The notes beneath the pieces are model-generated. The model did no database searches. It saw nothing but the letters and a program-made list of their open reading frames with translations, and had not been told where the DNA came from. From Octopus sinensis (taxonomy: Eukaryota): a stretch of DNA of 64,000 nt. The translations under genes were made by a program, and so were the position numbers. This document shows, piece by piece, positions 1 through 64,000 of this stretch (position 1 is its first letter; each line of letters starts with the position of its first letter). The stretch lies in the NCBI RefSeq assembly GCF_006345805.1, contig NC_043021.1, forward strand, positions 930,001-994,000. Direction: 5' to 3'.

Positions 1-491
1 CAAGAACAAGGTTTAGCCATTGAAATAAATGGGTTTTCTGAAATACCTAATTAAAGTTTGTTTTGATGCCAAATTGGGAGAAGCATCTGTGTATTGGATA
101 AAATACCTTTTTGTATTTATTACTCCTGCATTCTTTGTTCAGATCCCAGTAGCATCACCTTTGCCTTTCATTCTTTCATCATGATCAAAAGATGAAATGG
201 TGAAACTGTTAGAAAGATTTCTTGCAGTATTTCTCTTCTATTCTAAGTTCAAATCCTACCTTGACCCATCAACCCTCCATGGATGGAATCAGAATCCATC
301 TATACACTTGTGGTTAACCATGGATAGCTTCTAAGCACTAAACAGTATTGAATCTGCTGGGGGTAGAGTGGAGTGCTGGTGGTGGTGCTGGTGGTGGTTG
401 CTTATGTGATAAATATGGTCTTTAAAAAGCCAAGCAACCATCCGTGAAGTTGCATTGTGACTGATCAAAGTCCAACTTTTCCATTCCACAG

Positions 492-1861
492 GAAATCCGA
501 ACATTCAGTCCCATATTGAGACAGCCGTGAAATGTTTAGTTGAAAATGCTTCTGCAGGAATAATGAAGGTAAGAAACTGGCTTAATCTTAGCATTCTCTC
601 CTTGCTTTCTCTCCTTCACATATTTCATTCTTCCCCCGGAGGTTTCTTCTTCATTTATCTTTCCAGCTTAGCATCAATTAGAACAGAATTGATCTTGAGG
701 TATTATTTTTGCAGCAGAATCTTCGTCTTGTTGCCAACTTCTACCTATTTATCAAATGAAGGTTGTCTAATGCAGAACAGGCCTTCAAAACCACAGAACA
801 ACCAGTTGTAATATCAACAAGCGATGTAAACATGATGTCACCATTTTGCTCAGAGACGAGTCTGATGTTTACGTTCCCTGTTCACTTTGCAAGAAACATA
901 ACGTTGGAATTCCAGATGTAGTATATAACCACTGGCATAATATAGGACCAAATATAGTATATTTCACTGTCCACCCCACCACTGATGTACTCCAAACACA
1001 CACACACACACACCTGCTACTCCACCTCTATTATTTTGCTTCTCCCCTCCAACTCCCTCACCCATATTTGTTGCATCTTGAGACCCCATTTCCAATTTCC
1101 TTTTCTTTTAGGTTCGTTGGAATGCCTGTTATGCACTGAGTAACTTACTTAAGAATTCACTGCTGCCCCATGGTGAAAAAACTGACTGGAGTGTAAGTTG
1201 AAATCACTTTCCACATCCTTCATTTTGTATCAAGATTTCTCAGTTTGTGATTAAAGATTTAAAAAAATTGATTGAAATAGCAAATGAAGTCTATAGAGCT
1301 TTCATTATTCCTATAGTGGTGGGCATGGAAGGGGAGAGTGTTACATGTTTGCCTGTGAAGGTTGTTTGGGCTGAAACAGCAGCCAAATGACTTCGAAATT
1401 ACACTTTGCCTTACTAAAAATTGACACATAAGATTATGTAGTTCGAACAGGATGGTCATTGCTGGAATGCTTTCAATATCTGCTGGATCAAGGCTGATTT
1501 ATGGCTAATCTTTGACTTTATAATGTACTCCTGTAACAAATATAAGAAATTATTATTATCAAGAAAGCAGCTAACTGGCAGAACCATTAGCACACCAGCC
1601 AAAATGCCTTGATCCAGCAGATATTGAAAGCATTCCAGCAATAACCATCCCATTCAAACTACATAATCTTATGTGTCTATTTTTAATAAGGCAAAGTGTG
1701 ATTTCGAAGTCATTTATATTCTGAGTTCAACTTTGCCTTTTATCATTTTGGGAGGGGGTGGGGGTCGATGAAATAAGTACCTGTTATGCACTGGGGTTGA
1801 TGTTGTCGACTAGCCCTTTTCCCCTAAATTTCAGGCCTTTATTGTTGTTATTGTTATTATT

Positions 1862-1905
<44 letters not shown>

Positions 1906-4262
1906 GTTTCTTCACAGGTCAGTGTGTATTGCAGTTTAAGCAACACTGTTCAGAATTGCAGCAACTTCAAAGTACGTATCAATGCTGCTCTGGCTCTTGG
2001 AACCCCGACCAGAAGGGAGCAATATGGACAGGCATCAGTCTTTGCCAATGTCTGGAATGCTTTAATCCTTGGTTTAATTAGCACAAACAAAGTGACGGAC
2101 TTCTCTGAATTTCGGCACCGTGACACACTAATTGGACAGGTAAGTGTGGTTGATGTTATTGTTGGTAGTGGCGGTGGTAGTAGTAATAGTGGCAGTAGTA
2201 CTTTGTATCTAGGGCAACACAACCTGGTTGAGCCAAGCTTTACTCAATATAAAATTTGTACTCATCACTGGACATTTACATAACGTTTTATTAATACAAC
2301 TGTGTGGTTTGTACCTACCCATGGTACCAATTTAATAACTAGATGGCCTCAGCCAGTGATAACTGAATGTCCCTTTTCTATATATTGTTTGTAAACATCA
2401 GTAAGTAGAATTTCTTCTGCCTGAGGCCTTACACCTTATACACTCCCACCATGTCATTGGTATTTCCTGATTAATATTTTCTAATTAATGATGTCACAGT
2501 AATTTCTCTCTTCTGGCCATGTTCCAAGCTGGAGACGTTTTCTGAACTGAAACATTTCACTTAGATCTGCTCTGGATTTATTTAACCTGATGGAGCTGTA
2601 TCACATCTCATCAATAAATGATGGAGCTCTATCCCATCTCATCGTATAACAAGCTTTTCCACTTTGGGATTTCAATAAATGATTTTCTTACATTCTTTTT
2701 CTCTTTTACAGATTTGTACCACCATTTTACATCTGGCAGTGTTATTTGTGCCGGCAGATCTGGAAGAGTTGCACATGTGTCTACCTGAACAAGCAACCAC
2801 ACTCGCCAGTCATTTGAGCAGCTATAAGCAGAATTCACCCCAAAACATCCCACAAATAAGTTGGTTATTTTTAAGAAAAAGCAATTGATCACAATATTGT
2901 GTGTGTGTGTGTGTGTCATATGCCAAGGGGGAAAACTAGAAGTAATTGATAGCTTCCGTTACCTAGGTGACCAGGTCAGAAGTGGGGTTGGATGCTCTGC
3001 TAGAATAAGAGTAGGCTGCGCAAAGTTCATAGAGCTCCTACCTCTGCTAGTAACAAAGGGCCTCTTGCTCAGAGTGAAAGGCAGACTGTATGATGCCTGT
3101 GTGCAAACAGCCATGCAACATGGCAGTGACACATGGTCTGTGACTGCTGAGGACATGTGTAGTCTTGTAAGAAATGATGCTAGAATGCTTTGTTGGATGT
3201 GCCGTGTCTGTGCATGCACGACAGAGTGTAAGTGTCCTAAGAGAAGAGTTGGACATGAGAGACAACTGTGCTGGTATGGTCATGTGATGCATATGGATGA
3301 GGACAGCTGTGTGAAGAAGTGTCACACTCGTATGGTGGAGGGAACCTGTGGAAGAGGTGAAGAGGTAGACCGAAGAAGACATGGGAGAAGGTGGTAAAGT
3401 GCAGTCTCTGAATGTTGGGACTCCTGGAGGCAATGACAAGTGACTGAGACCCCTTTGGTGATACGCTGTGAATGAGAAGACCCGTCAAGCCAAGTGGGAC
3501 GGTAGTCATACCAATATTAATGTTGTGTACCTGGCCTGTTAAAAGCACCCTTCAATGGGTCGGATGATGTGCATGTGAAAACCTGGATAGCTGAGTGAAA
3601 CCGTAGTTGTGGCCAATGCCAGTGCTGTCTGATTGGCACATAAAAAGCACCATTCGAGTATTGGGCTTCAGAGAGGCTGTGACAGGTGTAGACTTATCAA
3701 ACAGCTGTGCCCGTGTAGACTTCTCAAACCAAGTGAGACATTCATTGTGGCTGATGTCGGTCAGTGGCACTTGTGCTGGTGGTATGTAAGAAATACCCAC
3801 TCTTGGAGTGGTTGGCATTTGGAAGGGCATCCAATCATAGGAAATTTGCCAAATCAGATCGGAACCTGGTGCAGCTCCCTGGCTTACCAGTTTTCAATTA
3901 AACCTTCCAACCCATGCCAGCATGGAAAACGGACATTAAATGATAATGATGAAAATATATATAATAATGATAATATGAGGGAATATTATTCCAAACTTAC
4001 AGGGTTTAATTCAATTTAGAAATGCTAAATCAAATTTCACAAAATATAATATATATATATGTAAATTAGAAAAAACCCACCTTTTATCAATTCAATAATG
4101 AAAAAATTAAATTATACCATTTAGAAAAATTACATCTTATAGAAAGATTAAATATAAGATAAAACATATAACGATGATTACTTAATGTGCAAAATAATAA
4201 ATAAATAAAACGTATATTTTTAGTAGAATAACTACACGTGTTTTGTGGCTATATTTAAGAAA

Positions 4263-4305
<43 letters not shown>

Positions 4306-5260
4306 CTAAATCCCCTTGTCTTCACATGTGTTTTGCATGCCAAACTAGTCCATGAAGTTGCAAGTTCATGAAATATAAGTTCATATACTTTTGGGAATTG
4401 TGTGATGTCATGAATATTTATGTTAAGCACATATTCCATGTATCTGTATTTAAGAATTCTAGCTCAAGTTCTTGATGCTAGGTGTCCCTAATGCATGTAA
4501 TTGATCTCCAGAAATTTACCCAGGTTGGATAGGTGACAAATCCTAACCCTGTGAAGTCCTATAAACGATTGCATATGCTCAAACATCAATAAAATGCTGT
4601 GAACGTTCTTGCATAAGATAAGGAATCAATTAATCTATGGTAAACACAAATTCTTGCAAAAATCCAGGGCAAATGCAAAGGACATAATTAAGAAATTCTT
4701 GTAAGTTATCAGGGGGTTAAAGTGTTTCTACATTTTTACGGGGCCCTGCTGTGTAGGTGTTGTTGTGTGGTTAAGAAGCTCACATGCCGACCATGTGGTT
4801 TTGGGTTCAGTCCAACTGCTTGGTATCTTGGGCAAGTGTCTTCCACCATAGCTTCAAACTAACCAAAGCCTTGTGAGTGGGTTTGATAGGCAAAACAACT
4901 GAAAAAAGCCTGTTGTATACATACATGTATGTATGTGCTTGTGTATGAATATATGCCTGTGTGTATGTATGTGCGTGTACATATATGTGTGCGTGTGTAT
5001 ATACATATATATATAACCGAAATGTTATGTTTCATATTTCAGCATCTGAAATCAAGAAAGTGATCAACCATTTGGAATACCTGGACCGAAGTGAGTTAAG
5101 CATGGCTGCTCAGGAAGCACTGGACTCATTCCAGGCTGTTTTACTTGTGGAGTTTTCAGGTTTGTTTTGTCTTACAATAATCTACAACACAATTTGCTCA
5201 GATTCTCCTGCAAATATTTAATCAATTTTACTCTCAGACTTTTAACATTTCCACACAGTT

Positions 5261-5312
<52 letters not shown>

Positions 5313-5637
5313 TGTGTGTGTGTGTGTGTGTTGTAAGTAAGAAGTTTGTAGGGTGTAGGCATGCCATATGCAAGGTGTGTGTGGTCTTTTTGTTGCTTAA
5401 CCTTAAGTCAGCAGACCTATAATCAATGACATTCCAACCATGACTACATTTTCTAATGTGTTCTTTCTTAAACTACTAAGTTGTTGTAACTTGAGAGAAA
5501 TTTGGTTCCTGTTTCTAGCAAGTCAAGCAACTTCTAGAGGGCCTTTCATTGTTTCTTTTTAATGTGTGAGTGTGTGTGTGTGTTTATGTGTACCAGGAAT
5601 GTGTTGGATGTGTGTATGACAGGAATATGTAAGATAT

Positions 5638-5706
<69 letters not shown>

Positions 5707-6016
5707 CACACCAAGAAATGTGTTGTTTGCATATATATGTGATCGTATACCAGAAGTTAGTTGAATGTATGTCTATTTGAAATGTGTAGATTATGTAGAG
5801 TGTGTATATAGCAGAAATGTGTAGAAATATGCATATGTAGTATCAAAACTATATATATATGAGATGTATGAAGACATTTTGTGTGCAACATAAAGTGTTT
5901 AGTATGAGAAAGAGAAAGAATAAAATTTATTTTCATTTTTTTCCATTTTGTTTCTTTCAGAAAGCAACAATGAAGACAAATCTGAAAAATCCTTCTTTAA
6001 ACAAATCTATGACTAA
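492..6016 (+). CDS. HEATR6: HEAT repeat-containing protein 6, 3' part only. Coding exons 492-568, 1112-1192, 1918-2139, 2712-2859, 5043-5090, 5961-6016 (stop TAA); the 5' exons lie before the window.
   Basis: All introns are GT..AG with compatible phases. The spliced peptide ...ENASAGIMK|VRWNACYALSNLLKN...DWS|VSVYCSLSNTVQNCSNFKVRINAALALGTPTRREQYG...VWNALILGL...DFSEFRHRDTLIGQ|ICTTILHL...FFKQIYD* matches the HEATR6 C-terminal motifs MKVRWNACYA, NFKVRI and REQYG as I recall them. The last two small exons are less certain. Confidence 0.88.
2921..3951 (+). mobile_element. RTE-clade LINE, 5'-truncated 3' fragment with 3' UTR, in a HEATR6 intron
   Basis: LEVIDSFRYLGD...RLYDACVQTAMQHGSDTW...LCWYGHVMHM are typical RTE post-RT motifs. 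Tail acccatgccagcatggaaaacggacattaaatgat. Confidence 0.85.
4756..4918 (+). mobile_element. tRNA-derived SINE (Octopus-type), partial
   Basis: A-box-like gtgtggttaagaag and B-box-like gggttcagtcc, then cttgggcaagtgtctt...ccaaagccttgtgagt. Same family at 59698-59852. Confidence 0.7.
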
Positions 6017-6771
6017 TTGCGTGGTCGTATTTTCGGTGGAAACTATAAGTCTGGCTTCACTGTATGTCTTTGGGAATGGCATCCTGATATTTGTATATTT
6101 AAAATGCTGACCAACATTGGTTGTTCAGAGACATTCCTGGGAGAATGTTATTGAAGAATGGATGGAACTACATAATTATCATGAACATTTCAAGAACTGT
6201 CTGTCAGTCAACTGGCAATTTCCATGTAATAATAATAATTATTATAAATAACAAAATCCTATCCAAATTTGTCTTCAATTTCTTGCAAAATATCTTTTTC
6301 TTATTTAAAATTTATTATTCATTTCAATATTATCCAGGAACTCCAATCTAAGAGTCTCTTTGCAAATTGGCAGCAACCGTGATTAATTAAAATGAATACA
6401 ATCTAATTTTCTGGATAATCATCACCACCATCATCATCATCCCCATCATCACTATCATCATCATCATTTTATGTCTACTTCCCATGTTGACATGGATTAA
6501 ATCAGTGGGTTTCAACTTTTTTTTTTTATTCCTGGAGCCCTTTGCTTACTCAAGTGGACCCTCATAGCCATTGCATGTTTAAGAACTAGTTAAACGACGA
6601 TGATGATGATGATGCTCTTCCTGATGCCAGCCACTTCAAAGTTTCACTTTATAGATCAATTAAGGAGAACATTGACACAAAAAAAGGGGTCAAGGCACTT
6701 AAATAGTGTCAACTGAGTGTATATAGATTTCATTGTATAATTATTGATAAATATACTTATTTGTGTGTTTG

Positions 6772-6825
<54 letters not shown>

Positions 6826-8356
6826 AATGTGTGTATGTATCAATCACCATCATTTTACATGTTTTCCATTCTGGCATGAGTTGGACAACTTGACAGGTTG
6901 AACGACCATTGTCTTGCTCCAGTGTCTCAGTTTTGCCATGTTTTCTAGGGCTGGGAGCCTTTCCTGACATCAACCACTTTACAGAATGGGTTCACCAGTG
7001 CTAGCAGGGTTGCCTTCTGGTTTGCAAGGCAAAGAAAGTCCCTCCCCCATAAACATAAATAAGAGCAACAGAAAAGACAGAGACGCAACACACTTGTGGG
7101 CCAATGTATTTTGTGTATAATTTTATATGAAGACTTTCAAACATTAACTGAAAGAGTACTCAATGCCTATATGTAGAGCATAGAATTTATCTTTATAAAG
7201 AAAAGGTTGACAGTGACTTTGAAGTTTTATCTGTAAGTAAATGTGTCAGTTTGTGAAGGCTGTGATTGCAAATACCATTTATATTTTGGGGTCCATCGTG
7301 TGGGTGGAAACTAAGAATGTCTCATTGTGCTGCTTATAAAATATTAGAACATGTTGAATTTGATGATTTGCGACTGTATTAAATGAATGAAGGCAGTGAA
7401 TAGATCAGGATGGGGTTTGTAAGAGAGCAAATAGATTACTATGGAACTTTTTTAGTGGTTGGATTAACATGGAGTCCGTTAGTGAAGGCTGAAACTATCC
7501 ATGTTTGAAGTTGCACTAAATTTTTAAGGGGTGTCTTTTGGAGGCAATATTCACTCTGACACACCGGCTTATGGATAGAAGATTTATAAATACAATGGAT
7601 AGATACACCTCACCATACACACACACACACACTTATAACTTAAGAGATCGTATTTATCCCTATTTAAACGTGTATTGTTCCATTGGAACAAACATTACTT
7701 CAGCAGACAACCATGAAAGAAACTCTCATTGGATATTGGTGCACCTGATCACATGATTACGACCTTCCTTGGTCTCATCAATGAGGTACGCTACATATAT
7801 ATATATATCATCATCATCTTTTAACGTCCGTTTTCCATACTAGCATGGGTTGGACGGTTGACCGGGGTCTGGGGAGCCAGGAAGCTGCACCAAGCTCCAG
7901 TCTAATCTGGTAGTGTTTCTACAGCTAGATGTGCTTTTTACGTGTCACTGGCATGGAAGCCAGTCAAGGTGGCACTGGCATCAACCACGTACGGATGGTG
8001 CTTTTTACGTGCCAGGGGAGGCTCACAACGGCCACAATCGGTCCAGTACCTGTTGTTCTGGCATTGATTTTCTATATATCTCTGGCAGGGAGTTGAGTTA
8101 CTGCTATCTCTAGCAGTCAAGTGTCCATCGTTGATGAGACCAAGGGCAGTTGAGATCAGGTGGTCTGGGTGCTGATGTTGGTGAGGATTTACCTCCCCTC
8201 TAGCGATATAAACAAATGTGCATTTTGCACCAAAAGCCTTTATGAGACTTTCTCTCGTGTTATCTCTGGCAGCAAAGTTTGTTCTAATAGAACATCCATG
8301 TTTAAGTGGGGTTAAATATTAACTTTTGGTAGCCTCTGTCGCTAATATATATATAT

Positions 8357-8389
<33 letters not shown>

Positions 8390-9130
8390 GGAGAAAGCCT
8401 TTGATGGAGACCTCTGCTCTCTTATCTGCTGGGCAATGCTGAAGCTAGGGATAGATGAATGGTTAGTGAGAGCTGTACTGGGATACCGTTAGTAAGATGA
8501 GAGTCGCCAATGAGTATAGAAAGGAGCTTAGTGTACAAGTAGGAGGTCACCAGGGGTCGGTTCTAATCTCCCACTTGTTTATCATAGTCCTCCAAACTAT
8601 GAGAAATTTAAGGCTGGTTTAAGTGTGTAAGTGACTTGAGAGAAAAACTGGATGTACGAGGCATGAGATGTAATGTGCAAGAGAGAAGACTGCCATGTAA
8701 TTCATATGCATGAAGATAGTTGCATCAACAGGTGCTGATCTCAAATTGTAGAGGGAGCATGCAGAAGGGGTAAACCCAGGGAGATGTGGGACGAAGTGGT
8801 GAGAAAGGATCTACTCACAGAGGGGTGACAGGAGATCAAGACCCTTGGCGGTTTACTGTGCTTGAGAAAACATTTTCTCAAGCATGGTTGTCTCTGCCTA
8901 CGGACATGTCCACTGAATCCTTCTCCAGCTGAGCATTTCTAACCTTGCAGGTTCATGGGTTCCGGTGCTGTGTAAATACACTCAGTACTCTCTGTAAAGT
9001 GGTTGGCGTTAGGAAGGGCCTCGTCCAGTTGTAGAAACCAGGCCACAACAGACAATTGGAGGCTGGCCGTTCCTTGTCAAACTGGTCAACCCATGCCAGC
9101 ATGGAAAAGCTAACCTTAAATGATGATGAT
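8390..9130 (+). mobile_element. Decayed RTE-clade LINE 3' fragment
   Basis: Remnants similar to 2921-3951 and the same acccatgccagcatggaaa...gatgatgat tail. Confidence 0.7.
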
Positions 9131-9189
9131 GTGTATATGTTGAGGTGTGTCCATTCATTTTATTTGTATATGTATATAGTTGGGGCATC

Positions 9190-10090
9190 AACTGATGGTG
9201 TTTGTCTTCATACAAGATCAAACGGGAAACTATGTTTGTCTCAATTGAAGACAGAAACAAAAACACTCATCAGAATTGTGTTGTTTGCAGATGATGCGGC
9301 ACTGGCAACACAATCTGAGGAGCAACTACAGCGCCTCATGGACAGTCTCACAAGAGCCTCTCAGAGCTTTGGCATGACAACCAATTTGCAGAAGTCAAAA
9401 GTGCGCAGTATTCCCCCATAATTACCATCAACAACTGCAAGCTGGAAGCCACCCACGAGTATACATACCTCGGCTCCAGCATCACAAACAACATTTCTCT
9501 GGAGTCTGAGATCGACGCATTGGAAGAACAACCCCCAACACTAGCAAGATCGGCAACGACGGTCTGAGAGAAAAGTAAGCTGACGGTGGTGCGTACGAAA
9601 GTTGCTGTCTACAAAACCTGCATTGTAAGCAAACTAGTAAGCCAGGAGCATTTACTGTAGACTGTAGCAGCGACTCAAAACCTTCGACCTCTCGCCCTGA
9701 GACGGACCCTGAACATTAGGTGCATCGAGTGAGTTACTAACAACGAGGTCTGACTCGCGCACAGATATCCAACTTTCTCATCCGACTGCAACAACGACAC
9801 TTCCGCTGGACACCACGTATCAAATGGGATGATCCCGAGAGGTCTGTTATATATGGGGGCAGAACCCTTCATAGTGATAACACTGCATCATTGTCTCAAA
9901 GATGTCTGCAAGTGAGACAAGAAATGTCTTCGAATGAATGTTGAAAGGCGGAAGGACATTGCTGATGACCACCGCCGTTGGAGACTGGAAACAGACGAGA
10001 GGCAGAGATTTGGCCATGAAGAAAAACAAAATCGACAGAACTACTGGACAATGCCTTCAAGAGCAGAAACTGCAGCCGGGACAAGCAAAC
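9190..10090 (+). mobile_element. Decayed RTE-BovB-like LINE, RT and 3' region
   Basis: NGKL...IVLFADDAALATQSEEQLQRLMD...FGMTTNLQKSKV (FADD RT motif); frameshifted. Confidence 0.8.
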
Positions 10091-10400
10091 GTGTAAGACT
10101 CTATGGTTATAGAAGACACTGCTCTGCCAACAAAGACCAAAACAGGACTTTCCAAGTGCAACTCCGTGACATTACGAGCAAGATTATGGAATTCTTCCGA
10201 AATACAAAACAATATTATGAGTAACTCGTTTATCAAGATTCTTAAACATTAATATGGCGGTTTCAAAGACTTTGGTTATATTTTTAAATATTTGCAGCAT
10301 ACATAGTTGACACTTGAAGCGCAAAAAGCACCTCTCTCTCTCTTTCCCTCTCTCTCTCTCTCTCTCTCTCACTCTCTCTCACACACACACACACACACAT

Positions 10401-10432
<32 letters not shown>

Positions 10433-10533
10433 CTCCTCACTAAAACACCAACAACATTTTAATGCCATCTACTTTAAGATGGAGAATCTCTTTAAAAAGA
10501 AGAAAGCTAGAATATTGTTCAGTAAAAATCTAT

Positions 10534-10539
10534 TTTATT
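10534..10539 (-). terminator. Polyadenylation signal AATAAA, protease A
   Basis: About 55 nt after the stop; conserved in B and C. Confidence 0.7.
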
Positions 10540-10593
10540 AAAAAATAGTTGAGATGTCAGGTACAATGTAGAGTTTCATCGCCTTGCAAGAAT

Positions 10594-13500
10594 TTATAAA
10601 CTCCTCAATGTGGTACTGATCCAGTTCCTGAAGTAAGAAACGCTGGTAAAGATGGCAGCATCAATAGCGCAGTCATAACCAAATGATGTGATGCCAGCCA
10701 CAACCATGTTGCCAGTTCTGCTGGGGCAATAGAAAGGACCACCAGAATCACCCTGGGTAGGAAACAAAAAGAACATTTAACAATTAGTTCGAGATGGTAC
10801 GGGTGTGTATACTGGTATATATATGAGAATGTGTATAGAAATATGTAAATGTGATGAGATATATGTATGTCCTTTGCTGGCTCTAGGAAACTGATGACGT
10901 TGATACGATTCCTACAGCAATAGCTTTGAAAGTGGATTGGTGAGGTTGGTGGTGGTGGTCATAATATTGATGATGATGATGGCGTTAACCTTCGTCTCGT
11001 TCGTCTTGTTGTTCGTATTGGTGATTGTGTTGGTGTTGGAGTGGGATGGAAAGGATGTAAATGACATTAATTGCTTGACAAGGGACATCGTTGTCAACCG
11101 TTAAAAAAAGATCTGAGAAATGTAATATTAAGAGAGCGAACTTACCATACAGGTGCTGGCTCCACCGTAGTTGAAGTCACCTCCACAAATATGTTGGTCA
11201 GTGAGAGAAGCATAACTCATTCTCTTTTTGCAGACACTGTGGTCAACAACTGGCATTGCTACGTGCATTAACTTGCTTGATGAAGGGCTGGTGACTGGAA
11301 AATACAGAAACGCATTAATTATTTTTGATTAGAGAAAATTCTTTCCGCCGACCTCTTCCAGCCACACGGAGGAATAAAGGAAAGAAAGGAAAAAGAAAAA
11401 CAAAGATATAGATAAGGGAAAATGTACCAGTTAGAGGTTAGTGGAAATATGTGCCCCATTACCATTGAGGAATACAACAAATTCTTAAGGAAAGAACTCA
11501 ACAAATCATACAAGCTGGCCCCAAGATCTGCCCTGAATGAAATCAACAACAACCACTGCAAACTTATGAGGAAATTACAAGTGGATGACCGAACCGAACC
11601 ATACCGCCCTGCATCTCCACACTTTAATCTCAAGGATCACAAGAAGAACTTTATTACCAAACCTTCAATACGCCTAATATGCCCCACCAACGATTCAGCC
11701 AGGGGATTAATTCGTTGCGATTTTCTTTGTCTTATTTATTAATAAACATGGTGTTTTTTTTTAACATTTCGTTCTTGTTTACTAATGACCAATAAGTAGT
11801 TTTTCAAAGACTTCGTCTTGATCTTGAATACGTTTGATCCAATGGATATACAATCCATTAGACCAAAGAGAGGGCGTGACTGACAGGTTGAGTGAACGGC
11901 AAAATAGTAAATGAAACGAATACTTACATCCAGTTTTACCCCATCCAGCCGCGATACATCTTTTCCTGTCAAATTTCTCTCCGGGAGCAGGAAGGGCCGC
12001 AGCAGTTACACAGTTTCCAAACGGCACTGGCTTAGGCAGACGTATCATAGCAATATCGTTGCCTTTTAAAGTAGAGATTATTATTATTATTATTATCATA
12101 TACACTCAACAGATTAGATTCTTGGAAAAGAAAAATTCCTAACATCGGGCTACAAGTATCCTTAGATGCCAACAACCCTCCTCGTTGTCCCTAATAACAC
12201 TGTTTTCTGGAGCTGTACTGCACTGGGTTTCATGCCTATTTCCTCGACCCCTCTGTTCAAATCTTTACGGATAGTTCCCAATGCACCTATAACTATTGGG
12301 ATACATTCCACCCTCACTCTCCATAGTGCCTGTAATTCAATGGTTAGGTCCAGCTACTTTTTTCTGTGCCTCTCATATCAATTTCTTCATCATTTGGGAC
12401 TGTAAAGTCAATTATCTGGCACTTTCTATTCTCTTTATCTACCACTACCAAATCAGGCCTTCTAGCTTCTATTACTCTGTCAGTCGGAATGTTAATGTCC
12501 CACAACACCTTGTATTTCTTATTTTCTAGTACTTTGCTAGTTTCATTTTCATTCCATTTATCAGTATGTTCAAATACTAGCTTTCTACATAGCTACCAGT
12601 GGATTGCCCTCCCGAGATTGTCATGTCTTTCCGTGCCAGCATACTACAGTCACCATATGAGTAAGGCTTTCCTCTTTTAATTTGCATAATCTACATGTGG
12701 AATCTACTTGGTTTTAGTCACAAACTTTACGACAAGCATTTGAATAATGCTACAGAGAACATGAATAAGAAAACAGTGGGAAGACGAGAGAAAGACAATG
12801 GACACCTCATCAACGGTTGACAACTTCTCGAGTAAGTTTTTGCGTATTTTGGTGTTTAACACACATTTAGCTGTTTAACTGTAGTAGCTTATAGCCGGTG
12901 TTTAGCTTACATTGAGGTGTTTAACATTCACTTATGTCTGTAATCACAAGTAAATCGCCAAAATGTTTAGATATAAGATTATTTGTGTAGAGTATGCGGT
13001 TAAATATCGATTGGAAAATACTTACGCATGGGTTTAGAAGAATACTGAGAATGTACTTTCCATTTAGTAGCTGTCATAACATATCGACCTCTCTGGTCGT
13101 TATTATTGGTACCAATATTTACAGAAATTGAACGAGTTCCAGGATTGCTTAAATAAATGAAAACGAAATCACGTGCATTACTTTCAGTCTCCTATATTTA
13201 GCCATGTCTCAAATATAGAACTGTATAAACGGCGAACTAAAGTTTAATTATTTTACTGTAGTATGAATAGAATTTTAGCTTGAGATCATAAACTAGCGAA
13301 AATTATATAAACAGAAATCGTATAAGTGACTGCTTCTTTTAGAGTATTTAATGAAAGAAAATGGTATTAGAAATAATAAGAGAGATATCTACGAAATAGT
13401 AAGGAAGCATGGTTAGTTTGTAACCCGTGAAAGAAAATTTTACTTACAAGCAATGGGCAGCGGTCAAAACATGTTGGTTGTCCAATAGTGTACCACCACA

Positions 13501-13813
13501 AGCGAAACCACCCTGAGCAGTATCAAAGATCAAGTGAACAATTGATGGATACTGGCAATTTGCTGCTGGAGAGCCACCAACGATTTGTTCCTCCGGGGCT
13601 GGAAGATATTAACAAACAATATTAGCAAATATGTTAACAAAAAGCTGTGTATTGTGTTGTTGGTGGTTTAGTTGTATAGAAATATAAATTTTCTTGATAA
13701 TACAATCGTGTTAAGGTCTCGAAAATTATCAAATAAAGCAATATAACAGTGAAGGGTTGTTTACCAGCGAAACTGAGAGGAAGAGCGATTGCTAAACAAA
13801 ATATAGCCAACAT
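10594..13813 (-). CDS. Secreted chymotrypsin-like S1A serine protease, copy A (254 aa). Exons 13765-13813, 13448-13598, 13026-13147, 11928-12062, 11146-11294, 10594-10752.
   Basis: GT-AG introns with phases 1,2,1,1,0 join into a 765-nt ORF: signal MLAIFCLAIALPLSFA, propeptide APEEQ, mature IVGG, TAAHC (His57), NDIAMIRL (Asp102), GWG, STCMGDSGGP (Ser195). TATA box upstream and AATAAA downstream. Confidence 0.95.
11330..11700 (+). mobile_element. Penelope-like element RT N-terminal remnant in intron 4 of protease A (copy at 26066-26436 in B)
   Basis: LKDHKKNFITKPSIRLICP is homologous to VKDHKPNFHTNPALRLICP of the element at 30290-33394. Confidence 0.75.
12085..12690 (-). mobile_element. R4/Dong-type (RLE) LINE 3' remnant in intron 3 of protease A (copy at 26820-27426 in B)
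   Basis: Minus strand reads RHDNLGRAIHW..., RRPDLVVVDK, PIVIGALG, LQKTVLLGT. The 3' end abuts (TAA)n. Confidence 0.75.
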
Positions 13814-13878
13814 GTTTGAGATTGGTGATGCTTCTGAGTCTGAAACTCTTTATGCTTCCTCGGTAATATTGCTCCTTC

Positions 13879-13885
13879 TTTTATA
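13879..13885 (-). promoter_or_regulatory. TATA box (TATAAAA) of protease A
   Basis: TATAAAA starts 72 nt upstream of the ATG; the spacing is identical in all four copies. Confidence 0.75.
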
Positions 13886-14754
13886 GCTTTAACTCGGCAA
13901 GGATTTCTTTTCAAAGCGCAATTCTCAATAAGTGGAAGTTCTTTAAAAAAACGTAGATTTCTTTTGTAACTTTTGTTAAAGCACGGTAACACTTCCAATG
14001 ACAATGCGAGACTCGGGATCAATTACGGTCTACGGCTTTTCTTTAGAAACTGTTCATGGTGACGCCATTTGTGCGAACGACAAAGGTTCGTAAATTATAA
14101 AAGAACTTTAAAAAGATGAACTAAAGGCTACTTAGTAGCTTTTAGTCCGTTCTTCTTTAATTGTACTGTCTTGCTGATGCCAGTAATGTTGCTTAATTTT
14201 TGCGTTCACATACATAAGATACGTTATACATACATACATACATACATACACACACACATACATACACACACACATACATACATACATACATACAAACATA
14301 CATACATACATACATACATACATACATACATACATACATACACACACACATAACACACATACATACATGCATGCATATGAATAATGTATGTTGTATGTAT
14401 GTATGTATGTATGTATGTATGTATGTATGTATGTATGTATGTATGTATGTATGTATGTATGTAGGCATGTATGTATGTAGTATGTATGTATGTATGTATG
14501 TATGTATGTATGTATGTATGTGTGTGCATTTGACGCATGCCAAAGCCCTCAGGTGCTGATAATCAACGGATATAGTTACTGACTTTATGGAATCCCGTTT
14601 GTTCAATTAGGAGGCCCCGAAACAGAAACGGAACACTCACAGGAATTCCCGAAGAAGTTATCAACGAACTTCTGCATTTCAATTTCTTTCACACGACTCA
14701 ACCAATCACAGTCATTATTCTTTACTACTCTAGGCTGAAACCCAAAATTTGGTA

Positions 14755-15115
14755 GGAGGGGGCCAATCAATTAGATCTACCTCAGTACGCAACTGGTACT
14801 TAATTTATTGATCCCGAAAGGATGAAAGGCAAAGTTGATCTCGGTGGAATTTGAACTCAGAACATAGCGGCAGAAGAAATACCTATTTCTTTACTACCCA
14901 CAGGGGCTAAACACAGAGGGGACAAACAAGGACAGATAAACGGATTAAGTCGATTACATCGACCCCAGTGCGTAACTGGTACTTATTTATTCGACCCCGA
15001 AAGAATGAAAGGCAAAGTCGACCTCGGCGGTATTTGAACTGAGAACGTTGCGGCAGACGAAATACCGCTAAGAATTTCGCCCGGCGTGCTCGCCGCCTTA
15101 GCCACAATCACTATT
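14755..15115 (-). mobile_element. Two tandem tRNA-derived SINE pieces (copy at 29520-29880)
   Basis: cgaccccgaaaggatgaaaggcaaagtcgacctcggcgg...tttgaactcagaac core occurs twice. The family recurs at ~1760-1840, 40330-40475, 41436-41641 and 52500-52960. Confidence 0.8.
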
Positions 15116-15314
15116 ACAATATTACCGTCGCTTACAGGACGTGATGTCGGTATCTCTTTGACTAACAGTAAAGTCTTTTCATTCACACTGTTTTCTCTCC
15201 TGAACCATCTCATATAACAAGGAACTTTGAGTAGCAATCCTGTGAATTATCAGCTTTAGCGAATAAACTATTTTAAGTTTAGTGCTTTTTTCCCATTTAT
15301 ATAGACCAACGCAT

Positions 15315-15373
<59 letters not shown>

Positions 15374-16813
15374 GTCACAATACACGGATACAACCAATCC
15401 GTTGGTACTCGTGAAAAAAGCTCCTGAATGTATCATTCTACAAAACACATAGAATATATTGTACGATACAAAATAAATACATAAGGAGTGTATAAAATTA
15501 AACTCTATGACAAAATTAAATTTAACTGGGTATTCCTATTTAACAACAATTGTTTCGTAGCTTAATAAACATGTATAAATAATTTATTTATTATATTTTA
15601 TAATAATAAATTACTTAAATTGACTCTCGGCAGCTGGTACTTTGTTCCGAGGCCCGGGAGCGAAGGGGGTTCCACAGTAACCATACAGTATCCACCACCT
15701 TACTTCGAAAACAAGCACTTTCTCCCCCCCCCCCCCATCCCAACATACAATTACATACAAATACACATACATCACTACACTCATCACACCACATTTCTTT
15801 TTATTAGCATTTATTATTAATTATTGCAGGCATATTTGTACAGACACGTGATAACACCAAGAGTATATATCTACCTCCAGCCCGGGGCCCCCAAATAGTC
15901 TTGTAACAACCTTGCAAAATTTCTCTTCTAGTTCTTCGCTATTCTCCTGCGTTCGAGGTTTCCTTCCTTTCCAAAAGACCAACTCCATCGACGCTTCACT
16001 GTTTATATTTTATCCTCTACAATAATAAAAGCGAAATTCTGTCTGTCCATCCGGGACCCCCTCCCTCGTATCTCGGTCTACATAGATATATTATACATTT
16101 TTGCAACTAGGATTGATCCTCGGATTGAAAATCTCTCCTTCATTTGGTTCTTGAACATTCAGCATTGGGATCTGATTTAAAAGCATTTGGGTTACCATTT
16201 CTAGCAGTTAAAACTTGGCTGGTTCACGCCATCTTGTTTGACGTTTGTCAGACGACGTCAGAGATCAAAGGGGAAATAAAAAATTCCTTCGTTTCGATGA
16301 TCTTACGTCGAGATAAGAACTTTGGGACAAACTGACCAACAGATGGAATTCAGCTTGAGACTGAAACAATATAATGATTACATTACAGGATTAATTCTCA
16401 TTCACCCTTAACCTCTGATCAAACACCACCGAGGCACATCAATCATTATAGTATTGCTATTTAGCTCTCTTTACATTTGGGACGCAGGTCCAATTAGCTT
16501 TAAAAGTCCGCACGGATTTTAAGCTTGTCGTTTATAAAAATCTTCTCACATGTTTTCATTACTTTTTGTGTCTATCTTTTTTCTTTCTATTTTCCTTTTT
16601 CTCCGTCTTTCTATTCTTTTTTCCTTTCTTCCATTTTATTCCGCCTCACGCGTAACTTTGAGCTTTTTTCTCTCTCTAAAGCTTTCCTTCTACAAGTGCA
16701 CATGTGTTTCCATCTGTTTGTGAATCAGTAAATGTGATTGTGCACGTGTTTTTCATGTATGTATGTGTTGATTGTATGTATATTTGTATGCATGTATATA
16801 TGGGTTCGAATGT

Positions 16814-17110
16814 ATTGTTTGTTGTTTGTTCCTTCTTGAGCCATGCCTGGCTCATAAGGGCCGGTTTCCCGGTTTCCTTGGCGCATAGGTTCTCCACCTG
16901 GACGGGACGCCGGTCCGTCACAGATGAACTGCAAGATGCAGGAGGAAAGAGTGAGAGAAAGTTGTGGCGAAAGAGTCCGCAGAAATTCGCCATTACCTTC
17001 TGCCGGAGCCGCGTGGAGCTTAGGTGTTTCGCTCATAAACACACACATCGCCCGGTCTGAGATTCGAGCCCGCGATCCCTCGACCGTGAGGCCGCTGCTC
17101 TAACCACTAG
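16814..17110 (-). mobile_element. tRNA-derived SINE with a Meta-domain-like core, flanked by GAATGT target-site duplication
   Basis: Minus-strand head CTAGTGGTTAGAGC...GGCTCGAATCTC (A/B boxes). Core CTGTGACGGACCGGCGTCCCGTCCAGG...GAAACCGGGAAACCGGCC resembles the MetaSINE domain as I recall it. GAATGT at 16808-16813 and 17111-17116; absent from the paralogous sequence at ~37635. Confidence 0.75.
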
Positions 17111-18044
17111 GAATGTATGTGTGTGTGTGTCCCTGTTCTGTTTGTACGCCCATGATTGTTCAGTTCGTGTGCTTCTTTGTCTGCAATCTCCCGACCTCCC
17201 ACTTGTCCTCCCCTTGCAGTAATTCCTCCCACTACCCCCCATCTTCACCTCTTCACCTTCGTCGCCTCAATTATCCATTCCCGTCTCTCTTTTACTCCCA
17301 TAACCACCAATACCAAAACCCCGCTCCAACTACCATTGTCCACCTCCCCACTGACACTAACCACTCCTCAATCACCGTTCATCATGCATCACCATTACTA
17401 TTAGCATCTATCAACACCTCCTCGCCAACTCCACCACATTTTATACCGTATTCACGCCCCCATCTTTATCGCCACCTCCTGCCATTTGTCTATCCACCGA
17501 TTATCTGCCAATATATTTATCCTTAAGCCTAATTCGCTATTTAATCAGTTGGACCACATCAATTTCTCCAGTCTCTGGGGAAGCGTGAGGCCGAAACAAC
17601 CCACATCGTAGACACGCTAGTAAATGCCTTATGAAATGCCAAACGACCCGATACGGAGAGCAAATCTTTGGTCTCGGCTTTCCCCACCGAATAAATCACC
17701 GCCCCTTCCAACATAGACAATCAAAGAAAAACCGTCCACTTTTTGTGAGCTCTCTCCATTTTCGATAGTTTCGAACACCTGCTCCCATTTTCCCGCCAAA
17801 CTATTTAAAATTTTATCCATGACTTTTGCCAACCGAATTGAATTTTTAATTTCTAATTTTCAATTTCCAAATCTTTTAACTTACATGTAAAGATGCAAAT
17901 TGATGAAGGCATTGCAACGCCAACGCATTCATCATTTTAATACCAACATTATTATTATTTAATGAAGTTTATTCAATAATTTCATTATTCAAGCTTCTTC
18001 CTTTTCCTCTCACAATATTTTTATATTATTTTTTTTTTCATTTT

Positions 18045-18404
18045 CATCTAGTTTCAGCTTATGAGCTGTGGCCATGCTGGGGCACCGCCATTCGGTGTTG
18101 CTACATGATTTTACTTCACGAATGCTTTTTAGCAATTGCCATTTGGTGCATGAGAGAGTTCGATGCAGCTGCCCTCATCTGCACCTACTACCGTGAAGTT
18201 GGTTCATCTGGGACACCTGACAGGAAGAGGTCCAACTTTATTTTAAAGACATCTGCATCCACCCCATGCAGGTCTCTCAGGTCCTTCAGGAGGATATTGA
18301 AGAGCTGTGGACCTCTGAGTCTCAATTTTCTTATAATATTTACCACACTCTTTTGTACTTTATAAATTTGATGTATTTTTTCACCCCAAAGAGCAGCATC
18401 CCAC
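18045..18404 (-). mobile_element. CR1/L2-group LINE 3' end
   Basis: Minus strand PQLFNILLKDLRDL...VFKIKLDLFLSGVPDEP...RAAASNSLMHQ, followed by a ggcggtgccccagcatggccacagc tail. Confidence 0.65.
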
Positions 18405-18552
18405 TGTATGATATCACCTAAAATGTTCTATTTTAATTAATTTATGTATGATATCACCTAAAATGTTCTATTTTAATTAATTTATGTATGATATCACCTA
18501 AAAATTAATTAATGTATGATATCACCTAAAATGTTCTATTTTAATTAATTTA
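18405..18552. repeat. 40-bp tandem repeat, 3.7 copies
   Basis: tgtatgatatcacctaaaatgttctattttaattaattta at 18405, 18445, 18485 (truncated) and 18513. Confidence 0.9.
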
Positions 18553-18554
18553 AT

Positions 18555-19076
18555 TTATTGATTTCTGTATGTATAATTGTTGTACAAATGCTTGTATATA
18601 TAAGTAAACACGCAAATGTATTCGCTGCTCTTATCTATTTGAAATTTGATGTAATTAGTTCTCTGAGCTTGTTCCCGGATGCTGCGTATCAATTCCTTAG
18701 AGGCTCCTTTCAGATCACTTTTTCTGAGCAATCTCCAAGTGTTGTCTTTCTCTTCAATTTCTCTGAAGTATTGCTCATGCAGTGATTTCATTTTCAAATT
18801 GTTTATTCTTTCTTCTTCATCTTGTTTCTTATATGTTATTGGGTACATCACATTTTCTGTAGGTATTGTATTGTTAATTCTTGCAGCGGCAAGCAAGTAT
18901 TCACTCTGTTGTTTGATGTACCATCCCAGACTGTTCTTCGCGATGACAACCCAGATCTTTTTCCTATGCTCTTGCTTTGTTACATAGTCTCTGTTCAGTA
19001 ATTTCAAACATTTCCGTTGCCTTCCATTCACTATGCATTCGTTTTCCCTACCCTCTGACATACACACCATTCGCAT
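18555..19076 (-). mobile_element. R4/Dong-type LINE internal remnant
   Basis: KSLHEQYFREIE...WRLLRKSDLK...ELIRSIREQAQRTNYIK matches the post-RT region of the other R4 copies (KPLHGKYW...AAQDQSLPTRNY). Confidence 0.7.
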
Positions 19077-19740
19077 CCACTGGTGTGCTCCGGTCGTAAC
19101 TCTCCATAACCATCATGTTTACTTGTATACTCCACTTATGTCTTGTAGCATGGGTAGCAGTTACTGAACTACAACTGGGCCCACCCTACTGCACAGTGGA
19201 GCACCTGCCGGGTGCGACACCTTCACCATTGGTTCCAGTCCCATTCACACCGTTACCCTCATCTATTTTGCTTGGCAGTTTCACTCACAAATGAGGTGTG
19301 CTTTTAGTTTACTACCAACCGGTATTTTTATCGAGACACCACCTCTATCAAGATAGTCCGACAAGGCGGCAGGGGCCTTGTTCCCCAGGTTTTGAATTCA
19401 GAGTATTGCTTCTCCTAAGTTGCTTGCCATCCCAGGCTGACAAGTACAGCCCACCCGGAGCACTTTGAGGGCACCAAACACTCGCCCTTTCCCACTTTTC
19501 TCCTGTTGGTTTAGCGAAGGAGTCGGGTATGACTCTCAGAGGGAAAGTCTTACGCAGGCCATTGAGGCATTTTATAAGTGATGGACGTTCAACTCTCTTC
19601 ACTACCCCGGTATTGATGGAAAGGAAAAAAAACTGTTTGAATTGGTCTGTGAAAGTGTGATTTCGGTTGAAGAATTTTGCGGTGTCAATAAGTAATCTTC
19701 AAAAGTAGTGAAGAAAGTCAGTAATCTATTATTATTATCA

Positions 19741-20810
19741 TTCAGTAGTTTTATTTTTATAGCGTGCTTTCACTTCACTACCGAGCGCAGCTCTGTGTGC
19801 CTTGGGTATGTGCTGTGATTTGTTGTGATGCTCTGATGGTTATTGTATGGAAAGTGTTCTACGTAGGATGTGTGCAGTGCCTAGTAGTGCAATTTTCTGT
19901 ATGTTATATGTGTTTGTAAGTCCTGGTGTTTTTGTTATGTATTTGTCTGAATATTTTTTTATCATACCTAATGCACCTACTATGATAGGAAATGTTTCTG
20001 ATTTTAGATTCCACATTCTGGTTACCTCTATTTCCAGGTCTTTGTATTTTGAAAGTTTCTCCATTTCTTTTAGAGACACGTTGTCATCTGCCGGTATTGA
20101 TACATCAATTAGAAAGCATTTTTTTCTTCATGATCTCTGACAACTATATCTGGTCTGTTGGCCTTAATTTCTCTATCTGTGTGTATCGGCATATCCCAGA
20201 GTATGGTTGCTTTCTCGTTTTCTGTGACCTTTTCTGGTATGTGCCTATACCATCTTTTTTCTGTTGTTATTCCATAATGTTGGCATAGCTTCCAGTATAT
20301 GTAGGTTCCAACTCTGTCATGTCTGTGAATATGTTCCTTCTTAGCCAGGACTGGGCAGCCAGAGATAATATGATTTATTGTTTCTTGTCCATCTCCACAT
20401 ATTCTGCAGTTACTTGTTATATTTCTTTTCATTACATGTTTTTGGTAATTTCTAGTGGGGAGGCTTTGGTCTTGTGCTGCAATTAAAAATCCCTCTATCT
20501 CTGCTTTGAGTCCTGAGCTTCTCAACCATTGCTGGGATTTTTCTTTGTCTATTTCTTTTGCGTTTAGTTTAGTCCAGTATTTACCATGAAGGGGCTTTTC
20601 TTGCCATCGTTTTATCATGGTTCGTTGTTGTTCTAGTTTTAGTTGGATTTCATTTGTTTTATAGCTTTTGTTGTTCTTCTTCTTCTTCTTCTTCTTCTTC
20701 TTCTTCTTCTCTTCTTCTTCTTCTTCTTCTCTTCTTCTTCTTCATATTTATTAGGTGGTATGATTTCTTGTTTGTGTTTGTCAGCTTCCTTAAATACTGA
20801 AAACAGTTTT
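19741..20810 (-). mobile_element. R4/Dong-type LINE, 5'-truncated copy 1 (CCHC zinc knuckle + restriction-like endonuclease)
   Basis: CRICGDGQETINHIISGC, RPDIVV, KYKDLEIEV, PIIVGALG. Flanked by TAA runs on both sides. Confidence 0.9.
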
Positions 20811-20829
20811 TATTATTATTATTATTATT

Positions 20830-21340
20830 GAGTGAGCGAGCAGAGCATGCCATCAAAGTGACACTGGGGTAAAATATACGAAGCCCAGTATACCCATCAT
20901 GACTACCCGTCTGATAAGGGTACACCAGGCACATGCATCACAACCATATGTGCGCGACATGGTGATCTCATATCAAGATAAACAGCACATGACATTGCAG
21001 GTGGAGCCCAGTTAGAATTTTCTTCAGATCGAGTAACCCATCCCGCTCAAAAGGTGCCTGAATAAGGGTTGTTTAAGGACGTTGAACGAAACACCCATGT
21101 TTCCAGAGGTAAATTATTCAAACCCCAAAGAATCCTTCTCAACACATAGCTATGATGCTCCCCCACTACTTCTGCTCGTGATCAGAGATGCACATATCGT
21201 CAGCCACTAAGGGACATGCTCAACTGGTTAAGGTCAAACAACTGACAAGCAAATCTGTGGTATTGAGCAGAATATTTGCTGTAGCCCATCTTTTATACCA
21301 AGACAAAACAATGTACATGATAACACTTCCAATCAGTTAT
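20830..21340. mobile_element. ~510-bp non-coding interspersed repeat inserted in a (TAA)n tract
   Basis: Discrete GC-richer block bounded by TTA/TCA microsatellite on both sides, with no coding signature. I recognise it only from memory as an abundant octopus repeat. Confidence 0.5.
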
Positions 21341-21341
21341 T

Positions 21342-21391
<50 letters not shown>

Positions 21392-21407
21392 TATTATTAT
21401 TATTATC

Positions 21408-21566
<159 letters not shown>

Positions 21567-21582
21567 ATTGTTGTTGTTGTTA

Positions 21583-23508
21583 TTCAGTAGTTTTATTTTT
21601 ATAGCGTGTTTTCACTTCACTACCGAGCGCAGCTCTGTGTGCCTTGGGTATGTGCTGTGATTTGTTGTGATGCTCTGATGGTTATTGTATGGAAAGTGTT
21701 CTGTGTAGGATGTGTGCAGTGCCTAGTAGTGCAATTTTCTGTTTGTTATATGTGTTTGTAAGTCCTGGTGTTTTTGTCGTGTATTTGTCTGAATATTTTT
21801 TATCATGCCTAATGCACCTACTATGATAGGAATTGTTTCTGTTTTCAGATTCCACATTCTAGTTACCTCTATTTCCAGGTCTTTGTATTTTGAGAGTTTC
21901 TCCATTTCTTTTAGAGACACGTTGTCATCTGCCGGTATTGATACATCAATTAGAAAGCATTTTTTTCTTCATGATCTCTGACAACTATATCTGGTCTGTT
22001 GGCCTTAATTTCTCTATCTGTGTGTATCGGCATATCCCAGAGTATGGTTGCTTTCTCGTTTTCTGTGACCTTTTCTGGTGTGTGCCTATACCATCTTTTT
22101 TCTGTTGTTATTCCATAATGTTGGCATAGCTTCCAGTATATGTAGGTTCCAACTCTGTCATGTCTGTGAATATGTTCCTTCATAGCCAGGACTGGGCAGC
22201 CAGAGATAATATGATTTATTGTTTCTTGTCCATCTCCACATATTCTGCAGTTACTTGTAGTATTTCTTTTCATTACATGTTTTTGGTAATTTCTAGTGGG
22301 GAGGCTTTGGTCTTGTGCTGCAATTAAATATCCCTCTGTCTCTGCTTTGAGTCCTGAGCTTCTCAACCATTGCTGGGATTTTTCTTTGTCTATTTCTTTT
22401 GCGTTTAGTTTAGTCCAGTATTTACCATGAAGGGGCTTTTCTTGCCATCGTTTTATCATGGTTCGTTGTTGTTCTAGTTTTAGTTTGGATTTCATTTGTT
22501 TTATAGCTTTTGTTGTTTCTTCTTCTTCTTCTTCTTCTTCTTCTTCTTCTTCTTCTTCTTCTTCTTCTTCTTCTTCTTCTTCTTCTTCTTCATATTTATT
22601 AGGTGGTATGATTTCTTGTTTGTGTTTGTCAGCTTCCTTAAATACTGAGAACAGTTTTTTGTTTTGCTCGTGTTTTGCCGCTATTTGTATCAGTTTTCCT
22701 TCCTTCTGAAGTAGGTATTTTTGCAGTCCTATGGTGGTTATTTTATAGTAGTTTTCCAGCTGTATAAGGCCTCCACCACCTTCTATACGTTGTATATATA
22801 GTCTTTCTATGTCAGATTTTGGGTGATGCATCCTAGATCCTGTCATTATTTTTCTTGTTTTCCTATCTATTTTGGTAAGTTCATTTAGTGTCCAGTTAAG
22901 GATATTGTAGCTATAACTTATAACTGGGACAGCTAAAGTGTTAATACCTATTATCTTGTTTTTAGCATTGAGCTCTGTTTTTAGTATTGATCTAACTCGT
23001 CTATAATATTCTTTTTTATATTTTCTCTTTCATTTGTGTGTGTTGTGTCTTATCTAGTTCATGGATTCCTAAGTATTTGTAAGTTTGACTTTGGTCTAAT
23101 TCTTTTATTTCATTGGTTTTATCTAGTGTGATGATGCTACTCTTAACTAGTTTTCCTCTTTTCAGGGTTACTTTGGCGCATTTTTCTAATCCAAATTTCA
23201 TATCTATTTCTTTGGTAAATCCATGAACTGTCTTTAATAATGTTTCCAGCTGTTTGTCATTTGCAGCGTATAGTTTTAGGTCATCCATATATAAAAGGTG
23301 GCTGATCGTTTTGCCGTAACATTTATATCCGCATCCAGTTCTATTTAGCATATCAGATAGAGGTGACAGTGCCAAGTAGAAAAGGAGTGGAGAGAGCGTG
23401 TCTCCCTGGAATATTCCTCTTCTAATGGGGATGGCTTTGGTTTTCCTGAGTCCCTCTTTTTTTTGGAGCTGTTGCACTGTTTGCCATTTATTCATAGAGT
23501 GTCCTATG

Positions 23509-23510
<2 letters not shown>
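21583..23510 (-). mobile_element. R4/Dong-type LINE, 5'-truncated copy 2 (RT + zinc knuckle + RLE), ~97% identical to copy 1
   Basis: RGIFQGDTLSPLLF...HLLYMDDLKLY (RT), GGGGLI, CCHC knuckle and RPD endonuclease; few frameshifts; flanked by TAA/CAA runs. Confidence 0.92.
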
Positions 23511-23541
<31 letters not shown>

Positions 23542-23549
23542 CATTATTA

Positions 23550-23614
<65 letters not shown>

Positions 23615-24483
23615 TACATTTAATCTGCTTGTTTGTTATAATCACATGCCGAGACACACCCAGTGTCCTAGGGCGAATGAAGGATAAGAGATGTTACAGT
23701 ATGATTGAAAGCTCGGGGTGGGGAAGTGATGGGGGCAGTGGCGAAATATTCTCATGTAATATAACATAGACATTTAAATTGATAGGATTTTTTTCAGAAT
23801 CTGGGCAGTATTTGTCAGTACAATCTTTTGGATTTCTCTGAGAGAAGATTCTCCTGGGATATTGTTTAGATGTTTTTGATCCCTTTCTTATCACACCTAG
23901 GGCACGCACAATAACAGGAACAGTTCTCGCTATAAGATTCCACATATTTTGCATTTCAATTTCCAGGTCCTTATATTTACTAAACTTCTCAAATACCTTT
24001 ACAGATATATTTTTATCAGTGGGAACACTTACATCTATTAGTCTACAAGTATTTTCTTTCCTGTCTTTAATGATTATGTCTGGTCAATTGGCCTGGATTG
24101 TTCTGTCGGTGTTGACTGGAAAATCTCAGGGGATAGTGACATTTTTACCTTCAACGACTGGCTCAGGATGATGTGCATACCTGTAGCAGGAGTGTTGATT
24201 TTGTAGTGTTTGCATATATTTCAATGTAAATACTGTCCTACCTTATCGTGGTAATTTTTGTATTCGTTTGGTGTCAGCACAGTACATCCCGAGACGAGAT
24301 GGTCTTTTGTTTCACCAAATGTGTTGCAGAATTTGCATTTAGGGTCAGAACCGTTTTGAAAAACGTTAGCTTGGTAGTTTTTTGGCAAGCAAATTTTGGT
24401 CTTGTGCCGCTAATATGAAATCTTTAGTCTCTGCTTTCAGTCCTGAGCTTCTCAGCCACTGATGGGTTGTACCTTGGTCTACA
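23615..24483 (-). mobile_element. Divergent, decayed R4/Dong-type LINE 3' fragment
   Basis: HQWLRSSGLKAETKDFILAAQDQ, KYKDLEIEMQNMWNL...VPVIVRALG. The 3' end abuts (TAA)n at 23511-23612. Confidence 0.8.
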
Positions 24484-25065
24484 TCAGTATTTCGGCTTCG
24501 AAGTATATACTGACCGAGCAGAGGGTTCTATATCCACTGTTCCTCAATTTGTTTCTGCTCGTTCGTTTTTGCAGTGTGTGTGTGACTGCATCATTGTCTC
24601 AAAGATGTCTGCAAGTGAGACAAGAAATGTCTTCGAATGAATGTTGAAAGGCGGAAGGACATTGCTGATGACCACCGCCGTTGGAGACTGGAAACAGACG
24701 AGAGGCAGAGATTTGGCCATGAAGAAAAACAAAATCGACAGAACTACTGGACAATGCCTTCAAGAGCAGAAACTGCAGCTGGGACAAGCACACGTGTAAG
24801 ACTCTATGGTTATAGAAGACACTGCTCTGCCAACAAAGACCAAAACAGGACTTTCCAAGTGCAACTCCGTGACATTACGAGCAAGATTATGGAATTCTTC
24901 CGAAATACAAAACAATATTATGAGTAACTCGTTTATCAAGATTCTTAAACATTAATATGGCGGTTTCAAAGACTTTGGTTATATTTTTAAATATTTGCAG
25001 CATACATAGTTGACACTTGAAGCGCAAAAAGCACCTCTCTCTCTCTTTCCTCTCTCTCTCTTTCC

Positions 25066-25098
<33 letters not shown>

Positions 25099-25122
25099 TC
25101 TCACACACACACACACACACAT

Positions 25123-25170
<48 letters not shown>

Positions 25171-25269
25171 CCTCACTAAAACACCAACAACATTTTAATG
25201 CCATCTACTTTAAGATGGAGAATCTCTTTAAAAAGAAGAAAGCTAGAATATTGTTCAGTAAAAATCTAT

Positions 25270-25275
25270 TTTATT
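25270..25275 (-). terminator. Polyadenylation signal AATAAA, protease B
   Basis: Paralogous position to A. Confidence 0.7.
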
Positions 25276-25329
25276 AAAAAATAGTTGAGATGTCAGGTAC
25301 AATGTAGAGTTTCATCGCCTTGCAAGAAT

Positions 25330-28300
25330 TTATAAACTCCTCAATGTGGTACTGATCCAGTTCCTGAAGTAAGAAACGCTGGTAAAGATGGCAGCATCAA
25401 TAGCGCAGTCATAACCAAATGATGTGATGCCAGCCACAACCATGTTGCCAGTTCTGCTGGGGCAATAGAAAGGACCACCAGAATCACCCTGGGTAGGAAA
25501 CAAAAAGAACATTTAACAATTAGTTCGAGATGGTACGGGTGTGTATACTGGTATATATATGAGAATGTGTATAGAAATATGTAAATGTGATGAGATATAT
25601 GTATGTCCTTTGCTGGCTCTAGGAAACTGATGACGTTGATACGATTCCTACAGCAATAGCTTTGAAAGTGGATTGGTGAGGTTGGTGGTGGTGGTCATAA
25701 TATTGATGATGATGATGGCGTTAACCTTCGTCTCGTTCGTCTTGTTGTTCGTATTGGTGATTGTGTTGGTGTTGGAGTGGGATGGAAAGGATGTAAATGA
25801 CATTAATTGCTTGACAAGGGACATCGTTGTCAACCGTTAAAAAAAGATCTGAGAAATGTAATATTAAGAGAGCGAACTTACCATACAGGTGCTGGCTCCA
25901 CCGTAGTTGAAGTCACCTCCACAAATATGTTGGTCAGTGAGAGAAGCATAACTCATTCTCTTTTTGCAGACACTGTGGTCAACAACTGGCATTGCTACGT
26001 GCATTAACTTGCTTGATGAAGGGCTGGTGACTGGAAAATACAGAAACGCATTAATTATTTTTGATTAGAGAAAATTCTTTCCGCCGACCTCTTCCAGCCA
26101 CACGGAGGAATAAAGGAAAGAAAGGAAAAAGAAAAACAAAGATATAGATAAGGGAAAATGTACCAGTTAGAGGTCAGTGGAAATATGTGCCCCATTACCA
26201 TTGAGGAATACAACAAATTCTTAAGGAAAGAACTCAACAAATCATACAAGCTGGCCCCAAGATCTGCCCTGAATGAAATCAACAACAACCACTGCAAACT
26301 TATGAGGAAATTACAAGTGGATGACCGAACCGAACCATACCGCCCTGCATCTCCACACTTTAATCTCAAGGATCACAAGAAGAACTTTATTACCAAACCT
26401 TCAATACGCCTAATATGCCCCACCAACGATTCAGCCAGGGGATTAATTCGTTGCGATTTTCTTTGTCTTATTTATTAATAAACATGGTGTTTTTTTTTAA
26501 CATTTCGTTCTTGTTTACTAATGACCAATAAGTAGTTTTTCAAAGACTTCGTCTTGATCTTGAATACGTTTGATCCAATGGATATACAATCCATTAGACC
26601 AAAGAGAGGGCGTGACTGACAGGTTGAGTGAACGGCAAAATAGTAAATGAAACGAATACTTACATCCAGTTTTACCCCATCCAGCCGCGATACATCTTTT
26701 CCTGTCAAATTTCTCTCCGGGAGCAGGAAGGGCCGCAGCAGTTACACAGTTTCCAAACGGCACTGGCTTAGGCAGACGTATCATAGCAATATCGTTGCCT
26801 TTTAAAGTAGAGATTATTATTATTATTATTATCATATACACTCAACAGATTAGATTCTTGGAAAAGAAAAATTCCTAACATCGGGCTACAAGTATCCTTA
26901 GATGCCAACAACCCTCCTCGTTGTCCCTAATAACACTGTTTTCTGGAGCTGTACTGCACTGGGTTTCATGCCTATTTCCTCGACCCCTCTGTTCAAATCT
27001 TTACGGATAGTTCCCAATGCACCTATAACTATTGGGATACATTCCACCCTCACTCTCCATAGTGCCTGTAATTCAATGGTTAGGTCCAGCTACTTTTTTC
27101 TGTGCCTCTCATATCAATTTCTTCATCATTTGGGACTGTAAAGTCAATTATCTGGCACTTTCTATTCTCTTTATCTACCACTACCAAATCAGGCCTTCTA
27201 GCTTCTATTACTCTGTCAGTCGGAATGTTAATGTCCCACAACACCTTGTATTTCTTATTTTCTAGTACTTTGCTAGTTTCATTTTCATTCCATTTATCAG
27301 TATGTTCAAATACTAGCTTTCTACATAGCTACCAGTGGATTGCCCTCCCGAGATTGTCATGTCTTTCCGTGCCAGCATACTACAGTCACCATATGAGTAA
27401 GGCTTTCCTCTTTTAATTTGCATAATCTACATGTGGAATCTACTTGGTTTTAGTCACAAACTTTACGACAAGCATTTGAATAATGCTACAGAGAACATGA
27501 ATAAGAAAAACAGTGGGAAGACGAGAGAAAGACAATGGACACCTCATCAACGGTTGACAACTTCTCGAGTAAGTTTTTGCGTATTTTGGTGTTTAACACA
27601 CATTTAGCTGTTTAACTGTAGTAGCTTATAGCCGGTGTTTAGCTTACATTGAGGTGTTTAACATTCACTTATGTCTGTAATCACAAGTAAATCGCCAAAA
27701 TGTTTAGATATAAGATTATTTGTGTAGAGTATGCGGTTAAATATCGATTGGAAAATACTTACGCATGGGTTTAGAAGAATACTGAGAATGTACTTTCCAT
27801 TTAGTAGCTGTCATAACATATCGACCTCTCTGGTCGTTATTATTGGTACCAATATTTACAGAAATTGAACGAGTTCCAGGATTGCTTAAATAAATGAAAA
27901 CGAAATCACGTGCATTACTTTCAGTCTCCTATATTTAGCCATGTCTCAAATATAGAACTGTATAAACGGCGAACTAAAGTTTAATTATTTTACTGTAGTA
28001 TGAATAGAATTTTAGCTTGAGATCATAAACTAGCGAAAATTATATAAACAGAAATCGTATAAGTGACTGCTTCTTTTAGAGTATTTAATGAAAGAAAATG
28101 GTATTAGAAATAATAAGAGAGATATCTACGAAATAGTAAGGAAGCATGGTTAGTTTGTAACCCGTGAAAGAAAATTTTACTTACAAGCAATGGGCAGCGG
28201 TCAAAACATGTTGGTTGTCCAATAGTGTACCACCACAAGCGAAACCACCCTGAGCAGTATCAAAGATCAAGTGAACAATTGATGGATACTGGCAATTTGC

Positions 28301-28551
28301 TGCTGGAGAGCCACCAACGATTTGTTCCTCCGGGGCTGGAAAGATATTAACAAACAATATTAGCAAATATGTTAACAAAAAGCTGTGTATTGTGTTGTTG
28401 GTGGTTTAGTTGTATAGAAATATAAATTTTCTTGATAATACAATCGTGTTAAGGTCTCGAAAATTATCAAATAAAGCAATATAACAGTGAAGGGTTGTTT
28501 ACCAGCGAAACTGAGAGGAAGAGCGATTGCTAAACAAAATATAGCCAACAT
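25330..28551 (-). CDS. Secreted chymotrypsin-like S1A serine protease, copy B (CDS appears identical to A). Exons 28503-28551, 28185-28335, 27763-27884, 26664-26798, 25882-26030, 25330-25488.
   Basis: Same exons, splice sites and translation as copy A, offset by 14736-14738 bp. Confidence 0.93.
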
Positions 28552-28616
28552 GTTTGAGATTGGTGATGCTTCTGAGTCTGAAACTCTTTATGCTTCCTCG
28601 GTAATATTGCTCCTTC

Positions 28617-28623
28617 TTTTATA
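28617..28623 (-). promoter_or_regulatory. TATA box (TATAAAA) of protease B
   Basis: Same motif and 72-nt spacing to the ATG. Confidence 0.75.
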
Positions 28624-30139
28624 GCTTTAACTCGGCAAGGATTTCTTTTCAAAGCGCAATTCTCAATAAGTGGAAGTTCTTTAAAAAAACGTAGATTTCT
28701 TTTGTAACTTTTGTTAAAGCACGGTAACACTTCCAATGACAATGCGAGACTCGGGATCAATTACGGTCTACGGCTTTTCTTTAGAAACTGTTCATGGTGA
28801 CGCCATTTGTGCGAACGACAAAGGTTCGTAAATTATAAAAGAACTTTAAAAAGATGAACTAAAGGCTACTTAGTAGCTTTTAGTCCGTTCTTCTTTAATT
28901 GTACTGTCTTGCTGATGCCAGTAATGTTGCTTAATTTTTGCGTTCACATACATAAGATACGTTATACATACATACATACATACACACACACATACATACA
29001 CACACACATACATACATACATACATACATACAAACATACATACATACATACATACATACATACATACATACATACATACATACATACATACACACACATA
29101 ACACACATACATACATGCATGCATATGAATAATGTATGTATGTATGTATGTATGTATGTATGTATGTATGTATGTATGTATGTATGTATGTGTGTGTGTA
29201 TGTATATAGGCATGTATGTATGTATGTATGTATGTATGTATGTATGTATGTATGTATGTATGTATGTATGTATGTATGTATGTGTGTGTGTGCATTTGAC
29301 GCATGCCAAAGCCCTCAGGTGCTGATAATCAACGGATATAGTTACTGACTTTATGGAATCCCGTTTGTTCAATTAGGAGGCCCCGAAACAGAAACGGAAC
29401 ACTCACAGGAATTCCCGAAGAAGTTATCAACGAACTTCTGCATTTCAATTTCTTTCACACGACTCAACCAATCACAGTCATTATTCTTTACTACTCTAGG
29501 CTGAAACCCAAAATTGGTAGGAGGGGGCCAATCAATTAGATCTACCTCAGAACGCAACTGGTACTTAATTTATCGATCCCGAAAGGATGAAAGGCAAAGT
29601 TGATCTCGGTGGAATTTGAACTCAGAACATAGCGGCAGAAGAAATACCTATTTCTTTACTACCCACAGGGGCTAAACACAGAGGGGACAAACAAGGACAG
29701 ACAAACGGATTAAGTCGATTACATCGACCCCAGTGCGTGACTGGTACTTATTTATTCGACCCCGAAAGAATGAAAGGCAAAGTCGACCTCGGCGGTATTT
29801 GAACTGAGAACGTTGCGGCAGACGAAATACCGCTAAGAATTTCGCCCGGCGTGCTCGCCGCCTTAGCCACAATCACTATTACAATATTACCGTTGCTTAC
29901 AGGACGTGATGTCGATATCTCTTTGACTAACAGTAAAGTCTTTTCATTCACACTGTTTTCTCTCCTGAACCATCTCATATAACAAGGAACTTTGAGTAGC
30001 AATCCTATGAATTATCAGCTTTAGCGAATAAACTATTTTAAGTTTAGTGCTTTTCTCATTTATATAGACAAACGCATCATACACACACAGAAAAATATAT
30101 GCATATATTTGTGTGAATGTGTGTATGTATGCGTGCATT

Positions 30140-30205
<66 letters not shown>

Positions 30206-30224
30206 TACGTATGCATTTATATAC

Positions 30225-30279
<55 letters not shown>

Positions 30280-30289
30280 TGAATAGAAA

Positions 30290-33200
30290 GATGAATAATC
30301 TTGTAGTAGATTAATCAAAAGTTTAACCGATACCTTAGTAGCAAAAATCACAGCAGTAAACAGCACGGTTGGAGGTACAACCATCTGGCGTTGCAACCGT
30401 GCGTTGGTGCGGATAATTGAAATTAAAACATTATTGGTGAAATTGAAGAAATGGAGCTGAACGCAGATTGAACAACCGAATTCAAATGAGAACTCAGCCG
30501 CTTAGCCCCAAGCAACCCAGATTTATAGTGAAGGACCATAAACCTAACTTCCACACCAACCCAGCGCTAAGACTCATATGCCCTGCTAGATCTGATATCG
30601 GGATAATCAGTAAGTACATTTTAGATAAATATATCCCTAGTTTAGTAAACAAGCTGAAGCTCAGCCTCTGGGCCAACTCCTCGCAGGTAGTGAAGTGGTT
30701 CTCTTCCATCCCCAATAAGAACCGTACTAGGTTCATTCAGTTTGATATCGCCAGCTTCTACCCCTCGATTAACCCTAGTGTGCTAAATAAGGCCCTCTGG
30801 CATGCTCACAACAAGGCTGGCCTCACCAGAGAAGAGATAGATATCATTTTAGTTGCCAGGAAATCGTTTATTAAGTTTGATAATAAGTTGTGGATCCGTA
30901 AAGATACTCCCAATGAATTTGATGTGCCTATGGGTAGTTCGGATAGTGCGCAGATAGCCGATTTGGTCGGAATATATATTCTCTACGAATTGTCCGATCA
31001 ATTCCGGAGATCGCGGGCGGCCTGTATCGTGACGATTGTCTGTTTTACCTGCAAAACACCACGAACAGAATAGTGCAGAAAACTAAGAGCAGGTTAGCTA
31101 GGTTTTTTAATAGAATGGCATGAGTATAGTTTTTGATAATGAACTCACCAAGGCTAATTTCCTAGACGTTACACTTAACCTTAATAGCGACTCATACTGC
31201 CCTTACCATAAGCCTTCCACTAATTTGAAGTATGTCAGTGTCTTCTCAAATCATGCCAAAACCGTAACAGACAATTTGGTTAAAAACATCTCTCTAAGAT
31301 TGTCTGGCTTGTCCGCCAGTGCCGATATTTTTATGCAGAAAGCGGAATTTTATAACGCCGCACTATCCAAGGCCGGTTATAGGCAGAAGGTAATTTATAT
31401 TGATCCGGCCCTTCCGATGCCATCATTCGGTCATCAGGATAGGGCCGTATATAATAACATTAACATTTTAAGTAAGGACGGGAGCGCGGCGGATGCCGGG
31501 GTAGTCGCTCCCGCATTTAATTTAGCGAACAAGGATAATTATCGGTCCGGGAGGTCTTACACTAACCCAAGACCCGTTATTCATCCGAGAATCACCCACC
31601 CGAATGCGAGAGCTGGCGTCCCGACCATCACACTGATAGGAATAAGCATATATGGTTTGTAATCCCCTTGGTAAGCAGATTAGAACTAACCTCCCCCTCA
31701 TGTTTAGACAAGCCATCGCCAATAACTTCCCCAGAAATTCCAATATTACTCCACGGTTAACTCACATAAAGTTAGGATAGCTTTCTCCAACACTAAAAAC
31801 CTCGCCCAGATAATCGCCTCCCATAATAATAGGCTACTTACTAAGACCCTATCACCTTTTTCCGGAGGCACAGCCCTCTCCGCTCCCGTTTAATGCTCAG
31901 TAGGAATAATTATAGTAGTAATAATGATATGAGAGCCAGTACAGTGACACATAATCTCAGCTCCAGCCAGGGAGTACCCACTAGGGGTATAGTTATAAAT
32001 AGGGGTGTTGTGGTTGACGGTAACTATGGGAGTAGGGTAGAGAGCCCCATTAGCATCCCCAGCATCATTTCCCGCAATAGCAGTACCACGGGCAGTAGCA
32101 ATGACAGCACTCTGATAGATAGTGGAGAATCAGGGGTTATTCCTATAGTTAATAGTGACGTAGTGGAAAATAGAGTAGTAAGCGGCTGCAGGTCTCGGAA
32201 CGAATATAGTGACAGGAACGCAGTTCTAATTTCAGAAACCAATCCTAGCAGATTAAGATTCACGTCGGCGAACTCCAAGATCAAAAACGCCGTCTACCAA
32301 TGCAAGGTTTACACGGACTCAGATGCCTTCACTTATGTAGGGGCATCATCCTCAAGATTGTCTTTGCGTGTCTCCAACCATTACGCAACTTTTCGGGACG
32401 TGAACAAGCGCCAGACCACGGGACTCAGTAAGCTAATATGGCGACTGAAGGATGCGAACTTAAGCTATAGGCTGGAATGGTCAATTTTGTCGGTGGCCCT
32501 CCCATTTGATAGGGGCAGAAGACAGTGCAACCTTTGTGTCTCCGAACTCTTCCATATTTTGTTTGCCAGAGGCCGGATGGTAAACGGGCTCTTACAGTCG
32601 GCTTTTCGATGCCCCCATTGGCGGCGTTACACTTATCTGGCCTTTAAATAGCGTTTTAAATAATACCGGCACCCATAGCCCTTGGTAACAAATTCTGAAA
32701 TAGCCTTTAAGATATCTACGATTAACCACTGCAAGGGGAATTACTCCTGTAAGACAAACGGGGCTTGGTTTTTTCACAGCGGGGGGTTTCCTTGACAAGG
32801 CAGGCTTAGATGAACACACACACACATAAAACATAATATATATATATAATTTTTTTATTTTTTTCTTTCTGCCACCCAACGGTTATCACGGCAGTAGCCA
32901 CTGACAGCCGAACGATCAAACGCACACACGTACACAAAAAATGTTTTCTACCCCTACGCCAACACACACATATATAGAACAGTATACACACACACACGTC
33001 TCTAAGTAGATTTTTTCTCGCCCCTTATAAAACATCCAATATTCTTTAAATAGTCAGAACTTTATTCTCGGTCACAAAGAACATCTATACACCCTCACCC
33101 ACATGATTGACCGATGCCTGACCCGTTGAATTCTTCAGCCACCGGTTCTCAACATACACTGATAAACAGTTTCGCCATGGGCTCTTAGGAGCACAGTTCG

Positions 33201-33394
33201 ATTTGTTTTTTGCTCCGCCTCTGTTCTGTTTTTGTTTTTCCAACGGATTTCCTTTTTTCTTCCTGAAGAGAAAGACACAATATGGTCCCATTATTCAATC
33301 GGATTTTGGTAATTTGTGCCTTTCGAAACACGTGTAGAATGAAATAAAACGATTTCTGTTCAATCTGCGTTCAGCTCCATTTCTTCAATTCACC
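30290..33394 (+). mobile_element. Penelope-like retroelement (RT + C-terminal GIY-YIG, probably Hydra-clade type), 5'-truncated with inverted 5' pLTR piece, inserted in (TA)n
   Basis: RT: FIQFDIASFYPSI, FDVPMGSSDSAQIADLVG, GLYRDD (after a frameshift), ANFLDVTLNL. EN: AVYQCKV...TYVG...RVSNH...EWSIL...CNLC. 30436-30474 is the reverse complement of 33357-33394. (TA)n on both sides; hammerhead in the 3' pLTR. Confidence 0.9.
33260..33339 (+). ncRNA. Type I hammerhead ribozyme with intact core, in the Penelope 3' pLTR
   Basis: TTC-CTGAAGA-GAAAG...CTTTC-GAAA-C-ACGT-GTA-GAA: 3-bp stem I, 5-bp stem II plus an extension, palindromic CACGTG stem III. Predicted cleavage after GUA (A33336). Confidence 0.8.
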
Positions 33395-33455
<61 letters not shown>

Positions 33456-33498
33456 ACACACACACTCATATATATATATATATATACGTATATATATG

Positions 33499-33536
<38 letters not shown>

Positions 33537-33659
33537 TGTATACATGCATATATACAGTATGTGTGTGTATATATATATGTATATATTACAAAAGCGTAAT
33601 GGCAATAGGGTAGGGATGGTGGGAGCAAGTTTTGGTAAAACAAGAAGCTTCTAGTACTT

Positions 33660-35148
33660 ACCTGCACGTTGGCGGCAGATGCAAAGATGGTCACCTTCCA
33701 GGGACCTCGTGACAACCCAGGGACTCAGTCCTACACCTCCGACTCAGCAGACCTATTTGGGGACACCGCTGCTTTCCTTGAATGGGGAAGAGCCTAAAAA
33801 GGTGGGCTAAATATCGGATGTCACCACAGAATCCTGGCTGGTAAGCCGCGTCCAGCATGACACCCATTCAAGCAGTGGAACAACAACAGAAATTTAATTA
33901 AATAAATTAATTAAACTAATCGTTGGAACATGGAACGTGCGAACGCTCCTCGATCCTCAACACACAGAGAGATCAGAACGTTGAATAGCTCTTGTCTCCA
34001 TAGAACTGGCGAGATTTAACATCGACGTCACTGCCCTCAGTGAAAACTGAAGAGAAAGGTCCTGGTTCTTCTGAAAAGGGAAAGAAAAAGGAGAGTGAAA
34101 AATTCATGGAGTCGCTTTTGCTGTAAAATCCAGGCTTGTGAAGGAACGCTATCAATGAACGGCTTATGACTCTCCGAATACCGATCTCCGTCACCAGCTT
34201 TATGACACTGTTTTCTGCTTACGCACCTACACCTGATACTAATGACAACGTGAAGACACCTTGTACCAACAGCTGAGTGGTCTGATCTTCAATGTACCCC
34301 CAAATGACAGGCTCCTCCCCCCTCCTCCTCCTCCACCTCCTCCTCAGGGATTTCAATGCAAGAGTGTGGATTGACAACAGACTATGGAAAAATGTTATTA
34401 ACAAAGAAGGAGTCGGAAACTGCAATGAGAATAGACTCCTGCCCCTTGGGGTGTGTGCTGAACACTCTCTCTTCATCACCAACACCAAATTTCGACTCCC
34501 AAATCGCTTCAAGACCACCTGGAATCACCCCAAATCGAAACACTAGCACCTCCTAGACTACTCCATCATCCGACAAAGAGGAAAAAGAAACGTCCTTATC
34601 ACGTGAATGGCTAACAGTGCTGACGATTGCTGGCCAGGCCATCGATTAGTCATCGATCGCCTTCGAATAATGATTATCAAAAAACCAAAAACTAGAAAGA
34701 CAAAACCAGTCAGAAGAAAATTTGACAGATCGAAGCTTAACAACCTCGAGATCGGCTCCCTTTATGCATCTTCCATTCTGAAACATCTTCAATCCATCCC
34801 ATCTGACAACCAGGAAATGGATAAGGAATGGAGCACACTTCGGAAAAGCATCACTGAAGTGGATGAAAATATACTCGGGTACAGTAAAAGGAGACAGCAG
34901 ACAAGGTCTGATGACAATGATCAAGAAATCAGCCAGCTGATCGATGCAAAACGGCAGGCTGCGCCTCTCTCGTGCGCAAGGTCCAAGATCACGACACAAT
35001 AAAAGGTGAGATATCAAGACTTCAAAAGACAATGCCAAACAAAATTGAGGGATTTGCAGAACAACTGGGGGCAACAAAAAACCACTGAATTCCAGGGCTA
35101 TGCTGACGCTCGTGACCTCAGACGCTTCTACACAGCAACGAAAGAACT
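33660..35148 (+). mobile_element. Decayed RTE-BovB-like LINE 5' part (UTR + APE endonuclease)
   Basis: LIVGTWNVRTLLD, ELARFNIDVTALSE, GDFNARV-like, LFITNTKFRLPNRFKTTWNHPKSKH, DCWPGHRLV. Confidence 0.85.
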
Positions 35149-35158
35149 GATGATGATG

Positions 35159-35218
<60 letters not shown>

Positions 35219-35242
35219 GTAGTAATAATAATAATAATAATA

Positions 35243-35281
<39 letters not shown>

Positions 35282-35308
35282 ATGATGATGATGATGATGA
35301 TGATGATG

Positions 35309-35350
<42 letters not shown>

Positions 35351-35364
35351 TAATAATAATAATA

Positions 35365-36480
35365 GGGAGTATAACTCCAAACTTACAGGGAAAAATTCTA
35401 TTTTGTATTAAATCAAATTTCACAATATAAATATAATATATAAATTAGAGAAAAACTACTATCATGCAATTCAAACAATAATGGATATAAACCAAATCAT
35501 AAATCATAAATAGAATATATTTTTTAAAACATATAACTAGATCACAAAAAGTACAAAAATGAATAAACAATATATAATAATATAAAATAAGTAAAAAAAA
35601 ACTACGTACGTTTCAAGGTTATAACTTAAATTCGAATTACAATTAAATTTGAATTTAATCTAAAAACAATTCAATTTAAAGTTATAGTCACTCTTCAGGT
35701 TAACAATAATAGCAATAATAGTTAAATAAATAAGCAAATAGAATTAAACAATATTTTTTAAAGAAATAAAATCATGATTTTTTTTATAGAAGAATCTCTA
35801 TTAACTAAATTTGAAACTTAAAACATTAGGACTAGTTGCCTACAAAATTCGAAGAATTAAACTACGTTAAACTTACAAATTACAATTTTGTCTTCAATTT
35901 TGTTTTCTTTTGACACATTCTACCAGTATACGAAGTTTCAAATTGTTTAGTTAACTAGAAAATTCCGTCCATCAAAAGGAAAAGATCCCATCTTTCTTCT
36001 ACCCCTGTGAAGAGAGTGTGCTTAATATAATGATTTTAATAATTGCTATTTAATCTTCTTAGGATTGATTGAAACAGCTGTAAGGGACTGTGTCTGATTT
36101 TTGCAGATAATAATTTTTTATTAAATGCTATGTCTCTAATTTCTTATTTTCTTTTGAATGATTATAAACCATGGTTTATATATAAACCTATTGTTATATG
36201 AATATTATTATTCACAACAAATCTTTTAGAATACCTGTTAAGTGTTTTGTTTCTAGGAAAATTTTGTTGGTAAAATGTTTTGTCCCATTTCTTTCCCTTA
36301 AACATTTGCTAAAATAAAATATCTTCAATTTGCTAATCTTGCAAGTTTCTCCGTTCTGGCTGTCCTATTTGCTGTTTGTGGTTCTGATTCGTTCTGGCTA
36401 ATGGAATTTTCAATGCAATTTGGACATGATATGTAGTTTATCAAATTTCATGTCTTACAGTTCAAATCATTTATTTTGAA
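35365..36480 (-). mobile_element. Decayed Penelope-like element (GIY-YIG remnant + pLTR)
   Basis: Minus strand FKINDLNCKT*NLINYISCPNCIEN...HKQQI is a GIY-YIG remnant. The terminus gggagtataactccaaacttacaggg is shared with ~3975 and ~62050. Contains a hammerhead on the same strand. Confidence 0.65.
35600..35701 (-). ncRNA. Hammerhead ribozyme motif with a long AT-rich stem II
   Basis: Minus strand: AAC-CTGAAGA-gtgactataactttaaattgaatt...aattcgaatttaagttataacctt-GAAA-C-GTAC-GTA-GTT. Confidence 0.6.
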
Positions 36481-37261
36481 TGATTTTTCGCTTTTTTCCT
36501 TTATTTTTCTTTCTTTTTTTAACTTTATCTCAGAACTAGTTTCCAAACTGTTGACGATATGAAGGAAAAATCTCGAACACATGAAAATGGCTGTGAAAAT
36601 AGCTTCAGGGTCTGGTAAAATACCTTTGTAGGCAACCTTATTTGAATCAGTGACGTCATGTTTCAATGAGTCATCTTTAGTTATCTCCCCTGTCGCATCG
36701 CTGGCAACTAATTGGTGCACGTTACCTTGCTATAAAATGACGTGCATGGACACGTCACACACTCTCTCTTTCTTCTCCTGTACACCACCTGCGACCAGCT
36801 ATGGTGTTCTCCATCTCCGTACCTGCTATGAGACAAACTTCTTGTTGACTGAGAGGAAAGCATTGCCTTATTCAAATTCCATTCTGTTCAGTTGAAATAC
36901 TCTCATTCCGTATCGGAATAAATTCCTTATGTACATGGCGGCTTCACAATCTCACACGAGTTGTCTCTGGCTGGTTTGATTCCAACAGCTATCGAAGAAT
37001 GACCGAACATTATATTAAATTAGGGGGCTAGAAACCCACTAAACCCTTATGGACGGGGTGAAAAAAAACTGCTATAGAGAATCGAACTCTGCATCTCTCA
37101 GATTCCAGCTGAGAGCTCTGTACCATCGAACTAAACAACCCCGAACAACAGATACCGTCTTTTATAGTTTTTGAACTGTAAGAGGTATAGCGTTCGATTC
37201 TCTGTTGCGGCTTGCTGTCCACTTTTTTCCGTCTACAAGGGTATTCTATCCAATCCTCCCA

Positions 37262-37815
37262 GCTGTTCTCGCAGCTATTCTCCTGCATTCGAGATTTCCT
37301 TCTCATCTAAAATGCCAGCTCACTCGCTGCTTCAATGTTTATATTTTAAGCCAGTCGTCCATAAAAATCTTCTCACATGTTTTCATTACTTTTTGTGTCT
37401 ATCTTTTTTCTTTCTATTTTCCTTTTTCTCCGTCTTTCTATACTTTTTTCCTTTCTTCCATTTTATTCCGCCTCACGCGTAACTTTGAGCTTTTTTCTCT
37501 CTCTAAAGCTTTCATTCTACAAGTGCACATGTGTTTCCATCTGTTTGTGAATCAGTAAATGTGATTGTGCACGTGTTTTTCATGTATGCATATGTTGATT
37601 GTATGTATATTTGTATGCATGTATATGTGGGTTCGAATGAATGTATGTGTGTGTCCCTTTTCTGTTTGTACGCCCATGATTGTTCAGTTCGTGTGCTTCT
37701 TTGTCTGCAATCTCCCGACCTCCCACTTGTCCTCCCCTTGCAACAATTCCTCCCACTACCCCCCAACTTCACCTCTTCATCTTCGCCGCCTCAATTATCC
37801 ATTCTCGTCTCTCTA
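37262..37815 (+). repeat. ~550-bp sequence paralogous (roughly 85-90%) to 15930-17300, without the two insertions found there
   Basis: Colinear matches 37262-37345/15930-16012, 37346-37635/16517-16813 and 37636-37815/17111-17300. Confidence 0.85.
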
Positions 37816-38163
37816 CTACTAATACCAAAACTTCATTCCAACTAACAACGATACAAAGCTTCCTCTTTGCAATGTAGGTAACGAAAACAATGTCACATTT
37901 TAAACCGGAGAAAAGTCTTGCATATTTTTATTGTTCTGCTTACAGATTGTATTTGTAATGTGCGAATCAGTTGGTTGATTTCTTCATCTGAAAATCCAAG
38001 CTTATCTAGACTGACAAGTAGGTATTTATTTACAAAAACAAGTGGTATAAATTTAAATCTGTAGTCTGATTGTAGAAGCTGAAAATTTCGAAGCAGTTAT
38101 CCATGTATGTATGTATGTATGTATGTATGTATGTATGTATGTATGTATGTATGTATGTATGTA

Positions 38164-38232
<69 letters not shown>

Positions 38233-38439
38233 ATGTATGTATCTCTCTTCGATTTTTTAATGATTATAAATCTCCCACTGAGGAGAAAGCCGGTTTCCAG
38301 ACATTGTTTTTTTTTCTTATTTCATGTTACATTTCAATGCTTCTTTTATGATACTGTTTGTACATCGAGATGGCAAATCAAATATATGTTGTTAAAAAAT
38401 GTTTCCTTCTCTTTTCCTTACAGACCTCCACATCATTTG

Positions 38440-39370
38440 AAGCAAGGATGACTTCTCGAAGAGTGTGGCAATCCCAGATAACACTGCTAGATTTGTACCG
38501 AGTTTATGTTTGAAAAATGTTAGATACCTTACCGAATTTGTTAAAAAATCTATGTTTGTTGTGGTATATAATTAGGCGGTCAAGATCAGAAGTGGGCTCC
38601 TCATATGACCGATTCAATTTCAGTTGAATAAGTAAGACATGGACAAAATGTGCAGAACAGTCTTTTCATTTAGGGGTTCTAATGATATGAAGCCCCAAAA
38701 TCACAGTGAAGACCGCTATTTTTGCTCATCTAAGGTATACAAACACAATTCGAAGAGTGGGGAAAGCAATGTTTATCCAAATCTCTAGTATGCATTGCTA
38801 CATGTTACCCATGGTCTAGACATTCCAGTCCCATCACCACTAGGAAACCTTGAAGACATACACTTGAGTTGTGAGTCACAGGGACTTAGGATATAACATG
38901 AGCATTAAAATTAATTTCCAATATTCCCATTTGGATTTCATTCCTGAAAATCTGGAGGATGGATATGAGAAGCAGGAGTGAGGTTTCATCAAGATGGAAA
39001 GAAGATATAAGGGAAGATGGAACGTCAGTATAATGGCCAACTACTTCTGGATATTGGATTGTTAATGTCCATCAAATGTTCACAAGCAAGAGTTCCAGGC
39101 ATAGTTTTCAATTTTAGGAGCTGAACCTAAAACGAAGGAATGGAACCCTCGTAAAAATCTATTTTCACACCATTCAATTGCATTTGTGCTGTTTTGGTTT
39201 GCTTAATAAAAATAACAAATTCATTTTTATTAGTTTCGTGTTTTCCTGCCAATGTGTATTTATTTATAAATTTGGGGATATTTTACCATTAAAATTGTGA
39301 GAAAAACCTTAGGTGATGTGAAAGAGCTTCTCTGATGTTTCGAATCAGCACCACAAAAATATACTAGAAA
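38440..39370 (+). mobile_element. Decayed Chapaev3-like (CMC superfamily) DNA transposon, 3' part
   Basis: 38884-39056 reads DLGYNMSIKINFQYSHLDFIPENL...KMERRYKGRWNVSIMANYFW, matching the Chapaev3 transposase motif LGCNMSxKxHFLHSHLDxFPENL...MExRYQGxW. Confidence 0.7.
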
Positions 39371-41435
39371 AGCACTCGGAGAGCGCAGACCTCCGCCAAG
39401 CAGCTCATTTCCACCCAGTATACACGCATGCTGAAAATCGCCCAGTTTCCCAAACCTCCTTGGCGGGGGTCAAAAAAAAAATAATACAGCCATATGATTT
39501 TTTTTTTTTTTAAAGCCTTTAAAAACAGGAATCATCTGAAGCAGTTCACAACCACCAACATCATCATCATCAGCATTGTCATTGCTTCCACTTCAACCAC
39601 ATACACCGCCATCAATGTTATCATGACGGTTACCTTGACAGTCACTTTCACCACCACAACCAGTATAACCACTGCAATACCACCATCACACGACTAAAAC
39701 TATCATCAACACCACTATTACCACCATCACCTAAGCATCACACATCACACCGTTCCTGTCGCCATTATAACCGCCGAAACTATTTTATCCTCGCCCACCC
39801 CCCTATACTTATCTCAACCATTGTCATCATCAACACTGTCTCTAAGCAGCAACGCCACCATAGGTTACGTGAAAACGATGTGTTTTCAAGGGAGATAATC
39901 AAAGAACGTAAATTGTAATACTTCAATGAAAATACAACAAATGAAAAATCCTTCAAGAATCCATAAAAATTCCCGGATCACTACCAAAATTTCATCATCT
40001 GTTCCTTGTGTCATTAACAACTTTTCCTGCCAGTTTCATCAAATACCGTTCTTCCCAACATTTTGAGTTATTTTGCACACAGACGGACAAACCAACACCA
40101 ATGAAAACATAACCTCTTTCCTTGGCAGAGGTAATAAAGTAACGTAAAATTATCAAAGCAATTTCCAAATTCAAAATTCAAATTTCGCAGACCTGTGTTA
40201 TCATTATATCCAAATTTAGAATCTGGATAAATTTTTTTTTTTAAACTGGCAGTTTCGAAGCAGTTGTTCATAGTTATCTTCTTTCTCCTTAGTTATCAAA
40301 GAGATATTCAAATCAGCAGGACAGCTGACCTCTATGACGATTAAATACTTTTTCTTGCCTGTCCCAAACAACGATATCCGGCCTTTTACAGAATTTGAAC
40401 TCAGAACTTAAGTATGGACGGAACGCCTCTAAGCATTTTGCTCGGCGTTGTTACGATTCTGCCAGCTCACCGCTTGATATTCTCTCACCTTTTGATATTG
40501 AGATGAGATTCTCAGAGGATTTTCTTAATCTTATTAGCCATCTAACAAATATTACACTAAAAATCGTTCCGTTTCTTGCATAACGTTTTGAACCTCGATA
40601 ATTTTGCTTCTCCATCTTACTACTCTGTTCTAAAATCTTTTTGATATCGAGGACCAATACTATCATGTTTTGGAACATTTTCGGACCTTTTGCTTTATAC
40701 ACCCTGATACTATCCTTTGTGTGTAACCAGGTAACTGCATTTGGAAGATTAAGAGTTGGGCATGTTCTCACCATTCATAAGACTGAGTACATCTCTGTCA
40801 CGTTCTTAATTACCTTTATGAACCCGTCACAAGGGTTTGGAGTTTTTGACATGGCACTGTCTACCTTGTTCATTAATGAGTCCACCATAAGTTTCTTTAA
40901 TGTGAATCGAGCATCCATACCTCAGAGACCAATTAACAATTCATTGGGAGTAATGCCTATAAAGGTATCAGAAGTATCCTTTATGCTTTTTGGATTTAAT
41001 TTGCTATGTTTTGTCGGTGTAATTTTCATCTATTCGTTCCTCTGCCTGAGGATTAGATTTACTGACGAGGCTAATGTCTTTTTCTTCCTTTTTTTTTATT
41101 TTGGTTTATTCCACCACATCATAAAAAGGTCGGGGGCGATGTCTCCGTCAATTCCAGTCACAGTTGACAGTCTTTCATGTGTTTTAAAGTTGCTGCTGAA
41201 TTTAAACGTCTGAATGCATGCTGGAGATTCTAATGTGGGAAGGGACTAGGATTGATTTAGTTCAAACACTGAGGTAGGAGCTACCAGAAATAAAAGTGAC
41301 AGGTCTACCTTGCTTTTGTTGAGAAGTGCAAGAGTTCTACCTGCTATTTCTGGGTAATTATCTCTCACTCTATTATATCTTAGCACAAAATACACTCACT
41401 ACATCAATATCGATATTAATATTATGAAAAGGGTG

Positions 41436-41641
41436 GCGTGCTGGTAAAGTGGTTATTACGCCAGGCAAAATACTTAGCGATATTTTGCCCGTGTTCACGT
41501 TCTGAGTTCAAATTTTGCCAAGGTCGACTTGCCTTTTATCCTCTCGGGATAGATAAAATAAGTACCAGTTGAGCATTGGGGTTGATGTAATCGACTTACT
41601 CCTGAAATTGCTGGCCTTGTGCAAAAATTTGAAATCAATAT
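41436..41641 (+). mobile_element. tRNA-derived SINE, near full length
   Basis: Head ggtggcgtgctggtaaag...gttctgagttcaaatttt and body aggtcgactttgcctttatcc...ataagtaccagttgagcattggggttgatgtaatcgactt. Confidence 0.75.
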
Positions 41642-42362
41642 TAATATTAGTACCACGTGATTCACACAAATCAGGATCAACGAGGAGGTCTGGTATCACA
41701 TACATCCGATCATATCTTTATTGATATGTGCTAAAATATCTGAGAGATTGTGTAATATTCAATTGTCAGTTTTGCTAAACCATATATGGCTCATTTACCC
41801 TTCGTTTCCCCTATTGTAGCATGTACCACTTCCACATGGGATCACATAGGACTTCATTCATTACAAAACGAGGTCACATCTTTAACAAGTGGTCGCTTGC
41901 TGTTAACACAATCCCACAACATTCCTACTGGCCGACACACAATCTTCTTTATTTTTAATCCATTTTCATGGTTTCATGAGACCCCTTTTGATGACCAAGT
42001 TCACATTGTAAACATTACATATGTTGTAGTTGTTATTTTCTGTTAATGCATTCTGAGATAATGTTAGTAAGTTTGGATCTAGCTAATGATGTGTCGGAGG
42101 TATAAGGGTGTTTCGGTAGTAGTGCAGTCGTATGTTGGTGGTTGCATTGTGGTGTGTTGATAAGAAGTATGAATTGGTTGACTTATGGAAAATAATAAGC
42201 ACAAATAATGTATGACAGTGTAAAAAAAAAATGAAAGAAATATATGAAGATACCAAAATGAGGGTTAAAGTTTTCCGACTGTCAACGCCATGTTTTCGGA
42301 GAGATTTTGTGGCTTTTTTATGAGGTTTTTTGTTTAAGTCGTTTGTCGAATAAATTTCTTTG

Positions 42363-42851
42363 TTGGTAGAAATATAAACTGTCTTGAAAATGTAGACATT
42401 AAATCGTGTTAGATCAATATAATAGAGAGAGGTTGTTTACCAGCGAAACTGAGAGGAAGAGCGATTGCTAAACAAAATATAGCCAACATGTTTGAGATTG
42501 GTGATGTTTCTGAGTCTGAAACACTTTATGCTTCCTCGGTAATATTGCTCCTTCTTTTATAGCTTTAACCCTACAATGTTTTCTTTTCAAAGCGCTATGC
42601 ACAATAATCTGCAAATTCTATTTGCTCTTCTGTTGCTTTTGTGGCCATTATTGAAACACGGCGCCTCTTACAATAGCAATGAAAGACACAAGATCAACTG
42701 CTGTTTGCATCTTGCACGCACTCATTGTTGATGGACAAAAGCGTTTATCTTTGATGACAAAGACTTTTAAAACGTAAACTGAACTAAAAAGATCCATAAA
42801 AATCGAATAAAAAATTAAATACTTAAACTGGAAGTTTTTCTATTTTATTTT
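42363..42851 (-). pseudogene. Orphan protease promoter + exon 1 (copy D). Signal-peptide exon 42441-42489 with intact ATG and GT donor; no own exons 2-6 found.
   Basis: Inverted ~98% copy of 48830-49317. Exon 1 encodes MLAIFCLAIALPLSFA. Homology stops ~77 bp into intron 1. I found no IVGG/TAAHC exon between 28551 and 42363. Confidence 0.8.
42555..42561 (-). promoter_or_regulatory. TATA box (TATAAAA) of orphan copy D
   Basis: Same motif and 72-nt spacing to the ATG at 42489. Confidence 0.65.
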
Positions 42852-42954
42852 GTTGTCGACGCTTTTTGTATTGCATCGATTGAACATTAATACACCTGTG
42901 TGCGGGTATATATGTCTATGTGTGTATATGTATGTGTATATATATATATGTATA

Positions 42955-43026
<72 letters not shown>

Positions 43027-43086
43027 CTGTGTGTGTGTGTATGTATGCATGCATGCCTAGATTTGTGTATGTATGTATGTATACAC

Positions 43087-43138
<52 letters not shown>

Positions 43139-43139
43139 T

Positions 43140-43520
43140 ATCCTAGATATGACTTTAAGCTGCATCCGACAGTGAGACCCTGGTTCAGGAGTTCGAGGGT
43201 TTTGAGGAATGCGGAACAACTGCTCAACCACGATCATTCGCAGGTCTATTCTCCCCTGGAATAATAGCACCTGTCGGGGCCCCAGCTGTGGGTTAACTAG
43301 CATATGCAATGACATTCCATATGAGCGCACGGACGCAGACATTTCCTTGCTTGGTGTCAGGGTGCGTAGTAAGACGACTGGGAGTGAGAGACTCCTAGCT
43401 GTTGTCACATAAGTGAGGGGATACTCTGACATAAAACCTGCGCTTTCTCGTCATTTCTAGACATCTCGTTTCGGCCTGTCGCCAGGTTCTAATCATGAAA
43501 ACGCAGAGAGTGGTATTCGA
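43140..43520 (-). mobile_element. CR1-type LINE endonuclease fragment
   Basis: Minus strand ...RIPQNPRT...SHCRMQLKV (SLSDAA-like APE remnant), adjacent to the CR1 RT piece. Confidence 0.55.
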
Positions 43521-43591
43521 GTAGTCACAACTTATTTAGGTTGAAACAGGAATTGACTCTCCAAAATGAGACCACAGCACAAATAAATAAG

Positions 43592-43599
<8 letters not shown>

Positions 43600-43622
<23 letters not shown>

Positions 43623-44410
43623 ATTTTTGGCTCAAAAAGCAAAAAGCAAGGCCATGTAGGGGGACATGGAGTTATGTACAGGGTGGTGTTCATGTAAAGA
43701 GTTCAGGCCACTTGTGGTCAAGGGAGACTTTGAACCAAGCGGTTGTCGGCATCTTCACCATCTCGTCCGGCAGTTTATTCCACGGATCCGCAACCCGGAG
43801 GGTGTGTTGCGTGAGGTCGTCGGGCAAGTCATTTATGAAGACTAAGAACAATAAGGGCCTAAGCACTGAACCTTGAGGCACACCACTGCTCGCACTGGAG
43901 ACGTCGGACCGCGAACCATTAACTTGGACTTGGAAGGAGCGATCTGAGAGGAAGGCACCAACCCATCGTACAATATCCGGATGGAAACTATATGCTTGAA
44001 GCTTGACAAGTAATAGGCGGTGGTTTACCGAGTCAAAAGCTTTGGCAAAGTCCAATAAAACGATGTCAACAGCATCACCATCATCGAGGATGCGCGTCAC
44101 CAATTCTTCCATTACCAGTAAGTTGGTCAAGCATGATCTTTTCGGCACGAAGCCGTGTTGGGAATCAGAGATAGAGGCTGTGTTTTGGAGGTGGAGCATC
44201 ATACTTTTCTTAAGGATGGTTTCGAACATCTTGCTGATTATTGAAGTAAGGGAAACCGGTCGGTAGTTAAGCGGGTCTTCGTGGCTCCCTTTCTTGAAAA
44301 TTGGACAGATTATCGCTGTTCTCCAGTCCGCAGGTATAACACCCGTCGCCAATGACATATTGAATAGACGTGTTAAAGGCTCGCAAATGACCGGAGCCAA
44401 CGCTTTGATA
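43600..44410 (-). mobile_element. CR1-type LINE RT/3' end with an internal deletion and a (CTAA)n tail
   Basis: NYRPVSLTS, SQHGF...SCLTNL, LDFAKAFDSVNH, SGVPQGSVL. The YADD motif is deleted and the sequence jumps to RVADPWNKLP. Confidence 0.88.
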
Positions 44411-44774
44411 ACCCGGTTTCGATAAATTCAAAGACACGTTATATCTTTATATAAACGAAGATACTTCCATTACGTTTATGAATTTGTGCTGCCAGATTCC
44501 TGATGTGAAACTGTGTGTTGAAACAGATATTGTTGCATTTCGGAAGGGTCCTTTTGAGGTTTTCTTTTTGCCAAATAAACACACGTACTATACATAGCCG
44601 TTCTTCACTCGTTTCTTACTGTTCTTATTTTAACTGATGTCCAGTGTCAGGAAATCTTTCGTCACACATCTGTGACCTCTTCAGCGACACTTTCCGTCCT
44701 CGTGTGTGTGCAGGCGTGTATGCGTTCGTGTGCGTACCCTTCTCTCTGTTTCGCATATATTTATCTTTTATATA

Positions 44775-44810
<36 letters not shown>

Positions 44811-44916
44811 TACATACATATATATACATATATATATATACATATATATACATACATATATACATACATATATATACATATATATATAAATATATATATA
44901 TTATATATATATATAC

Positions 44917-45014
<98 letters not shown>

Positions 45015-45071
45015 ATACGTTTAAATATTTGTTGTGCAAGATTTTTTATGTGAAGTCGTGTGTTGAAACAG

Positions 45072-45293
45072 ATATCGTTATATTTCGGAATGGTCATATT
45101 GCCAGTTTAGCCAATAAAAACACACGCACTATATATTTGGTGTTATTTTGCTTCAGTGATATTTATTTTTTGAAATAAGATTAAGATTAATGTAAAAAAT
45201 AAATATCACTGAAGCAAAATAACACCAAATATATAGTGCGTGTGTTTTTATTGGCTAAACTGGCAATATGACCATTCCGAAATATAACGATAT
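45072..45293. repeat. Inverted repeat: 100-bp perfect arms, 22-bp spacer
   Basis: 45072-45171 is the reverse complement of 45194-45293. Confidence 0.9.
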
Positions 45294-45355
<62 letters not shown>

Positions 45356-45356
<1 letters not shown>

Positions 45357-46252
45357 GAGATGGTATCAAATGACTCCTAGCCTAGTTATGTGTAATAGAA
45401 AATAACTTGTTTACCTAAGTTTTAACATCATTTTCTTCGAAATAGTCATTTTGCACAGCAATACACCGGTGCCACTGTTCCTGGCACTTTTGAAATCCGA
45501 CCTGGAAGTCCGTAAGCGAGTCGAGGACCTTCAACGATTTGCTCTGGATCTCGATAACAGTGTTAAGACGCCGACCTTTGAGCTGCCTTTTCATCTTGGA
45601 GAAGGAATAGAAGTCCGCATGTGCTAAATCTGGTAAAAAAAAACGTGGGTGCGGAAGCGATACCATGTTGTTTTGGGCGAGAAAGTCACGAGTGAGAAGA
45701 GCTCAGTGACAGAGTGCAATGTCGTGAAGCATCCACTCCTTCGTTCTCCTCTGATCCAGTTGCTTTCGTCGAATATCCCCCTTCAAACGTTTCAAAACGT
45801 CGCAGTAGAACTCTCGTCCCCTGGGGCCCGGGTGAATTCTCGATACACAATACATTTCCGGGGGTGACGCTCGTGGCAGGTCTTTCATCGTCTTCTAGAA
45901 ATGTTTATTGGCTTTTGAAGCGCCGGTGCCTCTCGAAGCTTTGCGAATCATCCGTTGTCTCGTTGCCGTAAGCTTGCCGATGCAATGCTACATGTCTCTG
46001 TAGCAGACTTCCCAAGATTAACACAAAATTTCACGTTGGTTCTTTGTTCCTGTCCATGACAAAATCGCTGACTACAGCTTACATGGGATCACAAAAACAC
46101 AAATTTCACAACTTGCGAATTCAACACAGTGATGTCACTCTGCACACCACCTCATGAAGGCCACTGCCAGCTCTCACTGCGCACACAACCATGTACTACC
46201 TTTAGTTGGCGCGCTACAGAACAAGTGCTGGAACTTTGTTGATATCCCCTCG
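45356..46252 (-). mobile_element. Internally deleted mariner DNA transposon
   Basis: Minus strand ...PDLAHADFYSFSKMKRQLKGRR...FQKCQEQWHRCIAVQNDYFE. TIR-like ends cgagatggtatcaaa and tttgttgatatcccctcg, flanked by TA. Confidence 0.85.
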
Positions 46253-48168
46253 TACAGAAGATAAGTATATAGAAATAAATTATCCGTTAATAGATCAGAA
46301 TCTCTCCGAATTATTCTGGCTTGAAAATCCTTTAATTATGGCTGAGTTTACTGTATCTTTTTACGGAAGTACATAGTCACCTCGTAGGGTTTTGCCGATT
46401 CTTAAACCTCGCATTACATCCAAAACGCTGGCTATCGTTAAATTAAGGTAACAGTTTCATGTTTAAGTGAAACTTCCAAGATATTTCTATGAAATACTTT
46501 TTTAATCTTCTCCTCGTGGGGCTGCTCATTCTCAGTGTATGACATGACTAAACAGTTATCTCGCTATATATTCTCTAGTTATGCTGAGTGGCGCTTTCAG
46601 GGTGCATTAAGAATAAACAATTCTATGAGATGGGCCAACTCAGCCTCGTCATAGTTCCCCTGGAGTCATTGAATTAGCTCCCCGCCCCATCTTTTTTCGT
46701 GCTATAATAGAATGTTGCCGTTGGACGTCGTCATCACTTGTGCTTCAGTTGATTTGCTAACTACTAGGAGTAGTCTATGACAGCTGGTGTTGGGAGCTGG
46801 CCGTTGGCTGTTGGCTGTTGGCTGCCATTTCTAGCGTCGGAGGCGAACAATTGTACAAAGAACAAAACGACGAAATCTGTTGGGATTTTTTACGAACCAA
46901 TTGATTTTGTTGAGAGAGTTTGGATGTTATTGAAATTGCATTCGAAAAGTTACCGTTGGTCGTTGCGTTTCAGTGGATAGTCCATTATGTTGATATTCGC
47001 TAGGTTCATCCGCTGCCTGTGTCTGTTTGCCTTATCGTCTCAGCTACATTCCAAAGCTCTCTGGGTCTTGGTCGTATGTGTTATTTATACCGATTGAGAA
47101 ACTGAGAAAGGAGCGCGCCAAAAGCTGATATGGTCGCTGGAGCCTATTGCACATGATTGGCCAGATTTGTTGATGTCGTGGATACAGGTAGTTTATTGGA
47201 ATTCAGCTGGGGATTCACTCCATTGGTTATACGGCGTTTCACATAAATAAAATATGCGTGTGACCTATTCCAGGTGAAGTCGCGATTGGTCAGAATCGTT
47301 GATCACGTGGGCAACATTCCCGTGAATCGCGACATCGATTGATTGCTGAATATTCCTCATTAGTAATCAATTCTTATCATTAATTATTATCCTGGTGTCT
47401 CTACCGTTAATGGGGATAGATTCTGTCAGAAAATTCAGTTTTTAGCGAAAGTGATTTAGAGGTGGAAGAATTTATTTTAGCGAAGTTGTTTAACAGGAGT
47501 CTAGAGTCTGTTTAATTCCGATATATTCTTTGCTTTATATGCAATTATGTGGACGTTAGTGGCGGAGATGGGAGATTGTTTGAAGGAGTCTGCATCTCCT
47601 TATTAAAAGTATTTTGGAGGGAAGGAATGGCTATTCCATTGAAATCTTTTCTTTTATCAAATTGATGAGATCGAATGCGATGCTGTTGAGGTTTTCTCTC
47701 CCTTTTTTTAATGGATGTAGGAGGTTCGCGTTTTGAATGTTTTTTCGACGGAGACCCCATTCAATAAACGCCTACACAGTCACATCGCATTCTTGTTTTA
47801 GGATGAATCTTTCGAAGGCATCCATGTACCTGTGTGCAGAGATAATCCCTGCCTCTTTTTTTTTTTCTTTTGAAAAAGGCTTGTCATTGCGTGTACTTGA
47901 CTGTGTTTCTGAAGAGGCGAATGCATAGAACTTTCTAGATGGTATTTATATATTATTCAGTGAAAGAAGAATTGTGCTTTAACATCATCTCTTCGTGGGT
48001 CGTTGATAAGATTCAACATTCGATTATGTTTCCAAATTAAAGAAAAAAGCGTTCACTTTACTAATTGCAACCTGAATACCACGATATCTTGTATGAACTA
48101 TTTATACTTGTGTTTATCACAAATGTTCACTATGTATGTATGTATGTATGTATGTATATGTATGTATG

Positions 48169-48200
<32 letters not shown>

Positions 48201-48537
48201 TGTATGTATGTATGTATGTATGATGTGTATGTATGATGTGTATGTATGATGTGTATGTATGGTGTGTATGTATGGTGTGTATGTGTATAAGTACGTTTTA
48301 GTGTTTGTCCCAACGCTGTTAGTTGGCTTACGTCTTTGTAACCGAGCGGTTTGGCAAAAGATATCGATAGAATACAGTACCAGACTTCAAAATAAGTACT
48401 GTAATTGATTTGTCCGACTAAACCCTTCGGTTCATTGCCCCAGCATGAGCACAGTCCAATGACTGGAACAAGCAGTAGATAAAAGAGGAAAAAAGAAAAC
48501 TTTGCGCACAAAAGTGCTTCCTTCCGTATTTGTAAAA

Positions 48538-48603
<66 letters not shown>

Positions 48604-49120
48604 CGTGTGTGAGTGAGTGTGTGAGAGTGTGTGTGTGTGTGTATATGCATATGTGTTTGCGGGCGTGTGTGTATTTGACTAGGCACGTACATACATGCAC
48701 ACGTGGCCACGTACATTCATAAACTATCGTGTATATCATTCTTCAGTCTTTGCAATAAAAACAAGCTAGTAACAAGAACATTATCATCATCATCATGAAC
48801 AACAGCAACAACAACAGCGGCAGTTTTCAAAAAATAAAATAGAAAAACTTCCAGTTTAAGTATTTAATTTTTTATTCGATTTTTATGGATCTTTTTAGTT
48901 CAGTTTACGTTTTAAAAGTCTTTGTCGTCAAAGATAAACGCTTTTGTCCATCAACAATGAGTGCGTGCAAGATGCAAACAGCAGTTGATCTTGTGTCTTT
49001 CATTGCTATTGTAAGAGGCGCCGTGTTTCAATAATGGCCACAAAAGCAACAGAAGAGCAAATAGAATTTGCAGATTATTGTGCATAGCGCTTTGAAAGGA
49101 AAACATTGTAGGGTTAAAGC

Positions 49121-49127
49121 TATAAAA
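49121..49127 (+). promoter_or_regulatory. TATA box (TATAAAA) of protease C
   Basis: Same motif and 72-nt spacing to the ATG at 49193. Confidence 0.75.
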
Positions 49128-49192
49128 GAAGGAGCAATATTACCGAGGAAGCATAAAGTGTTTCAGACTCAGAAGCATCACCAATCTCAAAC

Positions 49193-50248
49193 ATGTTGGC
49201 TATATTTTGTTTAGCAATCGTTCTTCCTCTCAGTTTCGCTGGTAAATAACTGCTCTATTATATTGATCTAACACGATTTAATGTCTACATTTTCAAGACA
49301 GTTTATATTTCTACCAATGCATCACACGACCACACCACCAACACTCCAATGCACTCAGTTTTTCTCTTAATATATTTCCAGGTCCAAAAGAACAAATCGT
49401 TGGTGGCTCTCCGGCAGCAACTTGTCAATATCCATCAATAGTTCATTTACTCATTGATACTGCTAAAGGTACTTTCGAATGTGGTGGTACACTATTGGAC
49501 AACCAGCATGTTTTGACCGCTGCCCATTGCTTGTAAGTAAAATCTCTTTCACTGGTTTTTATCTTCTATACGGTAATGGAGAAAGCTGCTTATTAATTAC
49601 ATACGTAACAACTACTAAAAGTACTCAAAGAAAGCAATTATTAAAGGGTTGACCGTCTGCAAATATTTTTATAAATTCATGTTCAAAGAAATTTCCTGTA
49701 ATTTCGATTTCTCAAGTTTCTTGAATTTTTTTAACTCCAATTTCTCGCAAATTTAAATATTCATTGCATTCACTGCGGAGCAATCCATTCTCATTTGCAA
49801 AGTCTCTCATTTTCTCTTTAAGTTTTCATTCGCTATTTGGAAAAAAACCCCCAGTTTATTCTATTAATGTGTACGTAATTTCTTATTTATTGAATGAACA
49901 TTTTTAATACACCCGTATAATTTTTGAACGCGGAATCGCTGTGAGAAGATTCTAGAAAGTTGGGTAATTACTATTAGAAGACAGGAAGAAAAACGTTACC
50001 GACAAGTACTCGAAATTTGCACCTTATTCACAGTTTCCAAACACTGTACCGCTAAGCCAATATATACATAAACAAGTTGCACGCGCGACTTCAACAGTGC
50101 CACACTTTTGCTAAAAGTATCCATTTTCTGGATGGCATGAGGCAACAAAGTCAGGGGCGTATACATCTGTAGTAATACCCTTTTATTTATACGATTTTTT
50201 CATTTCATATTTATTTCATTCATTGTTTGCAATGTTCTCTCTCCCCCT

Positions 50249-50282
<34 letters not shown>

Positions 50283-51993
50283 TACAAAGCTTACAGAGGG
50301 ACTGCTGAATTGAAATCTCTATGCTGCTTTGAGGGGAAGGTAAAACTTAACCAACTGCTTCTCCCTCTGTTGTTGGACTACCGTGATGTCTGTTTAAAAG
50401 AGAGAGATTATGATTGTGACAAAACAATGAAAGCAATACTTACTAAGCAAGTGAGCACTATTATACAAAATAATTATTAGACGTAAAATATAAACATTAT
50501 TAGAATTGGGAATCAAATATGAAAATATTGTCAAGGGGCTAGCAGAAAACCGCCTGGAGGGCGGTCTTTCTTCTAGTACAAACTAACCACGCTTCCTTAC
50601 TATTTCACAAACATCTCTCATTTAGTCACTAATGCATCGGTGGACTACGCAACAGATGAGATGGTAAATTTAAATAAATTGCTGAGTGAAATATTCTAAT
50701 TTAAATTTCCATTTATTTTCGACGGACTTTTAAACAAATATCTTACTAAGATGTCTTTGTCTTCTCATTAACCCAGTAAACTGATCCTATATTTAGGAAG
50801 AGAATCACCGCTGGCTGACAGAATGTACTATCGGACTACCAAGCAATGGCTTGATGGTTCGTGTCAACCATGGACAATATATTCAATACATAAAATGCCA
50901 ACGAAATTCTGTCCTAGAGAATTCTGTAAATGTTTTAGCCATAGCTTTAGCAAGTAGTGTTATCTTCGAATGAAAAGGTGTCAATATAAATCTCCTTTAA
51001 ACTTCAAATTCCAATATTACTAACTGCATTTTCATTAATTAAACACTCTAAAGCAAGAAGCAATCACTCCTCGTACGATTTCAGTTTATATAACTTACTT
51101 TGGTTTATGAACCCGAACTAAAGTTCTATTCCTGCCGATCTGAAATATAGATTATATTTCATATATAACTAAATATAAAAGGGATTGAAAGTAATGCACA
51201 CGTGACTTCATTTTCATTAATTTCAGCGCCCCCGGAACTCGTTCAGTTTCTGTAAATATTGGTACCAATAATAACGAACAGCCGGGTCGATATGTTATGA
51301 CAGCTACTAAATGGAAAGTACATTCTCAGTATTCTCCTGACCCCATGCGTAAGTATTTTGCAACTGATATTTAACTACATACTCTTCACAAATAATCTTA
51401 TATCTTAATATTCTTTGGGATTTATTTATGATTACTTTAACAAGGCAAAAACATAACTTTCATTTGCCGTTGATTTGAACCCGAGTTGTATAATCCGTTA
51501 CTTTCCACGGTTTGTCTGAGATTTTCCGTTCGATGTGGGCGATTCAACCTATTTCACACAAGAGTTTACACTTTTGGCATTCGAAATTGAGGAAAATCAC
51601 AAAGAAAATCATCTGAGACAGTTAGACATAGAATTAATGGATACTCAAAACTAGTCCAGAAGGAGTACAGAAATCCCCAAGGCTAAGAGTAGCAGAGTGA
51701 AGTGAATAGAGTGGGAGTTGTGCAAGAAGTATGGGTTAGAATGTAGCAACAAGTGGTATGGGCACCACCATTTACCAAGACACAGGATTGGAAGTGAAAA
51801 GAATCTGTAGACCATGGCAAAGAGAGCGATAGTCTGGCTTCAAAAGCTGCAAATACCAAACTTCACCGGAAATATTCAGTTGGCAACAATACTTGGAACA
51901 ACTCGTGTGTGGCGAAAAAATGTTGCATCTATACACTGCAGGGTGGAGCTGAAACATGACATAGATAAATTAGGAAAGGCTAAGTGAATAAAC

Positions 51994-52054
<61 letters not shown>

Positions 52055-52457
52055 GATGATGATGATCATGATGTCGACGACGATGATACTAATAACAACA
52101 ACAACCACAACAACAACAACAACAACAACAATAATAATAATAATAATAATAATGATGGGCTGATTGCTACCTAACTCAGATACCAGGAAACCCCAAAATG
52201 GCAGAAATTCAAAAGATAGTGCTCATGGGAACTGCTCATATCCTACGCAAAATACTTTCTTTGTAATCTCAAGTTTTAAAACAAACATAATTTTCGTATG
52301 GTTTTTTAGGCATTCACTAGTACAACACTAAGTACAAAACCAAATATATGGCACCCTAGGCATAACACCAACATGAACTTCCAACTTGTTGTCTCTTGAG
52401 GTCTCTGGGTGAGACTTGGAGCCAGCTTGTGCAAATGTAAAGCAAAAGTCAAACATA

Positions 52458-52497
<40 letters not shown>

Positions 52498-52703
52498 TGT
52501 TTCAAATTTTTCCTCAAGGGCAGCAGTTTTGAGGGGATGATGTTGAACTGGTACCTATTTTATCAACCCCGTAAAGATGAAAGGCAAAGTCGACTTCGGC
52601 AGAATTTGAACTCAGAACGTAGCGGCAGACGAAATACTGCAAAGCATTTCACCCAGCGTGCTAACTATTCTGCCAGCTCACCGCCTTAATAATAATAATA
52701 ATG

Positions 52704-52750
<47 letters not shown>

Positions 52751-53241
52751 CCTTTTCACTATGGGCACAAGGCCTGAATTTTTTAAGGGAGGGGACTAGT
52801 CGATTACATTAACCCCAGTGTTTCACTGGTACTTCATTTATCGACCCCGAAAGGATGAAAGGCAAAGTCGACCTCGGTGGAATTTGAACTCAGAACTAGT
52901 GACAGGCGAAATACCGCTAAGTATTTTGTCCGGCGCGCTAAAAATTCTGCCAGCTCACCACTTTAATAATAATAATAACAACAACAAAAACAACAACAAC
53001 AACAATAATAATAACAGCATCAACGACAACAATAACTATAACAATAATTTCTATTTTAAAAGGTAACGATATTGCTATGATCCGTCTGCCTAAGCCAGTG
53101 TCATTCGGAAATTGTGTGGCCCCTGCTGCTCTTCCTGCCCCAGGACAGAAATTTGATGGGAAAAAATGTATTGCAGCTGGATGGGGTAGAACTGGAGGTA
53201 GGTATTCAATTTCATTTATTAATATCTGTCTTGTGTTTGAC

Positions 53242-53280
<39 letters not shown>

Positions 53281-56200
53281 CTCTCCTACCTTATCTATCT
53301 TGTTATGTACTGAATTTCAGAGAGTTCGCCAGCAATATCCTACGTATTTTTAAAGCTACAAACAGTGTCTCAAATAGCATAGAGTGAACATCAAATTCGT
53401 AGGGAAATCAATAAATGGCAGTTGTTGGTTGTGTAAGGAGATCAAAAGATATTCAGCATTGATAAAAATTAAGGAAATCACATAGAATTTATCACACAAA
53501 ACCATCTTGTACGTATGTACGTATGTATGAATGTATGTATGTATGCATGCATGCATATTTGTATGTGTTATGTATGTGTGTATGTATGCATGCATGTATG
53601 TATGTATGCATGTTTGTATGTGTTATGTATGTATGTATGCATGCATGCATGTATGTATGCATGCATGTTTGTATGTGTTATGTATGTATGTATGTATGCA
53701 TGCATGTATGTATGCATGTTTGTATGTATGTTTGTATGTGCACGTGCAAATTTGTATGTTTTGTTTTATGTATGTATTCTCATGCATATAGCTGCATATC
53801 TATACATACTCATATATACTTAAATGCTAAACTTCTGGAAAGTTTTACAGATTTTTACTTTTCCAGTGATGGCTCAGATTTGTAGTTTTCGCATCAGCTT
53901 TCTCCTTTCTGGTTTTGAGAAGCCTAATTTCTCAAGACTGATATTTAGGCAGTGTGCTACATATCCCAGTGCCCCAATAATTACAGGTATAAACCTGAAG
54001 TTGTAATCTGAATAGAATAGTTGTAGATTCCTCAATGGTTCACTATATGTATGTATGTATAAATATGTGTGTGTGTGTGTGTGTGTGGTGTGTGTGTGTG
54101 TGTGTGAGTGTAAGACAATACCCCCCTAAAAACCTAGCGATAAAAACCCCTGAAGACAAAACCCACCAAAGACAAAAAACAAGCAATTCTTAACCGATAA
54201 TGTTTATTCTTCTTATTTGTAGCTTATAAACAACACTTCTCTGAGATGTAAAATATTACATTTATTATGTAATAACCCCAATCACAAAAATAATAAAAAG
54301 AACATCATACGCATCTTTGAAAAACTAAATGAAACACAATATTGAAAAGCTCATTAAGCGTTGAGGTTCCTTTAAAGTTCATTTTCTGGAACCATTCAGA
54401 AATTTCTTCATGGTCTTCCTCTCATTCACATCGTCCAGAGGGGAGTTTTGTCCTATACATACATACATACATACATACATACATACATGTATGTATATGT
54501 ATTGCAAGATGCAACGAAAGTTTTAGGAAAATAAAAATAAGAAATCAGTGGAGATTTTACCGGTGAGTGTGTTAAATTATGAGGCACAAAAAGAAAATGA
54601 CTCTCCCCAGACACAACAGAATATGCTTCAACACACGAACTCACATAAAGAATCTTGCAAACCAAATCTAAAAACGATATTATATATATATTTTTTTTTT
54701 CTCTCCTTGGTTTTTTTCTGTGTCCCTTTCTGTAGAAGAGCGTAGGCTCAAAACGTAAAAGACTTTTTCTATTCCTGAGCATTATACTAATACGTCTGTT
54801 TGTTTTGTACACCACCTGTCTTCGTCTTTTGTTGTTTTTTTTCGTAAACTCTCCTATATATATATATATATATATTCGTGGAAAATAAGGATTGAAGAAA
54901 TCCAGTCGAATACCTCAGTCAACACTTCATCTGATAACACCTGACCAACAGAAAGTCACGTCAGGAATATAAGAATCACAATTGGTTAACTCTACCAGAC
55001 GAGTCAAACAAACTGTAAATTCGAGGTTATTTACCTTTTAATTTTTGGTGCATTTATCGCAGAGTATAATAACAATCAGACAAAACAAAAGTTAAGATTA
55101 TTGAAAGATAACGATCTTTTCGGGTGGGTAGCGGAATTGTTTCATCTCTGTATATTAGTTTGTATGTGTAATCGATCAATTAATTAATTAATTAACTCTC
55201 AGTCATTCTCATCAGACCCTAAAGTATTATTGTAGGCAAACATATAAACTGGAGGCAATGGGTAACACAGTTTTAAAGATATGAACATCAAAAATTGCCC
55301 TTCCAGAATAATTCAGGAGATGAACGTTGTACATAATTGAGATATCAAATTACTTTCTTTTAGTGCAAACTTGCCAAATTCACATCCTGAGAGGTCAGGA
55401 TATCAGCAAGTATATAACTGATTCCTTTTTTTAAGCAAGACAGAGAAGAGATTTGAAAGTAACTTAAAGAAGAAAGAGCAGGTAAAGTTTTACTGGGTGT
55501 ATAATAAATGTATGTAAAATTATAAGTTAAATGTCCACCTCTGTAGTCCATTCAAGTAAATTAAATTGAATTAAATAAGTTGCAATTGTTAAGGGTTAAA
55601 GTAAATAATAAGAATTAGAAAATGAGTAATTTGTATGTACTAGACTGGTTCAGTCATAAATAATACACATCAGTCTAGTACATGAAACTGTGATGGTGAT
55701 ATATGGTATTGGCTCTGAGCAATAATATTAACACTAATAGAATAAATCTTATCTTTACATACCTAAAAGAATGTATAACTGTAGTAACCGAGACAAATGC
55801 CCTTTAGATGACCAATATCTGAAAAATAATCTAATATATAACTGCTCGGTCAAAAAACTTGAGAGTGTCTCTTATTACAAAAATGATACCGCTTCGAAAT
55901 TTAAGACCAGATACATAATCGCATTCATTATCCTAAATACAAAAGAAATTTTAACAAATGCATTTCGTTGGCTAAGTTCATCTGAAACTTCGAAGGAAGG
56001 GATATAAATTACACCATTTCACACCATATTATATGTAGTGCTCTTCTTTAAAAGAGGGTGGGTAGCTGTAATTTGTGGTCAGCAGAGGCACTAGAAATTC
56101 TCTATTATAAATCTAACTTAATTAATGAGCATAATGAATTGTTAATCTGCTGTACAGAAAATATTTTGGGGCTCAGACAATATTATTATATTTTGAAATA

Positions 56201-58032
56201 AGCAAGATTCACATATTTATTTTTTTTGTAGTTTAATCAATAGGAATCATTGCAGGAATTGGAAAAATTCTTCACAGACTGATACGAAAGCCTACTATCA
56301 CTGGTACTGTAAAGAAAAATAATGAATATCCCTTTTTTACTAAAATATTCTAATTTTCTAAGATGCACTTCTATTGAAACGACTGGGCATGAACGTGAAA
56401 AGTTCAACAGGCCAGGGTTCAGCCAATGAGTTCTGAAAATGTAGTGCCTATGGATGTGGTCTGTGGTTGTGCATAATTACACACAGTGAGAAAGAAAGAA
56501 AGAAAGAAATAGAAATAAAAGGTAAAAATGATAGAGTAAAATGATGATGGCTGAGAATTTTAAGATTTCCAGTGAAATAGCAGCTTCTTTTAATGTCCAG
56601 TAGAACTAAAAATTACTTCAATAAAGCCAATTCAAGTTTTTGTTTTTTTTTATTTTTCTAATTTCAGTGGATGAGAGTTCGACTGTCGAACTTCGACATG
56701 TATCGATGCCAGTTGTTGCTCACCGTGTCTGCAAATCGAGAATGTCCTATGCCTCTCTCGCAGATCAACATATTTGTGGAGGTGATTTCAACTATGGCGG
56801 TGCCAGCACTTGTATGGTGAGATATTTATTTTTTTTACTTCTTAAAGGAATTGAGAAGTGGAGGAAGTTCAGGGAACTTTCAATCTCTAAATACACATGC
56901 AGTGATAAGATGTTTACACAGACATAAAATCAACTAGAACCGAAACTAAAATGTAAAGTGAGACAGAATAACCAAAGTTATACAGTTCCACCAATCTTCT
57001 TCGAATATATGGAAAGAGATAGTGGAAAGTTAGATGCATATCCAGCTATTTATCTAACTGGGTTCTGAACGTCTTAAAAATGCAGATAATACCTCAATGC
57101 AGCCAGGTAAAAGGCAACATTTCAGAACTTCAGTATCTTTATATTTTATTGAAGAAATTTGTTATGTTTATCCTACAAAACGAAAAGTAATTCTTCGACA
57201 GAATATTACTTCCTCCTCGCACTGCACCTTCTGTTGCATTGCCCAATGCCAGGGATCCTGGCTGGAAACATTTCCCAGCAGAAGAATCTTGGTTCAGATA
57301 ACTACATCAAAGAGAGGCTTCACCATTTGTTGGTACCTGATTCTGTGACTTCATTCCCTTCTATTCCATTCAGCATTGCAGAAAGATTTCGATCTGGAGA
57401 TAAACATATTGATCGGATGGAAAACTCCAAGCTTTACAGCTTAAAGGTGGCAACTAGACCGGCTTCCTTCTCAAATGACATCATATTGTCTTCAAATAAC
57501 GAAGATACCTAGAATAATATTGTCCTACACACAATATTGCTGTGGAAAAGACGAAATAGAGAGGAGTAGAATGTCTATGATTGAAGGTTTGATTAATCAG
57601 GACCAGCCTTGGGCTAAATAATAATAGCAGCAGCTATGTAAGAAACAAAAGCATATAGACACATGCATAAATAAATAGACATACAATTATACATACATAT
57701 ACAAGATTATGTAGTTATCCAGTGACATACAGACATGTAGACACACACACACATGAACAACATATATCTCATCACATTTACATATTTCTATACACATTCT
57801 CATATATATACCAGTATATACACCCGTACCATCTCGAACTAATTGTTAAATGTTCTTTTTGTTTCCTACCCAGGGTGATTCTGGTGGTCCTTTCTATTGC
57901 CCCACCGGAAATGGCAACATGGTTGTGGCTGGCATCACATCATTTGGTTATGACTGCGCTATTGATGCTGCCATATTTACCAGTGTTTCACACTTCAGGA
58001 ACTGGATCGACACCGCATTGAGGACTTTATAA
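49193..58032 (+). CDS. Secreted chymotrypsin-like S1A serine protease, copy C (254 aa, 42 aa differences from A/B). Exons 49193-49241, 49382-49532, 51227-51348, 53063-53197, 56668-56816, 57874-58032.
   Basis: Exon lengths (49,151,122,135,149,159) and phases are identical to A/B. MLAIFCLAIVLPLSFA-GPKEQ-IVGG; His57 CAT 49525-49527, Asp102 GAT 53068-53070, Ser195 TCT 57880-57882. Confidence 0.95.
51660..52470 (+). mobile_element. Fragmented R4/Dong-type LINE 3' end in intron 3 of protease C
   Basis: EWELCKKYGLECSNKWYGH (51710-51770) and QIPGNPKMAEIQKIVLMGTAHILRKILS (52180-52262), interrupted and followed by (TAA)/(CAA) tracts. Confidence 0.7.
52500..52960 (-). mobile_element. Two tRNA-derived SINE copies separated by (AAT)n
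   Basis: Same gatgaaaggcaaagtcgac...tttgaactcagaac core as 14755-15115. Confidence 0.8.
55770..55960 (+). mobile_element. Penelope-like GIY-YIG linker remnant
   Basis: YNCSNRDKCPLDDQYLKNNLIYNCSV...TASKFKTRY resembles the CNC-x5-CPL...IY...RF EN start. Confidence 0.55.
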
Positions 58033-58086
58033 ATTCTTGCAAGACGATGAAACTCTACATTGTACCTGACATCTCAACTATTTTTT

Positions 58087-58092
58087 AATAAA
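58087..58092 (+). terminator. Polyadenylation signal AATAAA, protease C
   Basis: About 55 nt after TAA at 58032; same context as A/B. Confidence 0.7.
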
Positions 58093-58419
58093 ATAGATTT
58101 TTACTGAGCAATATTCTAGCTTTCTTCTTTTTACAGTAATTCTCCATCTTAAAAATAAACCAACCAATATCAAGAATGTCTCTGTTTGCATTTCCAATGT
58201 TCAAATCCCAAATTTCTGCTGCTTGCCACGATATTGATGGTGTATTCTGTGTTTCTTAGACCTGAGATTACAGTCTTGTACTAAAGAAGGGCTTAAAGAA
58301 TCTCTCGTTGTCCGTTGAGGCATTTGGCACACACACACACACATATATACATACACACAAGTGCATATATGTTTGGGGGGGGGGTTGTACACATACATTA
58401 CACATACACCCATATAGAA

Positions 58420-58638
58420 ATAAGTCACCAGGTTTCCTCCCCAGTTAGAGATCAGCACTCCTTCACACAACTGTCTCCGTCCATATGCATCGCATGACCA
58501 TACCAGTGAGGTCGTTGCTCTTGCACACCGCATCTGATGCTTCTTATGCCCAGCTTTTCTCTCAAGATGCTAACACAAGTCTTTGGTGGCCACAGCCCAT
58601 ATTTCACTGCCTTGTAGCATGGTTCTTTGCACACAGGT
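58420..58638 (-). mobile_element. RTE-clade LINE fragment
   Basis: Minus strand VQRTMLQGSEIWAV...LREKLGIRSIRCGVQEQRPHWYGHAMHMDGDSCVK. Confidence 0.75.
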
Positions 58639-59460
58639 ATCATACATACATACATACATGCATACATGCATACATGCATGCATACACACATACACACATA
58701 CATACACACACATACATGCATACATACATACATACATACATGCATGCATACACACATACATACATACATGCATGCATACACACATACATACATACATACG
58801 TAAGTACATACATACATACATACATACATACATGCATGCATACATACATACATACATACATACACACACGCATGCATACATACATACATACATACATGCA
58901 TGCATGCATACACACATACATACATACATACATACATACACACACGCACGCATGCATACATACATACATACATACATACATACATACACGCATGCATGCA
59001 TACATACATACATACATACACACACACACGCATGCATACATACATACATACATACATACATACATGTATGCATGCATACACACATACATACATACATACG
59101 TAAGTACATACATGCATGCATACATACATACATACATACATACATACATACATACAAACATACATACATACATACATACATACATACATACATACATACA
59201 TAAATACATACATACATACACACAAACATACAAACATACATACATACATACATACATACATACATACACACATACATACAAACATACATACATACATACA
59301 TACATACATACATACATAAATACATACATACATACAAACATACAAACATACATACATACATACAAACATACATACATACATACATACATACATACATACA
59401 CACATACATACAAACATACATACATACATACATACATACATACATACAAACATACAGACA
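58639..59460. repeat. ~820-bp compound (CATA/CATG/CACA)n microsatellite
   Basis: Direct reading of the sequence. Confidence 0.95.
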
Positions 59461-59847
59461 TATAAATTTTGATTAATGTAAACAAGTGGAAGAATAAAAG
59501 AACTGAAGTTGAAAATGCAGAGGAAATGTATTCAAATTAGAATTTTATTTTATTTTGAAATATAGGAATCCACCCGGGGTATATTGGTATTTATTGTATA
59601 GTTTCCGACTCATGAGAGAGTGCTGCAGGATGTGTCGAAACGACCGTTGTGATAAATAAGATTTCTAGTATATTCTATTTTTTGTATCAATTGTTTCTGG
59701 TTGTGTGGTAAGAAGCTTGCTTCCCAACCACATAGTTCTGGGTTCAGCTCTTCTGCGTGGCACCTTGGGCAAGTATCTTCTACTATAGCTTCGGGCTGAC
59801 CAAAGCCTTGTGAGTAGATTTGGTAGATGAAAACTGGAGGCAGCCCG

Positions 59848-60173
59848 TTTTGTATATAAATAAAAAAGGCAGGCAACAGGTTGCTTAGCCACATACCAAA
59901 AAAACTAGAAATAGCAGTCAAAGACTGTTTATTTCTATTTTCTACAAATAAAACTCCACATACGACATATCCCTGTAATTCACATATGCAAAACAGAAGG
60001 AAGAAATAACGAAAACAAAGTTATTTATGAACACGTTTCTGGATTAGGAATATAATAAAATATCAATACCATGTCCTTCAAAATAGAAATAAACAGTCTT
60101 TGACTGCTATTTCTAGTTTTTTTGGTATGTGGCTAAGCAACCTGTTGCCTGCTTTTTTTATTTATATACAAAA
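59848..60173. repeat. Inverted repeat: ~94-bp arms with 1 mismatch, ~138-bp spacer
   Basis: 59848-59941 is the reverse complement of 60080-60173. Confidence 0.88.
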
Positions 60174-60184
60174 TATGTATTGAA

Positions 60185-60223
<39 letters not shown>

Positions 60224-60347
60224 AATCTCCCAAAAAACGAAGAACAAATGCAAAAAAAAAACAACACTGAGAGGACATGGTACATGTGAAATATTAGCAA
60301 ACACTCAAGGCAGGAAAGAAAGATGATTTAACATTTCGAGCAAAGCT

Positions 60348-60390
<43 letters not shown>

Positions 60391-60508
60391 GAGATTCAGC
60401 TGAATTAGGTACTTAAGCTGAAGAAGCACCAAGTCAGTCTGGTATTATCTGCATAACTCAAAGTAAGGTGAATAAAATCAAAATAAGCAACAGGATATCG
60501 AGTAGTAA

Positions 60509-60594
60509 TGCAGTACAACCATTTCAAATGGCTCCATTCAATTGAACAATACAATCATTACATGAATTTAAATGCAGCGCCATCTTCAGCTGCA
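60509..60594 (-). ncRNA. Hammerhead ribozyme motif (partly degenerate stem III)
   Basis: Minus strand TGCAG-CTGAAGA-TGGC...GCCA-ttt-GAAA-TGGTT-GTA-CTGCA. Confidence 0.55.
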
Positions 60595-61275
60595 CAAATA
60601 AATAAATTGAATTTTAACAAGTAGGACACATTAACATATTTTTCTCAAATATTTTAACAGAGCAAGAAGACGTAAGAAATTCATGTTGTTGCTATTGTAG
60701 CTAAGAATAGAGAACACTTCTAAAAATCGCATGGAGCATGGTGGGGTCATAGGGTTGTAAGGGATTGAAATTCATTTCTAATTCATTTATCTCTATCAAC
60801 TGCTAAATCTACGACTAGAAGACTTTGTCTATTTTGAATAAAGGACAAAAGTGAGTTGACAGCTCATGGCTAGGTATGGTCATGAATATTATCATATGTA
60901 TCCGTTTTCCTTGGGGAGGAAATAAGACATTGGGAGTAGTCAGTTGGATATAAGTAACTGTCTATAAAAAGAGGTAGGATTGGAGTAGACTTTAAATCAT
61001 GATGTTAATTACCAGTTAAAGGGGCAAGACACTAAGAAACCTAAGATGTTAATACAGGGGAAATTTTATTCTGGGTGATTGTTTATAAACGATATTGCTA
61101 TGCTGTATAAAAATAGAATTTAAGAATTTCAAAAATGATATCATAACCAAAATAAATAAAAGGTGTGTATCTATCAATTATAAACATTGAAAAGGAAAGA
61201 TTACATAGAATCAGTTTAATATTCATTCGCATACTTAATTAATTACTTATTAGGTGGTTTCTATAAATTTATTTA

Positions 61276-61361
61276 TGCACCTGGAGATAGCGCTGCATTT
61301 AAATTGATGTAATGATTGCATTGTTCAATTAAACGGATCCGTTTGAAACGGTCGTACTGCA
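61276..61361 (+). ncRNA. Hammerhead ribozyme motif, degenerate core (CTGGAGA); inverted paralogue of 60509-60594
   Basis: TGCAC-CTGGAGA...GAAAC-GGTC-GTA-CTGCA. The flanks align with 60470-60600 reversed. Confidence 0.45.
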
Positions 61362-61391
61362 TCAGTACTTGACATCCTGTTGCTTATTTTG

Positions 61392-61429
<38 letters not shown>

Positions 61430-61789
61430 AGAGTAAGCACATAAATGCGAAACAAGGTAGAAGGAAAAATAGTACTCGAATACCAGAGGTAGAGTAATAT
61501 GCTTTCTTAAAAAGCAGCAGAAATATAACAAAAACTTACTCAGTGTTTCATCTTCCCATTCATTGAACAGTTTTGTTTAGAACGGGAATGTGGAACTCAG
61601 AGTAACAGTTTTTGTGATATTTTTGCTGCTTTTTGATAAAGTATATATATATATATATTTGCCTGCTCGCTTAGCCAGCAGGGTGGCGTTATTTGAAGGC
61701 TAAAACAATGTGAAGCGCATTGTGACCAGCAATGTGTAGCAACATCTGATGACCTGGTCGGTCACGTGATCACGTGACGTGATATATAT

Positions 61790-62001
61790 ATATATAATAT
61801 TAATTAGAGACAAAACCACTATTTTGCAAATCAAACAAAGAAAGACTTAATCCAATACATAAAAAAAAATTTTAATATAAATTAAATAAAATTATAATTT
61901 TATTTAATTTATATTAAAATTTTTTTTTTTTATGTATTGGATTAAGTCTTTCTTTGTTTGAATTGCAAAATAGTGGTTTTGTCTCTAATTAATATTATAT
62001 A
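61790..62001. repeat. ~210-bp near-perfect palindrome without a spacer
   Basis: Centre at 61894/61895 (aattATAatt). The arms differ only in poly-A/T length and about one substitution. Confidence 0.9.
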
Positions 62002-63320
62002 ATATTTTACTATAAAATTGGATTCAATCCTAAATCTGATTTTTTTCCCTGTAAATTTGGATTTATTCCCTAATATTTATTATTATTATATATATATATG
62101 TATGTATGTATGTATTTGTGTATCAAGTTTGTCCCTCCACCATCACTTGACAACTGATGTTGGTGTGTTTACATCCCCGTAACTTTGCAGTCATGAAAAA
62201 GGGAACGATAAAATAAGTACTAGACTTACAAAGAATAAGTTCTGGGGTCGATTTGTTCAACTAAAAGCAGTGCTCCAGCATGACTATTTTACGTTTAAAC
62301 CCAGGAAAACATACTTTGAAGCTGGTTTATCAACACATGATCTGTATCCGAGACACACTGTAAGTAAGGGGGCCTACTACTCCCTTCTAGCCATTAGCAA
62401 TACCAGCAGTCCGATGGTTTCAGGGTAATTTCCCATCTTCGGTGCTGGACAACGACCTTATTCACAGCATATACTCATCGAAGTGGCCGACAGACATGGA
62501 TCTCATAAGGAGAAGAACAATTAGTGTTAAATCTTTGAATGAGATCTCTGTAGTCCCAGTAGCAAGTAGTACAGTTTATTAGTAAAGATATTTTCCTGGG
62601 GTTAAAAAGTAGTAACACAAGTCCTATGCAGGATCGCCACATTATGTTGGCAAATGAACTTTATTATATACACACACACATGTATATACACATATATGTG
62701 TATATATATTTATGTGTATACACAAACATATATGTGTGTGTGTATGTCATACATACACATACATGTGCAGTTATATATATATATACATTTACCTTCATAT
62801 ATTATGTACAGACATGTGTGTATGTGTGTGTGTGCATGTATATGTGTGTGCACGTGTGTGTGTAAGTATGGGCATGTGTTTTGTACACACACACATGTGT
62901 CCCACATTTGTTGGTTACAGGTGTCTGCATACACTAAGGCAATACTTTGTCAATCATTTTGAATCTTTTATAAACTATTTCTTGCTGTCGCCATTAGCAT
63001 TGTGTGCTTGGGAAAACTCCAACTGAACGTTGTCTGTTTGTAGTGACTGTTTTCTCAAACCACCTTACAGTGCACCCAGCTACTGCCACCATCACCATCG
63101 CCACCGCCACCACCACCATCGCCACCACCACCATCATTGCCACCACTGCCACCTTCAACAACGGCAGCAGCAACAGCACCACCACCAACAATAGCAACAA
63201 TAACAACATGACCACCAGCAACAACAACAATACCATCTTCCCCACCATACCTCACCAACACCACCCACCACTGCTACCATTAATATTGAGAAACACAGTC
63301 GTTTTTTTCCTTTTGTTATT

Positions 63321-63645
63321 TGGTGAGCTCGGAGCAAGGGGCAGTTGGTGAGCTCGGAGCAAGGGGCAGTTGGTGAGCTCGGAGCAAAGGGCAGTTGGTG
63401 AGCTCGGAGCAAAGGGCAGTTGGTGAGCTCGGAGCAAGGGGCAGTTGGTGAGCTCGGAGCAAAGGGCAGTTGGTGAGCTCGGAGCAAGGGGCAGTTGGTG
63501 AGCTCGGAGCAAAGGGCAGTTGGTGAGCTCGGAGCAAAGGGCAGTTGGTGAGCTCGGAGCAAGGGGCAGTTGGTGAGCTCGGAGCAAGGGGCAGTTGGTG
63601 AGCTCGGAGCAAGGGGCAGTTGGTGAGCTCGGAGCAAGGGGCAGT
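63321..63645. repeat. GC-rich 25-bp minisatellite, 13 copies
   Basis: Unit tggtgagctcggagcaa(g/a)gggcagt; variant order G,G,A,A,G,A,G,A,A,G,G,G,G. Confidence 0.95.
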
Positions 63646-64000
63646 ACCTATCGTGTATGCAAGGCCCCTCAAGAAGAGGGACATTGATGCTGTTAATGTT
63701 TTTCTCAAACTGTTGCAGGTCCACATTTTTAAGGTCGGAGATCCCAGAGGGACCAGTGTTTCTGGGATAAAGGAAGGACTGAGCGTAATGGTGAGTGCAA
63801 GGCAGGTGAGGGCAGAGGATGTAACAGAGGTGGCTTGAGGCTGAAAGACAGACGGCTCGAGTGGAGGAAGTAGGAGACCAACCGCCTCTAAGAAACATAA
63901 GTGGTGGCCATAAGTTGCAATAGAAAAGACAGAGAAAGGAGACAGCAGGTGGGCCAGAGACTGTTTGTGATTTAATGCCACTTTGCTGAGTGGCCCTTCA
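63646..64000 (-). mobile_element. Probable LINE (L2/CR1-like) fragment
   Basis: GC-richer open stretch; minus strand ...DLKNVDLQQFEKNI... resembles the post-endonuclease region. Weak evidence. Confidence 0.35.

What the first reader, a model, noticed from the sequence alone, without database searches (positions are those of the whole stretch)
42363..42851. Orphan promoter + signal-peptide exon (D) could act as a distal alternative first exon for protease B
D keeps TATAAAA, ATG, an in-frame 16-aa signal peptide and a GT donor but has no exons 2-6 of its own. It lies on the same strand as B, ~14 kb upstream, and its phase-1 donor fits B's exon-2 acceptor at 28335. Its exon is identical to A/B exon 1, so D1-B2 splicing would give exactly protein B. 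Its upstream promoter, however, is ~98% C-type, so B-type enzyme could be driven by C-type regulation. D also sits head-to-head with C as a 488-bp inverted repeat ~6 kb apart.
Basis: partly seen in the sequence, partly recalled or inferred. Interest (0 to 1): 0.72.

Follow-up and report, generated by a model that had tools for sequence, protein, structure and literature searches.

The report
Orphan first exon in octopus proteases
Between two salivary-gland (venom-gland) protease genes of the octopus lies a stray copy of just a gene's start (promoter, signal-peptide exon, splice donor) that is at least about 34 million years old. It is kept fresh by copying from its neighbours, and it could serve, as one RefSeq gene model already assumes, as a second start site for the next protease gene, though its use is not proven.

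Summary
The window is Octopus sinensis CM016883.1:930001-994000. It holds three complete six-exon S1 (trypsin-fold) protease genes: A and B, with identical CDS, on the minus strand, and C on the plus strand. D (42363-42851, minus) is an orphan 5' module: about 290 nt of promoter, TATAAAAG, a 43-nt 5'UTR, the 49-nt signal-peptide exon, a GT donor and 77 nt of intron 1. It forms a 489-nt, 98% inverted repeat with C's 5' end, 5,979 bp away. No exon 2-6 remnants follow it.

New findings:
- D sits at the same site, with the same 3' breakpoint, in O. vulgaris and O. bimaculoides, so it is at least about 34 My old. It is absent from the Argonauta locus.
- D evolves in concert with C. Seventeen species-specific sites are shared by D and C, none is D-versus-C, and the tree splits by species at 100/100.
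- The gene index already places a 254-aa product identical to A/B on a 49-nt CDS piece that is exactly D's exon.

Caveats: O. vulgaris gene A's first exon is 100% identical to O. sinensis D's, so that model could be a mapping artefact. D is also no more conserved than the neutral spacer. The alternative first exon is plausible and already annotated, but unproven.

The parts
42363..42851 (-). D: orphan 5' module (promoter, 5'UTR, exon 1, donor, 77 nt of intron 1). It is one arm of the inverted repeat.
   Evidence: blastn: 98.2% over 489 nt to 48831-49317 in inverted orientation; alignments.
42554..42561 (-). TATA box TATAAAAG of D
   Evidence: Read from the sequence. Identical in all 11 modules of the three species.
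42490..42532 (-). Predicted 5'UTR of D. The TSS is inferred at about 42532 (AGCATAAAG), 30 nt downstream of the TATA box.
   Evidence: Inferred by homology to the O. bimaculoides RNA-seq contig L007, whose 5' end starts at AGCATAAAG. Not measured for D.
42441..42489 (-). D exon 1 CDS: MLAIFCLAIALPLSFA plus 1 nt (signal peptide, phase 1).
   Evidence: 49/49 identical to A/B exon 1. The gene index places a 254-aa product identical to A/B on exactly this range.
42439..42440 (-). GT of the 5' splice donor (CTG|GTAAAC)
   Evidence: The donor context is identical to that of A and B.
42363..42438 (-). Remnant of intron 1. Homology to C stops at TTTCTACCAA, about 60 nt short of C's exon 2.
   Evidence: The same breakpoint is seen in O. 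vulgaris and O. bimaculoides.
48831..49317 (+). 5' module of gene C, the other arm of the inverted repeat and D's gene-conversion partner.
49193..58032 (+). Gene C (chymotrypsin-1, XP_029651131.1), six exons.
   Evidence: tblastn; protein P0004.
25330..28551 (-). Gene B CDS. Exons: 28551-28503, 28335-28185, 27884-27763, 26798-26664, 26030-25882, 25488-25330. Exon 2's acceptor at 28335 is the proposed target of D's donor.
   Evidence: The translation equals P0001. Pfam Trypsin E=1e-49.
10594..13813 (-). Gene A. Its CDS is 765/765 identical to B.
   Evidence: The A and B units are 98.5% identical over 5.4 kb.
28336..42440 (-). Putative 14,105-nt intron of a D1-B2 transcript. It contains B's own promoter and exon 1, TE fragments on the + strand, and 16 AATAAA plus 12 ATTAAA on the minus strand.
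33753..33867 (-). Cryptic exon (ATG...ATAG|GT, phase 1). The O. vulgaris annotation splices it into B's exon 2.
43294..46638 (.). Insertion in the D-C spacer specific to the O. sinensis/O. vulgaris lineage. It carries a LINE RT fragment (43693-44427, minus) and a mariner-like fragment (45418-45702, minus).
   Evidence: Pfam RVT_1 E=1.3e-22. The block is absent from O. bimaculoides.

Best explanation
D is a partial, 5'-end-only copy of a posterior-salivary-gland-type S1 protease gene. It holds about 290 nt of upstream promoter, a TATA box, a 43-nt 5'UTR, the 49-nt signal-peptide exon, its GT donor and 77 nt of intron 1.

SHOWN:
- It arose before O. bimaculoides split from O. sinensis/O. vulgaris (about 34 My ago, PMC10700109). 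It sits between the divergently oriented A/B-type and C-type genes, on the A/B strand.
- Repeated gene conversion has kept it nearly identical to C's 5' end, which lies 4-6 kb away in inverted orientation.
- In O. sinensis it also carries a short A/B-type patch (the Ala10 codon and the GTAAAC donor).
- The 135-nt core from the TATA region to the donor is homogenised among all modules (A/B, C and D).

INFERRED:
- D carries a copy of an active promoter and a donor but has no exons of its own. The only productive fate of a D transcript is therefore to splice across 14.1 kb to exon 2 of the next same-strand gene, B (phase 1 to phase 1), skipping B's acceptor-less exon 1.
- In O. sinensis this gives exactly the A/B pre-pro-protease. 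RefSeq holds such a model.

I judge D most likely to be a minor or conditional distal alternative promoter and first exon. I think its long persistence owes more to gene conversion than to selection on D itself.
For: - Anatomy and phase compatibility.
- D1 plus B exons 2-6 equals P0001.
- The gene index records the identical 254-aa product on the 49-nt D exon. Three XP accessions with isoform X1/X2 names share this sequence.
- D is orthologous in O. vulgaris: 805 nt including unique flanks, 98.3%.
- D is orthologous in O. bimaculoides: flank match plus the same 3' breakpoint, with TATA, ATG, ORF and GT intact and one synonymous change.
- D is absent from the Argonauta head-to-head pair.
- Concerted evolution: 17 species-specific sites shared by D and C versus 0 D-versus-C sites. 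The tree splits by species at 100/100, and D is monophyletic in 0% of bootstrap trees.
- In the core, 4 sites are species-specific in all modules and 0 are paralogue-specific.
- The TSS position is supported by an O. bimaculoides RNA contig of the C-type gene.
- A second annotation (O. vulgaris) also splices an upstream exon from within the D-B interval into B's exon 2.
- TE ORFs inside the putative intron are antisense to it. This is anecdotal.
Against: - No read-level evidence was available to me.
- The O. vulgaris and O. bimaculoides annotations call nothing at D.
- O. vulgaris gene A's first exon (92 nt, TSS to donor) is identical to O. sinensis D's. A, B and D also share the last 67 nt before the donor, so the RefSeq isoform could come from mis-assigned or cross-population reads.
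- D is not significantly more conserved than the alignable spacer. Os-Ob divergence is 6.1% for D versus 8.6% for the spacer, Fisher p=0.09.
- The 14-kb path contains B's own active promoter and 28 poly(A) hexamers, about the chance number.
- Ob_D has a 15-nt deletion in the proximal promoter.
Confidence: 0.5

Rival explanations
1. D is an inert relic. It is a dead 5' fragment that looks intact only because gene conversion from the selected C and A/B modules keeps overwriting it. The RefSeq D-initiated isoform is a read or cDNA placement artefact.
For: - Concerted evolution fully explains the intact TATA, ATG, ORF and GT.
- D shows no excess conservation over the neutral spacer.
- No gene is called at D in two other annotated genomes.
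- The first exon of O. vulgaris gene A is identical to Os_D, and A, B and D are identical for the last 67 nt of exon 1.
- About 2.2 kb of neutral spacer has also survived 34 My, so survival alone does not argue for function.
Against: - D's promoter is 98-99.8% identical over about 360 nt to that of a gene family that dominates salivary-gland expression (PMC7656900). It lies in the same intergenic region as C's regulatory DNA, so complete silence would need an explanation.
- The RefSeq model exists.
- D's orientation on the A/B strand is conserved in three species.
Confidence: 0.38
2. D's promoter is active but its transcripts are not protein-productive. They would end early or splice to cryptic exons. 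Any effect would be regulatory: promoter competition or interference with C and B, or service as a sequence reservoir for gene conversion among 5' modules.
For: - There are 28 poly(A) hexamers and TE fragments in the 14-kb path.
- A cryptic phase-1 exon at 33867-33753 is used in the O. vulgaris model.
- D exchanges sequence with both C and A/B.
Against: There is no direct evidence for such transcripts. The O. vulgaris 412-aa model is a B-to-A chimera typical of predictor errors in tandem duplicates.
Confidence: 0.1
3. D is an assembly artefact, a very recent duplication, or a LINE-transduced or processed retrocopy of C.
For: D is 98% identical to C. A LINE RT fragment lies just upstream of D in the same orientation.
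Against: - D is present with the same flanks and breakpoint in three independent assemblies.
- The LINE block 43294-46638 is missing in O. bimaculoides, which nevertheless has D.
- D contains promoter and intron sequence, so it is not a processed copy.
Confidence: 0.02

Closest known systems
Alternative promoters with alternative first exons spliced to a common exon 2 and yielding the same protein (for example the tissue-specific first exons of CYP19A1; cited from general knowledge)
   Same: A distal promoter with its own first exon and donor, a common exon-2 acceptor, an unchanged protein and a purely regulatory difference.
   Different: D's first exon is coding (the signal peptide). It is a paralogous duplicate whose promoter is the neighbouring gene's type. 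Its use is only modelled by RefSeq and has not been shown.
Variable-first-exon clusters such as protocadherin and UGT1A (general knowledge)
   Same: Each first exon has its own promoter and is spliced in cis to shared downstream exons.
   Different: Here there are only two candidate first exons per gene and they encode the same peptide. There is no diversity function.
Concerted evolution of inverted repeats and palindrome arms by intrachromosomal gene conversion, such as the Y-chromosome palindromes or the 5' regions of duplicated genes (general knowledge)
   Same: Arms a few kb apart stay 95-99.8% identical within a species while orthologues diverge. The spacer is not inverted.
   Different: The arms are only about 490 nt long. 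One arm is an orphan fragment. The core also exchanges sequence with direct-orientation paralogues A and B.
Cephalopod posterior-salivary-gland S1 peptidases (the SP1-Abd, SP1-Oct and O. kaurna 'S1 type peptidase' clade; PMC7656900)
   Same: Genes A, B and C are 81-86% identical to these proteins. They have the trypsin fold, the catalytic triad motifs and a secretory signal.
   Different: Expression of these particular genes in the gland was not checked here. D itself encodes only the signal peptide.

Membership tests
S1 (chymotrypsin-fold) serine peptidase, Pfam PF00089 (genes A, B, C) | Full-length match to the Trypsin domain above the curated cut-off | tested here: met
   E=1e-49, 169.8 bits against a cut-off of 20.6, profile positions 1-220 of 220.
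S1 (chymotrypsin-fold) serine peptidase, Pfam PF00089 (genes A, B, C) | Catalytic His, Asp and Ser motifs and the N-terminal IVGG of the mature enzyme | tested here: met
   IVGG, TAAHC, NDIAMIRL and GDSGGP are present in the spliced product. Ser is six residues before the catalytic Ser (inferred to be the chymotrypsin-189 position), which suggests chymotrypsin-like rather than trypsin-like specificity (inference).
Cephalopod posterior-salivary-gland S1 clade | Closest relatives are gland-derived cephalopod S1 peptidases | tested here: met
   86% to SP1-Abd-13, 81% to the O. kaurna S1 type peptidase, and only 36% or less to non-cephalopod proteases.
Cephalopod posterior-salivary-gland S1 clade | Gland-specific expression and secretion | not testable with these tools
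   No O. sinensis or O. vulgaris transcript contig encodes these exact proteins in the collection. The literature gives family-level evidence only (PMC7656900).
Alternative first exon / alternative promoter of gene B | Core promoter and a TSS of its own | tested here: inconclusive
   TATAAAAG and the Inr-region sequence are identical to those of C. C's TSS is supported by an O. bimaculoides RNA contig. No TSS data exist for D.
Alternative first exon / alternative promoter of gene B | Functional 5' splice site in a phase compatible with the shared exon 2 | tested here: met
   CTG|GTAAAC is identical to A's and B's own donor. Both sides are phase 1. D1 plus B2-6 equals P0001.
Alternative first exon / alternative promoter of gene B | Transcripts joining D exon 1 to B exon 2 | tested here: inconclusive
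   The gene index has the 254-aa product on the 49-nt D exon, with X1/X2 isoform names. However, exon-1 identity among A, B, D and O. vulgaris A allows an artefact.
Alternative first exon / alternative promoter of gene B | Selective constraint on the module beyond neutral expectation | tested here: not met
   Os-Ob mismatches are 28/457 in D versus 189/2199 in the spacer, p=0.09. Os-Ov mismatches are 6/471 versus 33/5713, p=0.12.
Gene-conversion-homogenised repeat (concerted evolution) | Paralogues within a species are more alike than orthologues between species, despite a single origin at an orthologous site | tested here: met
   Shared flanks and breakpoint. Site counts are 17 versus 0. The tree splits by species at 100/100.
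NAHR-mediated inversion between inverted repeats | Spacer orientation differs between genomes | tested here: not met
   The spacer is colinear in O. sinensis, O. vulgaris and O. bimaculoides.

The most novel reading that the evidence does not exclude
The unit of concerted evolution in this venom-gland protease cluster is the '5' module': core promoter, 5'UTR, signal-peptide exon and donor. It is homogenised by gene conversion among all paralogues while the mature-enzyme exons diverge. D would be a selectively retained spare module. It would let an A/B-type enzyme be driven by C-type upstream control, and it would serve as a go-between and reservoir for conversion between the inverted C gene and the direct-orientation A/B genes. 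That would give a concrete mechanism for the conserved-signal, divergent-mature-region pattern often described for secreted toxin gene families.
Probability: 0.15. Interest if true: 0.55.

Novelty: new member of a known kind. Interest (0 to 1): 0.35.

Why it matters
If D is used, two nearly identical venom-gland proteases could be produced under the control region of a third, diverged paralogue. That would be a simple way to rewire expression after gene duplication. D would also be a clean natural example of a promoter-plus-signal-exon cassette that has persisted for about 34 My.

Even if D is inert, the locus shows gene conversion acting on just the first roughly 135-490 nt of a gene family. 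This is relevant to why signal-peptide and 5' regions of secreted or venom gene families stay uniform.

There is also a practical lesson for annotation. First exons identical among paralogues can generate isoforms that cannot be validated from short reads.

Tried and rejected
- Exon 2-6 remnants downstream of D: none (tblastn).
- Transcript contigs (Logan) encoding the exact A/B or C protein of O. sinensis or O. vulgaris, to read their 5'UTRs: none. Only the NCBI chromosomes carry them. The one RNA contig found (L007, O. bimaculoides) is a C1-C2 mRNA.
- Literature search for the four XP accessions: no paper.
- LINE 3'-transduction or retrocopy origin, suggested by an RT fragment just upstream of D. 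Rejected because that block is a later insertion absent from O. bimaculoides, and because D carries promoter and intron sequence.
- Inversion of the spacer by recombination between the arms: not seen.
- Conservation test for selection on D: not significant.
- Homology between the sequence downstream of D and that upstream of D, as a tandem-duplication signature: only dispersed repeats were found. Whether D is the original first exon of the A/B-type gene or a later inverted copy of C's 5' end stays open.
- My first reading, that all Os_D-specific states came from A/B, was revised. GAAAAG, gaaAcatc and CCTCTCTC are ancestral states. Only GCT and GTAAAC are derived A/B-type states.
- The O. bimaculoides A/B-type protein could not be completed for a transcript look-up, because exon 5 lies in an assembly gap.

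Full report
WHAT IS THERE.
The window is eukaryotic. It equals Octopus sinensis chromosome record CM016883.1, bases 930001-994000, on the plus strand. Three loci fetched by exact-protein look-up are base-for-base identical to it.

It contains three complete six-exon genes for secreted S1 (trypsin-fold) proteases:
- A: minus strand, CDS 13813 to 10594.
- B: minus strand, 28551 to 25330.
- C: plus strand, 49193 to 58032.

The spliced B product hits Pfam Trypsin at E=1e-49 and carries IVGG, TAAHC, NDIAMIRL and GDSGGP. The A and B CDSs are identical at 765/765 nt, inside a 5.4-kb tandem unit that is 98.5% identical. The A/B protein is P0001, named 'trypsin, alkaline B isoform X1/X2', with three XP accessions. 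C is P0004, 'chymotrypsin-1'. The nearest relatives are the cephalopod posterior-salivary-gland S1 peptidases: SP1-Abd-13 at 86% and the O. kaurna S1 type peptidase at 81%. This clade dominates expression in that venom gland in several octopods (PMC7656900).

THE OBSERVATION.
D (42363-42851, minus strand) matches C's 5' end (48831-49317) in inverted orientation at 98.2% over 489 nt, with a 5,979-bp spacer. Its 193-nt core matches A and B at 92.7%.

D carries these features:
- TATAAAAG at 42561-42554.
- A predicted TSS near 42532.
- ATG at 42489.
- A 49-nt exon ending at 42441 (MLAIFCLAIALPLSFA plus 1 nt).
- The donor CTG|GTAAAC.
- 77 nt of intron 1.

Homology to C stops about 60 nt short of C's exon 2. 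No exon 2-6 remnant lies anywhere near D. D's exon is identical to A/B exon 1 and differs from C's by one base (Ala10 versus Val10). D1 plus B exons 2-6 translates exactly to P0001, and the intron would be 14,105 nt with phase 1 on both sides. The only error is that the two '5'-UTR tags' are not private to D.

D IS OLD AND ORTHOLOGOUS.
- O. vulgaris: D lies at the same place. An 805-nt stretch including unique flanks is 98.3% identical.
- O. bimaculoides: the unique upstream flank is present and the same 3' breakpoint, TTTCTACCAA|CAA, is used. D there keeps TATAAAAG, the ATG, all 16 codons (one synonymous change) and G|GTAAAT. That species has a single A/B-type gene, and D lies 6.4 kb upstream of it on the same strand.
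- Argonauta hians: the two genes form a simple head-to-head pair with ATGs 2.65 kb apart. No third module exists in the 24.7-kb locus.

By the dates quoted in PMC10700109, D is at least about 34 My old. The A/B tandem duplication is younger: it is present in O. sinensis and O. vulgaris and absent in O. bimaculoides. An assembly artefact, a recent duplication and LINE transduction are all excluded. The RT-bearing block 43294-46638 is a later insertion absent from O. bimaculoides.

CONCERTED EVOLUTION.
Over 497 aligned columns, 17 sites carry a species-specific state shared by D and C. No site separates D from C across species. Mismatch-only identities are:
- Os_D/Os_C 98.5%, Ov_D/Ov_C 99.6%, Ob_D/Ob_C 95.4%.
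- Os_D/Ob_D 93.9%, Os_C/Ob_C 92.5%.

A maximum-likelihood tree splits {Ob_D, Ob_C} from the four O. sinensis/O. vulgaris sequences with 100/100 support. D is monophyletic in 0% of bootstrap trees, and Ov_D nests among the C sequences.

Within the 135-nt core, from the TATA region to the donor, 4 sites are species-specific in all modules, the A/B-type included. None is paralogue-specific. In contrast, the mature-enzyme exons of the A/B type are clearly orthologous: Os_AB/Ob_AB are 92.6% identical, against 79-85% to C. Synteny with the flanking HEAT-repeat gene is also conserved.

The states that distinguish O. sinensis D sort as follows:
- GAAAAG, gaaAcatc and CCTCTCTC are retained ancestral states.
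- GCT (Ala10) and GTAAAC are derived A/B-type states, implying a short A/B-to-D conversion tract.
- O. vulgaris D has recently been overwritten by C.

The spacer is colinear in all three species, so the exchange is conversion without inversion.

IS D USED?
For:
- The index of called genes gives a third position for the exact P0001 product, and its recorded range is 42441-42489, D's exon. A 49-nt range cannot encode 254 residues, so the other CDS pieces must be shared with another record.
- The O. vulgaris annotation independently splices an upstream exon (window 33867-33753, inside the D-B interval) into B's exon 2. That 412-aa model then runs from B exon 4 into A exon 2, which looks like a predictor chimera.

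Against:
- Nothing is called at D in O. vulgaris or O. bimaculoides.
- No transcript contigs for these exact proteins exist in the collection.
- The first exon of O. vulgaris gene A (92 nt, TSS to donor) is identical to O. sinensis D's. A, B and D also share the last 67 nt of exon 1. Cross-population, allelic or short junction reads would therefore place on D1 as well as, or better than, on B1.
- D is not significantly more conserved than the alignable spacer. Os-Ob divergence is 6.1% versus 8.6%, p=0.09. Between O. sinensis and O. vulgaris D is if anything more diverged, 1.3% versus 0.6%.
- Gene conversion from selected partners is enough to explain D's intact signals.

VERDICT.
Shown:
- the anatomy;
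- an age of at least 34 My;
- concerted evolution with C and patchwise exchange with A/B;
- the existence of an annotated D-initiated CDS.

Inferred:
- D's promoter fires;
- its transcripts reach B's exon 2 in vivo.

I put about 0.5 on D being a minor or conditional distal alternative promoter and first exon. I put about 0.4 on an inert relic kept intact by conversion, with an artefactual RefSeq isoform, and about 0.1 on non-productive or regulatory transcription.

The kind of thing is known: alternative first exons arising from 5' duplications, and gene conversion between nearby repeats. This is a new, tidy example rather than a new category.

Noticed in passing
window 9882-15326 vs 24585-30089: A and B are a young tandem duplication: 98.5% identity over 5.4 kb, identical CDS and a period of 14,738 bp. 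O. vulgaris has it too (period 12,753 bp) but O. bimaculoides has a single A/B-type gene. Further shared blocks (15938-17335 vs 37274-37847) show that the original unit was longer and was later broken up by insertions.
   Followed up: partly
window 33753-33867 (minus); L005 10001-10115: This is a cryptic ATG-containing exon with a phase-1 donor (ATAG|GT). The O. vulgaris 412-aa model (CAI9740466.1) uses it as its first coding exon, spliced to B exon 2. The model then joins B exon 4 to A exon 2, so it is probably a chimeric prediction across the tandem pair.
   Followed up: partly
window 28335-28321 (B), 49382ff (C): The pro-peptide is only 5 residues long (APEEQ|IVGG in A/B, GPKEQ|IVGG in C, EPDEH|IVGG in O. 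bimaculoides C). It ends in Gln or His, not Arg or Lys, so zymogen activation cannot be by a trypsin-like cut. Ser six residues before the catalytic Ser (inferred chymotrypsin-189 position) suggests chymotrypsin-like specificity.
   Followed up: no
window 14767-15087, 29532-29855, 41458-41602, 52482-52977: A short dispersed or tandem repeat family of about 117-146 nt (77-86% identity) lies upstream of the A and B promoters, 1 kb downstream of D and inside a C intron.
   Followed up: no
window 19729-20811 vs 21571-22659; 21953-23510: The A-B intergenic region holds two 97%-identical copies of a retroelement segment and RT / zf-RVT ORF fragments, all on the minus strand. TE ORFs in the D-B interval (30447-32648, 34607-34999) are on the plus strand, that is, antisense to a putative D-to-B transcript.
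   Followed up: no
window 26901-27328 (and 12165-12590 in A): A retroelement ORF fragment (…VLWDINIPTDRVIEARRPDLVVVDKENRKCQIIDF…) sits in sense orientation inside intron 3 of both A and B. It was therefore inserted before the tandem duplication.
   Followed up: no
window <594-6016 (+): This is the 3' part of a 1,234-aa HEAT/ARM-repeat gene (DUF4042), tail-to-tail with gene A. The same neighbour flanks the A/B-type gene in O. vulgaris and O. bimaculoides, so synteny is conserved.
   Followed up: no
L008 3146-3205 and L008 ~3440 (O. bimaculoides D): Ob_D's homology to C extends about 60-85 nt further upstream than in O. sinensis, bounded by a direct repeat ACTTCCAGTTT(A/C)AGTA. Ob_D also lacks 15 nt (TATTGTGCATAGCGC) of the proximal promoter. 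An assembly gap (L008 3729-4530) follows D directly.
   Followed up: no
L008 13011-13379: Exon 5 of the O. bimaculoides A/B-type gene falls in an assembly gap. This explains the truncated 153-aa RefSeq model XP_014768492.1.
   Followed up: partly
window 42880-43140, 44780-45360, 58450-59540 and many others: Long compound microsatellites, (CA)n, (TA)n and (ATAC/ATGT)n, border D and fill much of the intergenic DNA. They create long spurious ORFs in six-frame scans.
   Followed up: no
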